NCBI GenBank assembly: GCA_021775755.1
Contig: JAJFHE010000036.1
Span: 52,198-116,197, forward strand
Direction: 5' to 3'
Source: Hyphomicrobiales bacterium
GTDB taxonomy: Bacteria; Pseudomonadota; Alphaproteobacteria; Rhizobiales; JAJFHB01
Length of the DNA: 64,000 nt
Shown here: positions 1 through 64,000 of the stretch, piece after piece
How positions within the stretch are numbered: position 1 is the stretch's first letter
Layout of the letters: each line of letters begins with the position of its first letter
Program-made: the position numbers and the translations under genes
The notes under the pieces: model-generated
Told to the model about the DNA's origin: nothing
What the model saw: only the letters and a program-made list of their open reading frames with translations
Databases searched by the model: none

Positions 1-116
1 AATATCGTATCGGTGAGATTGAAAAATACAAATGCCACGAACGACAACACAAACAGCAATGCGATAAACTTCGGCTTGTGAACCAGTTTGTCTTCAACGA
101 CCGTGTCAGCGTACAT
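1..116 (-). CDS. Probable amino-acid ABC transporter permease, N-terminal part (runs off the window edge)
   Basis: Minus strand reads ATG at 116 -> MYADTVVEDKLVHKPKFIALLFVLSFVAFVFFNLTDTI..., a hydrophobic segment with GGGGAG upstream; directly downstream of the substrate-binding protein gene. Confidence 0.5.
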   Translation of the reverse strand, partial: MYADTVVEDKLVHKPKFIALLFVLSFVAFVFFNLTDTI

Positions 117-195
117 CCCCATCTCCCCGCCAAATCACAGGCCAACCGCCAGCACTGCTGGACGGTTGGCCCTGATTCAGATCGTTTTCAGACCC

Positions 196-1041
196 TTAGT
201 TGGTCGCGCTGCTCGTGCTTGAGTAGTCGACGCCGTACCACTTGACGGACAGAGCGGTTAGCGTGCCGTCTGCGTGCATAGCCCCAACGATTTCCGCGAT
301 CTTGTCATCGAGTTCCTGATCGCCCTTGTCGATGGCGACAGCAAGCGGCTCGAAGAATGCCGGCTCGCCGATGAGACGAAGAGGGTAGCCGTTATTGATT
401 GCTTCGCGCAGGGTCGGAATGGAATCGATGACCGCATGCAGGCGCACACCATCGCCCAGGCGCAGATCAGCCAGCGCCCCCGAGGTATCCTCATAGGACC
501 TGATCTCGCCGGCCGTCACGTCATACTCAAACGGCGGCGCACCTTCGGCATCGATGGTCAGATCTTTCTGCAGATAGAACTCGAAGGTGCATGCGGTGCA
601 GGCACCGATGGTCTTGCCGTTAAGATCGGCCTTGGACTGCGCCGTGCTGTCGGCATGCACCGCAAAGCCGGCCGGCGTGAAATAGTAGATCGCCGGGAAT
701 GAAAGTACGGTTGCGCGCTCAGCCGTCGGCGTCATCGAACCAACCGAAGCGTCCCAGCGGCCGTTCCAGCGCCCGGCGGTAATAACCGTCCAGTCCGGCG
801 TTACGAATTCCACCTCAACGCCGAGGCGCTTGGCAAGTTCGCGCGCGACGTCGATGTCGAACCCGTCCATTTCGTTATTATCGTTCAAGAACGACTGCGG
901 CGCCCAATTAGCATCCGTTGCGACTTTGAGCACTTTGTCGCTCATAATACGGTCGAGCGCTTCGCCCGCCTGCGCCACGACCGGGGTTACCGCTAACGCG
1001 GCGGTTGCCGCCAACAGCATCAATCTTCTTGTTAGTTTCAT
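196..1041 (-). CDS. Polar amino-acid ABC transporter substrate-binding protein (SBP family 3)
   Basis: Signal peptide MKLTRRLMLLAATAALAVTPVVAQA; family motifs GFDIDVARELAKRLG, WDASVGSMTPTAER, GTLTALSVKWYG; SD AAGGAGG before ATG 1041, so the ORF-track upstream extension is not used. Confidence 0.92.
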   Translation of the reverse strand: MKLTRRLMLLAATAALAVTPVVAQAGEALDRIMSDKVLKVATDANWAPQSFLNDNNEMDGFDIDVARELAKRLGVEVEFVTPDWTVITAGRWNGRWDASVGSMTPTAERATVLSFPAIYYFTPAGFAVHADSTAQSKADLNGKTIGACTACTFEFYLQKDLTIDAEGAPPFEYDVTAGEIRSYEDTSGALADLRLGDGVRLHAVIDSIPTLREAINNGYPLRLIGEPAFFEPLAVAIDKGDQELDDKIAEIVGAMHADGTLTALSVKWYGVDYSSTSSATN

Positions 1042-1624
1042 TACTTCCTCCTTGTTGACTGGGAGCTTTTCTCCCGTCTTATTGTTGTCCGATCCTTGAG
1101 GGAAACGGATCTGAACCGAAACTCCCGCACATATGCACTCCCATGGCAATCATAAACTATGCGGCGTACGGCTATTTGATAGTTCCCTACGGCAAACGAA
1201 ACGCCCGATCGGGGCGATGATCCCGCCTTCCGCCGTCAGAGAGTTGCGTCTATCCGTGCCGGATGCCACGCTTTTGGCTGGATAATCCGCCCTGCATTCC
1301 CGTCATTTTACCGATTGCCCCGCCATTTTAACGAAACCCGGCAGCCCGCGATAAATGGTGGCCCGCCGCGACCGTGCGAGCAGCCGGATGGCGGGGCAGC
1401 GGGAGCGGGGCGAAGAGGTGTTGACGGTACGCACCGGGTGGGTGGTACCTTGACGCAAACTGCAGCGTGAGAGACACGCGTCACCTCACCCTTACACGGA
1501 AATCAAAACCCGGTTCCCATAGCATCATCAAAGCCACCCACTCGGAGATTGCCTGTCGCGGGCACGGTCGCGCACAGTAAGCGATGATCGAGAACCATTT
1601 CGAAGCACGAAGGAAACCGATCCA

Positions 1625-2917
1625 ATGAGCGACAAGAAGACGATAGCGTTTTTCCCGGAGGCAGCGTTTGGGCCTGCCCTTAACTCGGTGGGCATCGGGC
1701 AGGCATGCGAGGCACTCGGGCACAAGGCCGTGTTCCTCACAGACCCCGGTATGGGCGGCGTCTATTCCGGATATGGCTTCGACGAACACGTTGTCAACAT
1801 GTCGGAACCCATGCCGGCAGAAGAAATGGCGAAGTACTGGTCCGATTTCATAAACGGGCACATTCCGAATTTCGCCAAGAGCCCCTACGAACAGATCGAC
1901 AACTATGTGAAGGAGTGCTGGGAGGCCATCGTCGACACGTCGAAATGGGCTGAGAAAGACCTGCCCGGCGTGCTCGCCAGGGTGAAGCCGGATCTCATCT
2001 GCGTCGACAACGTCATCTTGTTCCCGGCCATCAAGAGGTATGCGGCGGAAAACAACGTACCCTGGATCCGTATTATTTCCTGCTCGGAAAACGAAATCGA
2101 GGATCCCGATATCCCGCCGCATCTTTCCGGCTGCGGTGAGAGCGATCATGCGTGTTTCGAAAAATTCCGCTCGCGATTCCACGAAGTCGTCAAACCTATT
2201 CACGACGACTTCAATGCGTTCCTGACGGAGTGCGGAGAGGCTCCTTACCCGCTCGGCGAGTTCTTCGAAACATCGCCTTTCATGAACCTCCTGCTCTATC
2301 CAGAGCCGGTCAAATTCACCCGCCGCAATCGCCTCGATCCGGCACGGTTTCAGTATCTTGAGGGGTGCGTACGCCAGGACGAACCTTACGAAATCCCGAC
2401 TTTCAAGGCGAACAACGACAAACCTGTTATCTATGTCAGCTACGGCTCGCTCGGATCAGGCGATGTGGATCTCCTGAAACGCGTTATCGACGCGCTTGCC
2501 GACAAACCGGTCCGTGTTCTGGCCAATGTCGGCGACTACCAGGACCAGTACGAAACGGTTCCCGACAACTGCCATATCGAGCCGTGGTATCCGCAACCCT
2601 CCGTCATCGAGCAGGTCGATGCCGTAATCCATCACGGCGGCAACAACTCGTTCACCGAATGCCTCTATTTCGGTAAGCCGGCAATCATCATGCCGTATGT
2701 CTGGGACGGGCACGACAACGCAACGCGGGTGCAGGAGACCGGCCATGGCTTCAAGCTGCACCGGTATAACTGGAGCGATGACGAGCTCAACGCAAAGGTG
2801 GATGCAATGCTGAACGATAACGCCATGAAGACAAAACTTGAGGCAACGTCGGCGCATATGCACGGCGAGCATGGCCCGACAAAAGCGGCCGGCATTCTCA
2901 ACGGTCTGCTCGGTTAG
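1625..2917 (+). CDS. UDP-glycosyltransferase-like protein (GT1/GT-B fold)
   Basis: C-terminal donor-binding box WYPQPSVIEQVDAVIHHGGNNSFTECLYFGKPAIIMP; N-terminal LGHKAVF motif. Confidence 0.85.
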   Translation: MSDKKTIAFFPEAAFGPALNSVGIGQACEALGHKAVFLTDPGMGGVYSGYGFDEHVVNMSEPMPAEEMAKYWSDFINGHIPNFAKSPYEQIDNYVKECWEAIVDTSKWAEKDLPGVLARVKPDLICVDNVILFPAIKRYAAENNVPWIRIISCSENEIEDPDIPPHLSGCGESDHACFEKFRSRFHEVVKPIHDDFNAFLTECGEAPYPLGEFFETSPFMNLLLYPEPVKFTRRNRLDPARFQYLEGCVRQDEPYEIPTFKANNDKPVIYVSYGSLGSGDVDLLKRVIDALADKPVRVLANVGDYQDQYETVPDNCHIEPWYPQPSVIEQVDAVIHHGGNNSFTECLYFGKPAIIMPYVWDGHDNATRVQETGHGFKLHRYNWSDDELNAKVDAMLNDNAMKTKLEATSAHMHGEHGPTKAAGILNGLLG

Positions 2918-3062
2918 GCCCGCTCGCGCGGGGTGGCCTTTCGGACCGATCAACCGGCACTCAACGATTGCTGGATGATTTCTCCGGAAGGGTACGTGCC
3001 GCGTGCATGTGACCGTCGGCGAAGCCTCGATGATCCGCCATTCCCCGAAAGGACGTAACACG

Positions 3063-4592
3063 GTGAGCGCATTCGACCCGTTCAAGGCCCAGATCTTCCG
3101 CGCCAACCGGTACGAAGTTCCGGCAGACGCGCCAGGCCACGACATTTCCAATCCCGCAACGCTCGATATCATCGGCCGCATTGTCGACACGCCGGCCGAC
3201 ATCGCCGAGACGGTTGCTTGCGAGGCACATGAGGCGCAGCGCGCCTGGCGCGACCTGGACGCCAAGAGCCGCGCCGCGGCGATGCACGCGGTCGCCGACA
3301 GCATAGAAAAATCCTCGTTTCATGATGTCGCGAAACTGATGACGCTCGAAATGGGCAAACCCTATCCGGAGGCGGAAGGCGAACTCTACAATGTCGCTCC
3401 GGCATTCCGGTACTTTGCGGAAATCGCGCGCGACGACGCTGGCCACATCGCGGGCACAACGCAGAAAGGCTCCTTCCAGTATTCGCGCTATGAGCCCTTG
3501 GGCGTTTCCGTTCACATCCTGCCGTTCAACTTTCCGATCCTCCTCGGGTCGTGGACCGTTGCCGCCTCGCTTGCGGCGGGAAACACCTGCATCGTGAAAC
3601 CGGCACCGGCGACCACATTGTGTACGCTCAAGTTCATGGAGCACTTCGCGGAGATCCTGCCGCCAGGAGCCGTCAGTTGCCTGCCGGGCGGCGTCGAAAC
3701 GGCGCAGACCCTGATTGCATCCGAGCACACCCACACGGTCGCATTCACCGGAAGCGTTGCCGCGGGACGGGCCGTGGCGGTTGCCTGCGCGGAGCGGTTC
3801 AAGCCGGCCATAATCGAGGCCGGCGGCAACGACCCGATGATCATTTCCAAGCACGCGCCCCTCGATGTCGCGGTGCCGGGCACGATCTGCTCAGCCTTCC
3901 ACCTGTCGGGGCAGATCTGCACGTCGTCGGAACGCCTGTTCGTGCACGAGGCGGTGCATGATGAATTCGTCGAGCGTTTCGTTGCGGAGGCGCGGGCGCT
4001 TCGGGTCGGCGGCGGGCTGGAGAAAGCAGAAATCGGACCCCTGGTCAGCGAAGCCGCCCGCGACAAGGTCATCCGTCTCGTCGATGGGGCGGTTGCGCAA
4101 GGCGCGAAGATCGCCTGCGGCGGCAAGGTTCCGCATGACCGCAATACCGGCTGGTTCTACGAACCGACAGTGCTCACCGGCGTTACGCCGGACATGGAGA
4201 TTATGAATACGGAGATCTTTGGTCCGGTTGCACCGGTCTGCAAGGTGGCGAGCTTCGATGAAGCGTTGCGGCTCGCCAACGCGTCGGACTTCGGCCTTGG
4301 TGCCTGCGTCTTCACGACCAATATGAGCGAGGCACAAAGGGCGGCGGAAACCCTCGAAGCGGGCATGGTGTGGGTCAACAACCCGCTTATCGACAACGAC
4401 GCATTGTCGTTCGGCGGCTGGAAAATGTCCGGCATGGGCCGCGAGCTCGGTCACCGCGGGCTTGATGCCTTCCGCCAGACCAAAATGGTGATCATCGATC
4501 ATGATCCGCAAGTGCAAAGCTGGTGGTACCCCTACCCCGACACGGTCTTCTATGGCGGCTCCGATACGCAAGCCTCGGCCCGCGACACCTGA
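3063..4592 (+). CDS. NAD(P)-dependent aldehyde dehydrogenase
   Basis: PFNFP, VKPA, FTGS, EAGGNDP, catalytic GQICTS, EIFGPV; probable GTG start at 3063 with AAAGGA SD. Confidence 0.93.
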   Translation: MSAFDPFKAQIFRANRYEVPADAPGHDISNPATLDIIGRIVDTPADIAETVACEAHEAQRAWRDLDAKSRAAAMHAVADSIEKSSFHDVAKLMTLEMGKPYPEAEGELYNVAPAFRYFAEIARDDAGHIAGTTQKGSFQYSRYEPLGVSVHILPFNFPILLGSWTVAASLAAGNTCIVKPAPATTLCTLKFMEHFAEILPPGAVSCLPGGVETAQTLIASEHTHTVAFTGSVAAGRAVAVACAERFKPAIIEAGGNDPMIISKHAPLDVAVPGTICSAFHLSGQICTSSERLFVHEAVHDEFVERFVAEARALRVGGGLEKAEIGPLVSEAARDKVIRLVDGAVAQGAKIACGGKVPHDRNTGWFYEPTVLTGVTPDMEIMNTEIFGPVAPVCKVASFDEALRLANASDFGLGACVFTTNMSEAQRAAETLEAGMVWVNNPLIDNDALSFGGWKMSGMGRELGHRGLDAFRQTKMVIIDHDPQVQSWWYPYPDTVFYGGSDTQASARDT

Positions 4593-4661
4593 CGCATCAT
4601 CACTGCTGGTTCCCGGCCACCGCACGCGATAGTGTCGGCAGACCCGGCGGAGGCGGGTGCG

Positions 4662-5561
4662 ATGACCTACGGCGTGCGCGAGACAGCGAAACGGATGGGC
4701 GGCGATGATGCCACCTATGCCGGCATCGTCAGTGCCGTCGTGGCGGCGTTCTTTTTCGTCGGTCAAGATGCCGGCGTCAAATGGCTCACCGCCGAACTTG
4801 TGGTGCTGGAGATCTTGTTTCTGCGCAGCGTGTTCGGGATTGGCTATTGCCTGCTCTACTTCGGCTGGCAGCGCTCGTTCGCGGATCTGTGGGTGGCGCA
4901 GCCCTGGCTCATGATGATCCGCTGCTTCATCAACTTCCTGGCCTGGTGCTGTTTCTTCACGGCGCTCAAATACAAGCCGCTGGCCGATGTGCTGGCGCTT
5001 TTCTTCCTGTTTCCACTGCTGATTACCGCGCTGTCGGTGCCGCTGCTCGGTGAGCGTGTCGGCATCAGGCGATGGCTGGCGGTGCTTGCCGGTTTTGCCG
5101 GCGTGCTGGTTATGCTGAACCCCACCAACGGCATAGACTGGTACTCGTTGCTCGTCATCGGTGCGGCATTGTCATGGTCGGTCGTTGCGATCATGACGCG
5201 CAAGCTTGCGCAAACGGAAACGCCGATGGCGACACTGTTCTACACGCTCTCGACATTCGTGGCGCTCGGGTTTGCGCCGCAGTTCCTTATCTGGGAAACG
5301 CCTTCGGGCGAGACATGGGGTTTGCTGGCGGTAATCTCGCTTCTCGGTGTCCTGGCGCAGTTTTTCATCATCAAAGCCTACAGTATGGCCGCTCCCTCGA
5401 CGGTCGCGCCTTTCGAATACACCGCGCTCATTTGGGCGGTGTTCGTGGGCTACGCGTTGTGGGGCGATATCCCGGGCATTGAGGCAGCGATCGGCGGTAC
5501 GATCATCGTGTTGAGCGGGCTCTATATCATCCACCGTGAAGCCCGGCGTCGGGTCCCGTAG
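4662..5561 (+). CDS. DMT/EamA family transporter
   Basis: About ten hydrophobic segments, LLGERVGIRRW and APFEYTAL motifs; GGAGG before ATG 4662. Confidence 0.9.
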   Translation: MTYGVRETAKRMGGDDATYAGIVSAVVAAFFFVGQDAGVKWLTAELVVLEILFLRSVFGIGYCLLYFGWQRSFADLWVAQPWLMMIRCFINFLAWCCFFTALKYKPLADVLALFFLFPLLITALSVPLLGERVGIRRWLAVLAGFAGVLVMLNPTNGIDWYSLLVIGAALSWSVVAIMTRKLAQTETPMATLFYTLSTFVALGFAPQFLIWETPSGETWGLLAVISLLGVLAQFFIIKAYSMAAPSTVAPFEYTALIWAVFVGYALWGDIPGIEAAIGGTIIVLSGLYIIHREARRRVP

Positions 5562-6474
5562 CGTCGCTTCTGCTGCGCGCACGGTATTGAGCGGGCGACA
5601 GGCCGAACGCATCGGTAAACGCCCGCGTAAAGTAGCTGCGGCTGGCATATCCGACATCGCGCGCGATGGCCTTGACCGAGGCGTCATTGCTCGCCAGCAG
5701 GCGCGCGGCGCGGCGTAGTCTCACCTCGCGCAACATGTCGATCGGCCCGCGGCTAAACGCCTTTGAAAAGTGATCGGCAAAGGCCGATCGGCTCATGTTC
5801 GCGGTTTCGGCGAGGGTATCGAGCGTGTGATGGGTCTGCGGGTCGGAAAATATGCATGTCGCCGCCGCCCATAATCTTGGATCTTCCGCCGCCGCGAACC
5901 ACGCAACAGCATTTTCGCCGCTGGCAATATGTTTGCGCAGAAGTATCACGAGGCATTGCTGCATTAGGGCGCGCGCAATTGCGCGAGTGCCGGCCTGCGG
6001 GCTCGCCAGCTCCTCGACGAAATGCTCGAACAAATGGCGCAACTGGCGATCGTCGCGCAAATCCGCAACGATCGGCTCGTGCAGAAAATCGAGCACGCCA
6101 TCGACATCCTGAAAACTGGCTGACACCCGGCCGCAGACCGCAAGAACTCCGGTTGCACCGCTGCCGTGTCTGATCAGATCCCAGTTGCCTTCAAGCGGGC
6201 GGCAGGCCGGCAGGTCGGGCGCACCGTGCTGAACGGCCGCCAGCCGGTGCGACAAGGATGCGGGCGCCAGCACCACGTGACCCTGGCGGATCGCCAGATC
6301 GGCGCCGCCGGTCATGCGGAACAGTCCTTCGCCCGCGAGAATGAAATGTAGGGTCGCCTTGTCCTGACACCCCATGTTGAGGCGGCCATCGCCACGCACT
6401 TCGCAGACCGCGAATGGGTCCACCTCGACGGTTAGACCGTCGAGCACCTCGTCAAGTCTGCCGCGCGCACTCAT
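5527..6474 (-). CDS. AraC family regulator with N-terminal cupin domain (RclR-like architecture)
   Basis: C-terminal double HTH (TLDTLAETANMSRSAF ... VGYASRSYFTRAFTDAFGLSPAQYR); N-terminal LHFILAGEG cupin strand. Confidence 0.9.
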   Translation of the reverse strand: MSARGRLDEVLDGLTVEVDPFAVCEVRGDGRLNMGCQDKATLHFILAGEGLFRMTGGADLAIRQGHVVLAPASLSHRLAAVQHGAPDLPACRPLEGNWDLIRHGSGATGVLAVCGRVSASFQDVDGVLDFLHEPIVADLRDDRQLRHLFEHFVEELASPQAGTRAIARALMQQCLVILLRKHIASGENAVAWFAAAEDPRLWAAATCIFSDPQTHHTLDTLAETANMSRSAFADHFSKAFSRGPIDMLREVRLRRAARLLASNDASVKAIARDVGYASRSYFTRAFTDAFGLSPAQYRARSRSDATGPDAGLHGG

Positions 6475-6612
6475 TTGGCCATTGTCCGAAGCTGCGGCGT
6501 CATATGCAACGTCTTTGGACGATAGGGCACAGCTTCAAGACCATGAGGCACACGGCTCGCCCTACCCTCAAAGCTCCAAAATGCAGAAGTCCGATCAACC
6601 GGAGGAACCAAA

Positions 6613-7434
6613 ATGAGCTGCTGTGACGATCATGACCACTCAATTTCAAGACGCCGTCTCCTGAAGGCAGGCGCCGCTGGAGCCGCTATTGCCACTGTTG
6701 CGGCGGCCGCGCCATCGGCGGAAGCCGCGGAGAACCCCTATGCCGATCCGGAAAAGGCGGCGCTGCCGCAGACGGACGTTGAGGTGACGCTGGAGAACAC
6801 CGCTCTCGTCGTCACCGACCCGCAGATCGACTTTCTGAGCCCCGACGGTGTCACCTGGGGTGTGGTCGGTGACAGTGTCACGGAACACGACACGGTCGGA
6901 AATATCGGCCGCTTGCTCACCGCCGCCAAATCAGTTGGTATGACAGTGGCGATCTCGCCGCACTATTACTATCCAACCGATCATGGCTGGCGGTTCGGTG
7001 GACCGCTTGAGAAGCTCATGCATGCGATTGGCATGTTCGACCGCCAGAGCCCTCTCAGCATGGACGGTTTTGAAGGCTCGGGCGCGGACTTCATGCCGCA
7101 GTACAAGGCGATGATCGAGGACGGCTCGACCATCATCGCATCACCGCACAAGGTCTATGGACCGGAAGCCAACGACCTTAACCTGCAACTGCGCAAAGCG
7201 GGGATCGACAAGGTGATCCTTGCCGGCATGTCAGCTAATCTCTGCGTACAGGCCCATATGCACGAGTTGCTGGAGATGGGATATGAGGTCGCGGTGGTAC
7301 GCGATGCAACGGCCGCAGCGAAGCTTCCCGAAGGCGATGGCTATCTCGCCGCACTGATCAACTTCCGTTACATGGCCAATGCGCTGTGGTCGACGGACGA
7401 GGCGGTAGCCCGCATTGAAGCGTCAAAAAGCTGA
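6613..7434 (+). CDS. Isochorismatase-family cysteine hydrolase with Tat signal peptide
   Basis: SRRRLLK twin-arginine motif followed by an Ala-rich h-region; triad-bearing motifs VTDPQIDF (D), SPHKVYG (K), GMSANLCV (C); GGAGG SD. Confidence 0.88.
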   Translation: MSCCDDHDHSISRRRLLKAGAAGAAIATVAAAAPSAEAAENPYADPEKAALPQTDVEVTLENTALVVTDPQIDFLSPDGVTWGVVGDSVTEHDTVGNIGRLLTAAKSVGMTVAISPHYYYPTDHGWRFGGPLEKLMHAIGMFDRQSPLSMDGFEGSGADFMPQYKAMIEDGSTIIASPHKVYGPEANDLNLQLRKAGIDKVILAGMSANLCVQAHMHELLEMGYEVAVVRDATAAAKLPEGDGYLAALINFRYMANALWSTDEAVARIEASKS

Positions 7435-7448
7435 AGCCCGCTGAAGAC

Positions 7449-7479
7449 AAAAAAGGAGGCCACCCCGTGAGGGGTGGCC
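7449..7479 (-). terminator. Rho-independent terminator hairpin between convergent genes
   Basis: GGCCACCCC-gtga-GGGGTGGCC perfect stem with an A6 run on its left side (U-run on the minus strand). Confidence 0.8.
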
Positions 7480-7530
7480 CAAGTCTGAGGGGAGGTTTTT
7501 GCCCTGCTCCCACCGTCTCGGGGTGTGATA
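7449..7530 (-). ncRNA. Probable suhB/MmgR (alpha-r8)-like small RNA; 5' end uncertain
   Basis: Minus strand reads GGGCAAAAACCUCCCCUCAGACUUGGGCCACCCCUCACGGGGUGGCCUCCUUUUUU: an anti-SD CCUCCC, then AGACUUGG, a GC-rich stem and a U-run, matching my recollection of the suhB/MmgR core. Not checked against Rfam. Confidence 0.5.
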
Positions 7531-7620
7531 CCGGTGGAAGCTGACAAGACTGGATATAGCGCGCTCAAAGGGCGCGCACTGTGAGCGGGATCACAGTTCC
7601 CCTGATTTCAGGAAAATCTT

Positions 7621-7956
7621 TTACGGCAATGCGTCGGCCGGTGCTTCGTCACGCTCATCCGGCCCGTAATCGCGCAACACCTGAGTGACGCGCAACCGGT
7701 AGCCCGCAAAAAGCTCCGCCCTGCCTTTCGCCTGCGCGGCGCGGTGATTGGTGCGCTGGCGCCATTCGATCACCGCCTCTTCGTCACGCCAGGTCGACAG
7801 CGACAACAGCTTGCCGGGCTCAACCAGACTTTCAAAACGCTCAACGGAGATGAAACCGTCGATGCTCTCCAGATCCTCTTTGAGGCTTGCGGCGATATCG
7901 AGGTAGTGATCCCTGTGGCCTTCACCCGGCCAGACTTCGAAAATTACCGTGATCAT
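7621..7956 (-). CDS. Antibiotic biosynthesis monooxygenase (ABM) domain protein
   Basis: MITVIFEVWP ... GFISVERFESL ... LSLSTWRDEEAVIEWR ... HRAAQAKGR; GGGGGAG SD before ATG 7956. Confidence 0.9.
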   Translation of the reverse strand: MITVIFEVWPGEGHRDHYLDIAASLKEDLESIDGFISVERFESLVEPGKLLSLSTWRDEEAVIEWRQRTNHRAAQAKGRAELFAGYRLRVTQVLRDYGPDERDEAPADALP

Positions 7957-8239
7957 GCTCGCTCCCCCTGTTTCCACCATAGTTTCGGCACTGTTTTGTC
8001 ACGTTGGCGCCATGAAGCGCAATGATGCTTGCCGCACTTTTCAAATTCGAGGCCGCACCGGTTGATGCGGTCCGACGTGCAACCTGATCGCCCCCATGAT
8101 ACTGATTCCTCTATCATGCGGGCCATGACACTGCGTCAGCCTCGGCGCGCATGTCATGGACGGGAACCGCTTCGTGTGGCAGGGTATCGGTTTGCAGGTG
8201 GGCGGTTGACGTTGAAACTATGTCAATCTGGAGATACCT

Positions 8240-11200
8240 ATGGCTCTTCGCCTGGCTTCCGCCGCCCTTATCGCCCTCGCAATATCCTTCCTTTCCGCAG
8301 CAGCCCCCGCCGTCCTCGCGACCGCGCAGGCCGGGGAGAGGCGCGTCATCACGCTGGAGGATGCGGACTATTTCGGCTTCGACTACAAGACGCTGAAAAA
8401 CAGATCCCTGGAGCAATGCCGGGCGGCCTGCCTTGACGATCAGAACTGCCTCGCGTTCACCTATAACGTGTCGGCCCGCTGGTGCTTTCTGAAGAACGAT
8501 TTCGCCGACCTGCGCGCGACGCCAGGGGCGGTCGCGGGGCGCGTAACGTCGTACGATGTTGCCGCCGAAGAGGCACCGGCCCTGGAATTCATTTCTCGCG
8601 GACTGGTGCGCGACGCGGAAGACTATGCGCAGGCCGTCGCGCGCGAGCCGGCCGATCCGAGCCAGGGCAGCGTGGCACTCGGCGAAGCCGCGGTCATTAC
8701 GCTCAGCCAGGAAATGTACAAGGAGGCGGCTGCACTTTACCGCCTCGCCCTGCGCGCCTCGCAGGACAATTTCGACCTGTGGTCAGGACTGGCCGCAGCC
8801 TCTTTGAGGGTCGATGGCGACAGCTATGCGGAAAATGCCGCCCTGGTGCGCGAAGCAACCTCGGCGTCCATCCTCGCCTATCGCACCGCGCCGTCGGCGG
8901 ACCGACGCGCCGATGCGCTGGCGCTGCTGGCAAACGCGCTTATCAGGCGCAACATGTACCGGCCCGCCCTTGAGGCCTACAAGGAGAGCCTGCTGCTGGC
9001 GGATTCAGCCGAAGTGCGCGCCGCCTACGACGAACTGCACGAACAGCACGGCTTCAGGATCATCGACCACACGGTCGATTCAGAAAGCGCCAGTCCGAGA
9101 GCCTGCGTCCGGTTTTCAGAAGAACTCAACGCAAGCCGGGGCGGTTTTGACGATTATGTACGCGTCAACCAGAAAAGCGCCGCGTCGGTCAGCGTGGACG
9201 GCTCGCAACTGTGCATTGACGGCCTGGAACACGGTGAGACCTATCAGGTCGGGCTTCGCGCCGGCATCCCGTCCTCCATCGGCGAGGTGCTGGAAAGCCC
9301 GGTTTCACTGACGCTTTATGTGCGCGACCGCTCGCCGGCGGTGCGGTTTACCGGCCGCAACTTCGTGCTGCCGCGCGTCGGCGCCCACGGCATTCCCGTC
9401 ATTGCCGTGAATACGAAACTCATAGACATCGAGCTTTACCGGATTGCCGAGCGCGCCCTGTCGGAAACCCTGACGCGCGATGAGCTGTTCAGCCAACTCA
9501 ACCGCTATTCCGCCAATGACATCGCCGAGAACCGGGGCTCTTTGATCTGGTCGGGCACGCTCGATGCCGATGGCGATCTCAACCGCGAAACGACCATTTC
9601 CATGCCGGTCGGAGAGGCGCTTCCCGAGCGCACACCGGGCATCTACGTGATGATCGCAAGGCCGCGCGAGGGTGCCAACGAGAGCTGGCGAGCGCAGGCG
9701 ACGCAGTGGTTCGTCGTTTCCGATATCGGTCTGTCGACGCTTATGGGCACGGACGGCCTGCATGTGTTCGCGCGCTCGCTGTCCACCGCCCAGCCGATGC
9801 CCAATGTCGAGGTCACACTGGTGGCGCGCAACAACACCGTGCTTGGCACGGCAGGCACGGACGCACGCGGACAGGTGCGGTTTTCCGCCGGCCTGACGCG
9901 TGGCACGGGCGGTGGTGCGCCGGCATTCGTGTCGGCGGCGCGCGGCGGTAGCGATTTTGCGTTCATCGACCTTGGCAAGCCGGGCTTCGATCTCACCGAC
10001 CGCGGTGTGGAAGGCCGACCGGCACCTGGACCCCTGGACGTTTTTATTTACACGGAGCGCGGTGTTTACCGGCCGGGCGCCACAGTGCATGTGGCCGCTC
10101 TGATGCGCGACGCAGAAGCCGAAGCGGTTGCCGGCACGCCGCTCACATTCATCTACACGCGCCCCGACGGGGTTGAGCACATTCGCTCAGTGGTCCGGGA
10201 CGCCGGCGCCGGCGGCTATGCGCACGATCTCGACCTGCTCGACAGCGCGATGCGCGGTGCATGGCGGGTCGCTGCCCATGTCGACCCCAAGGCAACACCG
10301 CTTGCGGAGTTGAGCTTCCTTGTCGAGGACTTCATTCCCGACCGCATCGAGTTCGATCTTGAGACGGACGCAGTGTCCTTCGATGCTTCCGCCGCGACCC
10401 GGTTCGAGGTTGCCGGACGTTATCTCTATGGCGCCGACGCGGCCGGGCTTCGCCTTGAAGGCGAGCTTGCCGTGCGCCCCGTCACCGCGCTCGCGGGCTT
10501 TGAGGGATATGCATTCGGACTGGCCGACGAACAGGTCCTGCCGAACCGGCTGCCGCTCGATGGGCTGCCGGCGACAGACGAGACAGGCAGGGCGGAGTTT
10601 GACGTTGAGCTCGGCATCCTGCCCGCGACCACGCGTCCGGTCGAGGCCGAACTTACGTTGCGCATGCGCGAAGGCAGCGGCCGGGCGGTCGAACGTTCGC
10701 AGACGCTTGGCGTCGCGCTTCAGCGCTCGCTAATCGGTATCAAGCCGATGTTTGCCGGTGGCACGGTTGGCGAAGGCGAGACGGCGGAGTTCGATATCAT
10801 CGCCGCCAACCCGCAGGGCCGTACAGAATTTTTCGACGGCGCGACCTGGGAACTGCTGCGCATCGAACGCGATTTCCAGTGGTACGAAGTGGACGGCAGA
10901 TGGAACTACGAGGCGGTGAGTTATTCAACGCGGGTCGCGGATGGACGCGTCGACATTGAACCGGATGCGCCTGTGCGGATCGCCGCACCAGTCGAATGGG
11001 GCCGCTACCGCCTGGAAGTGACCAGCGCCGATCAGGGCGGTCCGGTATCGAGCTTTGAGTTCTCCGCCGGCTGGTATGTCGATGTGTCGTCCGCCGATAC
11101 GCCCGACGTACTGGAGCTGACACTCGACAAGTCTTCCTATCTGCCGGGCGATACCGCCCGCATCACGATCTCGCCGCGGTTCTCCGGATCGGCGGTTGTC

Positions 11201-13717
11201 ATGGTGATGAACGAACGTCTTATCGAGACCGTCGATGTCGATGTCGATTTTAGTGGCACGACTGTTGAACTGCCGGTCGGCGAAGACTGGGGCGCGGGGG
11301 CTTACGTCGCCGCCATCGCGTTTCGCCCAACGGGCACCGCCGCATCGCGCATGCCAGGCCGCGCCATCGGCCTTGCATGGCTTGGCGTTGACGTGGATGA
11401 GCGAACCATCGGCATCGCGATGGACACGCCCGACACCATGCGGCCGGGCGATACGCTTGCCATTCCAGTGACCCTTTCCGGTATCGAACCGGGCGGACGG
11501 GCGTTTGTCACGGTTGCTGCTGTCGATGTCGGCATCTTGAACCTCACCCGCTACCAGCCGCCGGCACCGGATGAGTGGTACTACGGCCAGCGGCGCCTAG
11601 GGCTTGAAGTACGCGATCTTTACGGCCGGCTGATTGACGCCATGCTCGGTGCACCGGGGCGTATCCGCTCGGGCGGCGACCTGCCCTTCCTGCAAACGCT
11701 GGCGGCACCGCCGGCTCAGGAACCGGTGGCACTCTATTCCGGCATCGTGGAAACGGACGCGGGCGGCAATGCGCTAGTCGAGTTCGACGTGCCGGACTTT
11801 GCCGGGACATTGCGGGTTATGGCCGTTGCGTGGACCGCCTCCGCGGTCGGCCACGCGGCATCCGATGTGATCGTGCGCGATCCCATTGTCGTCACGGTCA
11901 GCCCGCCAAGGTTCCTGGCTCCGGGCGATGTCGCGCAGGTTCGCTATGAACTGCACAATCTCGAAGGACCGGCCGGTGAGTATGAGCTCAGCCTTTCTTC
12001 TTCAGACGAACTGGAACTGGAAGGCGCCGAGGCGACCCTGACACTCGCCAGCGGCGAGCGGCATGTCGGCACCGTTACGGTGTCCGGCCTCGAGCCGGGT
12101 ATTGGCCAGATCACGGTGCGGCTTAGCGACAGCAATGCGATCAACATCTCGCGCAGTTATGCACTTGCCGTGCGTCCGGCACAGCCGGTAACGAGCGAGC
12201 GGCAGGTGGTGTCACTCGAACCCGGCGCCTCGCTGACCCTTGACGCAAATCGCCTCGCCGGTCTCGTCGAAGGTAGCGGTTCGCTATCGGTATCTGCGAG
12301 CCGGGCCGGTGCGCTCGATATCCCCTCTCTTCTGCATGCGCTTGACCGCTATCCCTACGGTTGCGCGGAACAGATCACAAGCCGCGCGCTGCCGCTGCTC
12401 TACCTCGCCGACGTGGCGAGCCAGAGCGGGCTTGGCCGTGAGGAGGACTTGAAAGAACGCGTCCAAAAGGCTGTGCTCGACACGCTGTCGCATCAGTCAT
12501 CTTCGGGCGGGTTCGGCCTGTGGGGCCCGGGCTCGGGAGATCTGTGGCTCAACGCCTACGTGACCGACTTTCTGACGCGGGCACGCGAGCTTGGGTATGC
12601 CGTGCCCGAGCGAGGCCTGACGCAGGCACTCAACAACCTGCAAAACGTGCTCGGCTATGCGCCGGACGTTGACGGCGCCGGCGAGGACGTTGCCTATGCG
12701 CTCTATGTCCTTTCACGCAACCGGCGCGCCTCGCTTGGCGACCTCAGATATTATGTCGACACCAAGCTCGATGCGTTCGGCTCGGCCATGGCGAAAGCGC
12801 ATATCGGGGCGGCGCTGGCGCTTTATGGCGAGCAGTCACGTTCCCGCGATGCGTTTGATGCCGCGCTTGACGACCTGCGCGCAGACCGCGGCGACAGCCG
12901 GCACGCGCGCCACTACGGCTCGCTTCTGCGCGACAGCGCGGCAACGCTGGCGCTGGCAGCGGAGTCCCGTCCGGCCGCGGCACCGCTTGATACGCTCGGT
13001 GAGATCGTTGAAGACCTGAGGGCCCGTGCGACCAACACGAGCACGCAGGAGAACGCCTGGCTGCTGCTCGCGGCGCGCGCGCTTCTGGACGACACGCAGG
13101 CTCTGCGTTTCACACTTAACGGCGTCGCGCATGCGGGAAACGTCATGGATCGATATCTTGACGAGGACCTGTCCGCTCAGCCGGTGACGCTACAGAACGA
13201 CAATGACGAAACCATCGATGTAGTGCTGACGGCAACGGGTGTGCCGCACGATGCACTGCCGGCAGGCGGTGACGGATTCTCTATATCGCGCACCTATTAC
13301 ACGCTCGACGGGACGGAGGTCTCGATCGAGGAAGTGGGACAAAACGAACGCTTCGTCGTTGTCCTCAAAGTGCGCGAAGAGACCAAGTGGCTCTCACGCC
13401 TACTCGTCGCCGACCTCATTCCGGCAGGCTTCCAGATCGACAATCCGCAACTTGTGCAAAGTGCCGATCTTGCAAGCTTCTCGTGGCTCAGCGAGCCACC
13501 CGCAACGGCGCATCTGGAATTCCGCGACGACCGCTTCGTGGCAGCACTTGAACGCTCACCCCACGATGAGCGCGAGTTTACGCTTGCCTACATGCTGCGC
13601 GCGGTGACGCCCGGGCGCTATACGGTGCCGCCGGCGCTCGTCGAGGACATGTACCGGCCTTACTTCAACGCCCGCACCACCATGGGCACAAGCGAAGTAA
13701 TCGGCCCGCGGCCATGA
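8240..13717 (+). CDS. Bacterial alpha-2-macroglobulin with N-terminal PAN/apple domain
   Basis: 1825 aa; thioester motif YPYGCAEQ; FIYTERGVYRPG and VEDMYRP motifs; Cys-rich PAN segment (CRAACLDDQNCLAFTYN..WCFLK); stop overlaps the pbpC start (ATGA). Confidence 0.95.
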   Translation: MALRLASAALIALAISFLSAAAPAVLATAQAGERRVITLEDADYFGFDYKTLKNRSLEQCRAACLDDQNCLAFTYNVSARWCFLKNDFADLRATPGAVAGRVTSYDVAAEEAPALEFISRGLVRDAEDYAQAVAREPADPSQGSVALGEAAVITLSQEMYKEAAALYRLALRASQDNFDLWSGLAAASLRVDGDSYAENAALVREATSASILAYRTAPSADRRADALALLANALIRRNMYRPALEAYKESLLLADSAEVRAAYDELHEQHGFRIIDHTVDSESASPRACVRFSEELNASRGGFDDYVRVNQKSAASVSVDGSQLCIDGLEHGETYQVGLRAGIPSSIGEVLESPVSLTLYVRDRSPAVRFTGRNFVLPRVGAHGIPVIAVNTKLIDIELYRIAERALSETLTRDELFSQLNRYSANDIAENRGSLIWSGTLDADGDLNRETTISMPVGEALPERTPGIYVMIARPREGANESWRAQATQWFVVSDIGLSTLMGTDGLHVFARSLSTAQPMPNVEVTLVARNNTVLGTAGTDARGQVRFSAGLTRGTGGGAPAFVSAARGGSDFAFIDLGKPGFDLTDRGVEGRPAPGPLDVFIYTERGVYRPGATVHVAALMRDAEAEAVAGTPLTFIYTRPDGVEHIRSVVRDAGAGGYAHDLDLLDSAMRGAWRVAAHVDPKATPLAELSFLVEDFIPDRIEFDLETDAVSFDASAATRFEVAGRYLYGADAAGLRLEGELAVRPVTALAGFEGYAFGLADEQVLPNRLPLDGLPATDETGRAEFDVELGILPATTRPVEAELTLRMREGSGRAVERSQTLGVALQRSLIGIKPMFAGGTVGEGETAEFDIIAANPQGRTEFFDGATWELLRIERDFQWYEVDGRWNYEAVSYSTRVADGRVDIEPDAPVRIAAPVEWGRYRLEVTSADQGGPVSSFEFSAGWYVDVSSADTPDVLELTLDKSSYLPGDTARITISPRFSGSAVVMVMNERLIETVDVDVDFSGTTVELPVGEDWGAGAYVAAIAFRPTGTAASRMPGRAIGLAWLGVDVDERTIGIAMDTPDTMRPGDTLAIPVTLSGIEPGGRAFVTVAAVDVGILNLTRYQPPAPDEWYYGQRRLGLEVRDLYGRLIDAMLGAPGRIRSGGDLPFLQTLAAPPAQEPVALYSGIVETDAGGNALVEFDVPDFAGTLRVMAVAWTASAVGHAASDVIVRDPIVVTVSPPRFLAPGDVAQVRYELHNLEGPAGEYELSLSSSDELELEGAEATLTLASGERHVGTVTVSGLEPGIGQITVRLSDSNAINISRSYALAVRPAQPVTSERQVVSLEPGASLTLDANRLAGLVEGSGSLSVSASRAGALDIPSLLHALDRYPYGCAEQITSRALPLLYLADVASQSGLGREEDLKERVQKAVLDTLSHQSSSGGFGLWGPGSGDLWLNAYVTDFLTRARELGYAVPERGLTQALNNLQNVLGYAPDVDGAGEDVAYALYVLSRNRRASLGDLRYYVDTKLDAFGSAMAKAHIGAALALYGEQSRSRDAFDAALDDLRADRGDSRHARHYGSLLRDSAATLALAAESRPAAAPLDTLGEIVEDLRARATNTSTQENAWLLLAARALLDDTQALRFTLNGVAHAGNVMDRYLDEDLSAQPVTLQNDNDETIDVVLTATGVPHDALPAGGDGFSISRTYYTLDGTEVSIEEVGQNERFVVVLKVREETKWLSRLLVADLIPAGFQIDNPQLVQSADLASFSWLSEPPATAHLEFRDDRFVAALERSPHDEREFTLAYMLRAVTPGRYTVPPALVEDMYRPYFNARTTMGTSEVIGPRP

Positions 13718-15855
13718 GGCTGGCGGCGACAGCCCGCCGGGCCTCGGTGTGGGCAAGGACGGCCTCGCGGCGACACTGGCGCGGCCTTGCGCTCGGCGCC
13801 GCGGCTAATGTCATTGCCGCGGCGCTGACACTTGCCGTGCTCGATGAAATCGCGCCGCCGCCGCTTGACCGGCTGCAAGAGGTCTCCGTCACGGTCAACG
13901 ACCGAAACGGCGAGCTGTTACGCGCGTTCTCGATTGCGGACGGGCGCTGGCGGCTGCCGGTGACCCCCGGCGATGTCGATCCGGTCTACCTCGCCATGCT
14001 TCTGGCCTATGAAGACAAGCGGTTCGAGGATCATGCCGGCGTCGATCCTTTGGCACTGCTGCGCGCAGTGTGGCAGTTCGCGAGCAACGGGCGCATCGTT
14101 TCCGGCGCCTCGACGATCACCATGCAGGTCGCCCGGCTGCTTGAACCGCGCGAAGCACGCAGTCTGAGCGCGAAAGTCCGGCAGATGCTGCGAGCGCTGC
14201 AGATCGAGCGCCGGCTCGGCAAGCCCGAGATCCTCCAGGCCTATTTGACACTGGCGCCCTATGGCGGCAACATCGAGGGCGTGCGCGCCGCGGCACTCAC
14301 CTATTTCGGCAAGGAACCGGGCGCGCTGACGATCGGCGAGGCAGCACTGCTTGTCGCCCTGCCGCAGCTGCCGGAAGCCAGACGGCCGGATCGCAACCCC
14401 GATGCCGCAAAGTCGGCGCGCGACCGGGTGCTTCGGCGCATGGCGGATCTCGGTGTCATCTCCAATTTGGACGCAGATCGGGAAATGCAAAGGCCGGTGC
14501 CGAACCGCCGCCGTCCCTTACCGGCATTTGCCGCTCATGAGGCCGAACGCGCGGTGCGCTCAGCCCGCGCCGCGCCGCGCCACACTCTTTCGATTGACCG
14601 CACCTACCAGAGCGCGCTGGAAACCATGGTTCGCGAACGCCTGCATACCCTCGGCAGCCGCACTGCTGTCGCCATCCTGCTTGCAGATCACAAAACCGGG
14701 GAAGTTCTCGCACGCGTTGGCTCGGCCGATTATTTCGATGCACGGCGCTCCGGCGCCATCGACATGACCCGGGCGGTGCGCTCGCCGGGCTCCACATTGA
14801 AGCCTTTCATTTACGGCCTCGCCCTGGAGGCCGGTCTGGTGCATCCCGAAACCCTGATCGATGACCGGCCGACGAACTTCCACGGTTATCGGCCGGGCAA
14901 TTTCGATATGAGCTACCAGGGCACGGTGAGCGTTCGCGAGGCGTTGCAGCTTTCATTGAACGTACCCGCCGTAAGGTTGCTTGAAGCGGTCGGACCGATG
15001 CGTTTGATGGCGGCTTTCCGCGGTGCGGGTGTGACACCGCAGCTGCCGAATGACGAACCTGCGGGCCTCGCCATCGGACTGGGTGGGGTGGGTCTGACGC
15101 TTGAGGATCTCGTCACGCTTTACACCGGTCTGCCGCGCGAGGGCCGCACGGTTGCCCTGCGCGGCACGGCGGCTGACCGGCAGGAGATTTTCGCTGCTCC
15201 GCGCGCAACTGCAATGTTCGCGGCACCCGCGAGCTGGCATGTCGGGGATATGCTTTCAGGCACGCCGCCGCCCGATGCCGCCCTGCCGATCGGCATCGCC
15301 TACAAGACCGGAACCTCCTACGGTTACCGCGACGCCTGGGCGATCGGTTTTGACGGACACCTTGTGATGGGGGTCTGGGTCGGCCGCGCCGATGCCGCGC
15401 CGATCGCCGGCCTCACCGGACGCACGGCCGCGGCCCCTATCCTGTTTGAAGGGTTTTCGCGTTTGCCCGGCGAGCGCACGCCGCTTCCACCGCCACCTCC
15501 CGATACGCTGCACGCAACCACCGCCGACCTACCCGGCTTGCTGCAGCGCTTCGAAGCGCCGTTCAGCACGGCCGCAGCAAATGGCTCCGCGAATAGTGCG
15601 CCGCTTGCAATCATCCACCCGCCCGAGGGCGCACGCGTTGCACTTGCCGGGTCGGCGCGCACAACGCTCCGACCGCTCATTTTGAAGGCAGATGGGGGAA
15701 CGGCGCCTTACAGATGGTTCGCCAACGGCGCACCGCTTGAGACGCCGACGCGGCGGCCGAGCACAACATGGACGCCGGACACCGCCGGTTATTCCACATT
15801 CACGGTAGTAGACGCAGAAGGCCGAACGGACCGGGTCAGCATTTACATCGAGTAA
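13714..15855 (+). CDS. pbpC: Penicillin-binding protein 1C
   Basis: Transglycosylase motifs YEDKRF and GASTITMQVARL; transpeptidase SxxK (STLK), SxN (SLN) and KTG; canonical position after alpha-2-macroglobulin. Confidence 0.93.
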   Translation: MRLAATARRASVWARTASRRHWRGLALGAAANVIAAALTLAVLDEIAPPPLDRLQEVSVTVNDRNGELLRAFSIADGRWRLPVTPGDVDPVYLAMLLAYEDKRFEDHAGVDPLALLRAVWQFASNGRIVSGASTITMQVARLLEPREARSLSAKVRQMLRALQIERRLGKPEILQAYLTLAPYGGNIEGVRAAALTYFGKEPGALTIGEAALLVALPQLPEARRPDRNPDAAKSARDRVLRRMADLGVISNLDADREMQRPVPNRRRPLPAFAAHEAERAVRSARAAPRHTLSIDRTYQSALETMVRERLHTLGSRTAVAILLADHKTGEVLARVGSADYFDARRSGAIDMTRAVRSPGSTLKPFIYGLALEAGLVHPETLIDDRPTNFHGYRPGNFDMSYQGTVSVREALQLSLNVPAVRLLEAVGPMRLMAAFRGAGVTPQLPNDEPAGLAIGLGGVGLTLEDLVTLYTGLPREGRTVALRGTAADRQEIFAAPRATAMFAAPASWHVGDMLSGTPPPDAALPIGIAYKTGTSYGYRDAWAIGFDGHLVMGVWVGRADAAPIAGLTGRTAAAPILFEGFSRLPGERTPLPPPPPDTLHATTADLPGLLQRFEAPFSTAAANGSANSAPLAIIHPPEGARVALAGSARTTLRPLILKADGGTAPYRWFANGAPLETPTRRPSTTWTPDTAGYSTFTVVDAEGRTDRVSIYIE

Positions 15856-15864
15856 TTGCCAGTC

Positions 15865-16668
15865 TTACTCCGCCGCATCTGCCTTTCGGTCGGCAAGCAG
15901 CTGCTCCAGGCAGTCGTCGTCGAGCGGTTCAATGGCTGCGAAATCGCGATGCGCGATCCATTCGGCCCGTTTGAACTGGCGGATGTGATTGTCGACATGA
16001 CACAGCGACAGATAGACGATGGTGCGGTCCAGCGGCGAGATGTTCGCCGGACTTGCGTGCACGAGCAGGGACGAGAACATCAGCATTGAGCCGGCCGGCC
16101 CGGTGGGGGCCACACAGCCACCGCGGTCCGCCAGCTCTTTTACGACTTCACGGTCAAGCGTCCACAGCGGATAGCTCGTCGTTTCCAGATCGTGGCCGGC
16201 CTCGATCACGCCAAGTTTGTGGCTTTGCGGAATAAACAGCAGTGGGCCGTTCGCGGCCGTGACATCGTCGAGGAATACGGCAATGTTCATCGCACGCGGC
16301 TCGGGCATCTTGTCGTCGCGCGCCCAGGTGCCGTAGTCCTGGTGCCATTGCCAGACATCGCCATCGAAGGCCGCCTTGGCGTTGACCTTGTACTGATGCA
16401 TGTATACGGGGCCGCCCAGCGCCTGCATGACGGGGTCGATGAGACGCGGGTGCGCGCCGAGCCGGCGGAAAGCTTCATTGTAGGTGTGAGCCGCAAAGGC
16501 GGTGCGTGCCACGCCGCTACTTTCGCGCCACACCTCTTCACGGTCCATGGCGTACACGGCGCGGGCTTCATCACGCAGCAGGCCCGCTTCCTCGCGCGAA
16601 AACAGGTCTGGAAAAAACAGGTACCCTTCACGCTCGAAGGTTGCGAGATCGCTTTCACTTAGCTCCAT
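15865..16668 (-). CDS. Fe(II)/2-oxoglutarate dioxygenase, PhyH/EctD-like (proline/ectoine hydroxylase-like)
   Basis: HxD in WQWHQDYGTW, distal His in LVHASPAN, GPLLFIPQSHK; GGGAG SD before ATG 16668. Confidence 0.88.
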   Translation of the reverse strand: MELSESDLATFEREGYLFFPDLFSREEAGLLRDEARAVYAMDREEVWRESSGVARTAFAAHTYNEAFRRLGAHPRLIDPVMQALGGPVYMHQYKVNAKAAFDGDVWQWHQDYGTWARDDKMPEPRAMNIAVFLDDVTAANGPLLFIPQSHKLGVIEAGHDLETTSYPLWTLDREVVKELADRGGCVAPTGPAGSMLMFSSLLVHASPANISPLDRTIVYLSLCHVDNHIRQFKRAEWIAHRDFAAIEPLDDDCLEQLLADRKADAAE

Positions 16669-16872
16669 AACTCCCACTCCCTCATCATCTGCACGGCGGG
16701 TCGACAGTCTACCGCGACAAGGCGGCTGCGGGAAGATGCTGCGAATATACGGCGTAATCCGCTTAACTCACAATTGGTTGACTCATTGAGTTTTCCGCTC
16801 GCAATGACCTCCCCCGGTATCTTAGTTTGACAACCAGATACTGGATTTAACCGCGGCGGAGTTAACTGAAGC

Positions 16873-17547
16873 ATGCGGCCGTTGGCGAACCTGCTGCAAA
16901 TCTTTTCGCGTATTGTGCGAAAAGGGGCACTAAGTCAGGGAGCTCTGGGTGCGGAAATCGGTAAGTTCAGCATGTTGCTGGATGGCGTCGATCCAACCGC
17001 GATCCTTCCCCGAAAGCCCTCCACGATCGAGTTCGAGGCTTTGCTCGAGCCATACATTTCCGTTGCAGTGAAAAGCGGCATGGGGGAGATGGCACAGGCG
17101 GTCAAAGATGCAGCGCCCGAGCTGAACTGGTCGCGTGGTTTCGCGCCGGCGCGGTGGGACAAGGAGTTTCTTCCGCATTTTGCAAATGCCGAGATGGCCG
17201 GGCCCAGCGGACCAATCGAAAAAGACGACCTGACGATTGACTTTTCGTTCATCGCACCGGATCAGCTATTGCCTCCACATGTTCATTCCGCCGTCGAACT
17301 CAGCCTGGTTGTGGCTGGCTGGCCCACCGTGCGGATAGGCGACGGCGAAGCCAGGACGCATGCTCCAGGCTCTTTTGTTTGTCAACCGAGCAAAGTTTCG
17401 CAGACGGTGTGGAGCGGCCCGGACGGGGTATTTGCGGCCACCATGTGGCGCGGAGATTTCAGCATGCCGGCGCAACGCGTCTATCCGGCGGTGGAAACGT
17501 ACGCCGGCGAACTCCCACCCGGCGGAACCTCAACCGGCAGCAGCTGA
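16873..17547 (+). CDS. Cupin of the DMSP-lyase (DddQ/DddL-like) family, divergent
   Basis: EMAGPSGP, PPHVHSAVELSLVVAG (cupin motif 1), PGSFV..PS (motif 2) and the terminal MWRGD typical of this family. Confidence 0.6.
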   Translation: MRPLANLLQIFSRIVRKGALSQGALGAEIGKFSMLLDGVDPTAILPRKPSTIEFEALLEPYISVAVKSGMGEMAQAVKDAAPELNWSRGFAPARWDKEFLPHFANAEMAGPSGPIEKDDLTIDFSFIAPDQLLPPHVHSAVELSLVVAGWPTVRIGDGEARTHAPGSFVCQPSKVSQTVWSGPDGVFAATMWRGDFSMPAQRVYPAVETYAGELPPGGTSTGSS

Positions 17548-17553
17548 CATGTC

Positions 17554-17815
17554 ATACCAAGGGCGGCAATTATTGACCCGTTTCACCGGGATGATTTTGC
17601 CCTCCGGCAAGGCGCGTACTGCGCCGCGGCACAGGTACCGTAAGCAGTACGCAACGCTGCGGGAGGGCAAAAGCACCCGGCCTGCGGTGGGCCATTCCGG
17701 CCCGCCGACCGCGTTGCGGGCCTTGTCTGATACACCGCATCGCACTGCGGCCCGCGCCTCGTCGAGCGAGCCGGAATGGCCCATGAAATGGGTCAATAAT
17801 TGCCGCCCTTGGTAT
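17554..17815. repeat. MITE/BIME-like structured element, copy 1 (32-bp terminal inverted repeats)
   Basis: ATACCAAGGGCGGCAATTATTGACCCGTTTCA (17554-17585) matches the reverse complement of 17784-17815 with 1 mismatch; TA at both ends; 108-nt core shared with the element at 31063. Confidence 0.8.
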
Positions 17816-18665
17816 CAGTCCGCTGCAATGTGCCGACCGGCATGGCATCGGCCACCCCGCGCGGTCGTGCAAGTTTCTGGTCCAACACGATCCAGTCGCC
17901 CTCGAACCCGTCTGAAGGGTCACGGCCCAGTGCCCTGATCGTGCTTTTATGCAGTTCGCGTTCTTCCTGCGAGATCAGGCGGCGGTAACGTATCGGGTGG
18001 GAGTTTACCGGCTCGACGACATAATCGAGCGCGCCGAGCGATCGGATGAATGCATCATCGTCGACATCATAGCGCGGTGCATAGACGAGCCATGGCCGCG
18101 CGCCGAGCGACGTGGCGGTCTCAAGCAGGCGAGCAAGGGCGGGCAGCAAGACGCTGAGCACGGCGCCCGCTTCATAGATAACGTGCGTGCCCTTCAGGAA
18201 CGCCCGCAGGTCTTCCCCCGCTTCCGCCTCCAGCAGATTGTCGTCAAAGCCTTTGTCGATGAGACCGCAGGCGCGGGCGTAGTTGACTGCCTGCGTTGCG
18301 ATGTCGAGGCCGGCGATGTCGAAGCGGTCTTCCCGGTACCGGCGCGAGCCGTAAAATCGCGCGTCCGCCCCGTGCAAATCCTCCGGGGCATCCGTGTCGT
18401 AATAGGAAAAGAGATCGTTCATCGTGACCGTGTGGCGCAGCATTGCGGCGACAGCGCCGAAACCGCAGGCAAAATCAAGAACGTGCAGTTTCGGTACGGA
18501 GAAGGCTTCGGCAATCGCGGCGTGATTGTCGCGCAGGAACCGTGACGTCACATCCGGCATTCTGTAGCCGGCCGGCTTGAGCGCACGATAATAGGCGCGC
18601 GGATCGGGCCGGTTGTAGATTTCATCAAAATCACGATGCGTATTGATGATAATAGTGTCGCTCAA
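17793..18665 (-). CDS. Class I SAM-dependent methyltransferase-like protein
   Basis: Motif I LHVLDFACGFG, motif II IAGLDIATQAV; N-terminal FDEIYNRPDPRAYY; TTG start. Confidence 0.6.
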   Translation of the reverse strand: MSDTIIINTHRDFDEIYNRPDPRAYYRALKPAGYRMPDVTSRFLRDNHAAIAEAFSVPKLHVLDFACGFGAVAAMLRHTVTMNDLFSYYDTDAPEDLHGADARFYGSRRYREDRFDIAGLDIATQAVNYARACGLIDKGFDDNLLEAEAGEDLRAFLKGTHVIYEAGAVLSVLLPALARLLETATSLGARPWLVYAPRYDVDDDAFIRSLGALDYVVEPVNSHPIRYRRLISQEERELHKSTIRALGRDPSDGFEGDWIVLDQKLARPRGVADAMPVGTLQRTDTKGGNY

Positions 18666-18709
18666 TGTGTCCCTGCCCTGTTGCCGCCCGCGAAACTACT
18701 GTGCGGTCC

Positions 18710-19945
18710 TCAAACGAGAAAGCCTGTTACCAAAAAACAGGCACAGGTTACCGCACCGACGACCGGCACCCAAGAGGGCACGGCAAACTGTGGAACCGGT
18801 CCCCCGCTTTGCGTGAACTTCAGCCGGACAAGCGCAAGATTAACCAGCGTGAAGATAACGAGCGCTACGCGCGAGGTCATTTCCGCCAGCCCTTCCAGCG
18901 GAAATCCCAGCGCCAGGACAAGCACCGCCGCAATTACGAGTGCGGTTGCAAAGAGCGGTGTACGGGTGCGCGGATCGACCGTTGAGAGAACCCGCGGCAG
19001 CGTTCCCATGGAGGACATGCCGTAGATCACCCGCGACACCATAATGACCTGAACGATCATCGTATTGAGGGTTGCGAATACGGCGATGACGGTGATCGCC
19101 ACCGGCGATGCACCGGTGACGCGGCGAAACACATCGGCGAGCGGCGCCTGGGAAGCCGCCAGATCGGCAGCGGGTAGCGACAGAACGGATACGGAAACCA
19201 CCAGCACATAAATCACTGTTGTCGCGACAAGCGTTGCAATGATGGCGATGGGCAGATCGCGTTTCGGGTTTCGCGCCTCTTCGGCAACGTTGACAAGGTC
19301 TTCAAATCCGATGAACGCGAAGAACGCGAGGAGACCGGCGGAAAATACCGAAAACCAGACCGTGAGATCGAGTGGCGGCACGAGGCTGCCGAACTGCAGG
19401 GCAATGCCGGGATTGGCGGCAAAGCCCGCAGCAATAATGACGCACAGGCCACCGATTTCAATGACCGTAAACAGCGCGGCGAGCATAACGGATTCAAGAA
19501 TTCCCCATGCGGCAACCAACCCGACCACCACAATAATCGCAGGGATCAGCAGCGTCGCCGGCAGGTCAACAAACTCGCGCAGGTAACCGGCGCACCCCAG
19601 CGCGATTGCGGAAGACGATATGGTGCCCGACGCAATGACCAGAGCGCCGGTTACAAAAGACAGGGAACTGGATCCGAACCCCTCGCGCACATAGGCCGCC
19701 TCGCCCGCGCTTACCGGAAATCGCGCCGACAACTCGCCGAAACTCAATGCCGTAAAGGCCATAACCACAGCCGACACGACAAACGACGCCGGGGCATAGA
19801 TACCGGCCCGCGCCGCCGTCGCCCCGACAAGCACGTAAATGCCGGCGCCCACCGTAACGCCGAGGCCGTAAAGCACAAGGAGCGGCAGGTTCAAAGACCG
19901 TTTGAGCGTGGCATCGGTGGCCGTCATGACAACGGGGGCCTCCAT
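18710..19945 (-). CDS. APC family amino-acid permease
   Basis: YGLGVTVGAGIY, SAGEAAYV, FAFIGFEDLVNVAEE; 11-12 TM segments. Start could be 19927. Confidence 0.92.
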   Translation of the reverse strand: MEAPVVMTATDATLKRSLNLPLLVLYGLGVTVGAGIYVLVGATAARAGIYAPASFVVSAVVMAFTALSFGELSARFPVSAGEAAYVREGFGSSSLSFVTGALVIASGTISSSAIALGCAGYLREFVDLPATLLIPAIIVVVGLVAAWGILESVMLAALFTVIEIGGLCVIIAAGFAANPGIALQFGSLVPPLDLTVWFSVFSAGLLAFFAFIGFEDLVNVAEEARNPKRDLPIAIIATLVATTVIYVLVVSVSVLSLPAADLAASQAPLADVFRRVTGASPVAITVIAVFATLNTMIVQVIMVSRVIYGMSSMGTLPRVLSTVDPRTRTPLFATALVIAAVLVLALGFPLEGLAEMTSRVALVIFTLVNLALVRLKFTQSGGPVPQFAVPSWVPVVGAVTCACFLVTGFLV

Positions 19946-20001
19946 GAGTCGATCGGAAGTGCTGACAAAGCTAACTCATAGATCGAACACCGATGGAATT
20001 C

Positions 20002-20015
20002 TTGATGTATGTCAA
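20002..20015. promoter_or_regulatory. FNR/FixK-type box upstream of the APC permease
   Basis: TTGAT-GTAT-GTCAA, one mismatch from TTGAT-N4-ATCAA, about 57 nt upstream of the permease start. Confidence 0.5.
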
Positions 20016-20109
20016 TGGTGTGAAAAGAGAGTGCTGCCTGCATGCTGCAACCATTGTTGCAGACTAAAGCAGCTGGCCGGCTTGTGTTTGACGGAGCTGT
20101 TTCGGGCAG

Positions 20110-21120
20110 TCAAGCGGTCTGCATTGCCGTCGTGCCGTAGGTCAGGCCGATGGACTTCAACCATCGCCGATACTCGACAGCGGTACGATCAGATGGCAGA
20201 TGCATTTCCGATCCCGCATCAATGGGCAGGAGCTTGGGGCGCTGGCTTTCGACTATCACCACGTCCTGCCCGATGATCGTATCAGTGAAGGAACTGACCT
20301 CTTCGGCAGTATCCAGTTCGTCGTAGTTCGACGCGAGCAGAACCCAGCCGATGCCGCGGTCCGGCGCGACGGGCGTCACCGTTAATACGATAGCTTCCGT
20401 CGCCGCAGAGCCGTCGGAGCGCTTGATTCCGAGATCCTTTTTCAACCGCGCAGTATACGGTCTCGGCACATAATACTCATACCCGACCTCCATACCCTCT
20501 ACATCGAGAGCATTGGTCGGCTTCGGCTGCCACGCCTTCACATTGGTTACGGCAACACCGTCCGGTCCGACCGTAACGTCGTAATCCATGACTTCGGTGT
20601 GCTCTTTGTCGCCGAGATAGTCAGTATGCACGAACGGAAAGTGCGAGATGTCGAGAAAGTTCTCGATGCCGCGCAAACCGCTGGTTTCGTATTGATAGCG
20701 CCCGCCAAAAAAAATCGTGTGGGTCCCTTCATCGGCTTCGGGAAAGGGCGGAACATCGTGCTTGGGCTCGCCAAGGCAGACCCAGATCAGGCCGTAAGCC
20801 TCCTTCACCTGAAAGGCGCGTGCGCGCGCCCTGGGCGTTGGCTGCTGGTTCTGGTGAGCAGGATAATGGACGCACTGCCCATCACCTTCATACTGCCAGC
20901 CGTGATAGGGACACACGAGACGGTTGTCGCAAACCTTGCCGAGTGAAAGTTTCACACCACGATGGGCGCACTTGTCTTCCCACGCGCAAAGTGCTTGCGA
21001 CGAGCGCCACAAGATGACGTCCGAGCCCAGAAGCTCGACCGGAAATAAACCACCTTCAGGGACATCGCCGCTTCGAGCGACAGCGTGCCAATCGTTCAGA
21101 ACAACCGGATCAACATGCAT
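20110..21120 (-). CDS. Rieske non-heme iron oxygenase, methylxanthine N-demethylase (NdmC-like)
   Basis: Rieske CAH...CPYH; mononuclear Fe ENFLDISHFPFVH and IIGQD; SGLRGIENFLD, TEVMDYDV and YRRWLKSIGLTYG recall Pseudomonas NdmC (from memory). Confidence 0.8.
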   Translation of the reverse strand: MHVDPVVLNDWHAVARSGDVPEGGLFPVELLGSDVILWRSSQALCAWEDKCAHRGVKLSLGKVCDNRLVCPYHGWQYEGDGQCVHYPAHQNQQPTPRARARAFQVKEAYGLIWVCLGEPKHDVPPFPEADEGTHTIFFGGRYQYETSGLRGIENFLDISHFPFVHTDYLGDKEHTEVMDYDVTVGPDGVAVTNVKAWQPKPTNALDVEGMEVGYEYYVPRPYTARLKKDLGIKRSDGSAATEAIVLTVTPVAPDRGIGWVLLASNYDELDTAEEVSSFTDTIIGQDVVIVESQRPKLLPIDAGSEMHLPSDRTAVEYRRWLKSIGLTYGTTAMQTA

Positions 21121-21196
21121 CGTACTTGCTCCAGGCTGAGGTACGGTCCCCGCCCGTGGGAAAGCTTCAGGCAGGAACCGAACGTCGCGTATTACG

Positions 21197-22279
21197 TCAT
21201 TCAGGCAAGGTTCCCTCGACGCCCTCTACGTACCAGTTCATGGAATAGAGATCGGCGTCGGGAATGACAGTTCCTGCAGCTATGCGCTCAGTGCCTGACT
21301 GGTCGCGCACTGGCCCCTGGAAGGGGTGGAATGTTCCCGCCACGATTTCAGCCTGACGGGCTTCGACCTGTGCCACCACATCCTGCGGAACCATTGGCCC
21401 CAACGGCGCGATGGCAAGCACACCCTGCGCCATGGAATCCCACATGGGCGCGTTGGTCCACGTTCCATCAATGACGCTGCCCGTCACACGGGTGTAGAAA
21501 TCGCCCCAGACCGGAATGACCGCGGTCAACTGCGAGTCCGGCCCGAACTGTGCCCGGTCGGAATGAAATCCGATAACCATTTTGCCGGCTTTTTGTGCGG
21601 CAAGGGTTGGCGCGGTCGAGTCCGTAACATGTGCGACGATATCCACACCTTGCGCAAACAGGGCATCCGACGCTTCGCGTTCACGGCCCGGGTCGTACCA
21701 GGAGTTGACTTCGATCACCTTGACTACGACGTCCGGATTCATTGCCCGTGCGCCCAGCGCAAACCCGTTTATGATCTGCAACACGGCGGGCAGCGGAAAC
21801 GACGACACATAGCCAATGGTTCCGGTTTTCGTCATCGCTCCGGCAACCATTCCGGCAAGGTATGACGGCTCATAGTAACGTAGCGAGTAGGTAGCCATGT
21901 TGTCGGCGGATTTATAGCCGTCGAGATGCATGAACGTGGCATCCGGATATAGGCCGGCCACTTCGAGCGTCTGATCCATGAACCCGAACGATGTCGTGTA
22001 AACGAGACCGTGCCCGTCCGCCGCGAGTTGCCGGATAACCCGAAGAGCGTCGGGCCCATAGGCGACATTTTCCACGATGGTTGCCGAGACCGCATCACCC
22101 AGCGCTTCTTCCATAACTCGGCGGCCTTTGTCATGTTCGGCTGTCCAGCCAGTTTCTCCCACCGGGCTGAAGTACACAAACCCGACTTTGAGAGGTTCAG
22201 CCACAGCACCGGTCGGCGCTCCGAGCAGACCGTAGGCGGCCAGCAAGGCGGCTATGCTATGCAGCAAGTATCTAAGCAT
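21197..22279 (-). CDS. BMP family (purine/nucleoside) ABC transporter substrate-binding protein
   Basis: KVGFVYFSPVGETGWT, TTSFGFMD, SWYDPGRE; signal peptide; GGAGG SD before ATG 22279. Confidence 0.93.
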   Translation of the reverse strand: MLRYLLHSIAALLAAYGLLGAPTGAVAEPLKVGFVYFSPVGETGWTAEHDKGRRVMEEALGDAVSATIVENVAYGPDALRVIRQLAADGHGLVYTTSFGFMDQTLEVAGLYPDATFMHLDGYKSADNMATYSLRYYEPSYLAGMVAGAMTKTGTIGYVSSFPLPAVLQIINGFALGARAMNPDVVVKVIEVNSWYDPGREREASDALFAQGVDIVAHVTDSTAPTLAAQKAGKMVIGFHSDRAQFGPDSQLTAVIPVWGDFYTRVTGSVIDGTWTNAPMWDSMAQGVLAIAPLGPMVPQDVVAQVEARQAEIVAGTFHPFQGPVRDQSGTERIAAGTVIPDADLYSMNWYVEGVEGTLPE

Positions 22280-22426
22280 TCTGTTTCCTCCATCACCAAT
22301 CGGCGGCGCACATGGCATTTTCCAACGCAACGCGCGCGGCCGAACCCCGCCGACATTACGGGGCACATGAACGCCCAGCGCAAGTGATGCCGCGGTTCAA
22401 TGCAGTTTGAGAAACAAATTGTGCGC

Positions 22427-23431
22427 TCAGGAAAAAGAATCGTCGTCTGTGACATTAGAAACAGCAACCGCCGAGCGGACATCACGTGGCGTTTTCCCAA
22501 AATGCCTGCGGAATGCCGTCGAAAAATGGGCCGTATTGCGAAATCCGCACTGCAGACCGACGGTTCCGATGGGAACAGCTGCAAGTTTTTGATCCTGCAA
22601 GGTGCGGTGGGCGCTGTTTAACCGGCGCTCACGTATCCAACTTCCCGGTGATGCGTTCTCACCGCGAAACAGTTCGTAGAGATATCGTTCCGATACATCG
22701 TTGGCATTGGCGATTTTCTCCACCGAAAGATCCGTATCGGACAGATGGTGTTCGATGTAATCCTTGATACGCCGTAGCCGCGCAAAGCGGACTGCGGTGG
22801 CCGCCTCCGATTGCTGGCCATGTTTGCCGTCCAGCGCAACCGCCAGGATATCTAGCATGCGGTGAGCCATCGCGGTTCGGGTGGAGTCGTCCAGACTGTC
22901 AATGTTCCGGGCCAGCGATATGAGAAAATCACAGGCAACCCTGAAAGCCGTATTGTCGATACGCAGAGCTTGTGCGCAGTAGTCCTCGGCCATTCCGACA
23001 CGCTCACGAAAAAGCTGCGCCGGTATCTTGAGCAAAAGCGCTCCGGCTTCCGCGGTGTGCAGATACTCGACCTCATCCATTGTTGAGTGCAGAGTTGCCG
23101 CTTTCCAGTCGACAACAACGTCGCGGCCGAACTGGGACATGTGAAACGTTCCCTGCGTCGCAATTGTCAGTATGTACGATTCCCGTTTTTCCCTCCCGAG
23201 CGTCCGCCGCGTTTGCCGACCCTTATAGGGATCACTCTGGATATGGCGCAGACCCAACGGGCCGAGTTCAGACGACACGACGCGAGCGTGAAAGTCAGAC
23301 CCCTTCGGCGTTGCAACCTGCATGGGGCTGCACAGACCCCACATAACCTCGGCCCACTGCTCAACGCGATGATCAGCCGGGATGCTGCCGGTATCGAGGC
23401 GAAGTGGCATGTTGATGGCTTTTTGCTCCAT
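22427..23431 (-). CDS. AraC family regulator (FeaR/NphR-like sensing domain)
   Basis: C-terminal SVEKIANANDVSERYLYELF and CGFRNTAHFSTAFRRHFGKTPRDVR. Confidence 0.9.
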   Translation of the reverse strand: MEQKAINMPLRLDTGSIPADHRVEQWAEVMWGLCSPMQVATPKGSDFHARVVSSELGPLGLRHIQSDPYKGRQTRRTLGREKRESYILTIATQGTFHMSQFGRDVVVDWKAATLHSTMDEVEYLHTAEAGALLLKIPAQLFRERVGMAEDYCAQALRIDNTAFRVACDFLISLARNIDSLDDSTRTAMAHRMLDILAVALDGKHGQQSEAATAVRFARLRRIKDYIEHHLSDTDLSVEKIANANDVSERYLYELFRGENASPGSWIRERRLNSAHRTLQDQKLAAVPIGTVGLQCGFRNTAHFSTAFRRHFGKTPRDVRSAVAVSNVTDDDSFS

Positions 23432-23505
23432 GCAAAAAGCTTAGTGCATCCGCACGGCAAAGGTAAATGGGGATGCCAGTCCGCCACGGGCGCCGCACGC
23501 GCCCG

Positions 23506-24429
23506 TCATGGCCGGAATGGCACGGCAAGGGACGCCGGTGTGTTGAGAAGTATTCTTGCCCGATCAGACGAGATGATAACCAGAACCGCAATTGTCGCGG
23601 CGTAGGGCAACATGGTGAGGAACTGCGTGGGAATTCCCAGATTGGCGCTCTGGATGTGAAACTGCAAGATTGTTACCCCGCCGAAAAGCAGCGCGCCGAA
23701 CATGATCCGCGTGGGGTTCCATGCCGCGAAAACGACAAGCGCCACGGCGATCCAGCCGCGCCCGGCCGTCATGTTTTCCACCCAGACCGGCGTGTAGTAG
23801 ACCGACAGGAAAGCGCCCGCGACCCCCGCCATTGCACCGCCGAACATGACAGCCAGATATCGAACACCCAGAACGCTGAAACCGATTGCGTGGGCCGCGT
23901 CCGGCACATCCCCTACGGCGCGCAACATCAAACCGGGACGGCTTTTGTAAAGAAACCAGCGAACGCAAAAGAACAGCACAATGGTCACGTAGGTCAGCGG
24001 TTCCAGACCAAGCAGGAAAGTTCCGAGAATTGTCACATCGCTGATGAAGGGCACCACTAACGGCCCGGAGACTTCAAGCGATACGCCCGTAAAACCCGAC
24101 CCGATATACGCGCTCACGCCAATACCGAAAATTGTCAGCGCCAGTCCTGTGGCAACTTGATTCGCCATGCAGCTTAAGGTGAGAAATGCGAACACAAGCG
24201 ACATCAACGCACCGGCGAGTGCGCCACACACAGTGCCTAACAATAAACTTCCAGATGAGGCCGCGACGGCAAACGCAACACTGGCACCAACCAGCATCAT
24301 TCCTTCGACGCCGAGATTGAGCACGCCCGAGCGCTCCGCAACCAGCTCGCCGAGGCTGGCTAGCATCAACGGCGTGGCTGCGGTCACGGTCGCAATGAGC
24401 AGTATGACGATGAAGTTGATTTCAGCCAT
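23506..24429 (-). CDS. Nucleoside/purine ABC transporter permease
   Basis: LGELVAERSGVLNLGVEGMML, AGRGWIAVALVVFAAWNP. Confidence 0.92.
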   Translation of the reverse strand: MAEINFIVILLIATVTAATPLMLASLGELVAERSGVLNLGVEGMMLVGASVAFAVAASSGSLLLGTVCGALAGALMSLVFAFLTLSCMANQVATGLALTIFGIGVSAYIGSGFTGVSLEVSGPLVVPFISDVTILGTFLLGLEPLTYVTIVLFFCVRWFLYKSRPGLMLRAVGDVPDAAHAIGFSVLGVRYLAVMFGGAMAGVAGAFLSVYYTPVWVENMTAGRGWIAVALVVFAAWNPTRIMFGALLFGGVTILQFHIQSANLGIPTQFLTMLPYAATIAVLVIISSDRARILLNTPASLAVPFRP

Positions 24430-25522
24430 TCCCATGCGGCTCCGATAGTCCAGAGGCCGTTGAGAATCCGGTCCACTTCAGTTTGTAGGAGATCAGCAAG
24501 TCCGACATCAGCAGGAAGAACAGAAGCGTGCCCTGAAAGATTCCGGTGATTGCGGACGGCACTCCCAGTGTTACTTTTGCCTGTTCGCCGCCGATGTAGA
24601 ACAGCGCCATCAGCAAACTTGCCAGCACGATACCCAGCGGGTTGAGGCGCCCGATATAGGCCACAATGATTGCGGCGAACCCGTATCCCGGCGACACGAC
24701 CTCGCGCAGTTTGCCGATGGTACCGGCCACCTCGACAACACCTGCCAGACCCGCACATGCACCTCCTATCAACAATCCCATCCAAATCATGCGGTGGCGG
24801 CCGAAGCCAGCGTAACGCGCCGCCTTGATCGCCTTACCTCCGACTTCCATCTGATACGCGAGATAACTGTGTCTGATGAACAGCCAGGCTGCGCACGCGA
24901 CAACGAGAGCGATGGGGAAACCCAAATTCAAGTGTGTCCCTGCAAGCAATCTTGGCAGGCGCGCAGCCTCATGAAGCGCGGTGGATTCGGGCCAGTTGAA
25001 CCCGGTCGGGCTTCGCCAGGGCCCATAAACCAAATAGCTGAGAAACAAACCCGCAATATACGTGAGCATCAGCGTTACGAGAATTTCATTGGCGTTGAAC
25101 CTGATGCGCAGGAACGCGGCGACAGCGGCCCAAGCCATGCCCCCCAGTGCGCCGGCGACAAACATCGCAGGCAGCACCCAAATACCGTCGAAGGCCTGAA
25201 GCTGGAGGGCCAGGCCGCCGCCGCAAATTGCGCCGGCAATGAGTTGCCCCTCGGCACCAATGTTCCAGACATTTGCGCGGAAGCCGATGGCGAGCCCGAT
25301 TGCGCAGAGCAATATGGGGGACGTTTTGAGACAAAGTTCTCCGATGCCGTAAAGATCACTCACCGGAACGATAAAGAAAACGTAGAATGCGTATGCCGGA
25401 TCATGGCCAATAAACAGGAAAAGCAAACTCCCCGCCGCCATCGCGAGCAGGGCGGAGAGGAGTGGCGCGGCGTGTTTCATGAAACGGGAAGTTTCCGCCC
25501 GGGGCTCGATTCTGAAGAGCAT
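24422..25522 (-). CDS. Nucleoside/purine ABC transporter permease
   Basis: FRANVWNIGAEGQL, NEILVTLML, PGYGFAAIIVAYIGRLNP; start chosen just after the ATPase stop. Confidence 0.92.
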   Translation of the reverse strand: MLFRIEPRAETSRFMKHAAPLLSALLAMAAGSLLFLFIGHDPAYAFYVFFIVPVSDLYGIGELCLKTSPILLCAIGLAIGFRANVWNIGAEGQLIAGAICGGGLALQLQAFDGIWVLPAMFVAGALGGMAWAAVAAFLRIRFNANEILVTLMLTYIAGLFLSYLVYGPWRSPTGFNWPESTALHEAARLPRLLAGTHLNLGFPIALVVACAAWLFIRHSYLAYQMEVGGKAIKAARYAGFGRHRMIWMGLLIGGACAGLAGVVEVAGTIGKLREVVSPGYGFAAIIVAYIGRLNPLGIVLASLLMALFYIGGEQAKVTLGVPSAITGIFQGTLLFFLLMSDLLISYKLKWTGFSTASGLSEPHGNG

Positions 25523-25526
25523 GACT

Positions 25527-27068
25527 TCAGGCTCCCGCCGCGTTCGCGGGGACCGGTTCATGCTCACCGCTCATCAAACGGCCGATTTCCGCAATGCTGG
25601 TCTCACCGACCGCACGGGCCTCGGAAATGCGCCCGTTGGCCATAACAGCAATGCGGTCGCACAGTTCGAGAAGTTCGTCGAGATCTTCTGAAATAACCAA
25701 TATGGCAACGCCGCTTGCGCGCAGTTTCAGCAAGATCTGACGAATGGACTGTGCGGCGCCCACATCCAAACCCCAAGTCGGCTGCGCGGCAACGACAACT
25801 CCTGGCGCCTGCAACAGTTCGCGGCCAACGATAAACTTCTGCAGGTTTCCGCCGGACAGAGCTTCAGCGCTTATTGCGTAAGTTGCCGGGCGCACATCGA
25901 ACTCCTCAATGCATTTGCTGGCAAACTGTCGTACCGCATCCATGCGGATCACGCCCCATCGAACAAACTTGCCGACCTGTACCGTCAGCAGACCGTTCTT
26001 GACCAGAGACATGCCGGGAACAGAGCCCTGCCCGAGCCGTTCTTCGGGAATGTACACGAGGCCAAGCCGGCGCCGGCGCGTCACGCCAAGGCGTGCAGCG
26101 GCGGTACCGTCAATGCATACGTTGCGTGCGCTGGGGCTTTGCCATTCGCCACTCACGGCTTCCAACAATTCAGCTTGTCCGTTGCCGGTGATGCCCGCGA
26201 TTCCAAGAATCTCTCCCCCAAAAACTGTCAGGTTTATGTTCTCAAGATCTACACCGTGAACCGTCTCGGCCCTGCGCGACAGCGACTCTACGATCAGGCG
26301 CTGCGCCCCACTTTCTGCGCTAGTGCCCTTCGAAAGGGAAGGCACGAGTGTCCCCAGCATGTGGTGCGCAAGGCTCGCATCTGTTTCCTGGCGCGGGTCA
26401 ACTGTCGCAACGACCTTGCCATGGCGAAGGATCGTTGCGGTGTCACACAGCTGGCGAATTTCATGGAGCTTGTGACTGATGTAGAGAATGCTGTGCCCGG
26501 CATCGGCGAGGCGTGTAAGCATCACAAAAAGTTCCTGAATGGCCTGTGGTGTGAGGACAGACGTCGGCTCATCCAAGATGAGGAGCTTTGGCTCCTGCAA
26601 CAGGCACCGGACAATTTCGACCCGCTGTCGCTCACCAACCGACAGCATACCGACGGTGGCATCCGGGTTAACCGGCAATCCGTACTCTTGCGAAAGCTCG
26701 GAAATCCGCGCTGCAAGTTCCTGCCGCCGGGTACCTTTGGGCGACAGCAGCAATATGTTTTCCAGCACGGTGAGGGCTGGAAATACAGAAAAGTGCTGGA
26801 ACACCATCCCGATACCGAGCCGACGCGCGTACGCCGGCGAGCCAACCACCTCGGGTTTTCCCTCCCACAAAATGGTACCGGCGTCGGGCCTCGCAACACC
26901 ATAAATGACTTTCATCAACGTGCTTTTTCCAGCTCCGTTCTCACCCAGAACAGCATGAATAGAGCCGGGCGCCACCGTTAGGCTTACGGCATCGTTGGCA
27001 ACCACTGTGGGGTACGACTTTGTGATTTTCCTCAGCTCTAACCGAGGTATCGATTTCGAGTTTGCCAC
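25527..27068 (-). CDS. Nucleoside/purine ABC transporter ATP-binding protein (two NBDs)
   Basis: Walker A GENGAGKST, LSVGERQRVEI, ILDEPT, second domain LSGGNLQK; probable GTG start at 27068. Confidence 0.93.
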   Translation of the reverse strand: MANSKSIPRLELRKITKSYPTVVANDAVSLTVAPGSIHAVLGENGAGKSTLMKVIYGVARPDAGTILWEGKPEVVGSPAYARRLGIGMVFQHFSVFPALTVLENILLLSPKGTRRQELAARISELSQEYGLPVNPDATVGMLSVGERQRVEIVRCLLQEPKLLILDEPTSVLTPQAIQELFVMLTRLADAGHSILYISHKLHEIRQLCDTATILRHGKVVATVDPRQETDASLAHHMLGTLVPSLSKGTSAESGAQRLIVESLSRRAETVHGVDLENINLTVFGGEILGIAGITGNGQAELLEAVSGEWQSPSARNVCIDGTAAARLGVTRRRRLGLVYIPEERLGQGSVPGMSLVKNGLLTVQVGKFVRWGVIRMDAVRQFASKCIEEFDVRPATYAISAEALSGGNLQKFIVGRELLQAPGVVVAAQPTWGLDVGAAQSIRQILLKLRASGVAILVISEDLDELLELCDRIAVMANGRISEARAVGETSIAEIGRLMSGEHEPVPANAAGA

Positions 27069-27237
27069 TACCCGATGCTCCGCTAACACCCCCACACGAC
27101 GCGGCAGACTGTGCGAAAACCTATGCCAGTACAACCGTGAAAATTCAACTTGACGCGGTATGGGCACACCGGTGCACGATCTGAAGCCCACTGTGCCAGC
27201 GTGATCCGATCCGCGGAAATACCATAAGGAATAGCCC

Positions 27238-28620
27238 ATGAACGACCAGGCGACGATGCCCAACTGGATACACGGAACCCTCATGCACGCGCCGCGGCTG
27301 GAGACGGTTGAAGTTGTGGAAAACGCCCTGATTGAGGTCGGTGGCGATGGAGAAATCAGGTCGGTCATGGCGCCGGCATCGCCGGACTATGATGCTCGGC
27401 TGAGGCAAGCAGCCGCAAGCGGCGCGTTCGTGAACCTCTCCAATGATCAGTATCTCCTGCCGGGTTTCGTTGACCTGCACATCCATGCCCCGCAATGGCC
27501 GCAGATGGGAAAGGCGCTCGATCTGCCGCTCCACGAATGGCTGCTTGAGTACACGTTTCCGCTTGAGGCCAGCTATCGCGACGTGGCGTTTGCGGAGCGC
27601 GCCTACCGCACACTCGTCGAAGCCCTGCTCGCCAATGGAACGACAACGGCGGTCTATTTCGCAACGGTGCATTTGGAGGCGTCTTTGCTGCTGGCGCAGA
27701 TCTGTCTGGAGAAAGGACAACGCGGGCTGGTCGGCAAGGTGGTGATGGACGACCCGGAGCAGTGCCCTGATTATTACCGCGACGCGTCGACGGACGATGC
27801 TCTGCGCGACACGGAACGCTTCGTGGAAGCTGTACGCGCGTTGCCCGGCAATACCGCCGCTACGGTCCGTCCAGTGGTCACGCCGCGGTTTATTCCAAGC
27901 TGCACGGATGCGGCCCTGGAAGGGCTCGGCGCCATAGCCCACGACAATGACTGCCACATCCAGACACATGTGTCGGAGAGCGACTGGGAGCACGGGTTCG
28001 TCATCGAGCGTACCGGACGCACAGATACCGATGCGCTCGACCGCTTCGGCCTTCTCACGCGGCATTCGGTTCTGGCTCACTCGAACTTCATAACCGATAC
28101 CGACATGGGTACGATCGCGCGCGCGGGCGCCGGCATCGCACACTGCCCATTGTCCAACATCTATTTCGCCAATGCGGCCTTTCCCTTGCGCGCCGCACTC
28201 GACAAAGGACTGCATGTCGGACTCGGCACGGATATCTCAGGCGGCGCGAGCCCGTCGGTTCTCGACACTTGCCGGCACGCCATTGCCTCATCGCGCGCTC
28301 TCGAAGACGGAACAGACCCGGCGGCGCCGGCAGATACGCGCGGCAGACCTGGATCGCGGGTCGGCTTCAATACCGCATTCTGGCTAGCAACCGCGGGCGG
28401 CGGCGAGGCTCTCGACCTCAAGGTCGGCAAGTTCGAACCCGGATACCGGTTCGACGCGATCATGATCGAAGCCAACAGGCCGGACAGCAATCTCGTCACA
28501 TGGGCTGACACCGATACGGGCGATGATGTCCTGCAGAAAATCGTCAACAATGCGGTGCGCCAGGATATCCGCAAGGTCTGGGTGGAAGGACGGCTTGTTG
28601 TCGACAAGGACGCAAGCTGA
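27238..28620 (+). CDS. guaD: Guanine deaminase (amidohydrolase family)
   Basis: PGFVDLHIHAPQ, NGTTTA, TPRFIPSCT, QTHVSES, GLGTDISGG. Confidence 0.9.
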   Translation: MNDQATMPNWIHGTLMHAPRLETVEVVENALIEVGGDGEIRSVMAPASPDYDARLRQAAASGAFVNLSNDQYLLPGFVDLHIHAPQWPQMGKALDLPLHEWLLEYTFPLEASYRDVAFAERAYRTLVEALLANGTTTAVYFATVHLEASLLLAQICLEKGQRGLVGKVVMDDPEQCPDYYRDASTDDALRDTERFVEAVRALPGNTAATVRPVVTPRFIPSCTDAALEGLGAIAHDNDCHIQTHVSESDWEHGFVIERTGRTDTDALDRFGLLTRHSVLAHSNFITDTDMGTIARAGAGIAHCPLSNIYFANAAFPLRAALDKGLHVGLGTDISGGASPSVLDTCRHAIASSRALEDGTDPAAPADTRGRPGSRVGFNTAFWLATAGGGEALDLKVGKFEPGYRFDAIMIEANRPDSNLVTWADTDTGDDVLQKIVNNAVRQDIRKVWVEGRLVVDKDAS

Positions 28621-28635
28621 GCGCGGCCGGCCTCC

Positions 28636-28649
28636 TTGACCTCTATCAA
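28636..28649. promoter_or_regulatory. FNR/FixK-type box upstream of hsp20
   Basis: TTGAC-CTCT-ATCAA, one mismatch from consensus, about 94 nt upstream of ATG 28743. Confidence 0.6.
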
Positions 28650-28742
28650 TCCCGGCGGCCCTCGTTCGCGGTCTACTGAGTGAACGACTGGCGTGGATGT
28701 TTCTGAAGCCGCCCGGGGGGCTTCAGCGGCAAGGAACCTTTT

Positions 28743-29234
28743 ATGGCGAAAAAATCATTGGCGCCAATGTTTCTGGACGCACCGGATGCTTGGCCCTTCA
28801 AGTCGCTGCACAATGAGATAGACCGCGTAATCAATGAGTTTTCACGCTCTTTGGTTCCGGGCGAAGCCGGCGAAGGCAAAGGCGTTTCGGGGAGCACGCT
28901 TGCTCCAAACATCGACATTGCCGAAACGGACACGTCGTTGGAAATAACGGCGGAGTTGCCGGGCATAGACGAAACCGACATTGACCTGACGGTCACGGAG
29001 AACGCCATCACGCTGAAGGCGGAGAAAAAGATGGACGCCGAACGCGAAGATAAAGGCTTCCATCTGGTGGAACGCCGTTACGGCATGTTCCAACGTCGCA
29101 TTGCACTGCCGTTCAAGGTGGACCCGGACAAGGTCGAGGCAAACTTTGGCAAGGGCGTCTTGAAAATCATAGTCGAAAAACCACCTGAAACTGAGAACTC
29201 GAGCCGGAAGATCGACATTTCGGCTGACGCTTGA
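28743..29234 (+). CDS. Hsp20/alpha-crystallin small heat-shock protein
   Basis: PNIDIAET...AELPGIDE, ERRYGMFQRRIALP, FGKGVLKI. Confidence 0.95.
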   Translation: MAKKSLAPMFLDAPDAWPFKSLHNEIDRVINEFSRSLVPGEAGEGKGVSGSTLAPNIDIAETDTSLEITAELPGIDETDIDLTVTENAITLKAEKKMDAEREDKGFHLVERRYGMFQRRIALPFKVDPDKVEANFGKGVLKIIVEKPPETENSSRKIDISADA

Positions 29235-29343
29235 AGTGGGCCGTAAAGATGCGTAACAAGTTAAAACCCTGCAGGAACTTCGCTTGACGCAGTCCTCGCA
29301 TTTTTCTACGTGCTGTGCGGCCCAACGCCACAAGGATATGCAT

Positions 29344-29673
29344 ATGACCGTCTTACGGAGCATCGCGCTCGGCTTCTTCCTGGTGTCCGTGCTTGGCGGC
29401 CCGGCCGGCGCCAACGGTACTTCGGAAAACGATCCCGGCCTGGCGTTCGTTGAGAAAAGCTGCGCGCGCTGCCATGCGATCGGCGAGCATGACGCAAGCC
29501 CCTTGAGCATCGCGCCGCCGCTGCGTGATATCGCCAACCGCTATCCGCTCGAGGGTCTGGAAGAGGCGTTCGCGGAAGGCATCGTCGTCGGCCATCCGGC
29601 AATGCCGGAGTTCGAACTTGAGCCCGATGAAATCTCCGACCTGATCGGCTATCTGGAGCGGTTTGTGAAGTAA
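29344..29673 (+). CDS. Small monoheme cytochrome c (periplasmic)
   Basis: Signal peptide, CARCH heme motif, distal Met in GHPAMPEF. Start could be 29338. Confidence 0.9.
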   Translation: MTVLRSIALGFFLVSVLGGPAGANGTSENDPGLAFVEKSCARCHAIGEHDASPLSIAPPLRDIANRYPLEGLEEAFAEGIVVGHPAMPEFELEPDEISDLIGYLERFVK

Positions 29674-29748
29674 ACCGGAAGCGGTATCGACGCCTTTACG
29701 CACCTCCAAGCGGCACCGATACGATGTGATTGGGCATTTGCGTCAGAG

Positions 29749-29762
29749 TTGATCTCCATCAA
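29749..29762. promoter_or_regulatory. Perfect FNR/FixK box upstream of the USP gene
   Basis: TTGAT-CTCC-ATCAA, exact consensus, 60 nt upstream of ATG 29822. Confidence 0.8.
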
Positions 29763-29821
29763 GGATTTGAGGTCGCCTATCTTCCATAGTTTTCGAACAC
29801 GATAACCAGGAGAATGGCGTC

Positions 29822-30664
29822 ATGCCCTACCGGACGATACTGGTTTACTTCAGCGGCGAAGATGATCGCGATGCGCTGATTTCGGCAGCAACTCAAATCG
29901 GCGCGGCCAATTCGGCACATGTGATCGGCGTCTACATTGTGCCGCCGGTACAGATAACACCGGCAGTCGGCATACACATCCCGCCTGAAATTCTCGACCG
30001 GCAGCGCGACTCTCACCGCGATCTCGCCAAGGAGATTGAAGGCAAGTTTACAGACGCCATGAAACGCGAAGGCCTGCTTAACGAATGGCGCACGCTGGAG
30101 GCTAACGGGCCGAGCGTATCGACACTCGGCGCCCAGCACGCGCGTATGTGCGATCTCGTGATCGCCAGCCAACCTGACTACGACGACGGCACGCCCGATC
30201 AGCAGGCCCTTCCCGCCGACCTCCTGCTCGAATGCGGCCGACCCGTTCTCCTCATACCAAGGGCTGGCAAGTTCCCGAAAATCGGTGGACGGATCTTCCT
30301 GTCCTGGAACGGAGAACGCGAAGCGGCGCGTGCGGCGTTTGACGCCCTGCCGTTCCTCGAAGCGGCCGATCACGTGCGCGTCCACTGGGTCAATCCGGAA
30401 GGCGAGTATAAGGGCACGCAAGCGGTTCCCGGATCGGAACTGGCAGCAACGCTCGCCCGCCATGGCGTTAAAACGGAAGCAGGGCATTCGGTTTGCGACG
30501 GCATGTCGGTGGGCGATGAAATTCTGTCCCGCCTCGCCGATTACGGCAGTGATCTTCTTGTGATGGGTGGATACGGGCATTCTCGCTTTCGCGAAATGGT
30601 ATTTGGCGGGGCGACCCGGCACATCCTGAGGCACATGACCGTACCGGTCCTCATGTCCCACTAA
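29822..30664 (+). CDS. Universal stress protein (tandem USP domains)
   Basis: MPYRTILV..., ECGRPVLLIP, DLLVMGGYGHSRFREMVFGGATRHILRHMTVPVLMSH. Confidence 0.95.
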   Translation: MPYRTILVYFSGEDDRDALISAATQIGAANSAHVIGVYIVPPVQITPAVGIHIPPEILDRQRDSHRDLAKEIEGKFTDAMKREGLLNEWRTLEANGPSVSTLGAQHARMCDLVIASQPDYDDGTPDQQALPADLLLECGRPVLLIPRAGKFPKIGGRIFLSWNGEREAARAAFDALPFLEAADHVRVHWVNPEGEYKGTQAVPGSELAATLARHGVKTEAGHSVCDGMSVGDEILSRLADYGSDLLVMGGYGHSRFREMVFGGATRHILRHMTVPVLMSH

Positions 30665-30697
30665 CGCATCACCGCCTGTACGAAGGAGACTCAGATA

Positions 30698-31066
30698 ATG
30701 AAACAGGTGCGCCTTGAGCTGGCCCGTGACAGCGATTTTCCCAATGGCAGTACACTGCACGGCTATGAATTTACCGCACCGCTCAACGCGGAAGGACATA
30801 TCGATCCGGAAGCCTGGCACAAGGACCGGGACCATTGCCGGGTCAAACGGTTCTGGGCCGGCGAGCCGGACGAAATCGGTCATGTGATCCGCAAGCCCGG
30901 CGGATCGTGGGCGTTTCACTACGATATTGACGGCGATGAGGACGACGACGAGTCGGGCTACCGATTCGGCCTTCACTGTTTTGTCCCCGGAGAGTACGTA
31001 TCGATCCGTGAACATGACGGCGAGATGCGGACGTTCCGGGTCGTTCAGGTTCGCGAGATCGCCTAA
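30698..31066 (+). CDS. Conserved hypothetical protein
   Basis: GAAGGAG SD, host-like codon usage, 122 aa with aromatic/acidic motifs (GYEFTAPL, WAFHYD, PGEYVSIRE); no function recognised. Confidence 0.8.
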   Translation: MKQVRLELARDSDFPNGSTLHGYEFTAPLNAEGHIDPEAWHKDRDHCRVKRFWAGEPDEIGHVIRKPGGSWAFHYDIDGDEDDDESGYRFGLHCFVPGEYVSIREHDGEMRTFRVVQVREIA

Positions 31067-31329
31067 ACCGTTTCTCGTTCATATGGAATCGCTTAACCGG
31101 TGTTTCGCGTCTGTTGGCAAGGCACGGATCCCGCCGTGGACCGGCTGTCCACAAGGGGGCCGTAACGCAGTCCAGCGGGCGCGAAACACCGGCCTTCGGT
31201 GGGCCAAAGCGGCCCACCGGCTGCGTTGCGGCGCTTGCCCGATACACCGCATCGCGCTTCGCGCCGCGCCTTACCGGATGAGCCGGTTTGACCCATCAAA
31301 CGTTTCCATATGAACGAGAAACGGTTTAG
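31063..31329. repeat. MITE/BIME-like structured element, copy 2 (26-bp perfect terminal inverted repeats)
   Basis: CTAAACCGTTTCTCGTTCATATGGAA (31063-31088) is the exact reverse complement of 31304-31329; core 31189-31296 aligns ungapped with 17677-17784. Confidence 0.8.
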
Positions 31330-31416
31330 ATCTCCGGCGACGGTCACCTATTCCCATCAGCGCAAATCCATGGCAGGGAACGAGTATGAGTTCTCTGCCA
31401 TGGAGGCGCGCCACAC

Positions 31417-32187
31417 ATGTCCCTTTCCTACTTCGATCTGTCCGGACGCCACGCGCTGGTGACCGGCGCTTCAAGCGGCCTTGGTTGGCACTTTGCCAGT
31501 GTGCTGGCACGCGCGGGCGCCAGGGTTTCGATCGCGGCGCGGCGTCTTGAGCGGCTGGAGAGCCTCGCCGGTGAAATCGCCGACGACGGCGGCGAAGCGG
31601 TGCCCGTGGTCATGGATGTAACGGACCGCGCGTCCATATCGGCTGCACTCGATGAGGTCTGCGCCCGTGACGGCGCACCGGACATTCTGGTCAACAATGC
31701 CGGCGTCGGTGGACGGGCGCGCTTTCTCGACTACACGCCCGAGGACGCCGACCGCACCTTCGGCGCCAATTTCCGCGGCGTCTGGGATGTTGGCCAGATC
31801 ACGGCACAGCGCATGGCGGCCGAAAAGCGGCGCGGGAGCATCATCAACATATCTTCCATCATGGGGTTCGGTCTGCGTGCGGGAGCTGCAACATACTGCG
31901 TGTCGAAAGCGGCCGTGGTGCAGATGACGCGCACCTGGGCAAGCGATCTTGCCGAACACGGCATACGCGTCAATTCCATAGCGCCGGGTTACTTCACCAC
32001 CGAGATGACGGGCGAATTTCTTCAGTCCGATATCGGCCGGAAAATGGTCGAGGGGATACCCCTGAAACGTGTCGGCAAGGTGGAAGATCTCGATGGCACA
32101 CTGCTGCTGCTCGCCTCCGACCGCAGCAGCTTCATGACCGGCACCACGATCGTTGTCGACGGTGGCCACCTGATCGCCGGCGTTTAG
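31417..32187 (+). CDS. SDR family oxidoreductase
   Basis: TGASSGLG, NNAG, YCVSK (YxxxK), VNSIAPG, VDGG. Confidence 0.95.
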   Translation: MSLSYFDLSGRHALVTGASSGLGWHFASVLARAGARVSIAARRLERLESLAGEIADDGGEAVPVVMDVTDRASISAALDEVCARDGAPDILVNNAGVGGRARFLDYTPEDADRTFGANFRGVWDVGQITAQRMAAEKRRGSIINISSIMGFGLRAGAATYCVSKAAVVQMTRTWASDLAEHGIRVNSIAPGYFTTEMTGEFLQSDIGRKMVEGIPLKRVGKVEDLDGTLLLLASDRSSFMTGTTIVVDGGHLIAGV

Positions 32188-32211
32188 ATCCCAACCCCTC
32201 AGGAGTTCCAG

Positions 32212-33393
32212 ATGAACGACGTTGTCCTGCATTTCGACCGCTCAGAATATGACACCCGCATCGCCAAGTCCCGTTCTGAGATGAGCGCGCGCGGCATCGA
32301 TCTCCTGATCGTTTCAGACCCCTCTAACATGCACTGGCTTACGGGCTATGACGGCTGGTCGTTCTATGTGCATCAATGTGTGCTGCTTGCCCTCGATGGG
32401 GAACCCGTCTGGTACGGCCGGCAGATGGACGCCAACGGCGCGCTGCGCACCGCGTTCATGCAACCCGATAACATTCAGGGTTATCCCGATCACTTCGTGC
32501 AGTCGAACGAACGCCACCCGATGGATCACCTGTCGGGCCTGATTGCGGAGCGCGGCTGGGACAAGGGCACCATCGGCGTTGAAATGGACAATTACTATTT
32601 TTCAGCCGCCGCCTATGCGTCCCTCACCACACATCTGCCGCATGCACGCTTCGCCGACGCAACCGCCCTCGTCAACTGGCAGCGCGCCGTCAAGTCGCCG
32701 CGCGAGATCGAGTACATGCGCCGCGCAGCACGCATCGTTGAAGCGATGCACCGGACAATCCTTGAACACGCCAGACCTGGCCTTCCGAAGAACGAGCTTG
32801 TCGGCGAAATTCAGCGAACCGCGGCCTATGGCGCCGACGGCCACTGGGGCGACTATTGCGCCATCGTTCCGATGGTTCCCTCGGGCATGGACGCGACCGC
32901 TCCCCACCTCACATGGGATGACCGGCCCATGCAGAAAGGCGAGGCGACGTTCTTTGAAATCGGCGGTTGCTACAGACGCTATCAATGCCCGCAGAGCCGG
33001 ACGATGTTTCTGGGCGACGTGCCACAGAAATACCTCGACGCCGAAGCGGCCGTTCTCGAAGGGCTGGCGGTCGGCCTTGAACAGGCAAAGCCGGGCAACC
33101 GATGCGCCGATATCGCCAAGGCGTTCTTCGCCGCCATGAAGCGGCACGGATTCCAAAAAGAAGGCCGCACCGGATACGCCATCGGCGTGTCGTATCCTCC
33201 GGACTGGGGTGAGCGCACCATGAGCCTGCGTGAAAATGATGAAACAGTGCTTGAGCCGGGCATGACGTTTCACTTCATGCCCGCCCTCTGGCTTGACGAT
33301 GGCGGGCTGGAAATCACCGAGCCGTTTCTCATCACCGAGACCGGATCGGAACCGCTCTGCACCACGCCGCGCAAACTTTTCGTCAAAGATTAG
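32212..33393 (+). CDS. doeA: Ectoine hydrolase (M24/creatinase-like family)
   Basis: DPSNMHWLTGYDGWSFYVHQCV, WYGRQMDANGALRT, YPPDWGERTMSLR match DoeA/EutD as I recall them. Confidence 0.82.
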   Translation: MNDVVLHFDRSEYDTRIAKSRSEMSARGIDLLIVSDPSNMHWLTGYDGWSFYVHQCVLLALDGEPVWYGRQMDANGALRTAFMQPDNIQGYPDHFVQSNERHPMDHLSGLIAERGWDKGTIGVEMDNYYFSAAAYASLTTHLPHARFADATALVNWQRAVKSPREIEYMRRAARIVEAMHRTILEHARPGLPKNELVGEIQRTAAYGADGHWGDYCAIVPMVPSGMDATAPHLTWDDRPMQKGEATFFEIGGCYRRYQCPQSRTMFLGDVPQKYLDAEAAVLEGLAVGLEQAKPGNRCADIAKAFFAAMKRHGFQKEGRTGYAIGVSYPPDWGERTMSLRENDETVLEPGMTFHFMPALWLDDGGLEITEPFLITETGSEPLCTTPRKLFVKD

Positions 33394-33433
33394 AGAGGCT
33401 TACGGCCTCTGCAGCGGGCTCACATTTTTGTTA

Positions 33434-33453
33434 TTGGACCATTCGGTCCGTAA
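33434..33453. promoter_or_regulatory. TetR-type operator 1
   Basis: TTGGACC-ATTC-GGTCCGTAA upstream of the TetR gene; near-identical copy at 34098. Confidence 0.7.
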
Positions 33454-33498
33454 TTGTTATATATGGATCATCGCAACTGATATACGAGCGCCTGAGCC

Positions 33499-34083
33499 AT
33501 GGCCCGCCCAAGAGAATTCGACCGAACCGACGCCGTTGAAGCCGCCATGAACGTGTTCTGGGAGCATGGCTTCGAAGGGGCATCGCTGAGCCGTCTCACC
33601 GGCGCCATGGGGCTGTCGAAGAGCAGTTTCTACGACACGTTCGAGAGCAAGCGGCAGCTCTATCTGGAAACCATCGACCACTATAACCAGACACTCGCGG
33701 CGAGCCGTGCGGCGAGCATCATCGCTGCCCATGACAATCCGCTAAAGGGTGTGCGCAAGGTGTTTTCAACGGTCATCCAGGATGTCGTTTCCGGCAATCC
33801 CGTCAGGGGCTGTTTCATCAACAACTGCGCCGGCGAAACCGGGCCTGACAACAAGCGTGCCGCCGATCTGCTGGCGGAAGGCCTCACCCATGTCGAACAC
33901 ACGTTTGAGATCGCCCTGCGCAACGCAGTGACCATTGGCAAGCTGGGTACCGGCAAGAACCCGAAAGAACTCGCCCGGTATCTCGCATCAACGCTGCACG
34001 GCGTCATCGTCGTCGGCAAGGCAAAGCGCGATGCCGCAGCACTTGAACAGATCGTGGATATTGCTTTTGAGGCCGTTGGGTAG
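33499..34083 (+). CDS. TetR family regulator (NemR/ComR-like)
   Basis: MARPREFD, FWEHGFEGASLSRLTGAMGLSKSSFYDTFESKRQLY, RGCFINN. Confidence 0.93.
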   Translation: MARPREFDRTDAVEAAMNVFWEHGFEGASLSRLTGAMGLSKSSFYDTFESKRQLYLETIDHYNQTLAASRAASIIAAHDNPLKGVRKVFSTVIQDVVSGNPVRGCFINNCAGETGPDNKRAADLLAEGLTHVEHTFEIALRNAVTIGKLGTGKNPKELARYLASTLHGVIVVGKAKRDAAALEQIVDIAFEAVG

Positions 34084-34097
34084 TTTTTTTGCCCATT

Positions 34098-34117
34098 TTG
34101 GACCGTATGGTCCGTAA
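34098..34117. promoter_or_regulatory. TetR-type operator 2
   Basis: TTGGACC-GTAT-GGTCCGTAA, 20 nt upstream of the GST start; 16 of 20 positions identical to 33434-33453, differing only in the 4-nt spacer. Confidence 0.7.
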
Positions 34118-34136
34118 ATTAACGGAAACCAAACAC

Positions 34137-34823
34137 ATGATCGACCTCTACTTCTGGACCACGCCGAATGGCTACAAACCGCTTATCATGCTGGAGGAAA
34201 CGGGCCTCGACTATCGCATCGTTCCGGTAAACATCTCAGCCGGCGCGCAATTCGAGCCCGAGTTCCTGAAAATCTCACCGAACAACCGCATCCCGGCCAT
34301 TGTCGATTATGAAGTGGCGGGAACCGATGAACCGGTCACGCTTTTTGAAAGCGGTGCCATTCTCACCCACCTTGGCGAGAAGACGGGCCGTTTTCTGCCC
34401 GCCGCGCCGGCGCCGCGCGCGGAGACGCTTCAATGGCTGTTCTGGCAGATAGGCGGTGTCGGCCCGATGTTCGGTCAGTATCTGCACTTTGCAGATTATG
34501 CGCCTGAAAAGATCGCCTATGGCGAGACGCGGTATCGCAAGGAGGCGGAACGCCTGTTCGGTGTGCTCGACAGACAGCTTGAAAACCGTCCGTTCGTCGC
34601 CGGCGATTACTCGATTGCCGATATATCTATTTACCCGTGGGTATGCCGCACGCTTGAGCGCTTCGACGGGTTCGAAAACGTTGCCCGCTGGAGCGCCGAC
34701 ATGGCGCTGCGCCCCGCCGTCATTCGCGCCTATGAACTGGGCGCTGAGATCAACACCACCCCGACCGTTACCGAACAATCCAAGGCCTTGCTTCTGGGGT
34801 TGGTTAAAGCAAGCGCCGCCTGA
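34137..34823 (+). CDS. Glutathione S-transferase, YfcG/Nu-class-like
   Basis: MIDLYFWTTPNGYK, ISPNNRIPAIVD, FESGAIL, YSIADI. Confidence 0.92.
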   Translation: MIDLYFWTTPNGYKPLIMLEETGLDYRIVPVNISAGAQFEPEFLKISPNNRIPAIVDYEVAGTDEPVTLFESGAILTHLGEKTGRFLPAAPAPRAETLQWLFWQIGGVGPMFGQYLHFADYAPEKIAYGETRYRKEAERLFGVLDRQLENRPFVAGDYSIADISIYPWVCRTLERFDGFENVARWSADMALRPAVIRAYELGAEINTTPTVTEQSKALLLGLVKASAA

Positions 34824-34857
34824 ATTGCAGCACCCACCAGACAACAGGAGATCTGGA

Positions 34858-35493
34858 ATGACCACGCTAGAAACTTCCAAACCCACCCTCTTCCGGTTTG
34901 CCCTCTCGGGCAACGCCCACCGCGTTGAACTCTTTCTGTCGCTGCTCGGCGTCGACTACAAGTCTGTCGATGTGGATCTGGCGGGAGGAGAGCAACGCAA
35001 ACCCGGCTTTCTCAAGCTTAATCCCGAAGGCAAAGTGCCGGTGCTGGTGGACGGCGATGCTGTCATCACCGAATCGACCGCGATCCTCATTTATCTCGCC
35101 GAGAAATACGACACCGGCACATGGCTGCCACACGGCCCGAAAGGCCGGGCAGACGTACAGCGTTGGCTTGCGGTCACCTCGCACGACGTCGCGTCCGGTC
35201 CCGCAGCCGCAAGGCTGGTGGGCGTGTTCGGCGCGAACCTCGATCTCCCAGCGGCGCAGGCGGAGGGCCATAAACTGCTCGCCCGTCTCGACCGGCAACT
35301 GACCGGGGTGCCGTTCCTGATCGGCGCGGAACCGACACTCGCGGATGTCGCCGTCTACACCTATGTCGCACACGCTCCCGAAGGCGGCATTTCACTCGAC
35401 GACTATGCCAAGGTACGCGCCTGGATCGTACGTATGGAATCGCTGCCCGGCTTCATCGGCATGCCCAAAACGCCGGTAGAGCTTGCCGCCTGA
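34858..35493 (+). CDS. Glutathione S-transferase
   Basis: LSGNAHRVELFLSLLG, LNPEGKVPVLVDG, ESTAILIYLA, PTLADVA; AGGAG SD before ATG 34858. Confidence 0.92.
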   Translation: MTTLETSKPTLFRFALSGNAHRVELFLSLLGVDYKSVDVDLAGGEQRKPGFLKLNPEGKVPVLVDGDAVITESTAILIYLAEKYDTGTWLPHGPKGRADVQRWLAVTSHDVASGPAAARLVGVFGANLDLPAAQAEGHKLLARLDRQLTGVPFLIGAEPTLADVAVYTYVAHAPEGGISLDDYAKVRAWIVRMESLPGFIGMPKTPVELAA

Positions 35494-35552
35494 GCCCTCA
35501 CCATCAACGCGGAGTGGCGCCAAGCCACTCCGCCGCAAGAAGGACTGAGAAA

Positions 35553-36167
35553 ATGCCTGAAGCGATCGCAGACATTGCTTTCACCGACACCGTCAAACGG
35601 GCGCAAACCGCTCGCGGCTCGCGCGAGAACTACGAAAAGCACATCGCAAAACGAGATTGGGAAAGCACCGTTACACCTGACCTTGCCGCCTTCATAGCCG
35701 AGCGCAACAGCTTCTACATGGCCAGCGCAAACGCTGACGGCCAGCCTTACATCCAGCATCGCGGTGGCAAGAAGGGCTTCCTGAAAGTGCTCGGCGAGCG
35801 CACACTGGGGTTTGCCGACTACGCCGGCAACCGCCAGTACATCTCGCTCGGTAATCTCGAAGACAACGACCGCGCCTACATATTCCTGATGGACTATGCC
35901 AACCGACGGCGTATCAAAGTGTGGGGCCGCGCCCGGGTGGTTGAAGGAGACGACGGGTTGCTCGACCAGGTTCGCGACCCGGACTACCGGGCACGGCCCG
36001 AACGGGTCATCGTGTTCGACATTACAGCCTGGGATGTCAACTGCCCGCAGCATATCCCGGTGCTGCTCGATGAAGAGGCGGTTGCCGACCGCGAAGCCGC
36101 GCTGCGCGGGCGGATTGCCGAGCTTGAAGAGGAAAACGAGCGTTTGACGGCTGCCGCTATCGGTTGA
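35553..36167 (+). CDS. Pyridoxamine 5'-phosphate oxidase family (FMN-binding) protein
   Basis: FYMASANADGQPYIQHRGG, FADYAGNRQYISLGN, RRRIKVWG, WDVNCPQHI. Confidence 0.9.
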   Translation: MPEAIADIAFTDTVKRAQTARGSRENYEKHIAKRDWESTVTPDLAAFIAERNSFYMASANADGQPYIQHRGGKKGFLKVLGERTLGFADYAGNRQYISLGNLEDNDRAYIFLMDYANRRRIKVWGRARVVEGDDGLLDQVRDPDYRARPERVIVFDITAWDVNCPQHIPVLLDEEAVADREAALRGRIAELEEENERLTAAAIG

Positions 36168-37758
36168 GTTCGCCCGTATTGTCAGTTGCCAGGCTTTGCA
36201 GCGCCTTCTTGTCGATCTTGCCGATGGGCAGCATGGGCAGTTGGCGTCGAATGTCGAAAGCCTTCGGCACTTTGTAGTTGGAAAGACGCTCGCGGCAATG
36301 CTGTTCGATTTCTTCCCGCGACGGCAGCAATTCGCTATCGGAGAGAATGTATGCGTGTCCGACCTCGTTGTAGACAGGATGGGAGACCGAAATGACAGCT
36401 GCCATGGCAACGGCCGGATGTTCCTCAAGCGCGGCTTCGATCTCGCGCGGATAGATGTTGTAGCCGCCCGACTTGAACATCTCCTTTAGGCGTCCGACGA
36501 TCCGGTAATCGCCCTGTTCGAGACGCTGGCCGACATCGCCTGTGTGCAGCCAGCCATCCGGCGTGAAGGCGGCTCCGGTATCGTCGGGACGGTTGAAGTA
36601 GCCGACCATGACAGTATCGGATTTCACCTGGATCTCTCCGTCTCCGCCATCAGTCACCGGGGCTCCGTCTTCACCAGCAAGACGCACCTCAAAACCGTCA
36701 GCCGGCGCACCGACGGTTTCAGCAAGAGTGTCATCCGATGCTCCGCTGGCTGTATAAAGTATTTCGCCTCCACTTTCGGTCGACCCGTAGCTTGTGAAGA
36801 GGTTCGGGGTAATCGCACGCAGTTTCGCGATCAGATCGCGCGGCGCCGGTGCGCCGCTCCAGATGATGGTCTGGAGCGATCGCAGATCGTTCACGTCGAG
36901 CGCATCGTGTTCGAGCAGGATCTGATAAATGGTCGCCACCTGGTGAATGATGGTCACGGTGTCGCGCGCGATCACCTCACCCATGCGCGCGGGATCGAAG
37001 CGCTCTATGAAGACCAGCGCGCCACCTGCTACCAGCGCCTGACAGCATCCCTGCACCGCCATGCCGACATGATTGATCGGAAGATTGCCGAGAATGCGGA
37101 ACGGCTCCGCCCACCAGTGTGCGCATTGTTCGCGTGTCGTGCGCACAATGCCACGATGCGACAGCAACGCACCCTTGGGGCGGCCGGTCGAGCCCGATGT
37201 ATAGACGATAAGCGCCGCATCGCCCGGATCGACGGCGGCGCGGGCGGCGGAGAACGCCGCATCGCCGGCGCCGCTTTCCAGAAATTCTGCATAGGGCCGT
37301 GCACCCTCCAAACCTTCCCTGTCGAGAGCGACAAGCTGCTTGAAGGAAGTTTCTGCGCGCATCAGTTCAGCGATGTCATCGCCGTACTCGCGGCCCTCGA
37401 ATGCTGAAATGGCGAACAGCGCCGAGGGTTTTGCATCGGAGACGATGTAGGAAAGCTCAGCCAGTGTGGCGCGTGGATTAAGCCCGAGCCAGATGGCGCC
37501 GATGCGCGCTGAGGCCATGAACACGATCATGAATTCGGGCCTCGGCGTCGACAGCATGGCGACGCGGTCGCCGTGCTGCACGCCAGCGGCAATCAGGGCG
37601 CGGGCGCAGCGGTCGACGTCGCGTGCGAATTCGCGATAGCTGAGCGTCTGCCCCTCAAACACCAGTGCGTCGGCGTCGGGCCGGTCCAGCGCAAAATGGG
37701 CCGGATAGTCGCTGATCAGCGCAAGATCCGGTGTCCGCGACAAATCATTCACGCTCAT
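36157..37758 (-). CDS. Class I adenylate-forming enzyme (acyl-CoA synthetase)
   Basis: YTSGSTGRPKG, YGSTE, WLHTGD, KSGGYNIYPREIE, GKIDK; start chosen to overlap the MaoC stop. Confidence 0.93.
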   Translation of the reverse strand: MSVNDLSRTPDLALISDYPAHFALDRPDADALVFEGQTLSYREFARDVDRCARALIAAGVQHGDRVAMLSTPRPEFMIVFMASARIGAIWLGLNPRATLAELSYIVSDAKPSALFAISAFEGREYGDDIAELMRAETSFKQLVALDREGLEGARPYAEFLESGAGDAAFSAARAAVDPGDAALIVYTSGSTGRPKGALLSHRGIVRTTREQCAHWWAEPFRILGNLPINHVGMAVQGCCQALVAGGALVFIERFDPARMGEVIARDTVTIIHQVATIYQILLEHDALDVNDLRSLQTIIWSGAPAPRDLIAKLRAITPNLFTSYGSTESGGEILYTASGASDDTLAETVGAPADGFEVRLAGEDGAPVTDGGDGEIQVKSDTVMVGYFNRPDDTGAAFTPDGWLHTGDVGQRLEQGDYRIVGRLKEMFKSGGYNIYPREIEAALEEHPAVAMAAVISVSHPVYNEVGHAYILSDSELLPSREEIEQHCRERLSNYKVPKAFDIRRQLPMLPIGKIDKKALQSLATDNTGELNR

Positions 37759-38243
37759 GCAGGCGAACCTTCGGGCTTCACCCACATGGAGAGCCACTCC
37801 GCGACCAGAGCCGGCTTTTCCTTGCCCTCGATCTCGACCACCGTATCAAGCGTCATCAGAAGCTGGCCGGGTTTGCGCTCTACAGCGTCGCGCAGCGTGA
37901 AGTGGCCGCGGATGCGCTCGCCGGCGTGCACGGGTTCGATCATGCGGAGTTTGTCGAAGCCGTAGTTCGCCGGATAGCCTTCCGTCTCCGCATCGCCATC
38001 GAGAGGATATTTGTAGACGTCATAGGCCATGCGCGCGAGCATCGACACGGTGAGAAAACCGAACGCGATCGGTTTGCCCCATGGACTGTTCTCCTTGCAC
38101 CATTCGGGATCTATGTGGGCCGGATCGAGGTCTTCGGTCGTGTGCCCGAACTCCGTGATGCGCTTCTGATCCATGGTGATCCAACCGGAAGTGAATGTCT
38201 TGCCAACCGCCTCGTGAGCCGTCTGCGGGGTGAAACTTTCCAT
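37755..38243 (-). CDS. MaoC family (hot-dog) dehydratase
   Basis: DQKRITEFGHTTEDLDPAHID, IAFGFLTVS, NYGFDKLRMIEPV. Confidence 0.88.
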   Translation of the reverse strand: MESFTPQTAHEAVGKTFTSGWITMDQKRITEFGHTTEDLDPAHIDPEWCKENSPWGKPIAFGFLTVSMLARMAYDVYKYPLDGDAETEGYPANYGFDKLRMIEPVHAGERIRGHFTLRDAVERKPGQLLMTLDTVVEIEGKEKPALVAEWLSMWVKPEGSPA

Positions 38244-38263
38244 TGCTTGTGCTCCCTTATTGT

Positions 38264-39937
38264 CTAGAGCCCGGAACAGCACGGGCAGGTTACGCTGGCA
38301 GTTGAGAGATAGCGGCGTGCTGTGCCGGGTGTTAGTGCAGGCATAGCGGGGCGAGACTGCAGTTTACGGTCACCGGCATTCGCTGTCGCACCCGCATGAT
38401 GCGTTCCGGGACCGCGTGCCGCACCCTTGCGCGCCAGAATTTCGAAGTCGCGCGCGGCAATCATAGTTTCGATCTCGATACTGTCGTCGCCCATGGCGCG
38501 CCAGTCGTAATACTCCGCTCCGTCGCAGCGCACGTCCACAGATTGCGCATCGTCGAGATTGGTGACGCGAAGCTTTGTTTTCATACCGGCCTTCGAGGGC
38601 GTTGCCGCGTAGGTTGCGACGTGAAGGATGCCGTCATCGTCATTCTCCGCGCGCGCAATGCCAAGGTTCGGGAAGTCGACACCTTCAATGCTCGGCGCAT
38701 TGAAACGGGCAAGATCAGGGGCATTGAAGATGCGCGACCAGGCTCCCGGTCCCCCGACTTCCGCCACCATGGCCAGAGCGCTCATCTGGCCGCGCGGCCA
38801 GTCTTCGCCGAGATAAAACCAGAAGCCGAACTCCGAGCCGCCATCGCCGAAGCCGCGCGGTTCGGCAATCTCTTCAACCGCTGAACGCAACCGCGCCTCC
38901 GCCGTAACATCGCCGAACTCCTTGGCGAGCACCAACGCCAGCACCGTGAAACGCGGATCGGGTGGGATGCGCAGCTTCTTCGAAGTGTCGCTCCAGCCCA
39001 TGCGCGCCGCCGCGGAGCGATAGAGAATTTCCGCAAGCGAGGGATCGTGCGGCAGAAGATAGAAGCAGGTGCCAAGGCCCGCCCCCGGCCCGCCGGTGTG
39101 CAGGCAATCTTCTATCGGATCGAAATAGAGTGCCATCCATTCCAGCTTGTCGTCGGAGATCGACATGTAGTGTTTGCGCGCATAGGCGATCCACTCATCG
39201 AACACCTGGACGTTCGACGTGCCACGCACCGCGTCGTAGAGCTTCACGCCAAGGCCCGCCGCGCTCAGGCAGAACGGCCAGATTTTGGTGTTCTCGCAAT
39301 GCGGGCCCTCGGGCCGTGCGGCCCACTGGTTTGTGAGAAATGCGTTGACCCGGTCATGCGTCCATTCGAACGTCCGTTCTTCAACGCCCGCGACCTTGAA
39401 GGGCTGGCGCCACTTGCCGTCATTGCTGACTGTCGCATAAAGGCCCATCAGCATGTTGAACCAGCCGCGGAAAAAAAGGTTGCCGTCCGAGGCAATCGGA
39501 TCGGGCTGCAGACCCCAGGGCTCGATGCCGTTGGCGGTCCAGCCCGGTGTGTCGTAGCGGCCGCGCAGGTGCTCGGGGATCCAGATATCGAGCCATTCCT
39601 GCGGATAGTTTTCACGGCGCGGATCGGGGCCGAACTGGGTGAGCCAGTCGATCGCCGCCCAATAGGTGGTGTGACGTTCGACAAGGCCATCGAGAATTTG
39701 CGCATAGGCCTCGCGCCACGCCGGCGTCTGCTGCGCCATGGCCGCCACCGCATAGCTTGATTCGGAAAGGTCGAAACGCGCGAAACTTTGAACCGGTTCG
39801 GATGAGTAGCGGTCCCACCAGGGGTGCGGTTCGCCGGCACTCGACCAGTCGTCGGATGTCGTTGCCTTGGTCCACAGGTGTTTCAGCCAACCGCGCGATC
39901 GTTCGTTGAGGCCGGTGGGATTTGACGGTGACGGCAT
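38264..39937 (-). CDS. Linalool dehydratase/isomerase (Ldi)-like protein
   Basis: DPIASDGNLFFRGWFNMLMGLY and CENTKIWPFCLSAAGLGVKLYDAVRGT align by eye to LinD [21 protein letters not shown] and [27 protein letters not shown] (recalled from memory); AGGAG SD. Confidence 0.72.
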   Translation of the reverse strand: MPSPSNPTGLNERSRGWLKHLWTKATTSDDWSSAGEPHPWWDRYSSEPVQSFARFDLSESSYAVAAMAQQTPAWREAYAQILDGLVERHTTYWAAIDWLTQFGPDPRRENYPQEWLDIWIPEHLRGRYDTPGWTANGIEPWGLQPDPIASDGNLFFRGWFNMLMGLYATVSNDGKWRQPFKVAGVEERTFEWTHDRVNAFLTNQWAARPEGPHCENTKIWPFCLSAAGLGVKLYDAVRGTSNVQVFDEWIAYARKHYMSISDDKLEWMALYFDPIEDCLHTGGPGAGLGTCFYLLPHDPSLAEILYRSAAARMGWSDTSKKLRIPPDPRFTVLALVLAKEFGDVTAEARLRSAVEEIAEPRGFGDGGSEFGFWFYLGEDWPRGQMSALAMVAEVGGPGAWSRIFNAPDLARFNAPSIEGVDFPNLGIARAENDDDGILHVATYAATPSKAGMKTKLRVTNLDDAQSVDVRCDGAEYYDWRAMGDDSIEIETMIAARDFEILARKGAARGPGTHHAGATANAGDRKLQSRPAMPALTPGTARRYLSTASVTCPCCSGL

Positions 39938-40051
39938 GGTTCTCCTGGTCCTCGTCGGGGATAAAGGCTTCACACATGGGGCTACGGCTGTGATAGTGGC
40001 GGCGACCCCGCCGCACCGTCAAGAGCGTCCTCACAAGGCTTAAAGGCACAG

Positions 40052-40984
40052 ATGCCGAACCCGCCACACCTGCCCGTGCAGGGCCCGCCCGCATTGGACG
40101 CTTCCGCCGCGCCCGGCACGCGGCGCGGCTTTGTGCTGGGCGCGGCCTATATGGCGCTTGCCTCACTCTGTTTCACGATAATGAACCTCCTGATCCGAGA
40201 GGCCGCGAGCGAGCTCGACCCGCTGCAGATTGCCTTTCTGCGTAACATCTTCGCGCTGATCGCCATGCTGCCGTGGCTGTGGCACGTCGGCTTCGACGGT
40301 CTGCGCACCAAGCGTCTGGGATTACAGCTGACGCGCGGCGTCATCAGTTTCATTGCCATGGCGCTGTGGTTTACCTCCGTCACCGTACTACCGCTCGCCG
40401 AGGCGGTGGCGCTCAACTTCACGCTGCCGCTGTTCGTGACGGCGGGGGCTGCGTTGTTTCTCGCCGAGCGCGTCGGCATGCGGCGCTGGGCGGCAACAGC
40501 CATCGGCTTTCTCGGAACGCTGGTTATTCTCCGTCCCGGTTTTGAAGTGGTTACGCTGGTGAGCATGTTGCCGATCTTCGCCGCCCTGGCCATGGCGACC
40601 ACATCGCTTATCGTCAAAAGCCTGTCGGGAACGGAGAACCCCAACGCCATCGTGTTCTACATGAACCTGATGCTCACGCCGATCTCCCTGGTGCCCGCGC
40701 TGTTTGTGTGGCGGTGGCCGAGCTGGTACGTGCTTGGCCTCACGGTCGCCCTCGGCGTGCTTGCGATGATCGCGCATATGTTCTTCACCCGCGCCTACCG
40801 CCATGCCGACGCATCGGCGATCATGCCGTTCGAATATCTGCGCCTGCCGCTGATCGCGGCCGCCGCCTATCTGCTCTACACGGAAATTCCCGACAGCTGG
40901 ACCTGGGCCGGTGCCGCGATCATCATAGGCTCCGCACTCTATATTGCGCACAGAGAGGCGCGTGTACGCGCCGTGCGCAGGTAA
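40052..40984 (+). CDS. DMT/EamA family transporter
   Basis: Hydrophobic repeats, FLAERVGMRRW, MPFEYLRLP. Confidence 0.9.
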   Translation: MPNPPHLPVQGPPALDASAAPGTRRGFVLGAAYMALASLCFTIMNLLIREAASELDPLQIAFLRNIFALIAMLPWLWHVGFDGLRTKRLGLQLTRGVISFIAMALWFTSVTVLPLAEAVALNFTLPLFVTAGAALFLAERVGMRRWAATAIGFLGTLVILRPGFEVVTLVSMLPIFAALAMATTSLIVKSLSGTENPNAIVFYMNLMLTPISLVPALFVWRWPSWYVLGLTVALGVLAMIAHMFFTRAYRHADASAIMPFEYLRLPLIAAAAYLLYTEIPDSWTWAGAAIIIGSALYIAHREARVRAVRR

Positions 40985-41070
40985 CATTGGATTTACCGCA
41001 AAACTATTGTCATCGACCGCGAACAGGGTAATAGTCGGGGCAGGTTCAATCAGCGAAAGGAGGTGATCCA

Positions 41071-41151
41071 ATGTCACATGAGATCAAGGCGGTGTCAGAG
41101 GACTTTGGATGTTTTACAGGGATGACGGAGCAGCCTTCGCTTCTCCTGTAG
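41071..41151 (+). CDS. Putative 26-aa small ORF (MSHEIKAVSEDFGCFTGMTEQPSLLL)
   Basis: Preceded by GAAAGGAGGTGATCCA with optimal 7-nt spacing from GGAGG; no homology evidence. Confidence 0.4.
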   Translation: MSHEIKAVSEDFGCFTGMTEQPSLLL

Positions 41152-41274
41152 CACCTTCGAACCGGACCCCCGGTTCGGGGTCCCGGCATACGCCAAACTC
41201 ATGGAGGGCCGCAGCAATGCGGCCCTTTTTGATGCTAAAGTAGCTCCGCTTGCTTGCAACCAGGGTGACTGCAG

Positions 41275-41523
41275 ATGGTTGAAAATATCGCAATCAAAAT
41301 CGACGACATCTACGTGCCGATCAGCCGGCGCAAGACGCTTGAACCCGAAAAGGTCGAACCGCTTGCGGAAAGCATTCTCGAAGAAGGCCAGCAGATCCCC
41401 ATTCAGGTACGCGACGACGGCAAGCGGCTGGTGCTCGTTGAAGGCCTGCACCGGCTCGAAGCGTGCAAACTGCTCGGCGAGGAAACGATCATCGGTATCT
41501 TCGTGCACGCGCGGCGGCACTAA
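41275..41523 (+). CDS. Stand-alone ParB/sulfiredoxin N-terminal domain protein
   Basis: LAESILEEGQQIPIQVR and LVEGLHRLEA (GxxRxxA); only 82 aa, no HTH. Confidence 0.85.
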   Translation: MVENIAIKIDDIYVPISRRKTLEPEKVEPLAESILEEGQQIPIQVRDDGKRLVLVEGLHRLEACKLLGEETIIGIFVHARRH

Positions 41524-41535
41524 GGCCGGGCGGCT

Positions 41536-42480
41536 TTACTGGAACAGCGTTCTGGCGACGCGGAAGCCGCGCCTCAGGAAACGGACGCCGACAGGGTCCG
41601 CATCGCGGCTGCTCGAGCGCATGCCGCGCGGTGGCGAGCGATGGGAACCGCCGCGAAAAATCCGTTCGCGGCAGTCGGTGCCGCTGGTGCGCGCCGCGCC
41701 GTCGGACGGTTCGCTTGAATAGAAGTACCAGCAATCCTCGACCCACTCGCTGACATTGCCATGCATGTCGTGAAGCCCGAAGGCGTTTGCGGGAAATGAC
41801 CCTACAGGTGCGGTATTCTTCCAGACATCGGCTCCCGATACCGCGCCCCAGCAGCAGAAATCCTTGCCGTAGTTGGCATAATCGTGGCTCGGCTCGGCGC
41901 CCCACCAGAATTTCGTCGCCGTTCCGGCCCGGGCGGCATACTCCCACTCGGCTTCGGTGAGCAAACGGTAGGTGTCGCCGGTCTTCCCCGACAGCCATTG
42001 CACGTAGGCTTGCGCGTCGTCCCAGGAGATTCTGATGACGGGCTGGCGGCCCCGGCCCCAGCCGTGGTCGTCGGGGGTGTAGCTACAGCCGCCGTCAGTG
42101 AAACAGGCGTCCCATTCACCAAAGGTTACTTCGAACTTTCCGACGGCGAAGGACGCGGCGATGTTAACCTCGTGCTGCGGGCCTTCTGTCATCTGGTCGC
42201 CCAACTCGTCTGTCGGCAGCCCCACTGTGATGGTGCCCGCAGGCAGCACGACCATCTGCGGGCAAACTTCGCAATCCTGGAACTCGCCGCCGAGTTCGAG
42301 CCCAGTCTCGCGCGAGGCGTCCGCCATGCGGTGTGAATCGATCTGCGGATTAGCCAACGTCGTGAGGCGTTCGTAGTTGGAGTTGCCGATGACCCGTGCG
42401 GCACGATTATCGGCGTGCGCCCCGCCCGCCGCGACAACCGTCAGAATGGCCGTGAAAACAGCCGGGACCATCGTGCGCAT
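41536..42480 (-). CDS. Secreted FGE-sulfatase/CLec domain protein carrying a ~35-aa caspase remnant
   Basis: Signal peptide, then AARVIGNSNYERLTTLANPQIDSHRMADASRE fused directly to FQDCEVCPQMVVLPAG...EAEWEYAARAG...GFRVART; no His/Cys caspase dyad. Confidence 0.8.
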   Translation of the reverse strand: MRTMVPAVFTAILTVVAAGGAHADNRAARVIGNSNYERLTTLANPQIDSHRMADASRETGLELGGEFQDCEVCPQMVVLPAGTITVGLPTDELGDQMTEGPQHEVNIAASFAVGKFEVTFGEWDACFTDGGCSYTPDDHGWGRGRQPVIRISWDDAQAYVQWLSGKTGDTYRLLTEAEWEYAARAGTATKFWWGAEPSHDYANYGKDFCCWGAVSGADVWKNTAPVGSFPANAFGLHDMHGNVSEWVEDCWYFYSSEPSDGAARTSGTDCRERIFRGGSHRSPPRGMRSSSRDADPVGVRFLRRGFRVARTLFQ

Positions 42481-42553
42481 AGCAGCCTCATATCGATTCG
42501 TCACACCCGCCCGGAATTCTAACTCCGGCCTGGCTAGGTTATGGAACAAAACC

Positions 42554-44275
42554 TCATGGCGAAAGCGTTCTGGCAACGCGGAACCCGGCCAATTCGTCCA
42601 TAAAAACGGTCCAGCGCCCGTAGCGGCTGGCCGAGCGAAGATCCTTCGCTTCGTCTTTCCAGGAGCCGCCGCGCAGAACGTGCTTTGTGCAGTCACCGCT
42701 CATGCGGGCAGAACCGTCGTCCGGCGCACCCGCATAGCTGTCGTTCCAGCAATCCTCCACCCACTCCGAAACATTGCCATGCATATCGAAAAGGCCGAAG
42801 CCGTTCACATCGGACTGCCCGACGACTGCGGTGCTTCGCAGGTAGCGCGTTAAGCCGCGATGGTTCGCCTCAAGCGAAGCGAGAAAATTGCCTGTGGAAA
42901 ATGGTGTCGTGGTGCCCGCGCGGGCCGCATATTCCCATTCGGCCTCCGAGAGCAGACGGTAGGCCTCGCCGGTCGTCCTTGAGAGCCAAGCCACATAAGC
43001 CTTCGCGTGATCCCAGGAGATGTTCAAGACGGGCTGCCGCCCCCGGCCGAATCTACCTGACGGATGGTGTCCGCATTCCGCACGCGCATGCCTCTTGCAA
43101 AAAGCATCCCATTCGAAGAAGGTCACCTCGAACCTGCCAACCGCGAAGTTTTGGGGAATGGTCACCGTGTGCTGTGGGCCTTCAGTGTCGCGGCGGTCAT
43201 CCTCATCCGCAGGCGACCCCATCATGAACGACCCCGCAGGCACGACCACCATTTCCGGGCAGTCATCGCAGTCGCGGAACTCATCGCCGGTCCGGTACTG
43301 GCCCGTGGGCTGCGGCTGCTCGGGATAGACGCCAACGGCCACCCTGTCTTCATCCGGTTCGCCTTCAAGCTCTATGAGCCGCGCCCTTGCGAACTCGGCG
43401 TAGAGGCTATCGGGAAACTTCTCGATGAACGTCTCCAGCACGGCCCTGCTTTGCGTGTTCTGGATCGCTGTCCATGCTGCGGCGTCCGGAGCCGTGCCGG
43501 GGGTCAAAGGAGCAACGATGGCTCCGGGCAAGAAGTAGAAATCGTCCTTGAGCGACTGCTCCTCCCACGGCGTCTGAGCGCCTCCGGTTTGCGCCTCGAC
43601 CGCGATGCGTGTCTGGCGGAACACATGAATGAGTTCGCTTCCCGCCTGCCTGATCGCTTCGGCAAGTGCCGCCGTATAGGGGCTGTTGGCGCCATTGCCG
43701 TCGGCTGCGACCTGACCGGGCGCTGCGGAATAGGCGATGAGCGAGCCGGACGGTGCCTCGATGCGGCCAAGGCCGCGCGAGGCGGAGCGGAACGCACCGC
43801 GGAACGGATTGTTGCGGCAGGCATCGAGCACGACGATGTTCAGTCTGTTTCTTGCACGCTCCATCTGGCGCAATACCCAGCGCGCGTCGACCGCATCGAG
43901 CTCCAGATCCTCTTCCGTGTTGATGTTGGCGCCAAGCGGCAGCAGGAAGTTCGAATTGAGGGCCTGCACGCCGTGGCCGGCATAGAAGAAGAGGCCCACC
44001 GCGTCCGCACCGGCGGCGGCAAGCTTCGCGCCGAACTCGCGCATGGCGCGGATCATTCCCGAGCGGTCCGCATTCAACGCCTCGACGACCTCAAAACCGA
44101 CATCGCGCAAGGCGCCAGCCATGAGGCGCGCGTCGTTTTCCGGATTGGCGAGCGGCGAGATCAGCTCGTACTCGGAATTGCCGATGACCAACGCGACGCG
44201 CTTTTCAGCGAGAGCGTCGCCCGCCACAAGAAACGTCAGAAAGGCGACCAAAGCAGCCAAGGCTATCGTGCGCAT
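42554..44275 (-). CDS. Secreted caspase-like protease (peptidase C14) fused to an FGE-sulfatase/CLec domain
   Basis: Signal peptide ending ALA; RVALVIGN, FFYAGHG, LDACRNNPF; FGE core EAEWEYAARAG, FGLFDMHGNVSEWV, GFRVART; GAGGTG SD. Confidence 0.92.
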   Translation of the reverse strand: MRTIALAALVAFLTFLVAGDALAEKRVALVIGNSEYELISPLANPENDARLMAGALRDVGFEVVEALNADRSGMIRAMREFGAKLAAAGADAVGLFFYAGHGVQALNSNFLLPLGANINTEEDLELDAVDARWVLRQMERARNRLNIVVLDACRNNPFRGAFRSASRGLGRIEAPSGSLIAYSAAPGQVAADGNGANSPYTAALAEAIRQAGSELIHVFRQTRIAVEAQTGGAQTPWEEQSLKDDFYFLPGAIVAPLTPGTAPDAAAWTAIQNTQSRAVLETFIEKFPDSLYAEFARARLIELEGEPDEDRVAVGVYPEQPQPTGQYRTGDEFRDCDDCPEMVVVPAGSFMMGSPADEDDRRDTEGPQHTVTIPQNFAVGRFEVTFFEWDAFCKRHARAECGHHPSGRFGRGRQPVLNISWDHAKAYVAWLSRTTGEAYRLLSEAEWEYAARAGTTTPFSTGNFLASLEANHRGLTRYLRSTAVVGQSDVNGFGLFDMHGNVSEWVEDCWNDSYAGAPDDGSARMSGDCTKHVLRGGSWKDEAKDLRSASRYGRWTVFMDELAGFRVARTLSP

Positions 44276-44360
44276 GTTCACCTCATTTTGTGCCGTCACG
44301 ATGGCTTTGAAGCCACCGGACACTCGAACTCCAGATCCTTGAGCCAAGGAAGACATAGTC

Positions 44361-46097
44361 TCAATCCACAAGCGTTCTGGCCACACGGAAACCGTCGAAC
44401 TTGTTGCTAAGGTAGGATTTAAGCTTGCGGCGGCGGGCCGAGCGGAGATGTTTCATAAATTCGACCCAGGAGCCGCCGCGCTGAACGTGTTGCCCGCAGT
44501 CGCCGCTCATGCGGGCAGAGCCGTCGTTCGGCGCGCCCTCATAGCTGCCGTTCCAGCAATCCTGCACCCACTCGGCGACATTGCCGTGCATGTCGTGCAG
44601 TCCGAAACGATTTATAGTTTGAATTGAAGAGGTGCCGACACTTGCGGTTCTTCGCAGATTCCGTGCTGAACCGTTGTGGTTTGCCTGAAGCGCAGTGATA
44701 AGGCTGCCTGTCGAGAACGGTGTCGTGGTGCCTGCGCGAGCCGCGTATTCCCATTCGGCCTCGGAGAGCAGACGATAGGTTTCGCCGGTCTTTTTTGAGA
44801 GCCACGCAACATATCTCATCGCGCGATTCCACGTGACATTGATCACCGGGCGGTCACCCCGACCCCAACCCTCATCTTCTGGAAGGATATGGCAGCCGCC
44901 TTCGGAATGGCACGCATCCCATTCGGCAAAAGTCACCTCAAACTTGCCCACCGCGAACGGTCGGGGAATTGTCACCCTGCGCTGTGGGCTCTCGTTACTT
45001 TGGTGGCCCTCCTCGCTCTCGGGCGAGCCCATGGTGAACGATCCCGCAGGGACCACCACCATCTGCGGACACACATCGCAGTCGCGGAACTCATCGCCGG
45101 GCTGGTACTGGCCTGTGGGTTGCGGCTGCTCGGGATAGATGCCGACGGCCACCCTGTCTTCCTCCGGTTCGTCTTCAAGCTGTTCCAGCCGCGCCCTCGC
45201 CAACGCCGCATAAAGACCGCCGGGGTATTCTTGAAGAAAGGCTTCAAGCACGGCTTGGCTCTGCGTGTCCTCGACGGCGGCCCACGCCCGCTCCACGGCA
45301 CCGGACGTTGCAGCCGGCTGCGACGGCGATGACGCAGCGGCAGTTCCTGGTACGAAGTAGAAGTCGCCCAGCAGGGACGATTCCTCCCACGGGGTTTGGC
45401 GGCCGGCGGTTTCGTTGCGCACTTGAATGCGGGCGCGCTTGAAGACCTGTTCGATGGGCAGGCCGGGCACTGCGATCGCTGCGGCGAGCGCTCTAGTGTA
45501 GGGCGAGTTGGCGCCATCGCCATCGGCGGCGCTCTCGCCGGGGGCCGCGGCAAAGGCGACGAGCGAGCCGCTCGCAGCTTCCACCCGCGCCAGCCCGCGC
45601 CCACCGGCCCCCCTCGAGCCGCCAAACGGGTTGTCGCGGCAGGCATCGAGGATAACAAGGTTCAGTGCGTTTCCAGCACCCTCCATCTGGGCGAGGATGT
45701 CGGATGCGCTGATGGCTTCAAGGTCGAGGTCCGCCTCATCGAGGATGTTTGCTTTGAGCGGCAGCAGGAAGTTCTGCCCCTGTGACTGCAAGCCGTGGCC
45801 GGCGTAAAAGAACAGCCCGACAGCGTCCGGCCCCGCCGCCCGCAAGGCCCGGCCGAATTCCTGAATGGCCCGGCCCATGGCGCGGCGGTCCGCATCGGTG
45901 ACGGTAATGACCTCAAAACCCACCTCGCGCAGGGTCGCGGCCATGAGGCGGGCATCGTTCTGCGGGTTGGCGAGCGGCGTAATCGCCTCATAGTTCGAGT
46001 TACCGATGATCAGCGCGACGCGTTGTTCGGCGTGCGCATCACTGGCCGTCAAAGTCACAGAAACCGCGGTCAAAATAACGAAGACTATCGCGCGCAT
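44361..46097 (-). CDS. Secreted caspase-like protease (peptidase C14) fused to an FGE-sulfatase/CLec domain
   Basis: Signal peptide ending AHA; RVALIIGN, FFYAGHG, LDACRDNPF; FGLHDMHGNVAEWV, GFRVART. Confidence 0.92.
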   Translation of the reverse strand: MRAIVFVILTAVSVTLTASDAHAEQRVALIIGNSNYEAITPLANPQNDARLMAATLREVGFEVITVTDADRRAMGRAIQEFGRALRAAGPDAVGLFFYAGHGLQSQGQNFLLPLKANILDEADLDLEAISASDILAQMEGAGNALNLVILDACRDNPFGGSRGAGGRGLARVEAASGSLVAFAAAPGESAADGDGANSPYTRALAAAIAVPGLPIEQVFKRARIQVRNETAGRQTPWEESSLLGDFYFVPGTAAASSPSQPAATSGAVERAWAAVEDTQSQAVLEAFLQEYPGGLYAALARARLEQLEDEPEEDRVAVGIYPEQPQPTGQYQPGDEFRDCDVCPQMVVVPAGSFTMGSPESEEGHQSNESPQRRVTIPRPFAVGKFEVTFAEWDACHSEGGCHILPEDEGWGRGDRPVINVTWNRAMRYVAWLSKKTGETYRLLSEAEWEYAARAGTTTPFSTGSLITALQANHNGSARNLRRTASVGTSSIQTINRFGLHDMHGNVAEWVQDCWNGSYEGAPNDGSARMSGDCGQHVQRGGSWVEFMKHLRSARRRKLKSYLSNKFDGFRVARTLVD

Positions 46098-46180
46098 CAA
46101 CGCCTCATGTTGTTGCAATCGGACCGGCAATGCCCCGCCCGGCAGTCGGGTTCCAGATCCAAGAGACACAGACTCCAACT

Positions 46181-47959
46181 TCACGGCTCAAGCGATCTGG
46201 CGACACGGAACCCTATACTTCCAAAGCTGTTGTAATCGGCACCTGCCCTGCGACGACCACTGTTGCTCAATGATTTGCCGTTGTTGTCGAAATTTCCACC
46301 GCGGGACATACGCCAATCGCAATCGCCGTCGGTGCGCGCTGATCCGTCGCTCGGAGCGTCCGAGTAACCTTCGGTCCAACAATCTTCAACAAACTCGGAG
46401 ACATTGCCGTTCATGTCGTGAAGGCCGAACGGATTGGCGGGAAACGAGCCGACCGGCGCGGTGTTCAGCCACTGGTCACGCCCCGAAGCGAGACCTTCGC
46501 AGCACAGATTTTGTTCTTTCCCGTAATTGGCATATTCGTAACTTGGCGACGGCCCCCACCAGTGGGCCTCACGGGTTCCAGCGCGCGCCGCATACTCCCA
46601 CTCGGCTTCCGTAAGCAGACGATATTCCTCTCCGGTCTTACTCGAGAGCCACACCAAGTAGGCTCTGATTCTAACGTTCCACGAAACATTAATGACAGGC
46701 AGCCGGCCGCGTCCCCAACCCTCATCATCGACTGTTCGGCAACCCCCGTCTGCCACGCAGGCGTCCCATTCAGCGAAGGTCACCTCGAACTTGCCGACCG
46801 CAAAGGAACTGCCAAGCGTAACCCTGTGCCGCGGGCCCAAATATTCGGATCGTGCCAGTCCCATCAAGAACGACCCTGCCGGCACCACCACCATGAGCGG
46901 ACACTCATCGCAGTCCTGAAATTCATCTCCCGCCTGCAGATCGGTCGCGGACGGTTGCTCAGGATAGACGCCGACGGCGACGCGGTCCTCTTCCGGCTCG
47001 CCCTGAAGCTCGTTCAACCGCGCTTTGGCAAACTCCGTGTAGAGGCTATCTGGAAACCTCGCGGCGAATGTCTCCAGCACAGCCTCGCTCTGCGTGTTCT
47101 GGATGACCGCCCACGCGCGCTCGTCGGCGCCGGCGGATGTGGATGGCTGCGCCACGGGTTGCTCGGCGCTGCCTGCGCCCGAGAAGTAGAAGTCGCCGGT
47201 CACCTCGTCGTAGTAGGCGGGGCGCTGGTCGTGGGAGACCGTGGTGGCGAGCTTTTGCACCTCGACGCGCACGCGCCGCGCGGTCTGGGTCAGCGACAGC
47301 CCAGGCTGCCGCAGCAGCGGGATCAGGCTGCGGGTGAAGACGGAATTTGGATTTGCATCCGAGTTGGAGAGGCGGTCGAGCGCCGTCTGTCCGACCCCTG
47401 CCGAATAAAGCACGAACGCGCCCTCGGGCGCTTCGAGACGGCCAAGGCCGCGCGTCGCGCCGACACCGCGCGTGCCGTCGCGCGGAAACGGATTGTTGCG
47501 GCAGGCATCGAGCATCAGGATCGCCACACGCGTGCCGCGGCTGCGGATGCGCTGCAGCACCTGATCGACGGCGATAGCCTCCGCGGTAACGAAGTCATCC
47601 TGCCCCGGCTCGACATTGGGAATATCGACCGGCAGGAGATAGTTGCGACCGGCGATCTCGACACCATGGCCGGCGAAAAAGAACAGCGCCTCATCGCCGG
47701 TTTCCAGTTGCGAGGCAAACAGCTGAAGCTGCCGGTTCATCTCGCGGCGCGACACGTTCTCCGCGCGCAGCACGTCAAAGCCCAGCGCGCCAAGCGTTGC
47801 CCCGATGGCGCGCGCGTCGTTGACGGCCTTTTGAAGCTTCGCCACCTGAGCATAGTCGTCATTGCCGATGACCAGTGCGACACGCTTGGCCGATGCGGGA
47901 GCGGCAAGCCCGACGGCCATGCTCAGGATGCACAGAGTTACTGCCAGCGTTCGGCGCAT
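46181..47959 (-). CDS. Secreted caspase-like protease (peptidase C14) fused to an FGE-sulfatase/CLec domain
   Basis: Signal peptide ending ASA; RVALVIGN, FFFAGHG, LDACRNNPF; FGLHDMNGNVSEFV, GFRVARS. Confidence 0.92.
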   Translation of the reverse strand: MRRTLAVTLCILSMAVGLAAPASAKRVALVIGNDDYAQVAKLQKAVNDARAIGATLGALGFDVLRAENVSRREMNRQLQLFASQLETGDEALFFFAGHGVEIAGRNYLLPVDIPNVEPGQDDFVTAEAIAVDQVLQRIRSRGTRVAILMLDACRNNPFPRDGTRGVGATRGLGRLEAPEGAFVLYSAGVGQTALDRLSNSDANPNSVFTRSLIPLLRQPGLSLTQTARRVRVEVQKLATTVSHDQRPAYYDEVTGDFYFSGAGSAEQPVAQPSTSAGADERAWAVIQNTQSEAVLETFAARFPDSLYTEFAKARLNELQGEPEEDRVAVGVYPEQPSATDLQAGDEFQDCDECPLMVVVPAGSFLMGLARSEYLGPRHRVTLGSSFAVGKFEVTFAEWDACVADGGCRTVDDEGWGRGRLPVINVSWNVRIRAYLVWLSSKTGEEYRLLTEAEWEYAARAGTREAHWWGPSPSYEYANYGKEQNLCCEGLASGRDQWLNTAPVGSFPANPFGLHDMNGNVSEFVEDCWTEGYSDAPSDGSARTDGDCDWRMSRGGNFDNNGKSLSNSGRRRAGADYNSFGSIGFRVARSLEP

Positions 47960-48023
47960 GGGCTTGTTCCTTTGTTACGCGTGTGTCGTGTTCCAGGTGC
48001 CTGGAGCGGTATGTGTTCCAATC

Positions 48024-48356
48024 TCAGCAACCAGGTGTCGCGGCCTGACCCACGGCGGTCTCTTCGTAGTTGAAGCGCATGTTATGATCGCGGTCGTGCA
48101 GGTGAACGGTCATGGACGACCCGGCGTTGAACTGAAAATTGCCGAGATATCTGACCGAGGAATCGCCGACATAGCGCACGCAATAGGCGACATCGACACG
48201 CGCGCCGCAGCCGTTTTTGAACTTCCAGTTATGCGTACCCGCAACCTGGTTGACGGTAATGCAGCCAATGGTTTCGGCATTCGTGCGATCGCTCCAAAGC
48301 ATTCCACCGCTTAGCGCGAAAGCAACGAACAGACATGTGAAGGCAAGGTACTTCAT
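48024..48356 (-). CDS. Small secreted hypothetical protein with four mature-region cysteines
   Basis: AGGAG SD, MKYLAFTCLFVAFALSGG signal peptide, 110 aa, same strand as the caspase array. Confidence 0.7.
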   Translation of the reverse strand: MKYLAFTCLFVAFALSGGMLWSDRTNAETIGCITVNQVAGTHNWKFKNGCGARVDVAYCVRYVGDSSVRYLGNFQFNAGSSMTVHLHDRDHNMRFNYEETAVGQAATPGC

Positions 48357-48383
48357 TGGGCTTTCTCCTTGTTATTTGCCATT

Positions 48384-48683
48384 TCAGACGGGCGCAGCGA
48401 CAATCGCCGAAATCGCGCATTCATGATCGGGCCCGGCGTCGCAACTAAAGCGTTCTGACAATGCGGAATCCGGCGGCGTCAGGAACGGCGGCGTCAATCC
48501 GGCGTCAAACTCCCGCAGGGCATCGGCCATGAGGCGTGCGTCGTTTGCCGGATTGGGAAGCGGTGAGATCAGCTCGTAATCGAAATTGCCGATAACCAGT
48601 GCGATGCACTTTTTGGCGATTGCGCCGCCTGCGGTGACACTCATCAGAAACGCAGCCAAAGGGGCCTGGACCATCGTTCGCAT
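48384..48683 (-). pseudogene. Truncated caspase-FGE paralog (signal peptide plus the first ~35 aa of the caspase domain)
   Basis: MRTMVQAPLAAFLMSVTAGGAIAKKCIALVIGNFDYELISPLPNPANDARLMADALRE, then unrelated sequence and a stop; GAGG SD. Confidence 0.75.
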
Positions 48684-48787
48684 GATCGCCTCACATATTA
48701 CGTTCCCAGGCCAGACTAGCGCTTTCGCAAGCGGGCTGTCGTGCCACAGCGTGAAACGATGTTCACGATCATGTGAAGCGGGAGGCG

Positions 48788-49141
48788 CTAGTTGAACGTC
48801 TGCCAGATGGCGTTGGCGATCTCGCCTTCGAGCGGGAAGGACAGCATGCCCATGACCGAATAGCCAAGGATCCAGGGCATGACATAGAAGCGGATGAGGA
48901 AGAAGAACCATGCCACGTAGAGCGGCACCACGAGGTCGAGCAGGAAGCTCGGCGTGATCGGCCTGAACAGCTTGATCAGGGGATCGGTGGCGCGCACGAA
49001 GAACTTCATGAAGAAGAAGTCGCTGTCGATGGGCAGGAACAGGTTCATGGCGGAACGCCCGATGAGCGTCCACATAATGAGGCCCATGACGTAGTCGATC
49101 AGGAGAACCCAGAGCGGGAATGCTGAGAAGGTGTCCGCCAT
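48788..49141 (-). CDS. YggT-like small membrane protein
   Basis: Hydrophobic 117 aa with FFVRATDPLIKLFRPITP, resembling the YggT motif. Confidence 0.65.
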   Translation of the reverse strand: MADTFSAFPLWVLLIDYVMGLIMWTLIGRSAMNLFLPIDSDFFFMKFFVRATDPLIKLFRPITPSFLLDLVVPLYVAWFFFLIRFYVMPWILGYSVMGMLSFPLEGEIANAIWQTFN

Positions 49142-49161
49142 TTGTCTTCTGCGCTGTTCTC

Positions 49162-49196
49162 AAAAAAATCCGGGGCGGGACAATGTCCCGCCCCGG
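49162..49196 (-). terminator. Rho-independent terminator after the sodium:solute symporter
   Basis: CCGGGGCGGGAC-aat-GTCCCGCCCCGG perfect 12-bp stem with an A7 run on its left side (U-run on the minus strand). Confidence 0.85.
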
Positions 49197-49216
49197 TTAT
49201 CGTTCTAACACAAGGG

Positions 49217-51025
49217 TTAGTGTTCTTCAGACAGAATCGGCTTACCGGTCGGGATACGCGTCCGGTCGATCATGTCCTGCGTTTCCGCATCGGGTTCCGG
49301 CGTCATGAGACTGACGACGATCATCAGTATCAAGCTCACCGGCATACCGACAATGCCGAAGCGCAGGTGGTCAATGCCAAGGATCGGCGTGCCACCCGTA
49401 TACACATAATACAGGTAGAATGTGCCAGCGAGAAAACCACCGGCCATACCGGCGATCGCACCCTGGCGCGTTGCACGCTTCCACCAGACACCGAGCACGA
49501 GCGGGAAGAACAGGCCGGAGGCGGCGAAGCAGAATGCCCACGCCACGGCACCGAGGATGCCTGTCAGTTTCAAGCTCGCGACACCTGCACCAGCAGCACC
49601 GATAACGATCAGCAACACTCGCGCGACGATAAGACGGACGCGGGAGTCAGCTTTCGGATCGATGATCTTGTAGTACAGGTCATGGCTCAGTGCGTTCGCG
49701 ATGGCGAGCAGCAGACCGTCGGCGGTCGACATGGCCGCAGCCATACCGCCAGCGGCCACAAGGCCCGAAATCACGTAGGGCAGACCGGCGATCTCCGGCG
49801 TTGCGAGCACGACGATGTCGGGCCGCATGAAGAACTCGTTGATCTGCAACAAGCCGTCCCCATTACTGTCGGATATCGCAAGGAAGCCAACACTGCTCCA
49901 CTTCTGAACCCAGTCAAGCGCCTGCACGTCAGCAAATGCCTTGCCGATAATACCGGTTGCGAGATTGGGATCGAGAACCTGCAGCTTCGTGAGCGTCGCC
50001 AGAGCCGGCGCCGTGAAGTACAGCAGGAAGATGAAGAACAGCGACCAGGCAACCGACTTACGCGCGGCATTCACGGTCGGTGTCGTGAAGTAGCGCATAA
50101 GAATGTGCGGCAGAGAGGCCGTGCCCGTCATCATGCAGAAGGCCAGTGTCACAAACTTCCAGGCCGCCATACCGGTGCCCGGGTCGTTGTGAAGCGTGGT
50201 CAGAATCTTGAGCCTTGGGAAGCTCTCGGTTGCGGCCGTGCCAACACCATGAACGGTTTCGAGTTCCGCGATGCGTGCCACGGCATCGCCGTAGCTGAAG
50301 TGCGGAATAAGGCCGAAGCCCTGCTTGTTGGACATCCAGATAACCGGCGTCAGATAGGCGATGATCAGCACGATGTACTGTGCCACCTGAGTCCAGGTCA
50401 CCGCCCGCATGCCGCCAAGCATGGAGCAGAGAAGAATGCCGAGCAGGCCAAACCAGACGCCAACCTCGAACGGGATTTCAAGCGCGCGGGAGGCAATCGT
50501 CCCCGTTGCGTTGATCTGCGCCGTCACATAGGTAAACGAGGCCACAACAAGCACGATAACCGCGCAGAACCTGGCAAGGTTGCCGCCGTACCGGGTGCCG
50601 ATGAAGTCAGGCACCGTGTAGCAGCCGAACTTGCGTAGATATGGCGCCATCAGCGAGGCCACAAGCACATAGCCGCCGGTCCAGCCGACAACGAAGGCGA
50701 GATAGCCGTGACCACCGAAGTAGACACCACCCGCCAACGCCACGAAGGAAGCACCGGACATCCAGTCCGCGCCCGTCGCCATGCCGTTGAACAAGGCGGG
50801 CACTTCGCGGCCCGCAACGTAATATGCAGAAACCTGCATGGTACGCGACAACCAGCCGATCGCCGCATAGATGAAAATCGTGAATAACACGAACAGAATG
50901 CCGATTGTCTCGGCACTCACGCCCATCTGCTCAAGAATTGCCATGAGCAGAATAAAGGCAATGAACCCGCCCGTATACAGACCGTATACTTTGGGCAGGT
51001 TGTCGACGAATTTACCTTCAATCAT
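49217..51025 (-). CDS. Sodium:solute symporter (ActP-like cation/acetate symporter family)
   Basis: YYVAGREVP, NGMATGADWMSGASF, GGMRAVTWTQVAQY, GTASLPHILMRYFTTP, AAAMSTADGLLL. Confidence 0.93.
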   Translation of the reverse strand: MIEGKFVDNLPKVYGLYTGGFIAFILLMAILEQMGVSAETIGILFVLFTIFIYAAIGWLSRTMQVSAYYVAGREVPALFNGMATGADWMSGASFVALAGGVYFGGHGYLAFVVGWTGGYVLVASLMAPYLRKFGCYTVPDFIGTRYGGNLARFCAVIVLVVASFTYVTAQINATGTIASRALEIPFEVGVWFGLLGILLCSMLGGMRAVTWTQVAQYIVLIIAYLTPVIWMSNKQGFGLIPHFSYGDAVARIAELETVHGVGTAATESFPRLKILTTLHNDPGTGMAAWKFVTLAFCMMTGTASLPHILMRYFTTPTVNAARKSVAWSLFFIFLLYFTAPALATLTKLQVLDPNLATGIIGKAFADVQALDWVQKWSSVGFLAISDSNGDGLLQINEFFMRPDIVVLATPEIAGLPYVISGLVAAGGMAAAMSTADGLLLAIANALSHDLYYKIIDPKADSRVRLIVARVLLIVIGAAGAGVASLKLTGILGAVAWAFCFAASGLFFPLVLGVWWKRATRQGAIAGMAGGFLAGTFYLYYVYTGGTPILGIDHLRFGIVGMPVSLILMIVVSLMTPEPDAETQDMIDRTRIPTGKPILSEEH

Positions 51026-51040
51026 CTCCCCAGAACCCCG

Positions 51041-51304
51041 CTATTCATCTTCGCCGAAGCCGAATTCATGGTCGATTGCATCCTGACGCCAATTCGAAAA
51101 CACGATCAGCAGGACGAAAACGGCCAATGAACCCTGGACGGCCATGTAATAACCCAGCGGGAAGCCCAGAAAGGACATCTCGTTAAGGCTTTGTGCAAAC
51201 CAGTGAACGACAAAAGAGAATATGAACCAGACGATCAAAACGCCGAACGTCAACGTCCGGGTTTTGGCCCAATGGCCCTCTCTTGCTGCATTATCCTGAG
51301 ACAT
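51041..51304 (-). CDS. DUF4212-type small subunit of the sodium:solute symporter
   Basis: HWAKTRTLT, FLGFPLGYYMAVQGS; directly upstream of the symporter; GGGAGGGG SD. Confidence 0.88.
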   Translation of the reverse strand: MSQDNAAREGHWAKTRTLTFGVLIVWFIFSFVVHWFAQSLNEMSFLGFPLGYYMAVQGSLAVFVLLIVFSNWRQDAIDHEFGFGEDE

Positions 51305-51345
51305 ACGTCCCCTCCCATCTAACAGTGCCGGAGGTTCCGGCACGG

Positions 51346-51360
51346 GCAATCACGTCGCCA
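51346..51360 (-). promoter_or_regulatory. Possible sigma-54 promoter of the symporter operon
   Basis: Minus strand TGGCGACGTGATTGC has GG-N10-GC spacing with TTGC, 42 nt upstream of ATG 51304; two mismatches to TGGCAC. Confidence 0.35.
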
Positions 51361-51458
51361 ACTTGCAATTTTGGCAAGTGTGCTGCAGAAACCAAATACC
51401 AGACCGCCACAACCGCGGACAAGTTATACAAAGTGCTAATGATCGGTTTTCCCCTATC

Positions 51459-52133
51459 GTGAGCTTTTCAATCATCAGATTTATCGAGGCGATTCCGCAG
51501 AGCCTGCGGCGTGTTTTCACCATTCGTTTCGACAAGAGCCCGGTCGAAACCGTCGATACGCTGGCGGAGTTCGTACAGACTCGCGCCGCCTACGTCGCGC
51601 AGACGTCGCTCTACGGCTACATCAAGACACGCATGGGTACGCGTTACCGCTACATGTTCGAGGATGAGACGTATGCCGCGTCGATAAACTTCGCGAAGTG
51701 GCGGACCTATGCGTCGTGCCTGTCTGATCTCGCCGTGTTCGCCGCGGCGACGGCAGCGACACGCGACGACCTCAAGGACACCGAGGCGGCGGAGCTTGCG
51801 CGCTTCTGCTTCAACCGGTCGGTCGAGCGGGCATTCGACGATGTCGACGACCCGGCCCTGCCTGAAGAGATCGTTGCGGCGTTTTCGATCCGCGCCGCCG
51901 GGACAAACTGGGACGAGGCCGCGCTCGGCGAGAACGCGTTTGAGAAGAGCCCCGTCGACCTCATCAGATGGGCGCCGATTGCCGATGAGCTCAAGGAGTT
52001 CGACAGCGAGATCGTCATCAACTCCACACGCTTCCGCTGGCGCGACATTCGCGAACAGCTGCGCACGCGGATCGACGGTGGCGGCGTGTGTGCCGACTGG
52101 CGCGAGAACGGTGGAAGTTCCGCCGCCACATAG
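51459..52133 (+). CDS. Conserved hypothetical protein
   Basis: Strong host codon bias; motifs LAEFVQTRAAYVAQTSLYGYIKTRMG and WAPIADELK; start (GTG 51459) uncertain. Confidence 0.7.
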   Translation: MSFSIIRFIEAIPQSLRRVFTIRFDKSPVETVDTLAEFVQTRAAYVAQTSLYGYIKTRMGTRYRYMFEDETYAASINFAKWRTYASCLSDLAVFAAATAATRDDLKDTEAAELARFCFNRSVERAFDDVDDPALPEEIVAAFSIRAAGTNWDEAALGENAFEKSPVDLIRWAPIADELKEFDSEIVINSTRFRWRDIREQLRTRIDGGGVCADWRENGGSSAAT

Positions 52134-52395
52134 CTTTCCGGAAGGCCGCCGGACATGAGTGGCGGAAAGGTTTCGGGTCAAACGTTTCGATACCTCCAAA
52201 TTTTTCCCCCGGAAACTCTCACATTTCAAACTCCGTGCGGCGGCTCATGACCGCGATTTGATACACCGTATGGACAGCGCCTTCGACTTCGGGATCATTG
52301 TGAAACCCTGCACGATCGCGGATTATGGCAGGCAGATCTGCTCAGGCCGCCATGCCTGCCACATGCGATGGAACGAATACTGAAGGCCACCCGAC

Positions 52396-54525
52396 ATGAA
52401 CGAACACTCCGCCTCAACCGCTTCCGCCACACCCTTGCTGTCGCTCTCGGCGGTGGTGCTCGATACGGAAACGACCGGCCTCGACACGACGGCGGCACGC
52501 ATCATTCAGATCGGTGCCGTCCACATAGACAGCGGCCGGTTGAGCGATGCGACGTTCGAACAGTTCGTCGATCCCGGCCTGCCGATCCCACCGGAATCGA
52601 CGCGCATTCACCACATCGAAGATGCAGACGTTGTCGGCGCATCGGGGTTCGCGACGGTCTATGACGCATATCGGGCCTGGGCAGGCGGGCGGGTCCTCAT
52701 CGGCTATTCGATCGGGTTCGACCTGGCGATGTTCAAGGCCGAGCATCAACGTCTCGGCACGGCGTGGCAGGCGCCGCGCTCGCTCGATGTGCGTCATCTG
52801 GCACAGCTGGTTTCGCCGCAGTTACCCGACATGGCGCTCGACACGGTCGCGCACTGGCTCGGCATCGAAGTCACCGACCGGCATCGCGCCCTCGGCGACG
52901 CGCTGGTTACGGCGAAGGTGTTTCTGGCGCTCGTGCCGCTGTTGCGCAAGAAGGGGATACTGACCCTCGCGGAGGTCGAAAATGCCTGTGGAAAACTCAC
53001 CCAGCAAAAGGCCACGGAGAGCGAGGCAGGCTGGATCGAGGTCGTGCGAAGTGCGGAGATCACACCCGATTCGGTAACCGCGCTGGCCCGCGTCGACAGT
53101 TATCCCTACCGCCACAGGGTGCGCGATGTCATGAACGCGCCGGCAAAGGTGATCCCGGCCGACATGACGGTACGCGATGTGCTGGCGCTTCTCATGCGCG
53201 ATCACGTCAGCTCGGTTTTCGTTCTACCAGGCGCTAAAGGCGGTGTGCCGGGCATCATTACCGAGCGCGACATCCTGCGTGCGATCAATGCCAAAGAAAC
53301 AGGCGCGCTTGCGCTCACGGCCGACGAGCTCGCCATTCGCCCGCTCAAGACGATCGGCGAGGATGAGTATGTCTATCGCGCCATCGGCCGCATGAACACA
53401 GGCGGGTTCCGGCATCTCGGCGTCAGCGGAGCGGATGGCACTCTCACCGGCGCCTTGAGCGCCCGCGATCTTTTGCGCCAGCGCGCAGGCGATGCGATCT
53501 CGCTCGACGATGAGATTGAACGCGCCGAGAGTCCGGAAGAGCTCGGCCTCATATGGACCAAGCTGACGCTTGTGGCGCGCGGGCTCGCCTATGAAGAAGT
53601 GGACCCGCGCGACATCGCGACGATTATCTCGCGCGAATTGCGGGCGCTGACGCGCCAGGCCTGCCGGATCGCGGAAAGCGAGATGGAAGCGCAGGGCAAA
53701 GGCGGGCCGCCCGTGCCTTATGCCATGCTCGTGCTGGGATCGGGCGGCCGCGGCGAAAGCCTGCTCGCCATGGACCAGGACAACGCCATCATATTCGCTA
53801 CCGGAGAACCGGGCGGCCCTGAGGATTTGTGGTTTGAGGCGCTTGGAAAGCGCGTCGCCGACATACTCGACATGGTCGGCGTGCAGTACTGCAAGGGCGG
53901 TATCATGGCGTCCAACGCGGAATGGCGCATGTCGGTCAAGAACTGGCGGACCATGGTGGCCGGCTGGATCCACCGTTCCAGGCCGAAGGACATCCTGAAC
54001 ACCGATATATTCTTCGACTGCGCGCCCGTGCATGGCGCAACCGAACTCGGCGACAAACTGCGTGTCGATGCGCTTGACGTCGCGGCGCAGTCCTCCAACT
54101 TCCTGCATCTCATGTCGCAAAATGCCGCCGATGTGCATCCACCCCTCGGGTGGTTCGGACGTTTCCGCCTTGAAGACGGGCGCATGGATCTTAAGAAGGG
54201 TGGCATCATGCCGATCTTTTCATCGGCACGCGTGCTGGCCCTCAAACATCGGATAGAGGCACGCGCCACGCCGGAGCGGCTGGAGACGGCGCGTTCTCTG
54301 CTCGATGAAGAGCGCCATCTCATTACGCCGCTGATCGACGCCCACCGGGTTCTGCTCGGCGCCATCCTGAAACAGCAACTGCTCGATCTTGAGCAGGGAA
54401 CGGCGCTGTCGAATTCGGTTTCGCCGAAAGAATTCTCAGCCTCCGAGCGCGACAGCCTGAAATGGGCGGTGGAACAGATCCGCGCCGTGCCAAACCTTCT
54501 GGGTGATCCCGTGCTCTTGTCCTGA
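52396..54525 (+). CDS. Fusion of a DEDDh 3'-5' exonuclease, a CBS pair and a DUF294 nucleotidyltransferase with its C-terminal domain
   Basis: LDTETTGL, GFDLAMF, HRALGDA (DEDDh); GIITERDIL and GALSARDLL (CBS); LGSGGRGESLLAMDQDN and CKGGIMASN (GlnD/GlnE-like NTase). Confidence 0.9.
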   Translation: MNEHSASTASATPLLSLSAVVLDTETTGLDTTAARIIQIGAVHIDSGRLSDATFEQFVDPGLPIPPESTRIHHIEDADVVGASGFATVYDAYRAWAGGRVLIGYSIGFDLAMFKAEHQRLGTAWQAPRSLDVRHLAQLVSPQLPDMALDTVAHWLGIEVTDRHRALGDALVTAKVFLALVPLLRKKGILTLAEVENACGKLTQQKATESEAGWIEVVRSAEITPDSVTALARVDSYPYRHRVRDVMNAPAKVIPADMTVRDVLALLMRDHVSSVFVLPGAKGGVPGIITERDILRAINAKETGALALTADELAIRPLKTIGEDEYVYRAIGRMNTGGFRHLGVSGADGTLTGALSARDLLRQRAGDAISLDDEIERAESPEELGLIWTKLTLVARGLAYEEVDPRDIATIISRELRALTRQACRIAESEMEAQGKGGPPVPYAMLVLGSGGRGESLLAMDQDNAIIFATGEPGGPEDLWFEALGKRVADILDMVGVQYCKGGIMASNAEWRMSVKNWRTMVAGWIHRSRPKDILNTDIFFDCAPVHGATELGDKLRVDALDVAAQSSNFLHLMSQNAADVHPPLGWFGRFRLEDGRMDLKKGGIMPIFSSARVLALKHRIEARATPERLETARSLLDEERHLITPLIDAHRVLLGAILKQQLLDLEQGTALSNSVSPKEFSASERDSLKWAVEQIRAVPNLLGDPVLLS

Positions 54526-54543
54526 AGGCACGATTGCCGCTGG

Positions 54544-56796
54544 TCAGAATGACCGCCGCCGGTCGAACAGCACCAGCAGCGGCGGCAGCAGGAACAGAAC
54601 GGCGCCGAGGGCGGCGAACAGTACCAGCAGGGTCAAAATCCCAAGATCCCGGTTTACCAAGAAACCGGAAAAGGCAAGTGCGGCAAAGCCGCTGGCTATC
54701 GACAGCGTGCTGGCGGTCACCGCGACGCCGACCGTGCGGAAACTCTCGGGAACCGCTTTTGTGACCGGCAGGCCGCTTACCGACCGCAAGCGGTTGTACT
54801 TTGCGAGCATGTGAACCGTGTCGTCGACGACAATCCCGAATGTCATTGCCATCACCACGGTTGCCGCAAAACTTACTTCGCCGGCAAACAACCCCCACAG
54901 GCCGTAAGCGACGAGCATAGGAATGAGGTTCGGTACCAGGCTGACAATGCCTAGCCGCAGGCTTCTCAGGGCACCGAGCAGGATTGCCGAGACGAGTGCC
55001 AGCGCCACGAGGGTTCCATAGAGCATGCCTCGCGCGTTGCGTTGCGAGAGATTGGCGCCCAGCAACGGCATGCCTGCCGCCCGCGCGGCAATGGCCGGTT
55101 CATTGTCGCGCAGCCAGACGTTGGCTCGGTCGGCGAAATCGCGGGTGGCGCGGGAGCCGACACTGCGCAGCACGACGCTCATGAGCGTGAAATCGCCGGC
55201 AACGCTTAAGTAGCGGTCCGGCGTGCCGCTTGCGCCGACATGGTCACGATAGGCCCGCAGAAGATGCCCGCCCGCTCCGAACGAGGCCGGCAGTCCGTTG
55301 TCGCTGGGGATGCGCGGGTCGGCGGCGAGAATGCCTTTCGCCTGAGTTGCGAAGTCGCTCACACGGTCGACATCGTCCTGTGCCCGTAGCCATGTGGCGA
55401 AGCGGTCGACTGAAGCGAGATAGACCGGATCGCCGGCACCGTCGCGGATGCCCGCCGGCAGGGAAAACCCCAGCACTGTCAGCCCCGTGAACCGTTCCTC
55501 CATGAAATCGGTGTCGCCGCGGAATTCGAAACGATCGGAGAAGTAGTGAGCAAAACGGTCGTCGAATACGAGCTGTGTCGCGCCAAGTCCGGTGCCCGCG
55601 CTTACGAGGAGCAGGATGATCGCCAGTGCTTTGTGGTGGGAGACGACGGACGCGCCGAGCCGAGCCATGGCGTTCTCGGCACCGACGCGCGAACGCGCCG
55701 GGCGCGTCGGCAGGGAGATGACCAGTACCGGCAGCAGCGTAAACGCCAGAATGCCGGTCACGACAAGACCAAGGGCGACCAGGTTGCCAAGCTCGCGGAA
55801 CGGCGGTGAGTCTGAGAAGTTCAGGCACAGAAACGACGCCACCGTGCTGAACACCGCCAGGAACACCGGAAAGGCGTTCACTCTGATGGCATAGGCAAAA
55901 GACGTAATGCGGCCGTGCCCGAGGCGCAGGGTCTGCTGCCAACTTGTCAGAATGTGAATGCATGTCGCAACCGCAAGGCCGAGCAGGATCATCGGCGTCG
56001 CGCTCGTCACGCCGTTCAACTGATACCCGAGCCATCCCGCGACACCCATGGTGATGGCGATTGCGAGGCCGAGAACGATCAAGAGCGACAACGTCGTCCA
56101 GAAACAGCGCAGACAGATCAGCAGCAGAACGCAAATGGCCAACCCCTGAAGCGGTGCAAGCCAGGTCATGTCCTGCAGGATCGCTTCCATGAATGTCGCG
56201 TCCATGACCGCATCGCCCGACATACGGAAGGTAATGCCGGGATCGGAGTTGCGAAGCTCATCGACCTCGTTGCGGACATCGCGGACGATGTCGAGCAATT
56301 CGCCGGCAAGCGGGTCGGCGAGAAGATGGATCGCCGCGACGGTGCCGTCCGCCGACACGAAGGCTCCGAACGGCTCGTGATCCCATTGCCATAACTCACG
56401 CAAAAACTGCGCGTCGCCACTAGCGGTTTGCGGGCTTATGGCACCGGGTGAGGGCAAAACGGCGGCGTTGACGAGCGAACGCGCATCGGCAATGCCGGCG
56501 ACCTCGCCGAGACGGGCCGAGGTGCGTGCCAGCGCGCTCAGAATTTCAGGGGTGAACACGTCGCCGCTTTCGGCCACCAGCATAATGACGATATTGCCGT
56601 AACGTCCGTGGCGGGCCTCTAGCTCCTCAAGCGCCACACGGTCGGGGTTCTCGCTGCTGAAATAACTGCGCGCGTCCGGGTCAAACTCGAGGCGTACCGC
56701 GCCCATGGCGACCGCGACACCCATGCCGATCAGCAGAACAATAACCAGCCAGCGCATGCGCACCAGCGCCGCAACGGTGGTTTCGAGTGAGATCAT
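54544..56796 (-). CDS. MMPL/RND family transporter
   Basis: Two repeats of a TM-large loop-TM bundle; second repeat GIVVDDTVH, VPNLIP, GFAALAFSGF. Confidence 0.88.
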   Translation of the reverse strand: MISLETTVAALVRMRWLVIVLLIGMGVAVAMGAVRLEFDPDARSYFSSENPDRVALEELEARHGRYGNIVIMLVAESGDVFTPEILSALARTSARLGEVAGIADARSLVNAAVLPSPGAISPQTASGDAQFLRELWQWDHEPFGAFVSADGTVAAIHLLADPLAGELLDIVRDVRNEVDELRNSDPGITFRMSGDAVMDATFMEAILQDMTWLAPLQGLAICVLLLICLRCFWTTLSLLIVLGLAIAITMGVAGWLGYQLNGVTSATPMILLGLAVATCIHILTSWQQTLRLGHGRITSFAYAIRVNAFPVFLAVFSTVASFLCLNFSDSPPFRELGNLVALGLVVTGILAFTLLPVLVISLPTRPARSRVGAENAMARLGASVVSHHKALAIILLLVSAGTGLGATQLVFDDRFAHYFSDRFEFRGDTDFMEERFTGLTVLGFSLPAGIRDGAGDPVYLASVDRFATWLRAQDDVDRVSDFATQAKGILAADPRIPSDNGLPASFGAGGHLLRAYRDHVGASGTPDRYLSVAGDFTLMSVVLRSVGSRATRDFADRANVWLRDNEPAIAARAAGMPLLGANLSQRNARGMLYGTLVALALVSAILLGALRSLRLGIVSLVPNLIPMLVAYGLWGLFAGEVSFAATVVMAMTFGIVVDDTVHMLAKYNRLRSVSGLPVTKAVPESFRTVGVAVTASTLSIASGFAALAFSGFLVNRDLGILTLLVLFAALGAVLFLLPPLLVLFDRRRSF

Positions 56797-57094
56797 CGGA
56801 TGTGAACTCTGTTGTCTTCCGGGAAAGTCCGGTTCCGAAGCGGCGAACGGATCTGCATGCGGATATCTTCTTGCTGCGTTCGGGAGGTACTACCCGATCA
56901 CCGTCACGAAAAAAAGGGTGGCTGCGAAACGACCGGCCGGCATTGCGCGCGGTCGCGTTGTTCAGCCGCTGAATAGCACGCGTCAAAAATGAGAGCCTTT
57001 TCGTCGGCCAAGATTGCGCATAGAGTATCGCCAGTGGGGTGCAAACAAAAAGTACAAACCCGTGCTGCGGCACGGAAACAGGGGTTGGGTTCGA

Positions 57095-58372
57095 ATGAAA
57101 TCCGTAGTCAGGACGGCGGGCGTTACGCTCGCGTTTTTCATTGTGTCAGGTGTTGCGGTTCAAACTGCGGACGCAGCGGGCTTTTACGTGCGCGAGCAAT
57201 CCACGGCTGCCATGTCGACCGGGTTTGCCGGCAGCGCATCACGCGGCGACAATTCGAGCTTCCTGTTTTACAACCCCGCGGCGATTATCCTGAACGACAG
57301 CATTGACGTCACCGGCGATTTCAAACTGTTCGTCCCGTCGCTTGACATTACCGGCAGCGCGGCGACGCGTCCCGCGTTTCCTCAGGGAACAGGGGCACCG
57401 GTGGTCGGCGAAACCAATACCGGGGAGATGACCGGCGCGGCAATCGCGCCGACATTTTTTGCAAGTTACGCCATCACCGAAGACCTTCGCGTCGGCATCG
57501 GCGGCAGCGGCCCGTTCGCCGCCCTGGTCGACGCGGACGATCCCTGGGTCGGCCGATTCCAGGTCACGGAAACCTCATACCGCACCTACAATTTCAATCC
57601 CGTGATGGCCTACCGCATCAATGAGATGCTGACCGTCGGCGCCGGCGTTCAGGTGCAGTATTTCGAAGCCGACATGCGCAACTCCCAAGCCCTGCCGCCG
57701 CCGTTCGGCCCATTCGAGGGCGAAGGCTTCCTGCAAGGCAACGACTGGGGCTTCGGATTCACTGCCGGATTGTTGTTTCAACCGAGCGAAGACACCACCA
57801 TCGGCATCGGCTACCGCTCTCGGATCGAACATGATCTGAGCGGCAAGGCCGGCGTCAACTCGCCGGCACCCGGGCCAAACCTCAGCGTCGACTTCGACAT
57901 CGACACGCCCGATGTCGTGACCGCAAGCATTTCGCACCGCTTGAACGAATATGTGGAATTTCACGCCACTTTCGAATGGGTCAACTGGAGCCTGTTCGAC
58001 GACATTACCGTGAAGTTCGATGCCGGCCTGCCGAGCGATGTGCGCCCGCAGAACTGGAAAGACGTCTATTCGGGCTTCTTCGGTGTGAGCTACATGGCTA
58101 GCGAGCAGATCACACTCAACCTCGGTGGCGGCTTTACCTCGTCAACGGGCGATGGAACCGGCAGCGCCATCCTCCCCGACGGCGAGCGCTATACGGTGGC
58201 GGTGGGTGTGTCGCACGCGATGAGCGAGCACATTACGTTTAATGCGAGTTATGCCCATGTGTTCTTCGACATTCCGACACTCACGCCGGGCTCCATTCCT
58301 GCGGGCACACTGGTGGGCGATGCCGATCTCGACCTCGACATCATCTCGTTGAGTGTAACCGGGCACTGGTAA
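57095..58372 (+). CDS. FadL/OmpP1/TodX outer-membrane transporter for hydrophobic compounds
   Basis: Signal peptide, AGFYVREQSTAAMSTGFAG hatch, YNPAA, GIGYRSRI, C-terminal aromatic residue (W). Confidence 0.92.
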   Translation: MKSVVRTAGVTLAFFIVSGVAVQTADAAGFYVREQSTAAMSTGFAGSASRGDNSSFLFYNPAAIILNDSIDVTGDFKLFVPSLDITGSAATRPAFPQGTGAPVVGETNTGEMTGAAIAPTFFASYAITEDLRVGIGGSGPFAALVDADDPWVGRFQVTETSYRTYNFNPVMAYRINEMLTVGAGVQVQYFEADMRNSQALPPPFGPFEGEGFLQGNDWGFGFTAGLLFQPSEDTTIGIGYRSRIEHDLSGKAGVNSPAPGPNLSVDFDIDTPDVVTASISHRLNEYVEFHATFEWVNWSLFDDITVKFDAGLPSDVRPQNWKDVYSGFFGVSYMASEQITLNLGGGFTSSTGDGTGSAILPDGERYTVAVGVSHAMSEHITFNASYAHVFFDIPTLTPGSIPAGTLVGDADLDLDIISLSVTGHW

Positions 58373-58467
58373 GCCGCCTCACAGTCGCCAAGTTTAGGGA
58401 CAAACTGGCCGCCTGACCCCTTCATGGAGGACGGCCTATGAGCGGATATGCCCTGAATACAAGTGCA

Positions 58468-59085
58468 ATGCGCGCTTTCGCCCGTATTGCCGCGGTCTTG
58501 GTTTGCACCCTGGCACTGAGCGCCTGCGTGGTTGAGACCGCAACTTATCTGTCGCAACCGGGCGATCACGACATCGATGCGCGTCTGTTCGGCGCGTGGA
58601 CAGTGCCCGACGACAATGAAAACCGGTTCGGTTTCATCGCCGTGCAGCCCGACAGCGACGGGACGGCGAAGCTTCTGAGCCTTGAGGTGTCGCAGGAGGA
58701 CAACGACACCGGGCAGTCGTTCGACTGGAATACCGCGCGCATGTGGACGACCGAGATCGATGGTGCGAGCTACATCAACTTCACCAGCGAGGAAGACAAC
58801 ATGGTCCTCGCCTACAGAATGCGCGGCGATGACGAAATCGAGATCGGCATCATGCAGACCAAACTCTGGCGAACCGCCATCGAGGACGGGCGCCTGGACG
58901 GCAAGGTCGAAAGCGGCACGTTCGGTGCAGATGTCACGGTAACGGCGCCGCGTGAGCAACTGCGGGCATTTTTGCGCGACAACGGCGGGCATGCCCTGTT
59001 TGAATTCGGCAGCGGCGATGAGGCATTCGTGCTGCACCGGTACCGCTTCAGCCTTCCGCAGGCGGAAGACCGTGCAGCGCAGTGA
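58468..59085 (+). CDS. Hypothetical lipoprotein
   Basis: MRAFARIAAVLVCTLALSAC lipobox (LSAC). Start could be 58438. Confidence 0.75.
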   Translation: MRAFARIAAVLVCTLALSACVVETATYLSQPGDHDIDARLFGAWTVPDDNENRFGFIAVQPDSDGTAKLLSLEVSQEDNDTGQSFDWNTARMWTTEIDGASYINFTSEEDNMVLAYRMRGDDEIEIGIMQTKLWRTAIEDGRLDGKVESGTFGADVTVTAPREQLRAFLRDNGGHALFEFGSGDEAFVLHRYRFSLPQAEDRAAQ

Positions 59086-59914
59086 TTTCGCCTATCACCT
59101 GCGGTGCACAGAGAATGTCGAAGTGGTGAAGGCCGGCCATCACCTTGCAGGTTGCGTCAAGCCCCCGTCCCTTCAGATAGTCCGCGTAGTCAATGCTTTG
59201 GCGCCTGAACTCTTCAGTTTCGAGTGCGCCAACGACGGCGCGGACGGGGCATCTGTTCCGCGGTGGTAGCTTTATGGGGCTCATCGTATTTGCCGTGTGA
59301 GCGGTAAGGCCAAGTGGTTCATTGATATAGGTGTGGCGTATTGGCTCCAGATCGTAGATGCCACTTATCAGGAGCATCGCCGAGACCGGCCACGGGCTGC
59401 CTTCGGGCCAGCCTTCCGACAACAGCATGGCGGCAAGATGCGCACCGGCACTGTGGCCCGACACGGTGAGATTGCCGGCATCCACACCGAGACCGCCAGC
59501 GTTCCCGGCTAGCCAGTCGAGCGCACCGGCGCATTCGATAACCATCTGCTCCAAGGGCGCTGCCGGCGCCAGCGTGTAGTTCACGACGGCGAGCGCGATC
59601 CCGCACTTGGTCAGGGCGCGCGCCATGACCGCGGACTCTTTATGGCTCAGTTCCTGCCAGTAGCCGCCATGAAGGAAGACGTGCAACGGTACGCGCTCTT
59701 GCGCTTCCGGCAAAAACAGATCGAGCTTTTGCGCAGGCCCGCCGCCATAGGCAATATCCTCGTGTATGCGGCATGCGGCGCGGGCACCGGCGCTCTCGGA
59801 CACATAGCGCGCAATCCAGGGATCGACGCCGCCTTCGATATGCAGGCTCGGCGAATATTCGCTCTCAAGATCGAAAGCCGAAAGTCCGCGATAGGCGGGA
59901 ACGGGATCAGCCAT
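59048..59914 (-). CDS. Alpha/beta hydrolase, probable kynurenine (aryl)formamidase
   Basis: HGGYWQ, GHSAGAHL nucleophile elbow, ISGIYDL, HHFDI; start overlaps the kynA stop. Confidence 0.8.
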   Translation of the reverse strand: MADPVPAYRGLSAFDLESEYSPSLHIEGGVDPWIARYVSESAGARAACRIHEDIAYGGGPAQKLDLFLPEAQERVPLHVFLHGGYWQELSHKESAVMARALTKCGIALAVVNYTLAPAAPLEQMVIECAGALDWLAGNAGGLGVDAGNLTVSGHSAGAHLAAMLLSEGWPEGSPWPVSAMLLISGIYDLEPIRHTYINEPLGLTAHTANTMSPIKLPPRNRCPVRAVVGALETEEFRRQSIDYADYLKGRGLDATCKVMAGLHHFDILCAPQVIGEITALHGLPPAEG

Positions 59915-60794
59915 CTTCCACGAGCACGTTTCGGACTTCATAGAGGTCGTGGAAAAACCGCAGGGACAGCGCCGCCTTCAGGTAACCGACGCCTGACGAT
60001 CCGCCGGTGCCGGTCTTGTGGCCAATGATGCGTTGCACCGTTGACATGTGATCGAAGCGCCAGCGTTGAAACAGACCCTCCACGTCCAGCAGTTTTTCTG
60101 CAAGGTCGTAAAGGTCCCAGTGCCTTGCGGGGTCGCTGTAAACTTCCGCCCAGATTGCCACGACGGCTTCGTCGCCGCCATAGGGCTGGGAAACGTCGCG
60201 GTTGAGCAACCGGTCGGGCACCGGCCACCCGTTTTGTTTGAGCATCACCAGAACAACATCGTAGAGCGCAGGTTCGCCGAGCGCCTGCTCGAGCCGCGCC
60301 GTCACGTCCGGATCGTGCCTGTGCATCTCGATGTGGTTGGCATCCTTGTTGCCAAGTGCAAATTCGACCAGGCGGTAGCCCCAGCTCTGGAAACCGGAGC
60401 CTGCGCCAAGTGCCTCGCGAAACGCCAGATAATCGGTCACCGTCATGGTTTGAAGCACCTGCCAGGCGCCGATCAGCTGCTGCAGGATTGCCTTGACCCG
60501 CGCGAGCGATTTGTGTGCGTCGTTGAGGTTGCCGGTCTTCAGGGCGCCGGCGATCTGCTGCAGCTCGAAATGCATGAGCTTGAGCCACATTTCGCAGACC
60601 TGATGGATCATGACGAACAGAAGTTCGTCGCGTTCGGGCGGATCCTGGAACGTCTCCTGCAGATCGAGCAGTTGGTCGAGTTTCAGAAAATCCGCGTAGG
60701 TCTGGCGTGTGCCGTCGCGGACAAACTGCGTCTTGATGCCGGCCTCGAGATCGCGTTTTAAAACGACAGCAGGATCGAGTGGTTCGTCGCTCAT
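59907..60794 (-). CDS. kynA: Tryptophan 2,3-dioxygenase
   Basis: TYADFLKLDQLL, ELLFVMIHQVCEMW, SGFQS, GHKTGTGGSSGVGYL. Confidence 0.96.
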   Translation of the reverse strand: MSDEPLDPAVVLKRDLEAGIKTQFVRDGTRQTYADFLKLDQLLDLQETFQDPPERDELLFVMIHQVCEMWLKLMHFELQQIAGALKTGNLNDAHKSLARVKAILQQLIGAWQVLQTMTVTDYLAFREALGAGSGFQSWGYRLVEFALGNKDANHIEMHRHDPDVTARLEQALGEPALYDVVLVMLKQNGWPVPDRLLNRDVSQPYGGDEAVVAIWAEVYSDPARHWDLYDLAEKLLDVEGLFQRWRFDHMSTVQRIIGHKTGTGGSSGVGYLKAALSLRFFHDLYEVRNVLVEDG

Positions 60795-60931
60795 ATTGCC
60801 CTCTTTTCAGACGCCCGCAATTTCATGCGGCATGGCGCATGGAATCGGTGCGTCTGAAACCTCTAAATGCACACCGCGCGCGACACAATCTGCTATAAGA
60901 GCGCGGTCCGAATAAGGATCAACCACGTTCC

Positions 60932-62179
60932 ATGACTGCCCTTGCTCAAACCGATGCCACCGCACTCGACGATGCGGATCCGCTCGCGGGCATCCGCGAC
61001 CTCTTCGTGTTGCGCGACGGCCTCATTTATCTCGACGGAAACTCGCTCGGGCCGGCGCCGAAATCCGCGTTCGCCGAAATCGAACAGGCGATGCGCGAGG
61101 AGTGGGGACACGACCTGATTACGAGTTGGAACAAGGCGGGCTGGTTTATGCTCACCGATACGCTCGGCGACAAGGTAGCCGGCCTGATCGGCGCCGAAAG
61201 TGGCGAGGTTGTTGTCTGCGACACGACATCGATCAACATCTACAAGGCCCTGCAGGCGGCGCTGTCGTTGCGGCCCGGGCGCAAGGTTATTGTCGCTGAG
61301 GGCGGCAGCTTCCCGACCGATCTCTACATCGCGCAAGGCGTGCAGGCATTTGCACCGGACACAAAACTGCGGCTGGAGGGCCGCGACGGCGGCACGCTGG
61401 AAGAGCTGATCGGCGACGACACCGCCGTCGTTCTTGTCAATCAGGTGGATTACCGTTCCGGAAGGCTGCGCGACATGGCGGCGGTAACGGCGCGTGCGCA
61501 TGCCTCGGGTGCGCTGGTTGTCTGGGACCTCTGCCATTCAGCGGGCATCATGCCGGTCGCGCTCAACGCCTCAAAGGCCGATCTTGCGGTCGGGTGCACG
61601 TATAAATATCTGAACGGCGGTCCGGGCGCGCCGGCCTTCATCTTCTGCGCAAAGCGCCATCAGGGCGAAATCCGCCAGCCGTTGTCGGGCTGGTGGGGCC
61701 ATCGTGTTCCCTTCGCATTCGATCCGGGTTTCGATGCGGATCCGGGCATTCGGAAATTCCTGTGCGGCACACAGCCGATCCTGTCGCTGCGCGCGCTGAA
61801 GGCGGGGCTCGAGCTGTTTGAAACCGTCGATCTGGACGCGGTACGGGCAAAGAGCATGCAGCTCACCGACCTTTTCATCCGCCTCATCGTAGAGCGCTGT
61901 GGCGGACACGGGATCGAACTTGCGAGCCCGCGCGATGCCGCCATGCGCGGTTCGCAGGTGGCACTGGCACACCCAGATGGCTATGCCATTATGCAGGCGC
62001 TTGCCGCACGCGACGTGATCGGCGACTTTCGTGCTCCCGACATCATGCGGTTCGGGTTCGCGCCGCTCTATATCCGTTTCTTGGATGTGTGGAATGCTGT
62101 AGAAATCCTGCGTGACGTGCTTGAGAGCGGCGTGTGGCGGGACGCACAATTTGCGCAGCGCGCCGCCACCGTCACCTGA
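60932..62179 (+). CDS. kynU: Kynureninase
   Basis: IYLDGNSLG, FPTDLY, WDLCHSAG, GCTYKYLNGGPG (PLP lysine), GDFRAPD. Confidence 0.96.
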   Translation: MTALAQTDATALDDADPLAGIRDLFVLRDGLIYLDGNSLGPAPKSAFAEIEQAMREEWGHDLITSWNKAGWFMLTDTLGDKVAGLIGAESGEVVVCDTTSINIYKALQAALSLRPGRKVIVAEGGSFPTDLYIAQGVQAFAPDTKLRLEGRDGGTLEELIGDDTAVVLVNQVDYRSGRLRDMAAVTARAHASGALVVWDLCHSAGIMPVALNASKADLAVGCTYKYLNGGPGAPAFIFCAKRHQGEIRQPLSGWWGHRVPFAFDPGFDADPGIRKFLCGTQPILSLRALKAGLELFETVDLDAVRAKSMQLTDLFIRLIVERCGGHGIELASPRDAAMRGSQVALAHPDGYAIMQALAARDVIGDFRAPDIMRFGFAPLYIRFLDVWNAVEILRDVLESGVWRDAQFAQRAATVT

Positions 62180-62210
62180 TAAAAGCAGACATACGGAGGG
62201 ATCCCGCGCA

Positions 62211-63104
62211 ATGGCCAAGACTGCAGTTGACTGGCACGGCCTTTTCGCCGTCATCGTAACGCCGTTCGATGCGGAGGGCGCGATCGACGAGAACGCCTAT
62301 CGCACAGTCGTCGATTTCGTCATCGACGCGGGATGCCATGGCGTCATCGCGGCGGGCAGTACCGGTGAATTCTACCTGATGGATGACGACGAACGCGGCC
62401 GCGTGTTCGATATCGCCGTCGATCAGGCGGGTGGACGGGTGCCGGTCCTTGGCTGTCCTGCAGCACTCAAGATTGAGGACTCCATTGCTCTGACCCGTCG
62501 CGCGGCGCAAGCCGGCTGCGCCGGTGTCATGGCGCTCACGCCTGTCTATGCCTCGCTCAGCGATACGGAAATATTCGGCTTCTACCGACGCCTGTCGGAA
62601 GAGGGCGGCCTGCCGATCATGCTCTATAACAGCCCAAAACTCGTCAACAACAACCTCAGCACCGATCTCGTCGAGGAACTCGCGACGCTCGATCAGGTCG
62701 TGGCCCTGAAAGATACGACCTGGGACATCTACACGACGATCAACTTCGTGCGCCGCTGTTCGCCCGGCCTGCGCGTGTTCGTCGGGCTGGAAGACATTCT
62801 TCTGCCCGCAATCTCGGTCGGGGCCGTCGGGGCGGTCGCGATGATGCCGCAGGTAGTCGGCTCGATTACCCGCAAGTTGTACGATGCCGCGGTGGCCGGC
62901 GATCTTGAAGGTGCACAGCCTTACCACGAGCAAATGGTGCGAGCATACGACATATTCGGTGTCGGCAGCGGATATGTCGGCATCAAGGAGGCGATGAACC
63001 TGCGCGGGCTGCCCGGCGGCCACAGCCGCCCGCCGATGCTGCCCTATACGGATGCCCAGAAAAGCGAGCTCAGCGCCATCCTGAGCGATCTCAACCTGCT
63101 TTAG
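62211..63104 (+). CDS. DapA/DHDPS-NAL superfamily lyase (not canonical DHDPS)
   Basis: VIVTPF, GSTGEF, LYNSP, Schiff-base lysine in LKDT; GGAGG SD. Confidence 0.88.
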   Translation: MAKTAVDWHGLFAVIVTPFDAEGAIDENAYRTVVDFVIDAGCHGVIAAGSTGEFYLMDDDERGRVFDIAVDQAGGRVPVLGCPAALKIEDSIALTRRAAQAGCAGVMALTPVYASLSDTEIFGFYRRLSEEGGLPIMLYNSPKLVNNNLSTDLVEELATLDQVVALKDTTWDIYTTINFVRRCSPGLRVFVGLEDILLPAISVGAVGAVAMMPQVVGSITRKLYDAAVAGDLEGAQPYHEQMVRAYDIFGVGSGYVGIKEAMNLRGLPGGHSRPPMLPYTDAQKSELSAILSDLNLL

Positions 63105-63114
63105 GAAACGCGTT

Positions 63115-63885
63115 ATGACACTCGGGTTCATCGGCACCGGTGCCATCACCGAAGCCATGGTCGACGGACTGTGCGGACACGGGGGCTATGACGGCAACGT
63201 CATCGTCTCGGCACGCACGCGGGCGCGTTCTGAACGGTTACGGGATAAGTACTCCAACGTGTCCATCGACGATGACAATCAGGCGATTGTCGATGCGAGC
63301 GATGTCGTCGTCATCGCCGTTTTGCCGCAACAGGCCGAAGAGGTATTGGGCGCCTTGTCGTTCCGCCCCGATCATCACGTTCTGAGTGTCATTGCGGCCC
63401 TCAAGCTTCAGGACCTGCGCCGCCTCATCTCACCGGCGACGCGGGTGCAGCGCGCCGTTCCCCTGCCCCCGGTCGAGCGTGGCCTTGGACCGATACCGCT
63501 GTGCCCGCCGGACACGGACATGAATGATCTGCTGGCGCGCGCCGGCACCGTTGTTGCGGTTGACGACGAACGCCAGTTTCAGGCGCTTGCCGCGGGCAGC
63601 GCCTTGATGGCAACGCTCTTTGCGTTCATGGCGCGCACAGCGCGATGGCTGGAAGACGAGGACGTGGCAGCGCGCGAGGCCGCTCTGTATTCGACATCCA
63701 TGGTACACGCGCTGGCCGCCGTGGCCAGCGATGCCGATCCTTCCACACTGCGCGATCTTCCCGAGGAATGCCTGACGCCGGGCGGCATCAACGAGCAGGT
63801 CTTGCGCCAGATCGAGGCCGCGGGCTGGCTCGATGAGATCGACCGCGGCCTGAGCGCCATCATGACGCGTCTCGAAGGCGCCTGA
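63115..63885 (+). CDS. Pyrroline-5-carboxylate reductase-like protein
   Basis: LGFIGTGAI Rossmann start, RAVPLPP, TPGGINEQ. Confidence 0.8.
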   Translation: MTLGFIGTGAITEAMVDGLCGHGGYDGNVIVSARTRARSERLRDKYSNVSIDDDNQAIVDASDVVVIAVLPQQAEEVLGALSFRPDHHVLSVIAALKLQDLRRLISPATRVQRAVPLPPVERGLGPIPLCPPDTDMNDLLARAGTVVAVDDERQFQALAAGSALMATLFAFMARTARWLEDEDVAAREAALYSTSMVHALAAVASDADPSTLRDLPEECLTPGGINEQVLRQIEAAGWLDEIDRGLSAIMTRLEGA

Positions 63886-63925
63886 GCGGGCCACATGACA
63901 AAGCCCTCGACAAGTACGCATCCAG

Positions 63926-63940
63926 ATGAGAGTTTCTCAT
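63926..63940. promoter_or_regulatory. LysR-type recognition site (T-N11-A palindrome)
   Basis: ATGAG-AGTTT-CTCAT just upstream of a LysR gene start. Confidence 0.5.
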
Positions 63941-63966
63941 AGTCCGGAATGAGGGAGGCAGGCGTC

Positions 63967-64000
63967 GTGCTGCCGTCTTTGAATGCTCTGCGCGCTTTTG
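63967..64000 (+). CDS. LysR family regulator (GcvA-like), N-terminus only
   Basis: GTG start after GGAGG; reads (M)LPSLNALRAF, the typical GcvA-type HTH start; truncated by the window. Confidence 0.7.
   Translation, partial: MLPSLNALRAF

What the first reader, a model, noticed from the sequence alone, without database searches (positions are those of the whole stretch)
17554..31329. Family of ~265-bp structured elements: different terminal IRs, shared core with compensatory base changes
Seen: two elements (17554-17815 and 31063-31329), each bounded by its own long terminal IR (32 bp with 1 mismatch; 26 bp perfect) with TA at the ends. The cores 17677-17784 and 31189-31296 align ungapped over 108 nt with 84 identities by hand count. 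Changes compensate: GCGGGCC/GGCCCGC versus GCGGCGC/GCGCCGC, and GGGCCATT/AATGGCCC versus GGGCCAAA/TTTGACCC. Each element holds two oppositely oriented GCGTTG...GCCT(T/C) hairpin modules. Inference: selection acts on secondary structure rather than sequence, as expected for a non-autonomous mobile element, a REP-doublet-like unit or an unannotated structured RNA. The unrelated terminal IRs around a shared core are unusual for a MITE.
Basis: seen in the sequence. Interest (0 to 1): 0.72.

Follow-up and report, generated by a model that had tools for sequence, protein, structure and literature searches.

The report
Swappable-end MITEs with conserved double-hairpin body
The two ~265-bp elements are copies of an apparently undescribed family of small, non-coding jumping-DNA elements in marine Alphaproteobacteria that keep one folded two-hairpin body while repeatedly exchanging the end sequences that IS630-type transposases recognise.

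Summary
Both elements are dispersed repeats. Family e1 has about 40 copies, and 28 of 154 contig ends lie in it. Family e2 has about 14 copies, and a third family (e3) has 6.

Each element folds as a terminal stem plus two ~95-nt hairpin arms. In 48 non-redundant relatives, 69 of 87 base pairs show compensatory changes. The signal is the same on both strands, and copies show no orientation bias toward neighbouring genes. This fits DNA-level palindromy, not a strand-specific RNA.

- An e1 copy sits inside an e2 copy.
- Class I ends (TACCAA…) carry 3-bp TNA target duplications.
- Class II ends (GAGC…/GACC…) carry TA within YTAR.
- In a Roseibium chromosome, four 1061-bp IS630-family insertion sequences (ISs) and at least 12 267-bp MITEs share the same termini.
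- This genome holds an IS630-family IS whose end resembles e1's.

On a tree of the bodies, end class switched at least 4 to 8 times. I found no Rfam match and no paper describing the family. RNA-seq could not be checked.

The parts
17552..17554 (.). Left copy of the 3-bp target-site duplication (TCA) of e1.
   Evidence: The same TCA stands at 17815-17817. Across 85 class I elements, 53 have identical 3-bp TNA flanks, against 21.8 expected by permutation.
17555..17814 (+). e1: a 260-bp class I MITE (TACCAAGG…CCTTGGTA).
   Evidence: 23 full copies have a mean pairwise identity of 94%, and 28 contig ends lie in e1. One copy is inserted in an e2 copy at C42:56214-56475.
17555..17585 (.). e1 left terminal inverted repeat. 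It has an invariant outer block TACCAA, a variable middle, and an inner block TTGACCC.
   Evidence: It pairs with 17784-17814. It shares 19/32 identities with the end of the IS630-family IS at C29/C44; the maximum over 20,000 shuffles was 17.
17586..17680 (.). e1 hairpin arm A. It is related to the reverse complement of arm B.
   Evidence: Fold. The BLAST self-match of positions 33-127 against 135-230 on the opposite strand is 74%. Covariation in helix P2: 29 of 32 pairs show two-sided changes.
   Evidence: Fold. The nhmmer core profile hits about 80 loci in the genome and also matches itself on the reverse strand.
17711..17743 (+). Most conserved block, at the apex of arm B: GCGTTGCG-N3-CTTG-N3-GAT-N-C-N-CCGCATCGC.
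   Evidence: The exact pattern occurs in at least 109 stretches of other marine alphaproteobacterial genomes. It occurs in only 1 of 400 evenly drawn genomes of the class. It is the only part that distant relatives still match.
17815..17817 (.). Right copy of the TCA duplication of e1.
31064..31065 (.). Left TA of e2, lying within C-TA.
   Evidence: Class II elements are flanked by TA on both sides within YTAR (CTAG, TTAA, TTAG, CTAA).
31066..31326 (+). e2: a 261-bp class II MITE. The family consensus is GACCGTTTC…GAAACGGTC. This copy carries a private compensated change (G>A at 31066 and C>T at 31326), giving CTAA…TTAG.
   Evidence: 13 full copies have a mean pairwise identity of 89%. The private two-sided change is listed as pair (3,263).
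   Evidence: It is perfectly complementary to 31304-31329.
31097..31192 (.). e2 hairpin arm A.
   Evidence: Fold.
31198..31295 (.). e2 hairpin arm B (core), with the conserved apex pattern at 31223-31255.
   Evidence: Fold. It shares 84/108 identities with the e1 core.
31327..31328 (.). Right TA of e2.

Best explanation
Both elements are MITEs: small non-coding transposable elements moved in trans by IS630-family (HTH + DDE_3) transposases. They belong to one superfamily that is patchily spread in marine Alphaproteobacteria (Anderseniella and relatives, Rhodobiaceae, Roseibium/Labrenzia, Hoeflea, Aestuariivirgaceae, Hyphomicrobiaceae, Kiloniellales, Rhodospirillaceae).

**Anatomy (shown).** Each element is about 262-270 bp. 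It has a ~26-34-bp terminal inverted repeat, then two ~95-nt imperfect hairpin arms in opposite orientation around a short GC-rich centre. A single strand, DNA or RNA, of either polarity, folds into a three-way junction.

**Mobility (shown).**
- Copies are dispersed and carry target-site duplications. One e1 copy lies inside an e2 copy.
- Class I ends (TACCAA…TTGGTA) insert with a 3-bp TNA duplication.
- Class II ends (GAGC…/GACC…) insert at TA within YTAR.
- The ends match those of resident IS630-family ISs.

**Mechanism (inferred).** The transposase binds the outer ~15 nt, plus an inner TTGAC-type block, at both ends. It then cuts and pastes the element. In these GC-rich genomes the A+T-containing targets are often stop codons or gene ends.

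**Body and ends.**
- Shown: the body is conserved in pairing rather than in sequence, equally on both strands. The terminal module has been exchanged several times between two transposase clades while the body stayed.
- Inferred: the body acts at the DNA level as a cis module that helps mobilisation, for example by cruciform or hairpin geometry that brings the two ends together, or by offering a host-factor site.
- Inferred: new ends are acquired by recombination or abortive gap repair at the conserved boundary (…CATTTGAC / GTCAAATG…). This would re-arm the same body for whichever IS630 relative is resident.

In this genome e1 is the young family, and its likely partner is the IS at C29/C44. 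e2 and e3 are older and have no partner in the assembly.
For: **Repeat families and activity**
- 28 of 154 contig ends lie in e1.
- e1 is nested in an e2 copy. The flanks are best read as a TAA duplication, assuming that e2 copy differed from the e2 consensus by one extra base and one substitution at the junction.

**Target-site duplications**
- Class I: 53 of 85 elements have identical 3-bp flanks, against 21.8 by permutation (0 of 5000 permutations reached 53). The flanks are TAA, TTA, TCA or TGA.
- Class II: TA on both sides in 35 of 52, with outer bases C..G or T..A.

**Partner ISs**
- The Roseibium chromosome OZ246005.1 holds 4 copies of a 1061-bp IS630-family IS and at least 12 inverted pairs 265-267 bp apart. 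All share TAGAGCATCGGGCG.
- Five of those short elements were fetched. They are 267 bp, match the core profile (E 1e-13 to 1e-15), and match the IS end in 24 of the first 28 nt.
- A class I-type IS of 1178 bp (L131/L134) has ends ATACGCACGGCA…TGACCC. Both copies are flanked by TAA, and Pfam finds HTH_29/32/33 + DDE_3.
- This genome's IS at C29:1-225 and C44:1-225 (99% identical) ends …GGTCAAAGGTGATCGCCGATGGTA|TTA and |TAA. That end shares 19/32 identities with the e1 end (shuffle maximum 17). Its transposase tail is 69% identical to L131's and about 30% identical to class II ISs.

**Structure**
- Folds.
- 87 consensus pairs are 93% canonical, against 68% shuffled and about 37% slid. 69 pairs show two-sided changes.
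- Strand symmetry: G:T 299 vs A:C 290 on the union of pairs; the plus strand folds better in 24 of 48.

**End swapping**
- The body tree needs 8 changes of end class, of which at least 4 are forced by strongly supported branches.
- In one Anderseniella MAG, bodies that are 86% identical carry ends that are 23-40% identical.
- In relatives G004 and G002, e1 positions 18-245 match at 85-91%, but the outer ~17 nt lie outside the alignment.
Against: - No transposition was observed and nothing here is experimental.
- The body of the IS at C29/C44 is missing from the assembly (both copies start at contig ends). Its end is only 19/32 identical to e1's, so cross-mobilisation is plausible but unproven.
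- No partner for e2 or e3 was found. The other IS630-type IS in this genome (C22) ends CTAGTCATG…, which is unlike them.
- A 3-bp TNA duplication is not what IS630-family elements are known for; established knowledge gives TA. About a third of class I copies have non-identical flanks.
- The nested insertion fits TAA only if the host e2 copy differed from the e2 consensus by one inserted base and one substitution at the junction.
- The cis role proposed for the body is inference. Young e1 copies decay almost equally in paired and unpaired sites (0.031 vs 0.038 substitutions per site per copy). So nothing shows selection on copies once inserted.
- Hairpin-templated repair could keep palindromes paired without any function.
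- The wider sample was collected with a pattern in the arm B apex, so conservation of that block within the 48-sequence set reflects how the sample was drawn.
Confidence: 0.88

Rival explanations
1. The elements are MITEs, but the paired body has no cis function. Palindromy is kept by a mechanism rather than by selection. Candidates are hairpin-templated mismatch correction or gap repair when a single strand folds (lagging-strand replication, repair of excision gaps), or recent common descent plus horizontal spread.
For: - The signal is the same on both strands.
- Inserted e1 copies decay at nearly the same rate in stems and loops.
- Private two-sided compensated changes in single copies exceed chance: 8 observed vs 1.5 expected in e1, and 11 vs 2.7 in e2. 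In-situ correction would produce this.
- The element's terminal stem is longer and more perfect (26-34 bp) than the inverted repeats of the partner ISs, which match over about 15-25 nt.
Against: - Length is held within about 261-270 bp in 68 of 85 elements.
- Unpaired blocks are conserved in sequence across orders: the centre CCGGCCTTCGGTGG, the bulged GCGTTGCG/CGCGCC motif, and the arm B apex. Pairing-directed repair does not explain that.
- In e2, stems change 2.2 times more slowly than loops.
- The two arms are only about 74% complementary to each other, yet each stays self-paired.
Confidence: 0.3
2. The conserved body is kept by host-level selection on RNA. When read through, the element gives a very stable hairpin RNA in either orientation. 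That RNA would act as a terminator, a 3'-end stabiliser or an RNase III target, as reported for Correia and ERIC elements.
For: - RNA folds are very stable, at -160 to -179 kcal/mol.
- Many copies lie at gene ends, and targets often coincide with stop codons. The e2 end holds the TAA of the 122-codon ORF at 30698-31066, and e1 supplies the last 8 codons and the stop of ORF 17793-18665.
- The near-symmetry would let either orientation work.
Against: - Copies show no orientation bias: 18 co-oriented vs 28 anti-oriented in tandem gene contexts, from crude gene calls.
- Copies also lie between divergent genes (12-14 of 96).
- Young copies decay equally in stems and loops.
- There is no Rfam family.
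Confidence: 0.12
3. It is a multi-copy structured non-coding RNA gene whose function lies in one strand, with the repeats being gene copies.
For: Covariation is strong. On the plus strand alone, G:U appears to outnumber A:C by 295 to 104.
Against: - That excess is an artefact of predicting pairs on one strand only. The minus strand gives the same excess (268 vs 76), and the pooled pairs give 299 vs 290.
- Copies carry target-site duplications and IS630-type ends.
- One copy is nested in another.
- There is no orientation bias and no Rfam hit.
Confidence: 0.03
4. It is a REPIN-like doublet of REP hairpins spread by a RAYT (HUH/Y1) transposase.
For: The element has two inverted hairpin modules. 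One Y1_Tnp locus exists in the genome, at C50:2037-2657.
Against: - Copies have TNA and TA target duplications and 26-34-bp terminal inverted repeats that match IS630-family IS ends.
- Modules are about 95 nt rather than about 20-25 nt.
- Only a single Y1_Tnp locus was found. I did not inspect the sequence around it for element copies.
Confidence: 0.02

Closest known systems
Bacterial MITEs mobilised by IS630-family transposases (for example RUP of Streptococcus pneumoniae with IS630-Spn1, and Nezha of cyanobacteria; from my own knowledge)
   Same: They are short, non-coding and multi-copy. Their terminal inverted repeats resemble the ends of a resident IS630-family IS. Class II elements here insert at TA.
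   Different: One ~200-bp double-hairpin body is shared across many families and several orders, while the ends differ. Two transposase clades are used. Class I gives a 3-bp TNA duplication rather than TA.
Correia elements (NEMIS) of Neisseria and ERIC/IRU elements of enterobacteria (from my own knowledge)
   Same: They are imperfect palindromes that fold as long hairpins, insert at TA, often sit at gene ends, and can act at the RNA level.
   Different: No sequence likeness was tested or seen. Those elements are 100-155 bp single hairpins, whereas these are ~265 bp with two arms. A partner IS is identifiable here.
Stowaway/Tc1-mariner-derived MITEs of eukaryotes, including birth by microhomology-mediated miniaturisation (the title of PMC3814204 was seen; the paper was not read)
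   Same: They belong to the same transposase superfamily, have a TA target, and their internal sequence is unrelated to the autonomous element.
   Different: There, families share ends and differ inside. Here the inside is shared and the ends are exchanged.
REPINs (REP doublets) with RAYT transposases
   Same: They contain two inverted hairpin modules, and their pairing is kept by compensatory change.
   Different: REPINs have no target duplications or IS-type terminal repeats, and their modules are about four times shorter. The elements here fail those tests.

Membership tests
MITE (non-autonomous DDE transposable element) | Small, with no coding capacity of its own. | tested here: met
   Elements are 260-270 bp. 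The ORF lists for the two window copies show only short ORFs that start or end in unique flanking DNA. Conservation of any such ORF across copies was not tested.
MITE (non-autonomous DDE transposable element) | Terminal inverted repeats. | tested here: met
   The repeats are 26-34 bp in nearly all of 85 elements.
MITE (non-autonomous DDE transposable element) | Target-site duplication. | tested here: met
   Class I shows TNA in 53 of 85 elements, against 21.8 by permutation. Class II shows TA in YTAR.
MITE (non-autonomous DDE transposable element) | Many dispersed copies, and evidence of insertion (filled vs empty site). | tested here: met
   There are about 80 loci. e1 lies inside an e2 copy, with other e2 copies serving as the empty site. 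The fit is not perfect: one extra base and one substitution at the junction. Orthologous empty sites in sister strains were not available.
MITE (non-autonomous DDE transposable element) | Ends match an autonomous IS in the same genome. | tested here: met
   In Roseibium OZ246005.1, 4 ISs of 1061 bp and at least 12 MITEs share TAGAGCATCGGGCG, with 24 of the first 28 nt matching. For e1 in this genome the match is partial: 19/32 to the IS at C29/C44.
IS630/Tc1-mariner-dependent element | The partner encodes an HTH + DDE_3 transposase. | tested here: met
   DDE_3 hits come. HTH_29/32/33 + DDE_3 were found in L131. The C29 transposase tail is 69% identical to L131's.
IS630/Tc1-mariner-dependent element | TA duplication at an NTAN target. 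| tested here: inconclusive
   The feature is met for class II, including e2. It is not met for class I, including e1, which fits a 3-bp TNA duplication. A parse with a 1-bp duplication inside T-N-A cannot be excluded from sequence alone.
REPIN / REP-RAYT | No target duplication, and a RAYT gene flanked by the repeats. | tested here: not met
   Duplications are present. Only one Y1_Tnp locus exists, and its flanks were not inspected for copies.
Any Rfam RNA family | Covariance-model match. | tested here: not met
   No hit at the gathering threshold in the window. No hit at E<=1 on the e2 region.
Rhizobial repeats (RIME, Sm-repeats) and Brucella Bru-RS | Sequence likeness to the described repeats. 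| not testable with these tools
   The reference sequences were not at hand. As an indirect test, blastn of e1 and e2 against 72,556 plasmids, which I assume (not checked) include rhizobial megaplasmids, gave only a 63-nt hit in a Thalassospira plasmid.

The most novel reading that the evidence does not exclude
The ~200-bp double-hairpin body is a portable cis-acting DNA-structure module that IS630-family transposition depends on or is boosted by. It might work by cruciform extrusion that brings the two ends side by side, or through a conserved protein site in the arm B apex. It survives by repeatedly capturing the ends of whichever IS630 relative is resident, including a clade that makes 3-bp TNA duplications. 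That would make it a hyper-parasite that switches transposases rather than a simple deletion derivative of one IS.
Probability: 0.25. Interest if true: 0.7.

Novelty: new variant of a known kind. Interest (0 to 1): 0.5.

Why it matters
**Practical**
- The family breaks assemblies: 28 of 154 contig ends here lie in e1.
- It sits on stop codons and rewrites gene ends.
- An e1 copy on a contig binned as Phycisphaerales (L074) suggests it can mislead metagenome binning, though I did not follow that up.
- It is unannotated in many marine alphaproteobacterial genomes, so a model for it would improve annotation.

**Conceptual**
MITE families are usually defined by shared ends with unrelated interiors. 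Here the interior is shared across orders and the ends are exchanged between two IS630 clades. This offers a tractable case for two questions: how non-autonomous elements change the transposase they exploit, and whether DNA secondary structure is itself a requirement for mobilisation. It also points to an IS630-family clade with a TNA duplication.

Tried and rejected
- **Rfam.** No hit at the gathering threshold in the window, and no hit at E<=1 on e2.
- **Plasmid collection.** e1 gave no hit. e2 gave one 63-nt hit in a Thalassospira marina plasmid.
- **IS5-type partners, suggested by the TNA duplication.** Two single-copy DDE_Tnp_1_2 genes (C45, C55) have no matching ends and no clear inverted repeats.
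- **RAYT.** Only one Y1_Tnp locus was found.
- **Strand-specific RNA from G:U excess.** The 295 vs 104 excess on the plus strand disappeared once pairs predicted on the minus strand were included (299 vs 290). It was an artefact of one-strand structure prediction.
- **Orientation bias toward genes.** None was found. My gene caller is crude and is wrong at least for the left flank of e2, where Pfam shows that the + strand Usp gene is the real one.
- **Viral contigs.** The core pattern is absent.
- **Literature.** Four keyword searches found nothing relevant. A fifth, for an IS630-family TNA duplication, also found nothing. A search for six sequence strings of the element found no paper.
- **Naming the organism.** An exact protein look-up found no record.
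- **TA-duplication models for class I.** With the element taken as CCAAGG…CCTTGG or as ATACC…GGTAT, these models fit neither the nested insertion nor the flank statistics.

Full report
**1. The observation**

Element e1 (17554-17815) has 32-nt ends that pair with one mismatch. Element e2 (31063-31329) has 26-nt ends that pair perfectly. The quoted compensating stems are present.

Each element folds into a terminal stem, made by the two ends, plus two ~95-nt hairpin arms.
- As RNA, the energies are -179.1 and -160.2 kcal/mol, with z -14.9 and -11.9.
- As single-stranded DNA, the e1 plus strand and the e2 minus strand give z -14.7 and -10.4.
- No shuffle of 200 folded as well.

**2. They are repeat families**

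The window is C30:52198-116197 of a 77-contig, 5.47-Mb assembly.
- **e1:** 23-27 full-length copies with a mean pairwise identity of 94%. Many further half copies are simply contig ends: 28 of 154 contig ends stop inside e1, so the true number is near 40.
- **e2:** 13-16 copies with a mean identity of 89%.
- **e3:** a third family of 6 copies with ends CTAGAGCCCATTTGATGAATTC…, carrying the same core.

An nhmmer profile of the core finds about 80 loci. It also matches itself on the opposite strand, so the core is itself a palindrome. Arm A is related to the reverse complement of arm B at about 74%.

**3. Distribution**

Relatives in the same family carry full-length e2-like copies at 77-86% identity. 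Several other families of the same order carry partial matches. The e1 body (positions 18-245) is 85-91% identical in two relatives, but the outer ~17 nt fall outside the alignment.

An exact 25-base pattern from the arm B apex hit at least 109 stretches before the scan reached its limit. The hits lie in marine Alphaproteobacteria: Anderseniella, Rhodobiaceae, Roseibium/Labrenzia, Hoeflea, Aestuariivirgaceae, Hyphomicrobiaceae, Kiloniellales, Denitrobaculum and Rhodospirillaceae MAGs.

The spread is patchy. Only 1 of 400 evenly drawn genomes of the class has the pattern, and no viral contig has it.

Nearly all hits are elements of 261-270 bp (68 of 85) with 26-34-bp terminal inverted repeats. 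First-stage notes on three other genomes had described look-alike 262-268-bp elements. I treated those notes as leads only.

**4. Two kinds of ends**

*Class I* reads ATACCAA, then a variable stretch, then TTGACCCATTTGA. The outer block is invariant, the inner TGACC-type block is largely conserved, and the middle differs between lineages yet stays complementary between the two ends.

*Class II* reads (C/T)TA-GAGC or GACC, then a variable stretch, then CATTTGA.

Flanks:
- For class I, with the element taken as TACC…GGTA, 53 of 85 copies have identical 3-bp flanks. Permutation gives 21.8, and 0 of 5000 permutations reached 53. The flanks are TAA, TTA, TCA or TGA, which is a TNA duplication.
- The e1 copy inside an e2 copy at C42:56214-56475 reads …GCCGT-TAA-[e1]-TAA-GGCAG, where other e2 copies read …GCCG-TAA-CGCAG. 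This fits TAA with one extra base and one substitution, and it fits no TA model.
- Class II copies are flanked by TA within CTAG, TTAA, TTAG or CTAA.

For the window copies this gives two readings:
- e1 runs 17555-17814 between TCA at 17552-17554 and TCA at 17815-17817.
- e2 runs 31066-31326 between TA at 31064-31065 and TA at 31327-31328.

**5. Partner transposases**

IS5-type genes were tested first, because TNA duplications are typical of that family. Their ends do not match.

DDE_3 (IS630-family) hits in this genome lie at contig starts. The IS at C29:1-225 and C44:1-225 is 99% identical between the two copies. It ends …GGTCAAAGGTGATCGCCGATGGTA, followed by TTA and TAA. Its end shares 19 of 32 positions with the e1 end, in the blocks ATACCA, GGCG and TTGACC. 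No shuffle of 20,000 exceeded 17.

In an Aestuariivirgaceae chromosome, a complete 1178-bp IS (L131/L134) has class I-type ends (ATACGCACGGCA…TGACCC). Both copies are flanked by TAA, and it encodes HTH_29/32/33 plus DDE_3. The C29 transposase tail is 69% identical to it, and only about 30% identical to class II ISs.

For class II the evidence is canonical. In the Roseibium chromosome OZ246005.1, the string TAGAGCATCGGGCG occurs 42 times, against 0 for the control. It marks four inverted pairs that bound 1061-bp IS630-family ISs and at least 12 inverted pairs 265-267 bp apart. Five of those short elements were fetched. They are 267 bp, match the core profile (E 1e-13 to 1e-15), and match the IS end in 24 of the first 28 nt.

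So both end classes are ends of IS630-family ISs, belonging to two transposase clades. No partner for e2 or e3 is present in this incomplete assembly. That fits their greater age.

**6. Structure conservation**

I aligned 48 elements, non-redundant at 90% identity. The consensus fold has 87 pairs.
- 93% of cells are canonical, against 68% after shuffling partners within columns and about 37% after sliding partners.
- 69 pairs show two-sided (compensatory) changes: 24 of 28 in the terminal stem, 29 of 32 in arm A and 16 of 27 in arm B.

A G:U excess on the plus strand (295 vs 104) was an artefact. Predicting pairs on the minus strand gives the same excess there (268 vs 76), and pooling both sets gives G:T 299 vs A:C 290. 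The plus strand folds better in 24 of 48 elements.

In tandem gene contexts, 18 copies are co-oriented and 28 are anti-oriented. The gene calls behind this are crude and are wrong at least once.

The constraint is therefore symmetric, as expected for DNA-level palindromy and not for a one-strand RNA.

Within families:
- e1 copies change at 0.031 substitutions per site per copy in stems and 0.038 in loops.
- e2 copies change at 0.053 in stems and 0.119 in loops.
- Two-sided compensated changes exceed chance: 8 vs 1.5 in e1, and 11 vs 2.7 in e2.

Either active lineages are selected for pairing, or folded single strands are corrected. The data do not decide between these.

**7. End swapping**

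A maximum-likelihood tree was built from the bodies alone, with the ends excluded. It needs 8 changes of end class, and at least 4 of them are forced by strongly supported branches.

In one Anderseniella MAG, L024 (class I) and L041 (ends TTAAAGCG…) have bodies that are 86% identical and ends that are 23-40% identical. e1 and its relative L012 differ at 7 of 11 positions in the variable middle of the end (by eye), with the other end changed to match. Their bodies are 90% identical.

The boundary block CATTTGAC/GTCAAATG is shared by all classes. I infer that exchange happens there, by recombination or by abortive gap repair that uses a resident MITE as filler. This is not shown.

**8. Comparison with known systems**

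The elements work like IS630-dependent bacterial MITEs and meet all the MITE criteria tested.

They differ from described cases in three ways:
- the interior is conserved across orders while the ends are exchanged;
- two transposase clades are used;
- class I gives a TNA duplication, which established knowledge does not associate with IS630-family elements.

They fail the REPIN/RAYT tests and match no Rfam family. Six literature searches, including one for strings of the element's own sequence, found no description. Absence from that library is not proof of novelty.

**9. Local context**

- e1 lies 7 nt after the stop of a DMSP-lyase-like cupin gene (16873-17547). It supplies the last 8 codons and the stop of the convergent ORF 17793-18665.
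- e2 follows a Usp-family gene (29822-30664) and a 122-codon ORF whose TAA stop lies in the element's CTAA end. It precedes a short-chain dehydrogenase gene at 31417-32187.

**10. Limits**

- The wider sample was drawn with an arm B pattern.
- The assembly is a draft.
- Gene calls for the orientation test are crude.

**Verdict**

It is an apparently undescribed, IS630-dependent MITE superfamily with a conserved double-hairpin body and exchangeable ends.

Noticed in passing
G000 C45:57148-57182, C38:136558-136592, C3:8551-8585, C57:53199-53233 and about 6 more (outside the window): About 10 solo 35-bp palindromes read CTAGACCGTTTC-NNN-TTCATATG-GAAACGGTCTAG. They correspond to the first 23 nt of the e2 left end joined to the last 12 nt of the right end at a shared GAAACG. 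They look like recurrent collapse of the element by deletion between 6-nt direct repeats, or a minimal mobile form.
   Followed up: partly
G000 C30:8579-8601 (outside the window), C17:54032, C19:47615, C36:18968, C71:12704, C73:35860 and others: About 12 solo fragments consist of the first 15-23 nt of the e1 end (ATACCAAGGGCGGCAATTAT), each preceded by tt, ta or ct and followed by unrelated unique DNA. No inverted partner lies nearby. They may be remnants of deletion or of one-ended events.
   Followed up: partly
L131:1377-2554 and L134:1378-2554 (Aestuariivirgaceae OZ244154.1); G000 C29:1-225 and C44:1-225: A clade of IS630-family (HTH + DDE_3) ISs has TAC… ends. It appears to make 3-bp TNA duplications instead of the TA expected for the family. 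L131 has two ORFs (185 and 156 aa), suggesting a frameshift.
   Followed up: partly
window 17793-17817: The minus-strand ORF 17793-18665 takes its last 8 codons (T D T K G G N Y) and its TGA stop from the e1 right end. The insertion therefore rewrote the C-terminus of a 290-codon ORF with no Pfam match.
   Followed up: partly
L136, L138, L140, L145, L149 (Aestuariivirgaceae OZ244154.1): A 1241-bp IS630-type IS with CTAGT… ends sits directly against the terminal CTAG of a class II MITE in several loci. Either the MITE end is a preferred target or the pair moves as a unit.
   Followed up: no
L074 (JAJDDH010000211.1, labelled Phycisphaerales MAG OFTM80): A 5.4-kb contig binned as Planctomycetota carries an e1 copy whose displayed part is nearly identical to the window's copy. 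It comes from the same study as Hyphomicrobiales MAGs that carry the family, so the contig is probably mis-binned.
   Followed up: no
G000 C13:77367-77526 and C14:108683-108843: Two shortened e1 derivatives were seen. One is a 160-bp one-armed form (both ends plus arm B only). The other is a 161-bp internal deletion (positions 1-141 joined to 236-262).
   Followed up: no
window 29777-31015 (minus strand): This 412-codon open frame is probably spurious. The overlapping plus-strand ORF 29822-30664 has a Usp domain, and the long minus frame has no Pfam match.
   Followed up: partly

Follow-up and report, generated by a model that had tools for sequence, protein, structure and literature searches.

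A putative module for importing and converting a modified purine base, built around an unsplit relative of NdmC, in a Hyphomicrobiales bacterium

Several described systems provide a frame for purine-linked Rieske oxygenases and their transporters. NdmC demethylates 7-methylxanthine; it has no Rieske cluster and requires NdmD, which supplies a reductase and an extra Rieske cluster, together with the GST-like NdmE (PMC4408171). HpxDE of Klebsiella and Pantoea (L089) is a molybdenum-cofactor-independent hypoxanthine/xanthine hydroxylase, and SxtT and GxtA (PDB 6wn3, 6wnc) hydroxylate carbons of a tricyclic guanidinium alkaloid within a biosynthetic cluster. For poNdmH, an N2,N2-dimethylguanine hydrolase, the residues Q74, W85, W93, Y98, Y133, N165, C213, Q214, N217, E243, and D326 have been reported (PMC13054789). 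The ligand residues of the binding protein AtzT have also been published, and in that protein Asn218 contacts the guanine exocyclic amine, while the N-isopropyl group of hydroxyatrazine clashes with it (PMC6834077).

The DNA analyzed here (the window) comprises 64,000 nucleotides of the Hyphomicrobiales bacterium contig JAJFHE010000036.1 (GCA_021775755.1; positions 52,198 to 116,197, forward strand), and the cluster under study occupies window positions 20110-28620. A sequence-only reading had listed a single-strand series of genes for an ATPase, two permeases, an AraC protein, a BMP binding protein and a Rieske oxygenase, with guaD divergent from it, and all seven genes were found where it had placed them. 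On the minus strand, domain searches using Pfam and NCBIfam assigned two ABC_tran cassettes to the ABC importer ATPase (25527 to ~27095); the 613-aa ORF is too long, homologs having 509-531 aa, and according to a start-codon scan the start is likely GTG 27095 or 27089. Permease 1 (BPD_transp_2; 24422-25522) starts at ATG 25522, 4 nt past the ATPase stop, as judged from the start scan, and overlaps permease 2 (BPD_transp_2; 23506-24435) by 14 nt. These genes are followed by an AraC-family regulator inside the operon (22427-23431; AraC_binding_2 and HTH_18, FeaR-like), the periplasmic BMP-family binding protein (21197-22279), whose true start was placed by the start-codon scan at ATG 22279 with GGAGG ahead of it and a signal peptide present, and the 336-aa Rieske and VanA_C oxygenase (20110-21120). 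Spacing between the minus-strand genes ranges from the 14-nt overlap to 147 nt. The guanine deaminase gene guaD (27238-28620, plus strand), of the amidohydrolase superfamily, is separated from the importer genes by a divergent intergenic region of ~142 nt.

A gene absent from the sequence-only reading, encoding an APC-family permease (AA_permease_2 in Pfam; 18710-19945, minus strand), lies 164 nt downstream of the oxygenase gene. Of the other loci, L081 alone had this permease gene beside that of the oxygenase, and it was absent from L083, L097, L098, L105, and L106; it falls outside the conserved core and is possibly an accessory member. A distant APC permease also adjoined the archaeal homologs.

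The order GuaD-ABC-BMP-Rieske recurred in nine loci with oxygenases 54-75% identical, and the linkage assumed by the sequence-only reading was conserved: genes for GuaD, the ATPase, both permeases, the BMP protein, and the Rieske oxygenase occurred together in the window, L081, L097, L098, L002, L100, L105, and L106, while L083 had the same set minus GuaD only. The AraC gene held the same position in L081, L083, L097, L001, and L106 and was absent from L098, L002, L100, and L105. In every orthologous locus the oxygenase gene followed the BMP gene by ~20-200 nt. The gene cluster is conserved in many uncultured proteobacteria. The BMP-ABC-Rieske pairing also occurred in Chloroflexota and cyanobacteria, including an operon on Leptolyngbya pLBX. 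Purine genes turned up repeatedly alongside this enzyme family: L080 had two Rieske genes and an adenosine-deaminase-family gene, and L062 combined a Rieske gene with genes for MTHFR, a pterin-binding protein, and an amidohydrolase matching the 8-oxoguanine-deaminase equivalog (602 bits, cut-off 532). A hydantoinase gene (L099) and natural-product-like genes (Mycetohabitans) were observed near other members of the oxygenase family. No formaldehyde-detoxification or C1 genes adjoined the module in any proteobacterial locus, and urate-catabolism genes were found in none of roughly ten loci. A sulfite-oxidase-family molybdoenzyme was encoded near the modules of L098 and L105, which implies that those organisms make molybdenum cofactor.

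The oxygenase is a Rieske non-heme iron oxygenase of the one-subunit VanA_C type, as predicted from its domain and residue content. The Rieske domain scored 80 bits in Pfam, the Rieske ligands are C51, H53, C70, and H73, and the iron ligands are H160, H165, and D286; these metal-ligand residues were invariant among 30 homologs and aligned with those of SxtT and GxtA. The motifs quoted in the sequence-only reading are present and lie in columns invariant across the same 30 homologs. SxtT and GxtA were the closest solved structures (E-value 6e-69, 35% identity), and an AF2 model of the oxygenase (pLDDT 86.7, pTM 0.87) gave a TM-score of 0.87 to GxtA/SxtT and 0.76-0.78 to NdmA/B. A scan of ORFs from 15.8 to 36.2 kb of the window detected no reductase or ferredoxin domain, three ORFs at 28.7-31.3 kb having either HSP20 only or no Pfam match, and no such domain was present in loci L081, L083, L097, L098, L100, L105, and L106. 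No GST gene adjoined the window cluster; an NdmE-like GST gene (34855-35493; 41% identity to NdmE, 147 bits) lies ~13.7 kb off. In L106 a GST gene was observed beside the GuaD gene, its product being 33% identical to NdmE.

For the phylogenetic analysis the reference Ndm cluster was L087 on plasmid pTmex-577K, which is orthologous to the cluster of P. putida CBB5 and whose NdmA and NdmB were validated against PDB 6ick and 6icl (765 and 785 bits). The window oxygenase belonged to a clade of 11 sequences (bootstrap/SH-aLRT support 100/99) that was sister to a group comprising L051/L080 and six NdmC-type proteins (among them the NdmC ortholog of P. putida), the joint node of 19 sequences being supported by 100/98. 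The tree did not set it apart from all Ndm enzymes, although it was far from NdmA/B; BLASTP identity of the catalytic domain was 35.8% to the NdmC ortholog (135 bits) and 24-25% to NdmA/B. The proposed likeness to NdmC was supported as one between sister lineages: the NdmC-type clade itself (six sequences, 100/100) leaves the window oxygenase out. The oxygenase is NdmC-like by descent, yet not an NdmC-type enzyme: a Rieske cluster is present in its own chain, and neither NdmD nor NdmE adjoins it. Of 68 invariant catalytic-domain residues in its clade, similar numbers were common to the NdmC-type proteins (45) and to the cyanobacterial/Chloroflexota clade (50). Topologies joining the clade to NdmA/B were rejected (AU test, p 0.008), and those joining it to SxtT/GxtA were marginally rejected (p 0.037). 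HpxD fell in the same clade as NdmA/B, apart from that of the window oxygenase; because demethylases and a ring hydroxylase share that clade, tree position leaves the chemistry unfixed.

The purine importer proposed from the sequence proved to be of the purine-base type. Its binding protein matched AtzT (6pi5; E-value 5e-106) and Brucella 3s99 (E-value 8e-102) and, judged by these matches, belongs to the AtzT/3s99 purine-base subfamily; its pocket is altered. The AtzT ligand positions were mapped by alignment onto the window protein and its relatives, whereas the ligand atoms touched by Glu165 were inferred and not taken from coordinates. At these positions the window protein reads W-S-F-A-I-W-V-D: it retains the aromatic sandwich together with Ser97, Phe98, and Asp220 as contacts, and has Ala for Glu165, Ile for Gly/Asn169, and Val for His/Asn218. 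The 24 clusters closest to it (at least 67% identical) carry the same A-I-V signature, two of them being incomplete at one site (one has a gap at 218). The substitutions remove Glu165 and Asn/His218, which are hydrogen-bond partners of plain guanine or adenine. The next 95 relatives (49-56% identical) had W-S-F-E-G-W-H-D (one with F for H), which is the signature of adenine-bound 3s99. In the four genomic contexts sampled, the pocket switch tracked the presence of the oxygenase: the two E-G-H proteins were encoded with XdhABC and ordinary GuaD (L103) or with ordinary GuaD alone (L104), and with a Rieske gene in neither case, while a Rieske gene stood beside both A-I-V proteins (L105, L106). 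Distant Rieske-linked binding proteins from Chloroflexota and Leptolyngbya (A/V, M, C) were also without Glu165. These changes would point to the N1/N2 edge of the ligand rather than to N7, and import probably concerns a free base rather than a nucleoside.

The divergent gene was rightly read as guaD. Its product passed the TIGR02967 guanine deaminase equivalog (414 bits, cut-off 375), failed the bacterial subfamily model PRK09228 (236 bits vs. 351), and had human GDA as best solved match (2uz9; E-value 4.5e-76), in line with a eukaryote-like subtype. The motifs HIH, Q, TPRF, HxSE, AH, and GTD aligned with human GDA, and the metal, catalytic, and all guanine-contact residues of that enzyme are kept. 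GuaD has no CQxxN motif, and in a check by numbering, without alignment, no NdmH-specific residue occupied its published position. Orthologs 59-64% identical held the same position in L081, L097, L098, L100, L105, and L106, while deaminases of the same type (~60% identical) stood alone beside mutY in L101 and L102. Given these solo copies and the full guanine-contact set, the window GuaD may be the cell's ordinary guanine deaminase.

Every part of the earlier reading of methylated-purine salvage that was open to in silico testing held, and the reading is in this sense supported. The cluster is most likely an uptake-and-conversion module for a modified, putatively N-methylated, purine base; to the fuller proposal, that a methylated purine base is imported and oxidatively N-demethylated in a route coupled to deamination, we give about an even chance. 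The periplasmic AtzT/3s99-type protein would hand the base to the BMP-type ABC importer, and in the cytoplasm the self-contained Rieske monooxygenase would hydroxylate the N-methyl group, which would leave as formaldehyde. Electrons would have to come from a general ferredoxin/reductase, as none is encoded nearby. Guanine deaminase would take off the 2-amino group, the end products being xanthine and ammonia, and the embedded AraC protein probably activates the operon when the substrate is present. The substrate class, the release of formaldehyde, and the order of steps are what we infer. The absence of formaldehyde-detoxification and C1 genes beside the module, and of a reductase, ferredoxin, or adjacent GST, weighs against the proposal. 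Demethylation to guanine might precede deamination, an order that fits a deaminase requiring a free NH2 group and the pocket changes at the N1/N2 edge; alternatively, deamination might come first and a methylxanthine be demethylated, as NdmC does with 7-methylxanthine.

A less probable explanation, which we nevertheless regard as the best of the alternatives, is that the oxygenase is a molybdenum-cofactor-independent purine ring hydroxylase replacing xanthine dehydrogenase. Guanine or hypoxanthine would be imported, GuaD would yield xanthine, and the Rieske enzyme would oxidize xanthine or hypoxanthine to urate, or else guanine would be converted to 8-oxoguanine before deamination, in a role like that of HpxDE in Klebsiella. 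Apart from having a Rieske gene at the place of XDH, the module matches the layout of L103 (XdhABC, ABC, BMP, GuaD), which suits a hydroxylase equally well; HpxD (PGAP annotation: molybdenum-cofactor-independent xanthine hydroxylase) is a 32% identical member of the same superfamily, and the amidohydrolase beside the L062 Rieske gene passes the 8-oxoguanine-deaminase cut-off. Loss of Glu165 could also suit acidic xanthine, and a filled N2 pocket could suit hypoxanthine. However, grouping with HpxD was rejected (AU test, p 0.003, at a cost of 22 log-likelihood units) and the nearest characterized relative is a demethylase. No HpxE/VanB-type reductase gene is adjacent, in contrast to L089, L085, and L091, and the roughly ten loci lacked urate-catabolism genes. 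Ala, Ile, and Val are ill-suited to the polar 2-oxo/N1-H/N3-H edge of xanthine, and the organisms of L098 and L105 make the cofactor that such an enzyme would dispense with.

We consider it improbable that another purine-like planar N-heterocycle, such as an N6-alkyladenine or cytokinin, a pterin, an aminotriazine (e.g., ammeline), or a guanidinium alkaloid, is imported and hydroxylated or dealkylated alongside a promiscuous GuaD. AtzT, the closest solved binding protein, takes hydroxyatrazine and ammeline besides guanine (PMC6834077), the oxygenases closest in solved structure act as hydroxylases of a guanidinium alkaloid, and the neighbors of the wider oxygenase family are varied, as in L099 and Mycetohabitans. 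Against this, a guanine-deaminase equivalog is linked consistently across the clade, guanine- and adenosine-type deaminases recur with related oxygenases, the sister operons bear a bona fide dimethylguanine-hydrolase type, and the binding protein keeps the purine sandwich with its Ser97, Phe98, and Asp220 contacts. It is highly improbable that the importer and GuaD merely take up and deaminate guanine in the ordinary way, with the oxygenase as an unrelated neighbor. Promoter and terminator scans were uninformative, but the oxygenase gene trails the BMP gene closely in every orthologous locus at 54-75% identity, Chloroflexota and cyanobacteria show the BMP-ABC-Rieske pairing again, and the pocket signature tracks the oxygenase.

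The proposed import and N-demethylation of a methylated purine can be set against the described systems as follows. AtzT, Brucella 3s99, and the XDH-linked module L103 share the binding-protein subfamily and the importer architecture, but have E, G/N, and H/N where the window protein has A, I, and V; the partners in L103 are xanthine dehydrogenase and another GuaD subtype, whereas here the partner is a Rieske oxygenase. SxtT and GxtA resemble the window oxygenase as one-chain Rieske and VanA_C proteins of ~330 aa, but are nested in a cyanobacterial clade elsewhere in the tree and serve biosynthesis, while the window holds an importer operon of catabolic type. HpxD is likewise a Rieske/VanA_C oxygenase acting on a purine and linked to purine catabolism, but the VanB-type reductase HpxE always adjoins it and has no counterpart beside the window oxygenase. 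The rhizobial split operons (L088, L096) consist of a small Rieske protein, a Rieske-less oxygenase, a GST, an NdmH-type hydrolase, and a BMP ABC importer. As in the window, they combine an importer of purine type with a guanine-type amidohydrolase and with an oxygenase from the NdmC lineage (39.8% identity in the catalytic domain, 150 bits); their oxygenase is split and GST-dependent whereas that of the window is one chain, their hydrolase is only 25% identical to the window GuaD, and in their binding protein Glu165 is retained and position 218 is Ala. Both hydrolases have all 11 published poNdmH residues at the same numbering, which suggests that these sister operons handle methylguanines. 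NdmCDE of P. putida CBB5 (read as L087) also acts on purines and includes the closest characterized relative on the tree, NdmC, as a sister lineage, and NdmC relatives in S. meliloti, Rhizobium, and Agrobacterium are likewise linked to BMP-type ABC importers; the window protein differs in its intact Rieske domain, in having neither reductase nor adjacent GST, and in lying outside the NdmC-type clade. Tentatively, and with somewhat less confidence than in the proposed route itself, the oxygenase may be an unsplit NdmC of ancestral type that, with a methylpurine-specific binding subfamily, forms the core of a widespread uncharacterized pathway importing methylguanines (1-, N2-, N2,N2-, or 7-) from RNA/DNA turnover, demethylating them oxidatively and feeding guanine/xanthine to central metabolism, with caffeine degradation by NdmCDE and the rhizobial NdmH operons as its specialized offshoots.

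The ORF list and two profile libraries confirmed every element of the gene layout proposed in the sequence-only reading. The minus strand carries a 336-aa oxygenase with Rieske and VanA_C domains (20110-21120), a Bmp-family (BMP) binding protein (21197-22279), an AraC regulator (22427-23431), two BPD_transp_2 permeases (23506-24435 and 24422-25522) and an ABC ATPase with two cassettes (25527 to approximately 27095), and an amidohydrolase gene, guaD, lies divergently on the plus strand (27238-28620) at a distance of approximately 142 nt. According to start-codon refinement the long ORFs of the ATPase and the BMP protein are longer than the genes themselves; the start of the BMP gene is the ATG at 22279, with GGAGG upstream, and its product has a signal peptide. 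Among the ORFs scanned from 15.8 to 36.2 kb of the window, none encoded a reductase, a ferredoxin or a further purine-catabolic protein. Rfam gave zero matches in the window at the gathering threshold, xanthine and guanine riboswitches included, and likewise around the cluster at E-values up to 5. Promoter and terminator sites in the cluster were no more numerous than in shuffled sequence, and the only intergenic inverted repeat was a palindrome of 13 nt that overlaps the start codon of the AraC gene.

An APC-family permease gene (18710-19945, minus strand) lies directly 3' of the oxygenase gene, and the same arrangement occurs in the marine metagenome contig L081, where an ORF corresponding to the neighboring 290-aa ORF of the window (17793-18665, minus strand; no Pfam match) is also conserved beside the permease. 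In archaeal homologous loci (Nitrososphaerota and Bathyarchaeia; L031, L045, L046, L053, L067, L074) the gene immediately 5' of the Rieske gene encodes a distant 536-aa APC permease. APC permeases are a second transporter type recurring with this oxygenase family. L081 shows synteny with the window for each of the genes at 8240-17547, which encode an alpha-2-macroglobulin (1825 aa), PBP1C, a PhyH dioxygenase and a DMSP-lyase-like cupin, and this points to a marine proteobacterium. Pfam gave no match for a 412-aa ORF at 29777-31015 (minus strand). Approximately 13.7 kb from the oxygenase gene, a glutathione S-transferase (GST) of approximately 212 aa is encoded at 34855-35493 (plus strand) inside the ORF 34456-35493, its true start being M134 of that ORF, between a TetR gene (33499-34083) and a gene for a PNPOx-like flavoprotein (35514-36167). 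This GST shares 41% identity (147 bits) with the NdmE ortholog in the ndm cluster of Pseudomonas putida and 40.5% with the rhizobial partner GST, against only 100 bits for the best solved GST.

The expectation that the linkage is conserved was borne out. Oxygenase orthologs (54-75% identical) were found on metagenome and MAG contigs, and the relatives of the source organism are uncultured Alpha- and Gammaproteobacteria, several of them from marine samples. The order of divergent guaD, ATPase, two permeases, (AraC), BMP and Rieske genes is kept in seven further loci (L081, L097, L098, L002, L100, L105, L106); L083 has the order of the window minus guaD only, and L099 has a differing gene context. 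The module GuaD orthologs are 59-64% identical to each other, and no reductase gene was present in the orthologous loci examined (L081, L083, L097-L100, L002, L105, L106). In L098 (1-1144, 14633-15937) and L105 (11404-14160) the module is flanked by genes for a second Rieske oxygenase, of the Ring_hydroxyl_A type, and a molybdoenzyme of the sulfite oxidase family. More distant oxygenase relatives outside the Proteobacteria (43-50% identical) also adjoin BMP-type ABC importers, including those of at least eight Chloroflexota loci and of the Leptolyngbya plasmid pLBX, where BMP, ATPase, two permease and Rieske genes form a single block. BMP importers likewise adjoin the NdmC-type relatives of Sinorhizobium meliloti, Rhizobium leguminosarum and Agrobacterium tumefaciens. 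Clustering of neighbors across 80 loci of the broad family revealed no conserved partner beyond the BMP ABC importer and, in archaea, the APC permease. In one Chloroflexota CFX15 locus (L062, 5244-14875) BMP, ABC and Rieske genes are followed by genes for a hydrolase matching the 8-oxoguanine deaminase equivalog (602 bits, cut-off 532), an MTHFR fusion and a pterin-binding (MtrH-like) protein, an association of the oxygenase family with folate and C1 genes in this single locus.

Among proteins of solved structure the oxygenase sequence matched SxtT/GxtA best (E-value 6e-69), followed by NdmA (3e-35) and NdmB (6e-32), and its AlphaFold model (pLDDT 86.7) gave the same ranking (TM scores of 0.87 for SxtT/GxtA and 0.76-0.78 for NdmA/B). 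Since NdmC has no solved structure, annotated references were sought among plasmids using tblastn. A complete ndm cluster was located on P. putida plasmid pTmex-577K (L087). Its two full-length oxygenases match the NdmA and NdmB of the PDB (765 and 785 bits, respectively) and are accompanied by a 284-aa Rieske-less oxygenase, a 588-aa Rieske-reductase and a GST, in that order, which is the NdmCDE arrangement (PMC4408171). Pantoea dispersa (L089), with annotated hpxD and VanB reductase, served as the HpxD reference. In BLASTP searches with the catalytic domain of the oxygenase (residues 96-336) the rhizobial Rieske-less oxygenase scored highest (39.8% identity, 150 bits), followed by GxtA/SxtT (32%, 139-141 bits), NdmC (35.8%, 135 bits), HpxD (30.7%, 100 bits) and NdmA/NdmB (24-25%, 63-69 bits).

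In a maximum likelihood tree of 61 proteins inferred in IQ-TREE, the oxygenase and its ten closest relatives formed one clade (support 100/99). Its sister group comprised two full-length gammaproteobacterial proteins (from L051 and L080) and six NdmC-type proteins, and the joint clade of 19 sequences was also well supported (100/98). SxtT/GxtA were nested among cyanobacterial homologs away from the query clade, and NdmA/B and HpxD were placed in a distant clade. AU tests rejected a grouping of the query clade with HpxD (p 0.003) and, marginally, with SxtT/GxtA (p 0.037); an NdmA/B-like oxygenase was rejected on the catalytic-domain identity of 24-25% together with the AU test (p 0.008). The label "NdmC-like" given to the oxygenase in the sequence-only reading therefore holds by descent. 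It does not hold for the type of enzyme, because the four Rieske ligands are all kept, as is the iron triad, and NdmD and an adjacent NdmE are absent at the locus. Residues common to the query clade and the NdmC-type proteins alone were uninformative, the active-site region being conserved family-wide. One of two tandem full-length Rieske oxygenases in L080 (8921-15613, a Gammaproteobacteria MAG) belongs to the lineage sister to the NdmC-type proteins; genes for an MFS transporter, an adenosine-deaminase-family protein and a TonB-dependent receptor follow, and this locus may represent an equivalent of the module on the adenine side. A 42%-identical homolog on the Mycetohabitans endofungorum megaplasmid (L084, 6373-13917) lies among genes for an HpaB-like hydroxylase, a diaminobutyrate transaminase-like protein, a SidA/IucD N-monooxygenase and a tautomerase, a run more suggestive of small-molecule biosynthesis than of purine catabolism.

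Two rhizobial operons of the sister lineage (L088, L096) combine an amidohydrolase, a small Rieske protein, a Rieske-less oxygenase and a GST with a BMP ABC importer. Their amidohydrolases carry 11 of the 11 published poNdmH residues in identical numbering. poNdmH hydrolyzes N2,N2-dimethylguanine to xanthine (PMC13054789), and NdmC acts on 7-methylxanthine (PMC4408171). The sister lineage of the window oxygenase is thereby linked to methylated guanines via a biochemically characterized enzyme type.

The closest relatives of the binding protein were AtzT (E-value 5e-106) and the Brucella protein 3s99 (8e-102), two proteins with free purine bases as ligands; the Kd of AtzT for guanine is 110 nM, and the solved 3s99 structure contains adenine (PMC6834077). 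Because the protein sits in this free-base subfamily, an importer for nucleosides rather than bases is unlikely. The AtzT ligand residues Y45, S97, F98, E165, N169, W194, N218 and N220 were mapped onto its homologs, and correspond to W, S, F, A, I, W, V and D in the window protein and all Rieske-linked orthologs, vs. W, S, F, E, G, W, H and D in 3s99. A database search recovered the combination A-I-V at positions 165, 169 and 218 in the window protein and the 24 closest clusters (at least 67% identical; two incomplete at one site) and E-G-H in the next 95 clusters (49-56% identical; one with F for H). Four genomic contexts were sampled. With E-G-H, L103 (ENA ERZ26222911 contig, 1-11487) encodes an amidohydrolase, XdhA, XdhB, XdhC, an ABC ATPase, two permeases, the BMP protein and a typical bacterial GuaD (PRK09228, 677 bits), and is an ordinary purine module serving as comparison case, while L104 has guaD alone beside the importer; a Rieske gene is absent from both. 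With A-I-V, L105 and L106 have the Rieske gene and a eukaryote-like GuaD subtype alongside. In AtzT, Asn218 contacts guanine at its exocyclic amine, and the N-isopropyl group of hydroxyatrazine clashes with this residue (PMC6834077), from which we infer, relying on the text of that paper and not on coordinates, that position 218 and the acidic position 165 face the N1/N2 edge of the ligand. The Val and Ala replacements and the change of Gly169 to Ile would then take hydrogen-bond partners away from this edge and give it a hydrophobic lining. Rieske-linked binding proteins of Chloroflexota (L044, L062, L072) and Leptolyngbya have A/V, M and C and lack Glu165, although at approximately 25% identity their alignment is less certain.

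The window amidohydrolase scored 414 bits on the guanine deaminase equivalog TIGR02967 (cut-off 375) and retains the full set of human GDA residues for zinc binding, catalysis and guanine contact; it is not of the NdmH type, and the reading as an NdmH-like hydrolase was rejected. The subtype in L105 and L106 scored approximately 400-410 bits on TIGR02967 and approximately 235 bits on PRK09228, under the cut-off of the latter. Since the same subtype (approximately 60% identical to that of the window) also stands alone on two large contigs (L101, 10001-12816; L102, 10001-12966), convergent with yggX (Iron_traffic) and mutY, the window enzyme may be a guanine deaminase of the ordinary kind. Canonical GuaDs are limited to the removal of -NH2 (PMC13054789).

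The reading we favor, with middling confidence, is that the module imports an N-methylated purine base, demethylates it oxidatively and deaminates it. The Rieske oxygenase would release the methyl group as formaldehyde, drawing electrons from a housekeeping ferredoxin and reductase, and the deaminase would strip the 2-amino group to yield xanthine and ammonia. Demethylation before deamination would suit 1- or N2-methylguanines and would fit both a deaminase needing a free NH2 and the pocket changes at the N1/N2 edge. The reverse order, proposed earlier as 7-methylguanine to 7-methylxanthine to xanthine, would fit the NdmC precedent. The strongest rival, a ring-hydroxylating Rieske enzyme in place of xanthine dehydrogenase, is less probable: the layout of the module corresponds gene for gene to that of the XDH-linked purine module, HpxD shows that purine hydroxylation is possible in this superfamily, and the hydrolase beside the Rieske gene of L062 passes the 8-oxoguanine deaminase cut-off, but the tree placement, the lack of reductase genes at the loci, the hydrophobic pocket of the binding protein and the absence of urate genes from the loci examined speak against it. 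A non-purine heterocycle as substrate seems less probable still, and chance adjacency of oxygenase and importer is highly improbable.

7-methylguanine, N2-methylguanines and like bases are constantly shed by tRNA, rRNA, mRNA caps and alkylated DNA, and to our knowledge their reuse by bacteria is largely unexplored. NdmH, reportedly the first dedicated modified-base enzyme, is said to have been described only in 2026, and NdmCDE homologs of unknown function reportedly were noted in 2013. Our literature search found nothing joining Rieske, 7-methylguanine and demethylase, and papers on Rieske proteins and guanine deaminase concerned no such cluster; nor did it find a description of the unsplit NdmC sister lineage, of a fixed oxygenase partnership with a BMP importer and GuaD, or of the A-I-V binding-protein subfamily. 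With one binding protein, one self-contained oxygenase and one deaminase, the cluster is a compact, testable system. If the oxygenase is a demethylase, it would explain the origin of the odd split enzyme NdmC, make a single-chain N-demethylase available to biocatalysis and add a route to marine and soil organic-nitrogen turnover; if it is a hydroxylase, xanthine dehydrogenase would have been replaced by a Rieske enzyme a second time, independently. Rieske purine N-demethylases, HpxD and purine-binding BMP proteins are already known. The three-residue pocket signature, A-I-V vs. E-G-H, sets the module apart from ordinary purine importers in sequence data.

What the first reader, a model, noticed from the sequence alone, without database searches (positions are those of the whole stretch)
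41536..48683. Tandem array of secreted caspase-CLec(FGE) proteins: a candidate periplasmic sensor-protease system
Seen: five co-oriented paralogous loci. Three are full length (signal peptide, caspase with intact His-Gly and DAC dyad, helical linker EPxEDRVAVGxYPEQP, FGE domain), one is FGE-only and one is a caspase stub. All FGE domains lack the two catalytic cysteines of true formylglycine-generating enzymes (RGGSW/H/NF without C-x4-C). Known: non-catalytic FGE domains adopt the CLec ligand-binding fold, and bacterial caspase homologs act in signalling and defence, mostly in the cytoplasm. Inference: an expanded family of extracytoplasmic ligand-gated or ligand-targeted proteases, each with a different specificity (surface surveillance, anti-predator/phage or host interaction).
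Basis: partly seen in the sequence, partly recalled or inferred. Interest (0 to 1): 0.8.

Follow-up and report, generated by a model that had tools for sequence, protein, structure and literature searches.

The report
Tandem exported caspase–PvdO-like fusion genes
Three intact and two decayed neighbouring genes encode exported caspase-type proteases joined to a non-catalytic PvdO-like (FGE-fold) domain. This domain combination was catalogued in 2012, occurs in thousands of bacteria and has never been tested at the bench, so the locus is real but ordinary.

Summary
On the minus strand lie three full-length genes: B 42554-44275, C 44361-46097 and D 46181-47959. Each has a signal peptide, a Peptidase_C14 domain with an intact His/Cys dyad, a linker and an FGE-sulfatase domain. 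Copy A (41536-42480) has lost its caspase domain by internal deletion. E (48384-48683) is a stub. None of the FGE domains has the catalytic cysteine pair.

New here:
- The FGE domain is specifically PvdO-like (PDB 5HHA, E 7e-89).
- The caspase domain is closest to the MALT1 paracaspase and keeps two of its acidic S1 residues, so cleavage after Arg is likely.
- Export is supported by N-terminal hydrophobicity, AxA cleavage motifs, a single (catalytic) Cys in the caspase part and even Cys counts in the FGE part.
- The genome holds 33 caspase loci. About 15 are secreted types carrying other periplasmic-type modules.
- A 25-residue loop diverges between paralogues but is conserved between close orthologues. 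The genome has no reverse transcriptase, so this is a specificity loop and not DGR hypervariation.

The architecture is already known: it was the fifth commonest among metacaspases in 2012, and at least 6,804 database clusters match. No partner genes were found, so calling it a "system" is not supported, and ligand gating remains speculation. Interest is low to moderate.

The parts
42554..44275 (-). Gene B, 573 aa: signal peptide, caspase (C14), 3-helix module, disordered linker, PvdO-like FGE domain
   Evidence: ORF and start. Pfam Peptidase_C14 E 5e-40 and FGE-sulfatase E 6e-52. AF2 model with mean pLDDT 89.
44207..44275 (-). B signal peptide (aa 1-23, MRTIALAALVAFLTFLVAGDALA, predicted cleavage after ALA)
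   Evidence: Maximum Kyte-Doolittle (11-residue window) 2.74, against 0.5-1.6 for internal caspase domains in the same genome. The model shows an N-terminal helix at residues 2-17. SignalP was not available.
43526..44206 (-). B caspase domain (aa 24-250). Catalytic His101 at 43973-43975 and Cys153 at 43817-43819. Asp48 and Asp151 match MALT1 S1 residues D365 and D462.
   Evidence: Foldseek to the MALT1 caspase domain gives TMt 0.78.
43361..43489 (-). B three-helix module (aa 263-305), which also follows the caspase domain in other secreted paralogues
   Evidence: DSSP helices at 263-271, 277-286 and 291-305. The same AWxxIxxxxxxxxLxxFLxxYPxxxY motif is visible in the sequences.
42557..43285 (-). 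B PvdO-like FGE-fold domain (aa 331-573)
   Evidence: PvdO 5HHA E 7e-89 in the profile search. Foldseek TMt 0.87 at 43% identity. The NCBIfam PvdO model aligns over its full length but scores 233 bits, below the 500-bit cut-off.
42587..42661 (-). B paralogue-specific loop (aa 539-563) between RGGS and GFRVAR. It occupies the position of the FGE catalytic Cys loop and of the DGR variable region.
   Evidence: 12-32% identity among A-D against 61-78% in the flanks. Conserved among close orthologues.
44361..46097 (-). Gene C, 578 aa, full-length fusion
   Evidence: It is 61% identical to B and groups with the dispersed copy own_C6 at SH-like support 94, below the tree's 95 star threshold.
46181..47959 (-). 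Gene D, 592 aa, full-length fusion from a different clade. Its linker has been homogenised with that of B and C.
   Evidence: Caspase domain 40% identical to B but linker 75%.
41536..42480 (-). Gene A, 314 aa: signal peptide plus about 35 aa of caspase N-terminus joined directly to a complete FGE domain (internal deletion of the protease)
48384..48683 (-). Locus E, 99 aa: signal peptide plus about 35 aa of caspase N-terminus, then an unrelated tail. It is a decayed stub.
48024..48356 (-). ORF S, 110 aa, with a signal-peptide-like N-terminus, a strong RBS and five Cys (four after the predicted cleavage site). It has no homologue anywhere, so whether it belongs to the array is uncertain.

Best explanation
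B, C and D each encode a Sec-exported, probably periplasmic, single-polypeptide protease. An N-terminal paracaspase-like C14 domain with an intact His-Cys dyad and an acidic S1 pocket probably cleaves after Arg or Lys. A small three-helix module and a flexible linker tie it to a C-terminal PvdO-like FGE-fold domain. That domain cannot make formylglycine. It most likely acts as a recognition or targeting module, and its paralogue-specific loop sets which ligand or substrate each copy engages.

The Arg-rich, low-confidence loop after the catalytic Cys (RGAFRSASRGLGR) may be an autoprocessing site. A is a caspase-less derivative that may still work as a stand-alone exported PvdO-like protein. E is a dead remnant.

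The array is one corner of a 33-member caspase expansion in this genome. In that expansion the same secreted protease cassette is combined with different periplasmic-type binding modules.

Shown here: domain identities, the dyad, absence of the FGE cysteines, export-type sequence features, and loop divergence.

Inferred: localisation, P1 specificity, autoprocessing, and a binding role for the FGE domain.
For: - Domains.
- The dyad is invariant in 61 homologues.
- MALT1 D365, H415, D462 and C464 align with B D48, H101, D151 and C153.
- No Cys lies where the FGE catalytic pair sits.
- Export: hydrophobic N-termini with small-x-small motifs in the window copies. In the 46 of 76 family fusions where the caspase beta-1 motif could be located by pattern, 42 had the hydrophobic stretch and 41 the small-x-small motif. 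Internal caspase domains in the same genome lack both.
- Of the 56 family members (of 61) in which both sequence motifs could be located, 47 have exactly one Cys in the caspase part and all 56 have an even Cys count (4, 6 or 8) in the FGE part.
- Family variants insert PG_binding_1, SH3_3 or PDZ domains.
- Sister secreted caspases in this genome carry Sel1 plus PG_binding_1, legume lectin, P460, PPC or DUF4384 modules.
- PvdO is a Sec-exported periplasmic protein (PMC9305348).
- The loop is 12-32% identical between paralogues but 84-93% identical between close orthologues.
- Stand-alone FGE-only relatives exist here and elsewhere, so the module is autonomous.
- The model has pLDDT 89 but pTM 0.52 and disordered linkers, which fits two tethered domains.
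Against: - There is no experimental datum for any member of this fusion family.
- SignalP was not available, and localisation beyond the inner membrane is unknown.
- The third MALT1 S1 residue (E500) could not be aligned by sequence.
- PvdO itself is thought to be an oxidoreductase or accessory protein rather than a lectin (PMC6206403), so a catalytic role for the domain is not excluded.
Confidence: 0.6

Rival explanations
1. The proteins are envelope housekeeping or nutrient-scavenging proteases. The FGE-fold domain merely anchors or positions the protease on a cell-envelope polymer or abundant substrate, as PG_binding_1 does in the sister paralogues. No sensing or surveillance is involved. 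This shares the biochemistry of the best explanation and differs only in biological role.
For: Sister secreted caspases in the same genome carry PG_binding_1, Sel1, lectin or PPC modules. The flanking genes that gave a family are ordinary transport or metabolic families. Close orthologues keep the loop, which shows purifying selection and not an arms race. Extracellular protein degradation by bacterial metacaspases has been suggested before (PMC4933709).
Against: Keeping five or more FGE-type paralogues with divergent loops in one genome suggests several distinct targets. There is no direct evidence either way.
Confidence: 0.2
2. The C-terminal domain is a PvdO-like enzyme or enzyme accessory with a redox function. 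On this view the fusion is a bifunctional periplasmic maturation enzyme that cleaves and oxidises a secreted peptide or metabolite.
For: PvdO is the closest characterised relative: E 7e-89, 43% identity, TMt 0.87, with a full-length alignment to the NCBIfam PvdO model. PvdO is needed in vivo for dihydropyoverdine oxidation (PMC6206403).
Against: Scores are far below the PvdO equivalog cut-off (180-233 bits against 500). None of the flanking ORFs scanned is a pyoverdine or other biosynthetic gene. Purified PvdO had no cofactor and no activity (PMC6206403). Enzymes of one pathway would not be expected to diverge in the loop between paralogues.
Confidence: 0.12
3. The proteins form an immune or defence module comparable to the cytoplasmic caspase-like defence systems (type IV Thoeris, gasdermin-activating proteases, caspase-FGS effectors of conflict systems) or to FGE-fold T6SS immunity proteins.
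For: Caspase plus FGS combinations occur in predicted conflict systems (PMC7159879). FGE-sulfatase domains serve as sensors in defence STAND proteins (PMC13581612). Weak PADLOC caspase hits, E 2e-9 to 2e-16. FGE-like Tsi3 immunity proteins exist (10.1101/2021.05.21.445229).
Against: These proteins have signal peptides, whereas the known systems act in the cytoplasm. No NTPase, TIR, gasdermin, vWA-MoxR or T6SS gene was found among the ORFs scanned around the array. No conserved partner appears in related loci. The PADLOC matches cover only the generic caspase core.
Confidence: 0.05
4. The variable C-terminal loop is a DGR (diversity-generating retroelement) variable region, or a recent relic of one.
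For: The loop sits exactly where DGR targets of the FGE/CLec type carry their variable region (TvpA 2Y3C is a structural match). D's loop is Asn-rich.
Against: The 99.45%-complete genome has no RVT_1 reverse transcriptase. Differences between the copies occur at all four bases and not only at adenine-templated positions. The loop is conserved between close orthologues. The copies are old paralogues with at most 61% identity.
Confidence: 0.03

Closest known systems
Metacaspase|FGE-sulfatase domain architecture of prokaryotic caspase homologues (Asplund-Samuelsson et al. 2012, PMC3501461)
   Same: The N-to-C domain order is the same. The 2012 survey recorded this architecture in 33 of 671 prokaryotic metacaspases, making FGE-sulfatase the fifth most frequent partner domain, and noted that caspases are abundant in Alphaproteobacteria. 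It also suggested that N-terminal helices are signal peptides.
   Different: That work was a Pfam-level catalogue. It read the domain as a sulfatase-modifying enzyme. It did not note the missing catalytic cysteines, the PvdO affinity, the paracaspase affinity or the tandem arrays.
PvdO of Pseudomonas (PDB 5HHA), a periplasmic pyoverdine-maturation protein
   Same: It is the best sequence and structure match of the C-terminal domain (E 7e-89, 43% identity, TMt 0.87). Both are Sec-exported and lack the FGE cysteine pair. Both share the N-terminal DCxxCPEM motif.
   Different: PvdO is a stand-alone protein encoded in a pvd operon. The domains here score below the PvdO family cut-off, are fused to a protease, and have no pyoverdine genes among the flanking ORFs scanned.
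MALT1 paracaspase (e.g. PDB 3V4O, 3UO8)
   Same: It is the closest solved relative of the protease domain (profile E 4e-29, TMt 0.78). The (K/R)VALxIGN, YAGHG and LDxCR motifs are shared, as are the acidic S1 residues D365 and D462.
   Different: MALT1 is cytoplasmic and eukaryotic, with death and Ig domains, and is activated through CARMA-BCL10 scaffolds. The proteins here are exported and bacterial, with a helical module and an FGE-fold domain instead.
Caspase/orthocaspase-CLec(FGS) proteins of cyanobacterial DGR and conflict systems (PMC7517822, PMC7159879, PMC10907252)
   Same: A caspase-type protease sits N-terminal to an FGE/CLec-fold domain whose C-terminal loop determines binding.
   Different: Those proteins are cytoplasmic, of the TvpA type, diversified by a reverse transcriptase, and embedded in NTPase-centred systems. 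The proteins here are exported and PvdO-type, the genome has no reverse transcriptase, and there are no partner genes.
Non-catalytic FGE-fold proteins of the cell envelope (PorK/GldK of the T9SS, Tsi3 T6SS immunity proteins)
   Same: The FGE fold is used without FGE chemistry, as a structural or binding module outside the cytoplasm (10.1101/2021.05.21.445229).
   Different: Similarity is much lower (GldK model 67-88 bits). The proteins here have no lipoprotein signal and no T9SS or T6SS context.

Membership tests
Peptidase family C14 (caspase / paracaspase / metacaspase) | Significant match to the family profile above the curated cut-off | tested here: met
   PF00656 scores 115-138 bits against a 21.4-bit cut-off for B, C and D.
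Peptidase family C14 (caspase / paracaspase / metacaspase) | Catalytic His-Cys dyad | tested here: met
   YAGHG and DACR are present in B, C and D. H101 and C153 are invariant in 61 homologues and align to MALT1 H415 and C464.
Peptidase family C14 (caspase / paracaspase / metacaspase) | Caspase-hemoglobinase fold | tested here: met
   AF2 model with pLDDT above 90 over most of residues 24-250. Foldseek to the MALT1 caspase domain gives TMt 0.78.
Peptidase family C14 (caspase / paracaspase / metacaspase) | Proteolytic activity | not testable with these tools
   Needs an enzyme assay.
Paracaspase-like subgroup | Acidic S1 pocket (MALT1 D365, D462, E500) that gives Arg specificity | tested here: inconclusive
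   The D365 and D462 equivalents (B D48 and D151) align and are invariant. The E500 region lies outside the sequence alignment. Invariant D192 is only a candidate. The MALT1 residue numbers come from my own knowledge of the literature.
Paracaspase-like subgroup | Death domain and Ig domains flanking the protease | tested here: not met
   Pfam finds only Peptidase_C14 and FGE-sulfatase.
Formylglycine-generating enzyme (SUMF1/FGE proper) | FGE fold / PF03781 match | tested here: met
   PF03781 scores 150-177 bits. Foldseek to FGE structures gives TMt 0.63-0.72.
Formylglycine-generating enzyme (SUMF1/FGE proper) | Two copper-binding catalytic cysteines (human C336 and C341) | tested here: not met
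   No Cys lies between RGGS and GFRVAR in A-D. The alignment to human FGE places the pair there. These are therefore not FGEs.
PvdO (NCBIfam NF051459, dihydropyoverdine dehydrogenase) | Score above the equivalog cut-off | tested here: not met
   180-233 bits against a 500-bit cut-off, although the alignment covers the full length.
PvdO (NCBIfam NF051459, dihydropyoverdine dehydrogenase) | Encoded with pvdM/N/P pyoverdine maturation genes | tested here: not met
   The neighbours that gave a family are EamA, Ldi-like, MaoC-like, a weak ParB_N-like ORF, a weak YGGT match, SSF and DUF4212. This was not checked genome-wide.
EgtB/OvoA sulfoxide synthases ('SUMF1/EgtB/PvdO family nonheme iron enzyme', the database name) | N-terminal DinB_2 domain carrying the iron-binding residues | tested here: not met
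   There is no DinB domain, and the EgtB and OvoA models match only the C-terminal FGE part at 18-56 bits against cut-offs of 360-400. The database name is generic.
DGR variable protein | Cognate reverse transcriptase and template repeat, with adenine-specific differences between template and variable region | tested here: not met
   No RVT_1 in the genome. Differences occur at all bases. The loop is conserved in close orthologues.
Sec-exported protein | N-terminal signal peptide: positive n-region, hydrophobic h-region, small-x-small cleavage motif | tested here: met
   The pattern is MR(T/A/R), then 15-18 hydrophobic residues, then ALA, AHA or ASA directly before the first caspase strand. 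This was a rule-based check only, because SignalP was not available.
Metacaspase|FGE-sulfatase architecture class (PMC3501461) | Peptidase_C14 N-terminal to FGE-sulfatase in one polypeptide | tested here: met
   At least 6,804 database clusters match at E <= 1e-20 and most of the best 120 listed share the architecture.

The most novel reading that the evidence does not exclude
The secreted paracaspase-like proteases could form a periplasmic recognition repertoire. In this genome that means about 15 of the 33 caspase loci, five of them full PvdO-type fusions plus the caspase-less copy A. Each paralogue's FGE-fold loop, or other binding module, would recognise a different foreign or damage-associated ligand in the envelope and trigger Arg-specific proteolysis. 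This would be an extracytoplasmic counterpart of cytoplasmic caspase-based immunity, and it would share ancestry with the eukaryotic paracaspase.
Probability: 0.1. Interest if true: 0.7.

Novelty: new member of a known kind. Interest (0 to 1): 0.3.

Why it matters
Bacterial caspase homologues are now known as cytoplasmic immune effectors. The large class that carries signal peptides has never been studied at the bench, and databases label it misleadingly as 'nonheme iron enzyme' or 'formylglycine-generating enzyme'.

This locus gives a clean set of natural variants for first experiments: three intact paralogues, one natural caspase deletion and one dead stub. Homologues exist in tractable organisms, for example on a Sinorhizobium meliloti plasmid and megaplasmid (39.7% identity).

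The close affinity of the protease domain to MALT1 also bears on the proposed alphaproteobacterial origin of paracaspases.

As a genomic observation it is not new. The architecture was catalogued in 2012 and is present in thousands of genomes.

Tried and rejected
The genome has no RVT_1, the 3' ends differ at all bases, and the loop is conserved in close orthologues. Rejected.
- **Conserved partner gene.** Neighbouring ORFs of 80 related loci were clustered. The only recurrent non-caspase neighbour was a secreted three-repeat protein in 19 loci, and it is absent from this window. About one third of loci have a second caspase gene downstream.
- **ORF S as partner or inhibitor.** It has no homologue in the genome, in the related loci or in 5.8 billion proteins, so no inference is possible.
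- **S or the tail of E as frame-shifted FGE remnants.** tblastn and blastn show only weak similarity, about 25% over 45 residues, beyond the shared N-terminus. Inconclusive.
- **Defence annotation.** PADLOC gives only weak generic caspase hits.
- **Promoter and terminator scan.** The one strong terminator lies upstream of the YggT-like gene (49170-49196). None lies between the array genes, and the counts do not exceed shuffled controls, so operon structure is undecided.
- **PvdO essential glutamate.** The source paper (PMC5818194) is not held, so this was not tested.
- **Third MALT1 S1 residue.** Profile alignments stop after the catalytic Cys.

Full report
**1. What is there**

The minus strand between 41.5 and 48.7 kb carries six consecutive ORFs separated by 27-85 nt:

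| ORF | Coordinates | Length |
|---|---|---|
| E | 48384-48683 | 99 aa |
| S | 48024-48356 | 110 aa |
| D | 46181-47959 | 592 aa |
| C | 44361-46097 | 578 aa |
| B | 42554-44275 | 573 aa |
| A | 41536-42480 | 314 aa |

The starts were chosen at ATGs preceded by GAGG or AAGGA(G). The longer ORFs listed mechanically overlap the preceding gene and are unlikely to be real.

Pfam assigns Peptidase_C14 plus FGE-sulfatase to B, C and D and FGE-sulfatase alone to A. E has a sub-threshold match to the first 36 positions of the caspase model. In the alignment of the five proteins:
- B, C and D keep FFYAGHG and LDACRNNPF.
- A has the signal peptide and about 35 residues of caspase N-terminus joined directly to a complete FGE domain.
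- E has the same N-terminus followed by about 40 unrelated residues.

**2. The two domains, more precisely**

A profile of 61 family members was searched against all PDB sequences.
- C-terminal domain: PvdO of Pseudomonas aeruginosa (5HHA) at E 7e-89, far ahead of true formylglycine-generating enzymes (about 1e-37).
- N-terminal domain: the MALT1 paracaspase at E 4e-29, ahead of caspase-1 (about 1e-9). No metacaspase structure appeared among the best 60 matches shown, or at E <= 1e-5 with the caspase-only profile.

The AlphaFold2 model of B has mean pLDDT 89 and pTM 0.52. It shows two well-folded domains, a small three-helix module (residues 263-305) and two disordered linkers at 254-260 and 311-321. 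The EPxEDRVAVGxYPEQP motif is therefore a flexible tether and not a helix. Foldseek agrees with the sequence search: PvdO TMt 0.87 at 43% identity, and the MALT1 caspase domain TMt 0.78.

In the alignment to human FGE, the catalytic cysteines (the C336S entry 2AFT shows the position) fall right after GGS(W/Y), where A-D have no Cys. These are not FGEs.

The NCBIfam PvdO model aligns over its full length but scores 180-233 bits against a 500-bit cut-off. The domain is PvdO-like and is not PvdO.

Alignments to MALT1 put B D48, H101, D151 and C153 opposite D365, H415, D462 and C464. D48, D151, H101 and C153 are invariant in the family. From what is known of MALT1 (my own knowledge of the literature), D365 and D462 line the Arg-binding S1 pocket, so P1-Arg/Lys specificity is the likely reading. 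The third S1 residue could not be aligned.

**3. Export**

All six ORFs begin with M(R/K), then 15-18 hydrophobic residues, then a small-x-small motif, directly before the first caspase strand.

The maximum Kyte-Doolittle value (11-residue window) of these N-termini is 2.45-2.97. It is 2.45-3.1 for most of the N-terminal-caspase proteins of the genome (two outliers at 1.75 and 1.93). It is -0.2 to 1.6 for the stretch preceding internal caspase domains in the same genome. Among the 76 family fusions, the caspase beta-1 motif could be located by pattern in 46. In these, 42 had the hydrophobic stretch and 41 the cleavage-type motif.

Independent support:
- Of the 56 family members in which both motifs could be located, 47 have exactly one Cys (the catalytic one) in the caspase-plus-linker part. 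The FGE part has 4, 6 or 8 Cys in all 56. This pattern is expected for disulfide-bonded exported proteins with one free thiol.
- Family variants carry PG_binding_1, SH3_3 or PDZ domains.
- PvdO itself is exported by a Sec signal peptide (PMC9305348).

SignalP was not available, and the final compartment (periplasm, outer membrane or medium) is unknown.

**4. Genomic and evolutionary setting**

The window lies on contig C30 of a 5.47-Mb assembly. The genome holds 33 Peptidase_C14 loci and 9 FGE-sulfatase loci. Five are full fusions: three here and two dispersed on contigs C6 and C29.

The caspases fall into three groups:
- Secreted proteins with an N-terminal caspase.
- Proteins with a long N-terminal region and a C-terminal caspase, many of them clustered on contig C42.
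- Proteins of 1,200-1,800 aa with a C-terminal caspase.

The other secreted ones combine the same cassette (signal peptide, caspase, three-helix module) with Sel1 plus PG_binding_1, PG_binding_1 alone, a legume-type lectin, a cytochrome-P460-like domain, PPC repeats or DUF4384. The FGE array is thus one instance of a general scheme of an exported caspase plus an exchangeable binding module.

In a tree of 87 fusions, B and C group with the two dispersed copies and one metagenomic protein (support 96). D sits in a different clade next to a Propylenella sequence. The array is therefore not a recent local triplication. The maximum identity is 61%, between B and C.

D's linker is 75% identical to B's, although the caspase domains are only 40% identical and D's nearest relative has a 29%-identical linker. 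This points to gene conversion within the array. About 85 nt upstream of A, B and C (partly E) are also alignable, with a shared TGAGG-N5-ATGCG start region.

The flanking ORFs that were scanned give EamA, Ldi-like and MaoC-like families and a weak ParB_N-like match on one side. On the other side they give a weak YGGT match, SSF and DUF4212, plus one ORF with no family. G+C content does not shift. No mobile or defence gene was recognised among these ORFs.

**5. The variable loop**

The 25 residues between RGGS and GFRVAR are 12-32% identical among A-D. The 46 residues before them are 61-78% identical and the 11 after them 64-73%. This is the position of the FGE active-site loop and of the variable region in DGR targets such as TvpA, which is itself a structural match.

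- The 99.45%-complete genome has no RVT_1.
- Differences occur at all four bases.
- Among ortholog pairs whose remaining FGE domain is 80-96% identical, the loop is on average 84-93% identical. One outlier pair was seen, L043/L045.

The loop is therefore stable within orthologous lineages and different between paralogous ones. That is the signature of a specificity-determining element and not of ongoing hypermutation.

**6. Is it a 'system'?**

No. Clustering the neighbours of 80 related loci found no conserved partner. About one third have another caspase gene immediately downstream, and tandem fusion arrays recur in three loci (L004, L018, L062). ORF S has no homologue anywhere. PADLOC returns only weak generic caspase hits. 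Each protein looks self-contained.

**7. How widespread, and what is known**

At least 6,804 90%-identity clusters match B at E <= 1e-20, and most of the best 120 listed share the architecture. They come from Hyphomicrobiales, Rhodospirillales, Rhodocyclales, Burkholderiales and Vicinamibacterales.

Plasmid-borne copies occur in Sinorhizobium meliloti, Azospirillum and Caballeronia. Where the match is annotated, it is called 'SUMF1/EgtB/PvdO family nonheme iron enzyme'.

Published work:
- Asplund-Samuelsson et al. (2012, PMC3501461) listed metacaspase-FGE-sulfatase as a widespread architecture (33 of 671 sequences). They noted caspase abundance in Alphaproteobacteria and probable signal peptides.
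- Caspase-CLec/FGS fusions are discussed for cyanobacterial DGR and conflict systems (PMC7517822, PMC7159879).
- FGE-sulfatase sensors are reported in STAND defence proteins (PMC13581612).
- Non-enzymatic FGE-fold proteins are known as T6SS immunity proteins (10.1101/2021.05.21.445229) and T9SS components.

I found no experimental study of an exported caspase-PvdO-like fusion.

**8. Verdict**

It goes too far on 'sensor system', 'ligand-gated' and defence roles.

The locus is a new member of a catalogued but uncharacterised kind. Its practical value is as a natural allelic series for first biochemical work. Its conceptual interest lies in the paracaspase affinity and in the size of the secreted caspase repertoire.

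As a result, expression, synteny in close relatives and the organism's identity remain open.

Noticed in passing
genome contigs outside the window (e.g. C42:56-28759; C6:39069-42800; C46:13938-22643): The genome has 33 Peptidase_C14 loci. Ten lie within 29 kb of contig C42: five proteins of about 585-1,275 aa with a long N-terminal region and a C-terminal caspase, and five of about 900-1,800 aa with a more divergent C-terminal caspase. One 2,901-aa ORF on C46 has an internal caspase domain.
   Followed up: partly
window 46950-47200 (D linker) versus 43330-43500 (B linker): D's linker is 75% identical to B's, while their caspase domains are only 40% identical and D's nearest relative has a 29%-identical linker. 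This indicates gene conversion or mosaicism inside the array.
   Followed up: partly
window 48024-48356 (-): ORF S is 110 aa with a strong AAGGAG ribosome-binding site, a signal-peptide-like N-terminus and five cysteines (four after the predicted cleavage site). It is wedged between D and the stub E. It has no homologue in the genome, in 80 related loci or in 5.8 billion database proteins, so it is an ORFan or a spurious ORF.
   Followed up: partly
window 42481-42553, 44276-44360, 46098-46180, 48684-48787: The roughly 85-nt regions upstream of A, B and C (partly E) are alignable. They share a GGATCTGGAG...CCGG core and an identical TGAGG-N5-ATGCG start context, so the duplication unit included the 5' untranslated region. 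D's upstream region differs.
   Followed up: partly
L043:5808-7502 and L045:7851-9623: This ortholog pair is 83% identical over the rest of the FGE domain but only 24% identical in the 25-residue loop. Every other close pair keeps the loop. This may be a case of localised replacement or diversification.
   Followed up: no
19 related loci (e.g. L045:2356-3585, L024:6246-7532): In 19 of the 80 related loci an ORF encoding a secreted protein of about 400 aa lies within a few kb of the caspase-FGE gene, usually upstream and on the opposite strand. It is built of three repeats with a GHHH(L/V)L(V/I)D...NDF(N/H)HLHFGAGQTE motif. It is absent from this window.
   Followed up: no
window 38264-39973 (-): A 569-aa ORF matches the linalool dehydratase/isomerase family (Ldi, E 9e-16), which is an uncommon family.
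   Followed up: no
window 41275-41523 (+): An 82-aa stand-alone ORF resembling the ParB N-terminal domain (24.7 bits, just below the 26.3-bit cut-off) converges on the 3' end of gene A.
   Followed up: no
family-wide (alignment A3): In the 56 family members where both motifs could be located, the caspase-plus-linker part has exactly one Cys in 47 and the FGE part has an even number (4, 6 or 8) in all 56. The N-terminal DCxxCPEM motif of the FGE domain is invariant and shared with PvdO.
   Followed up: yes
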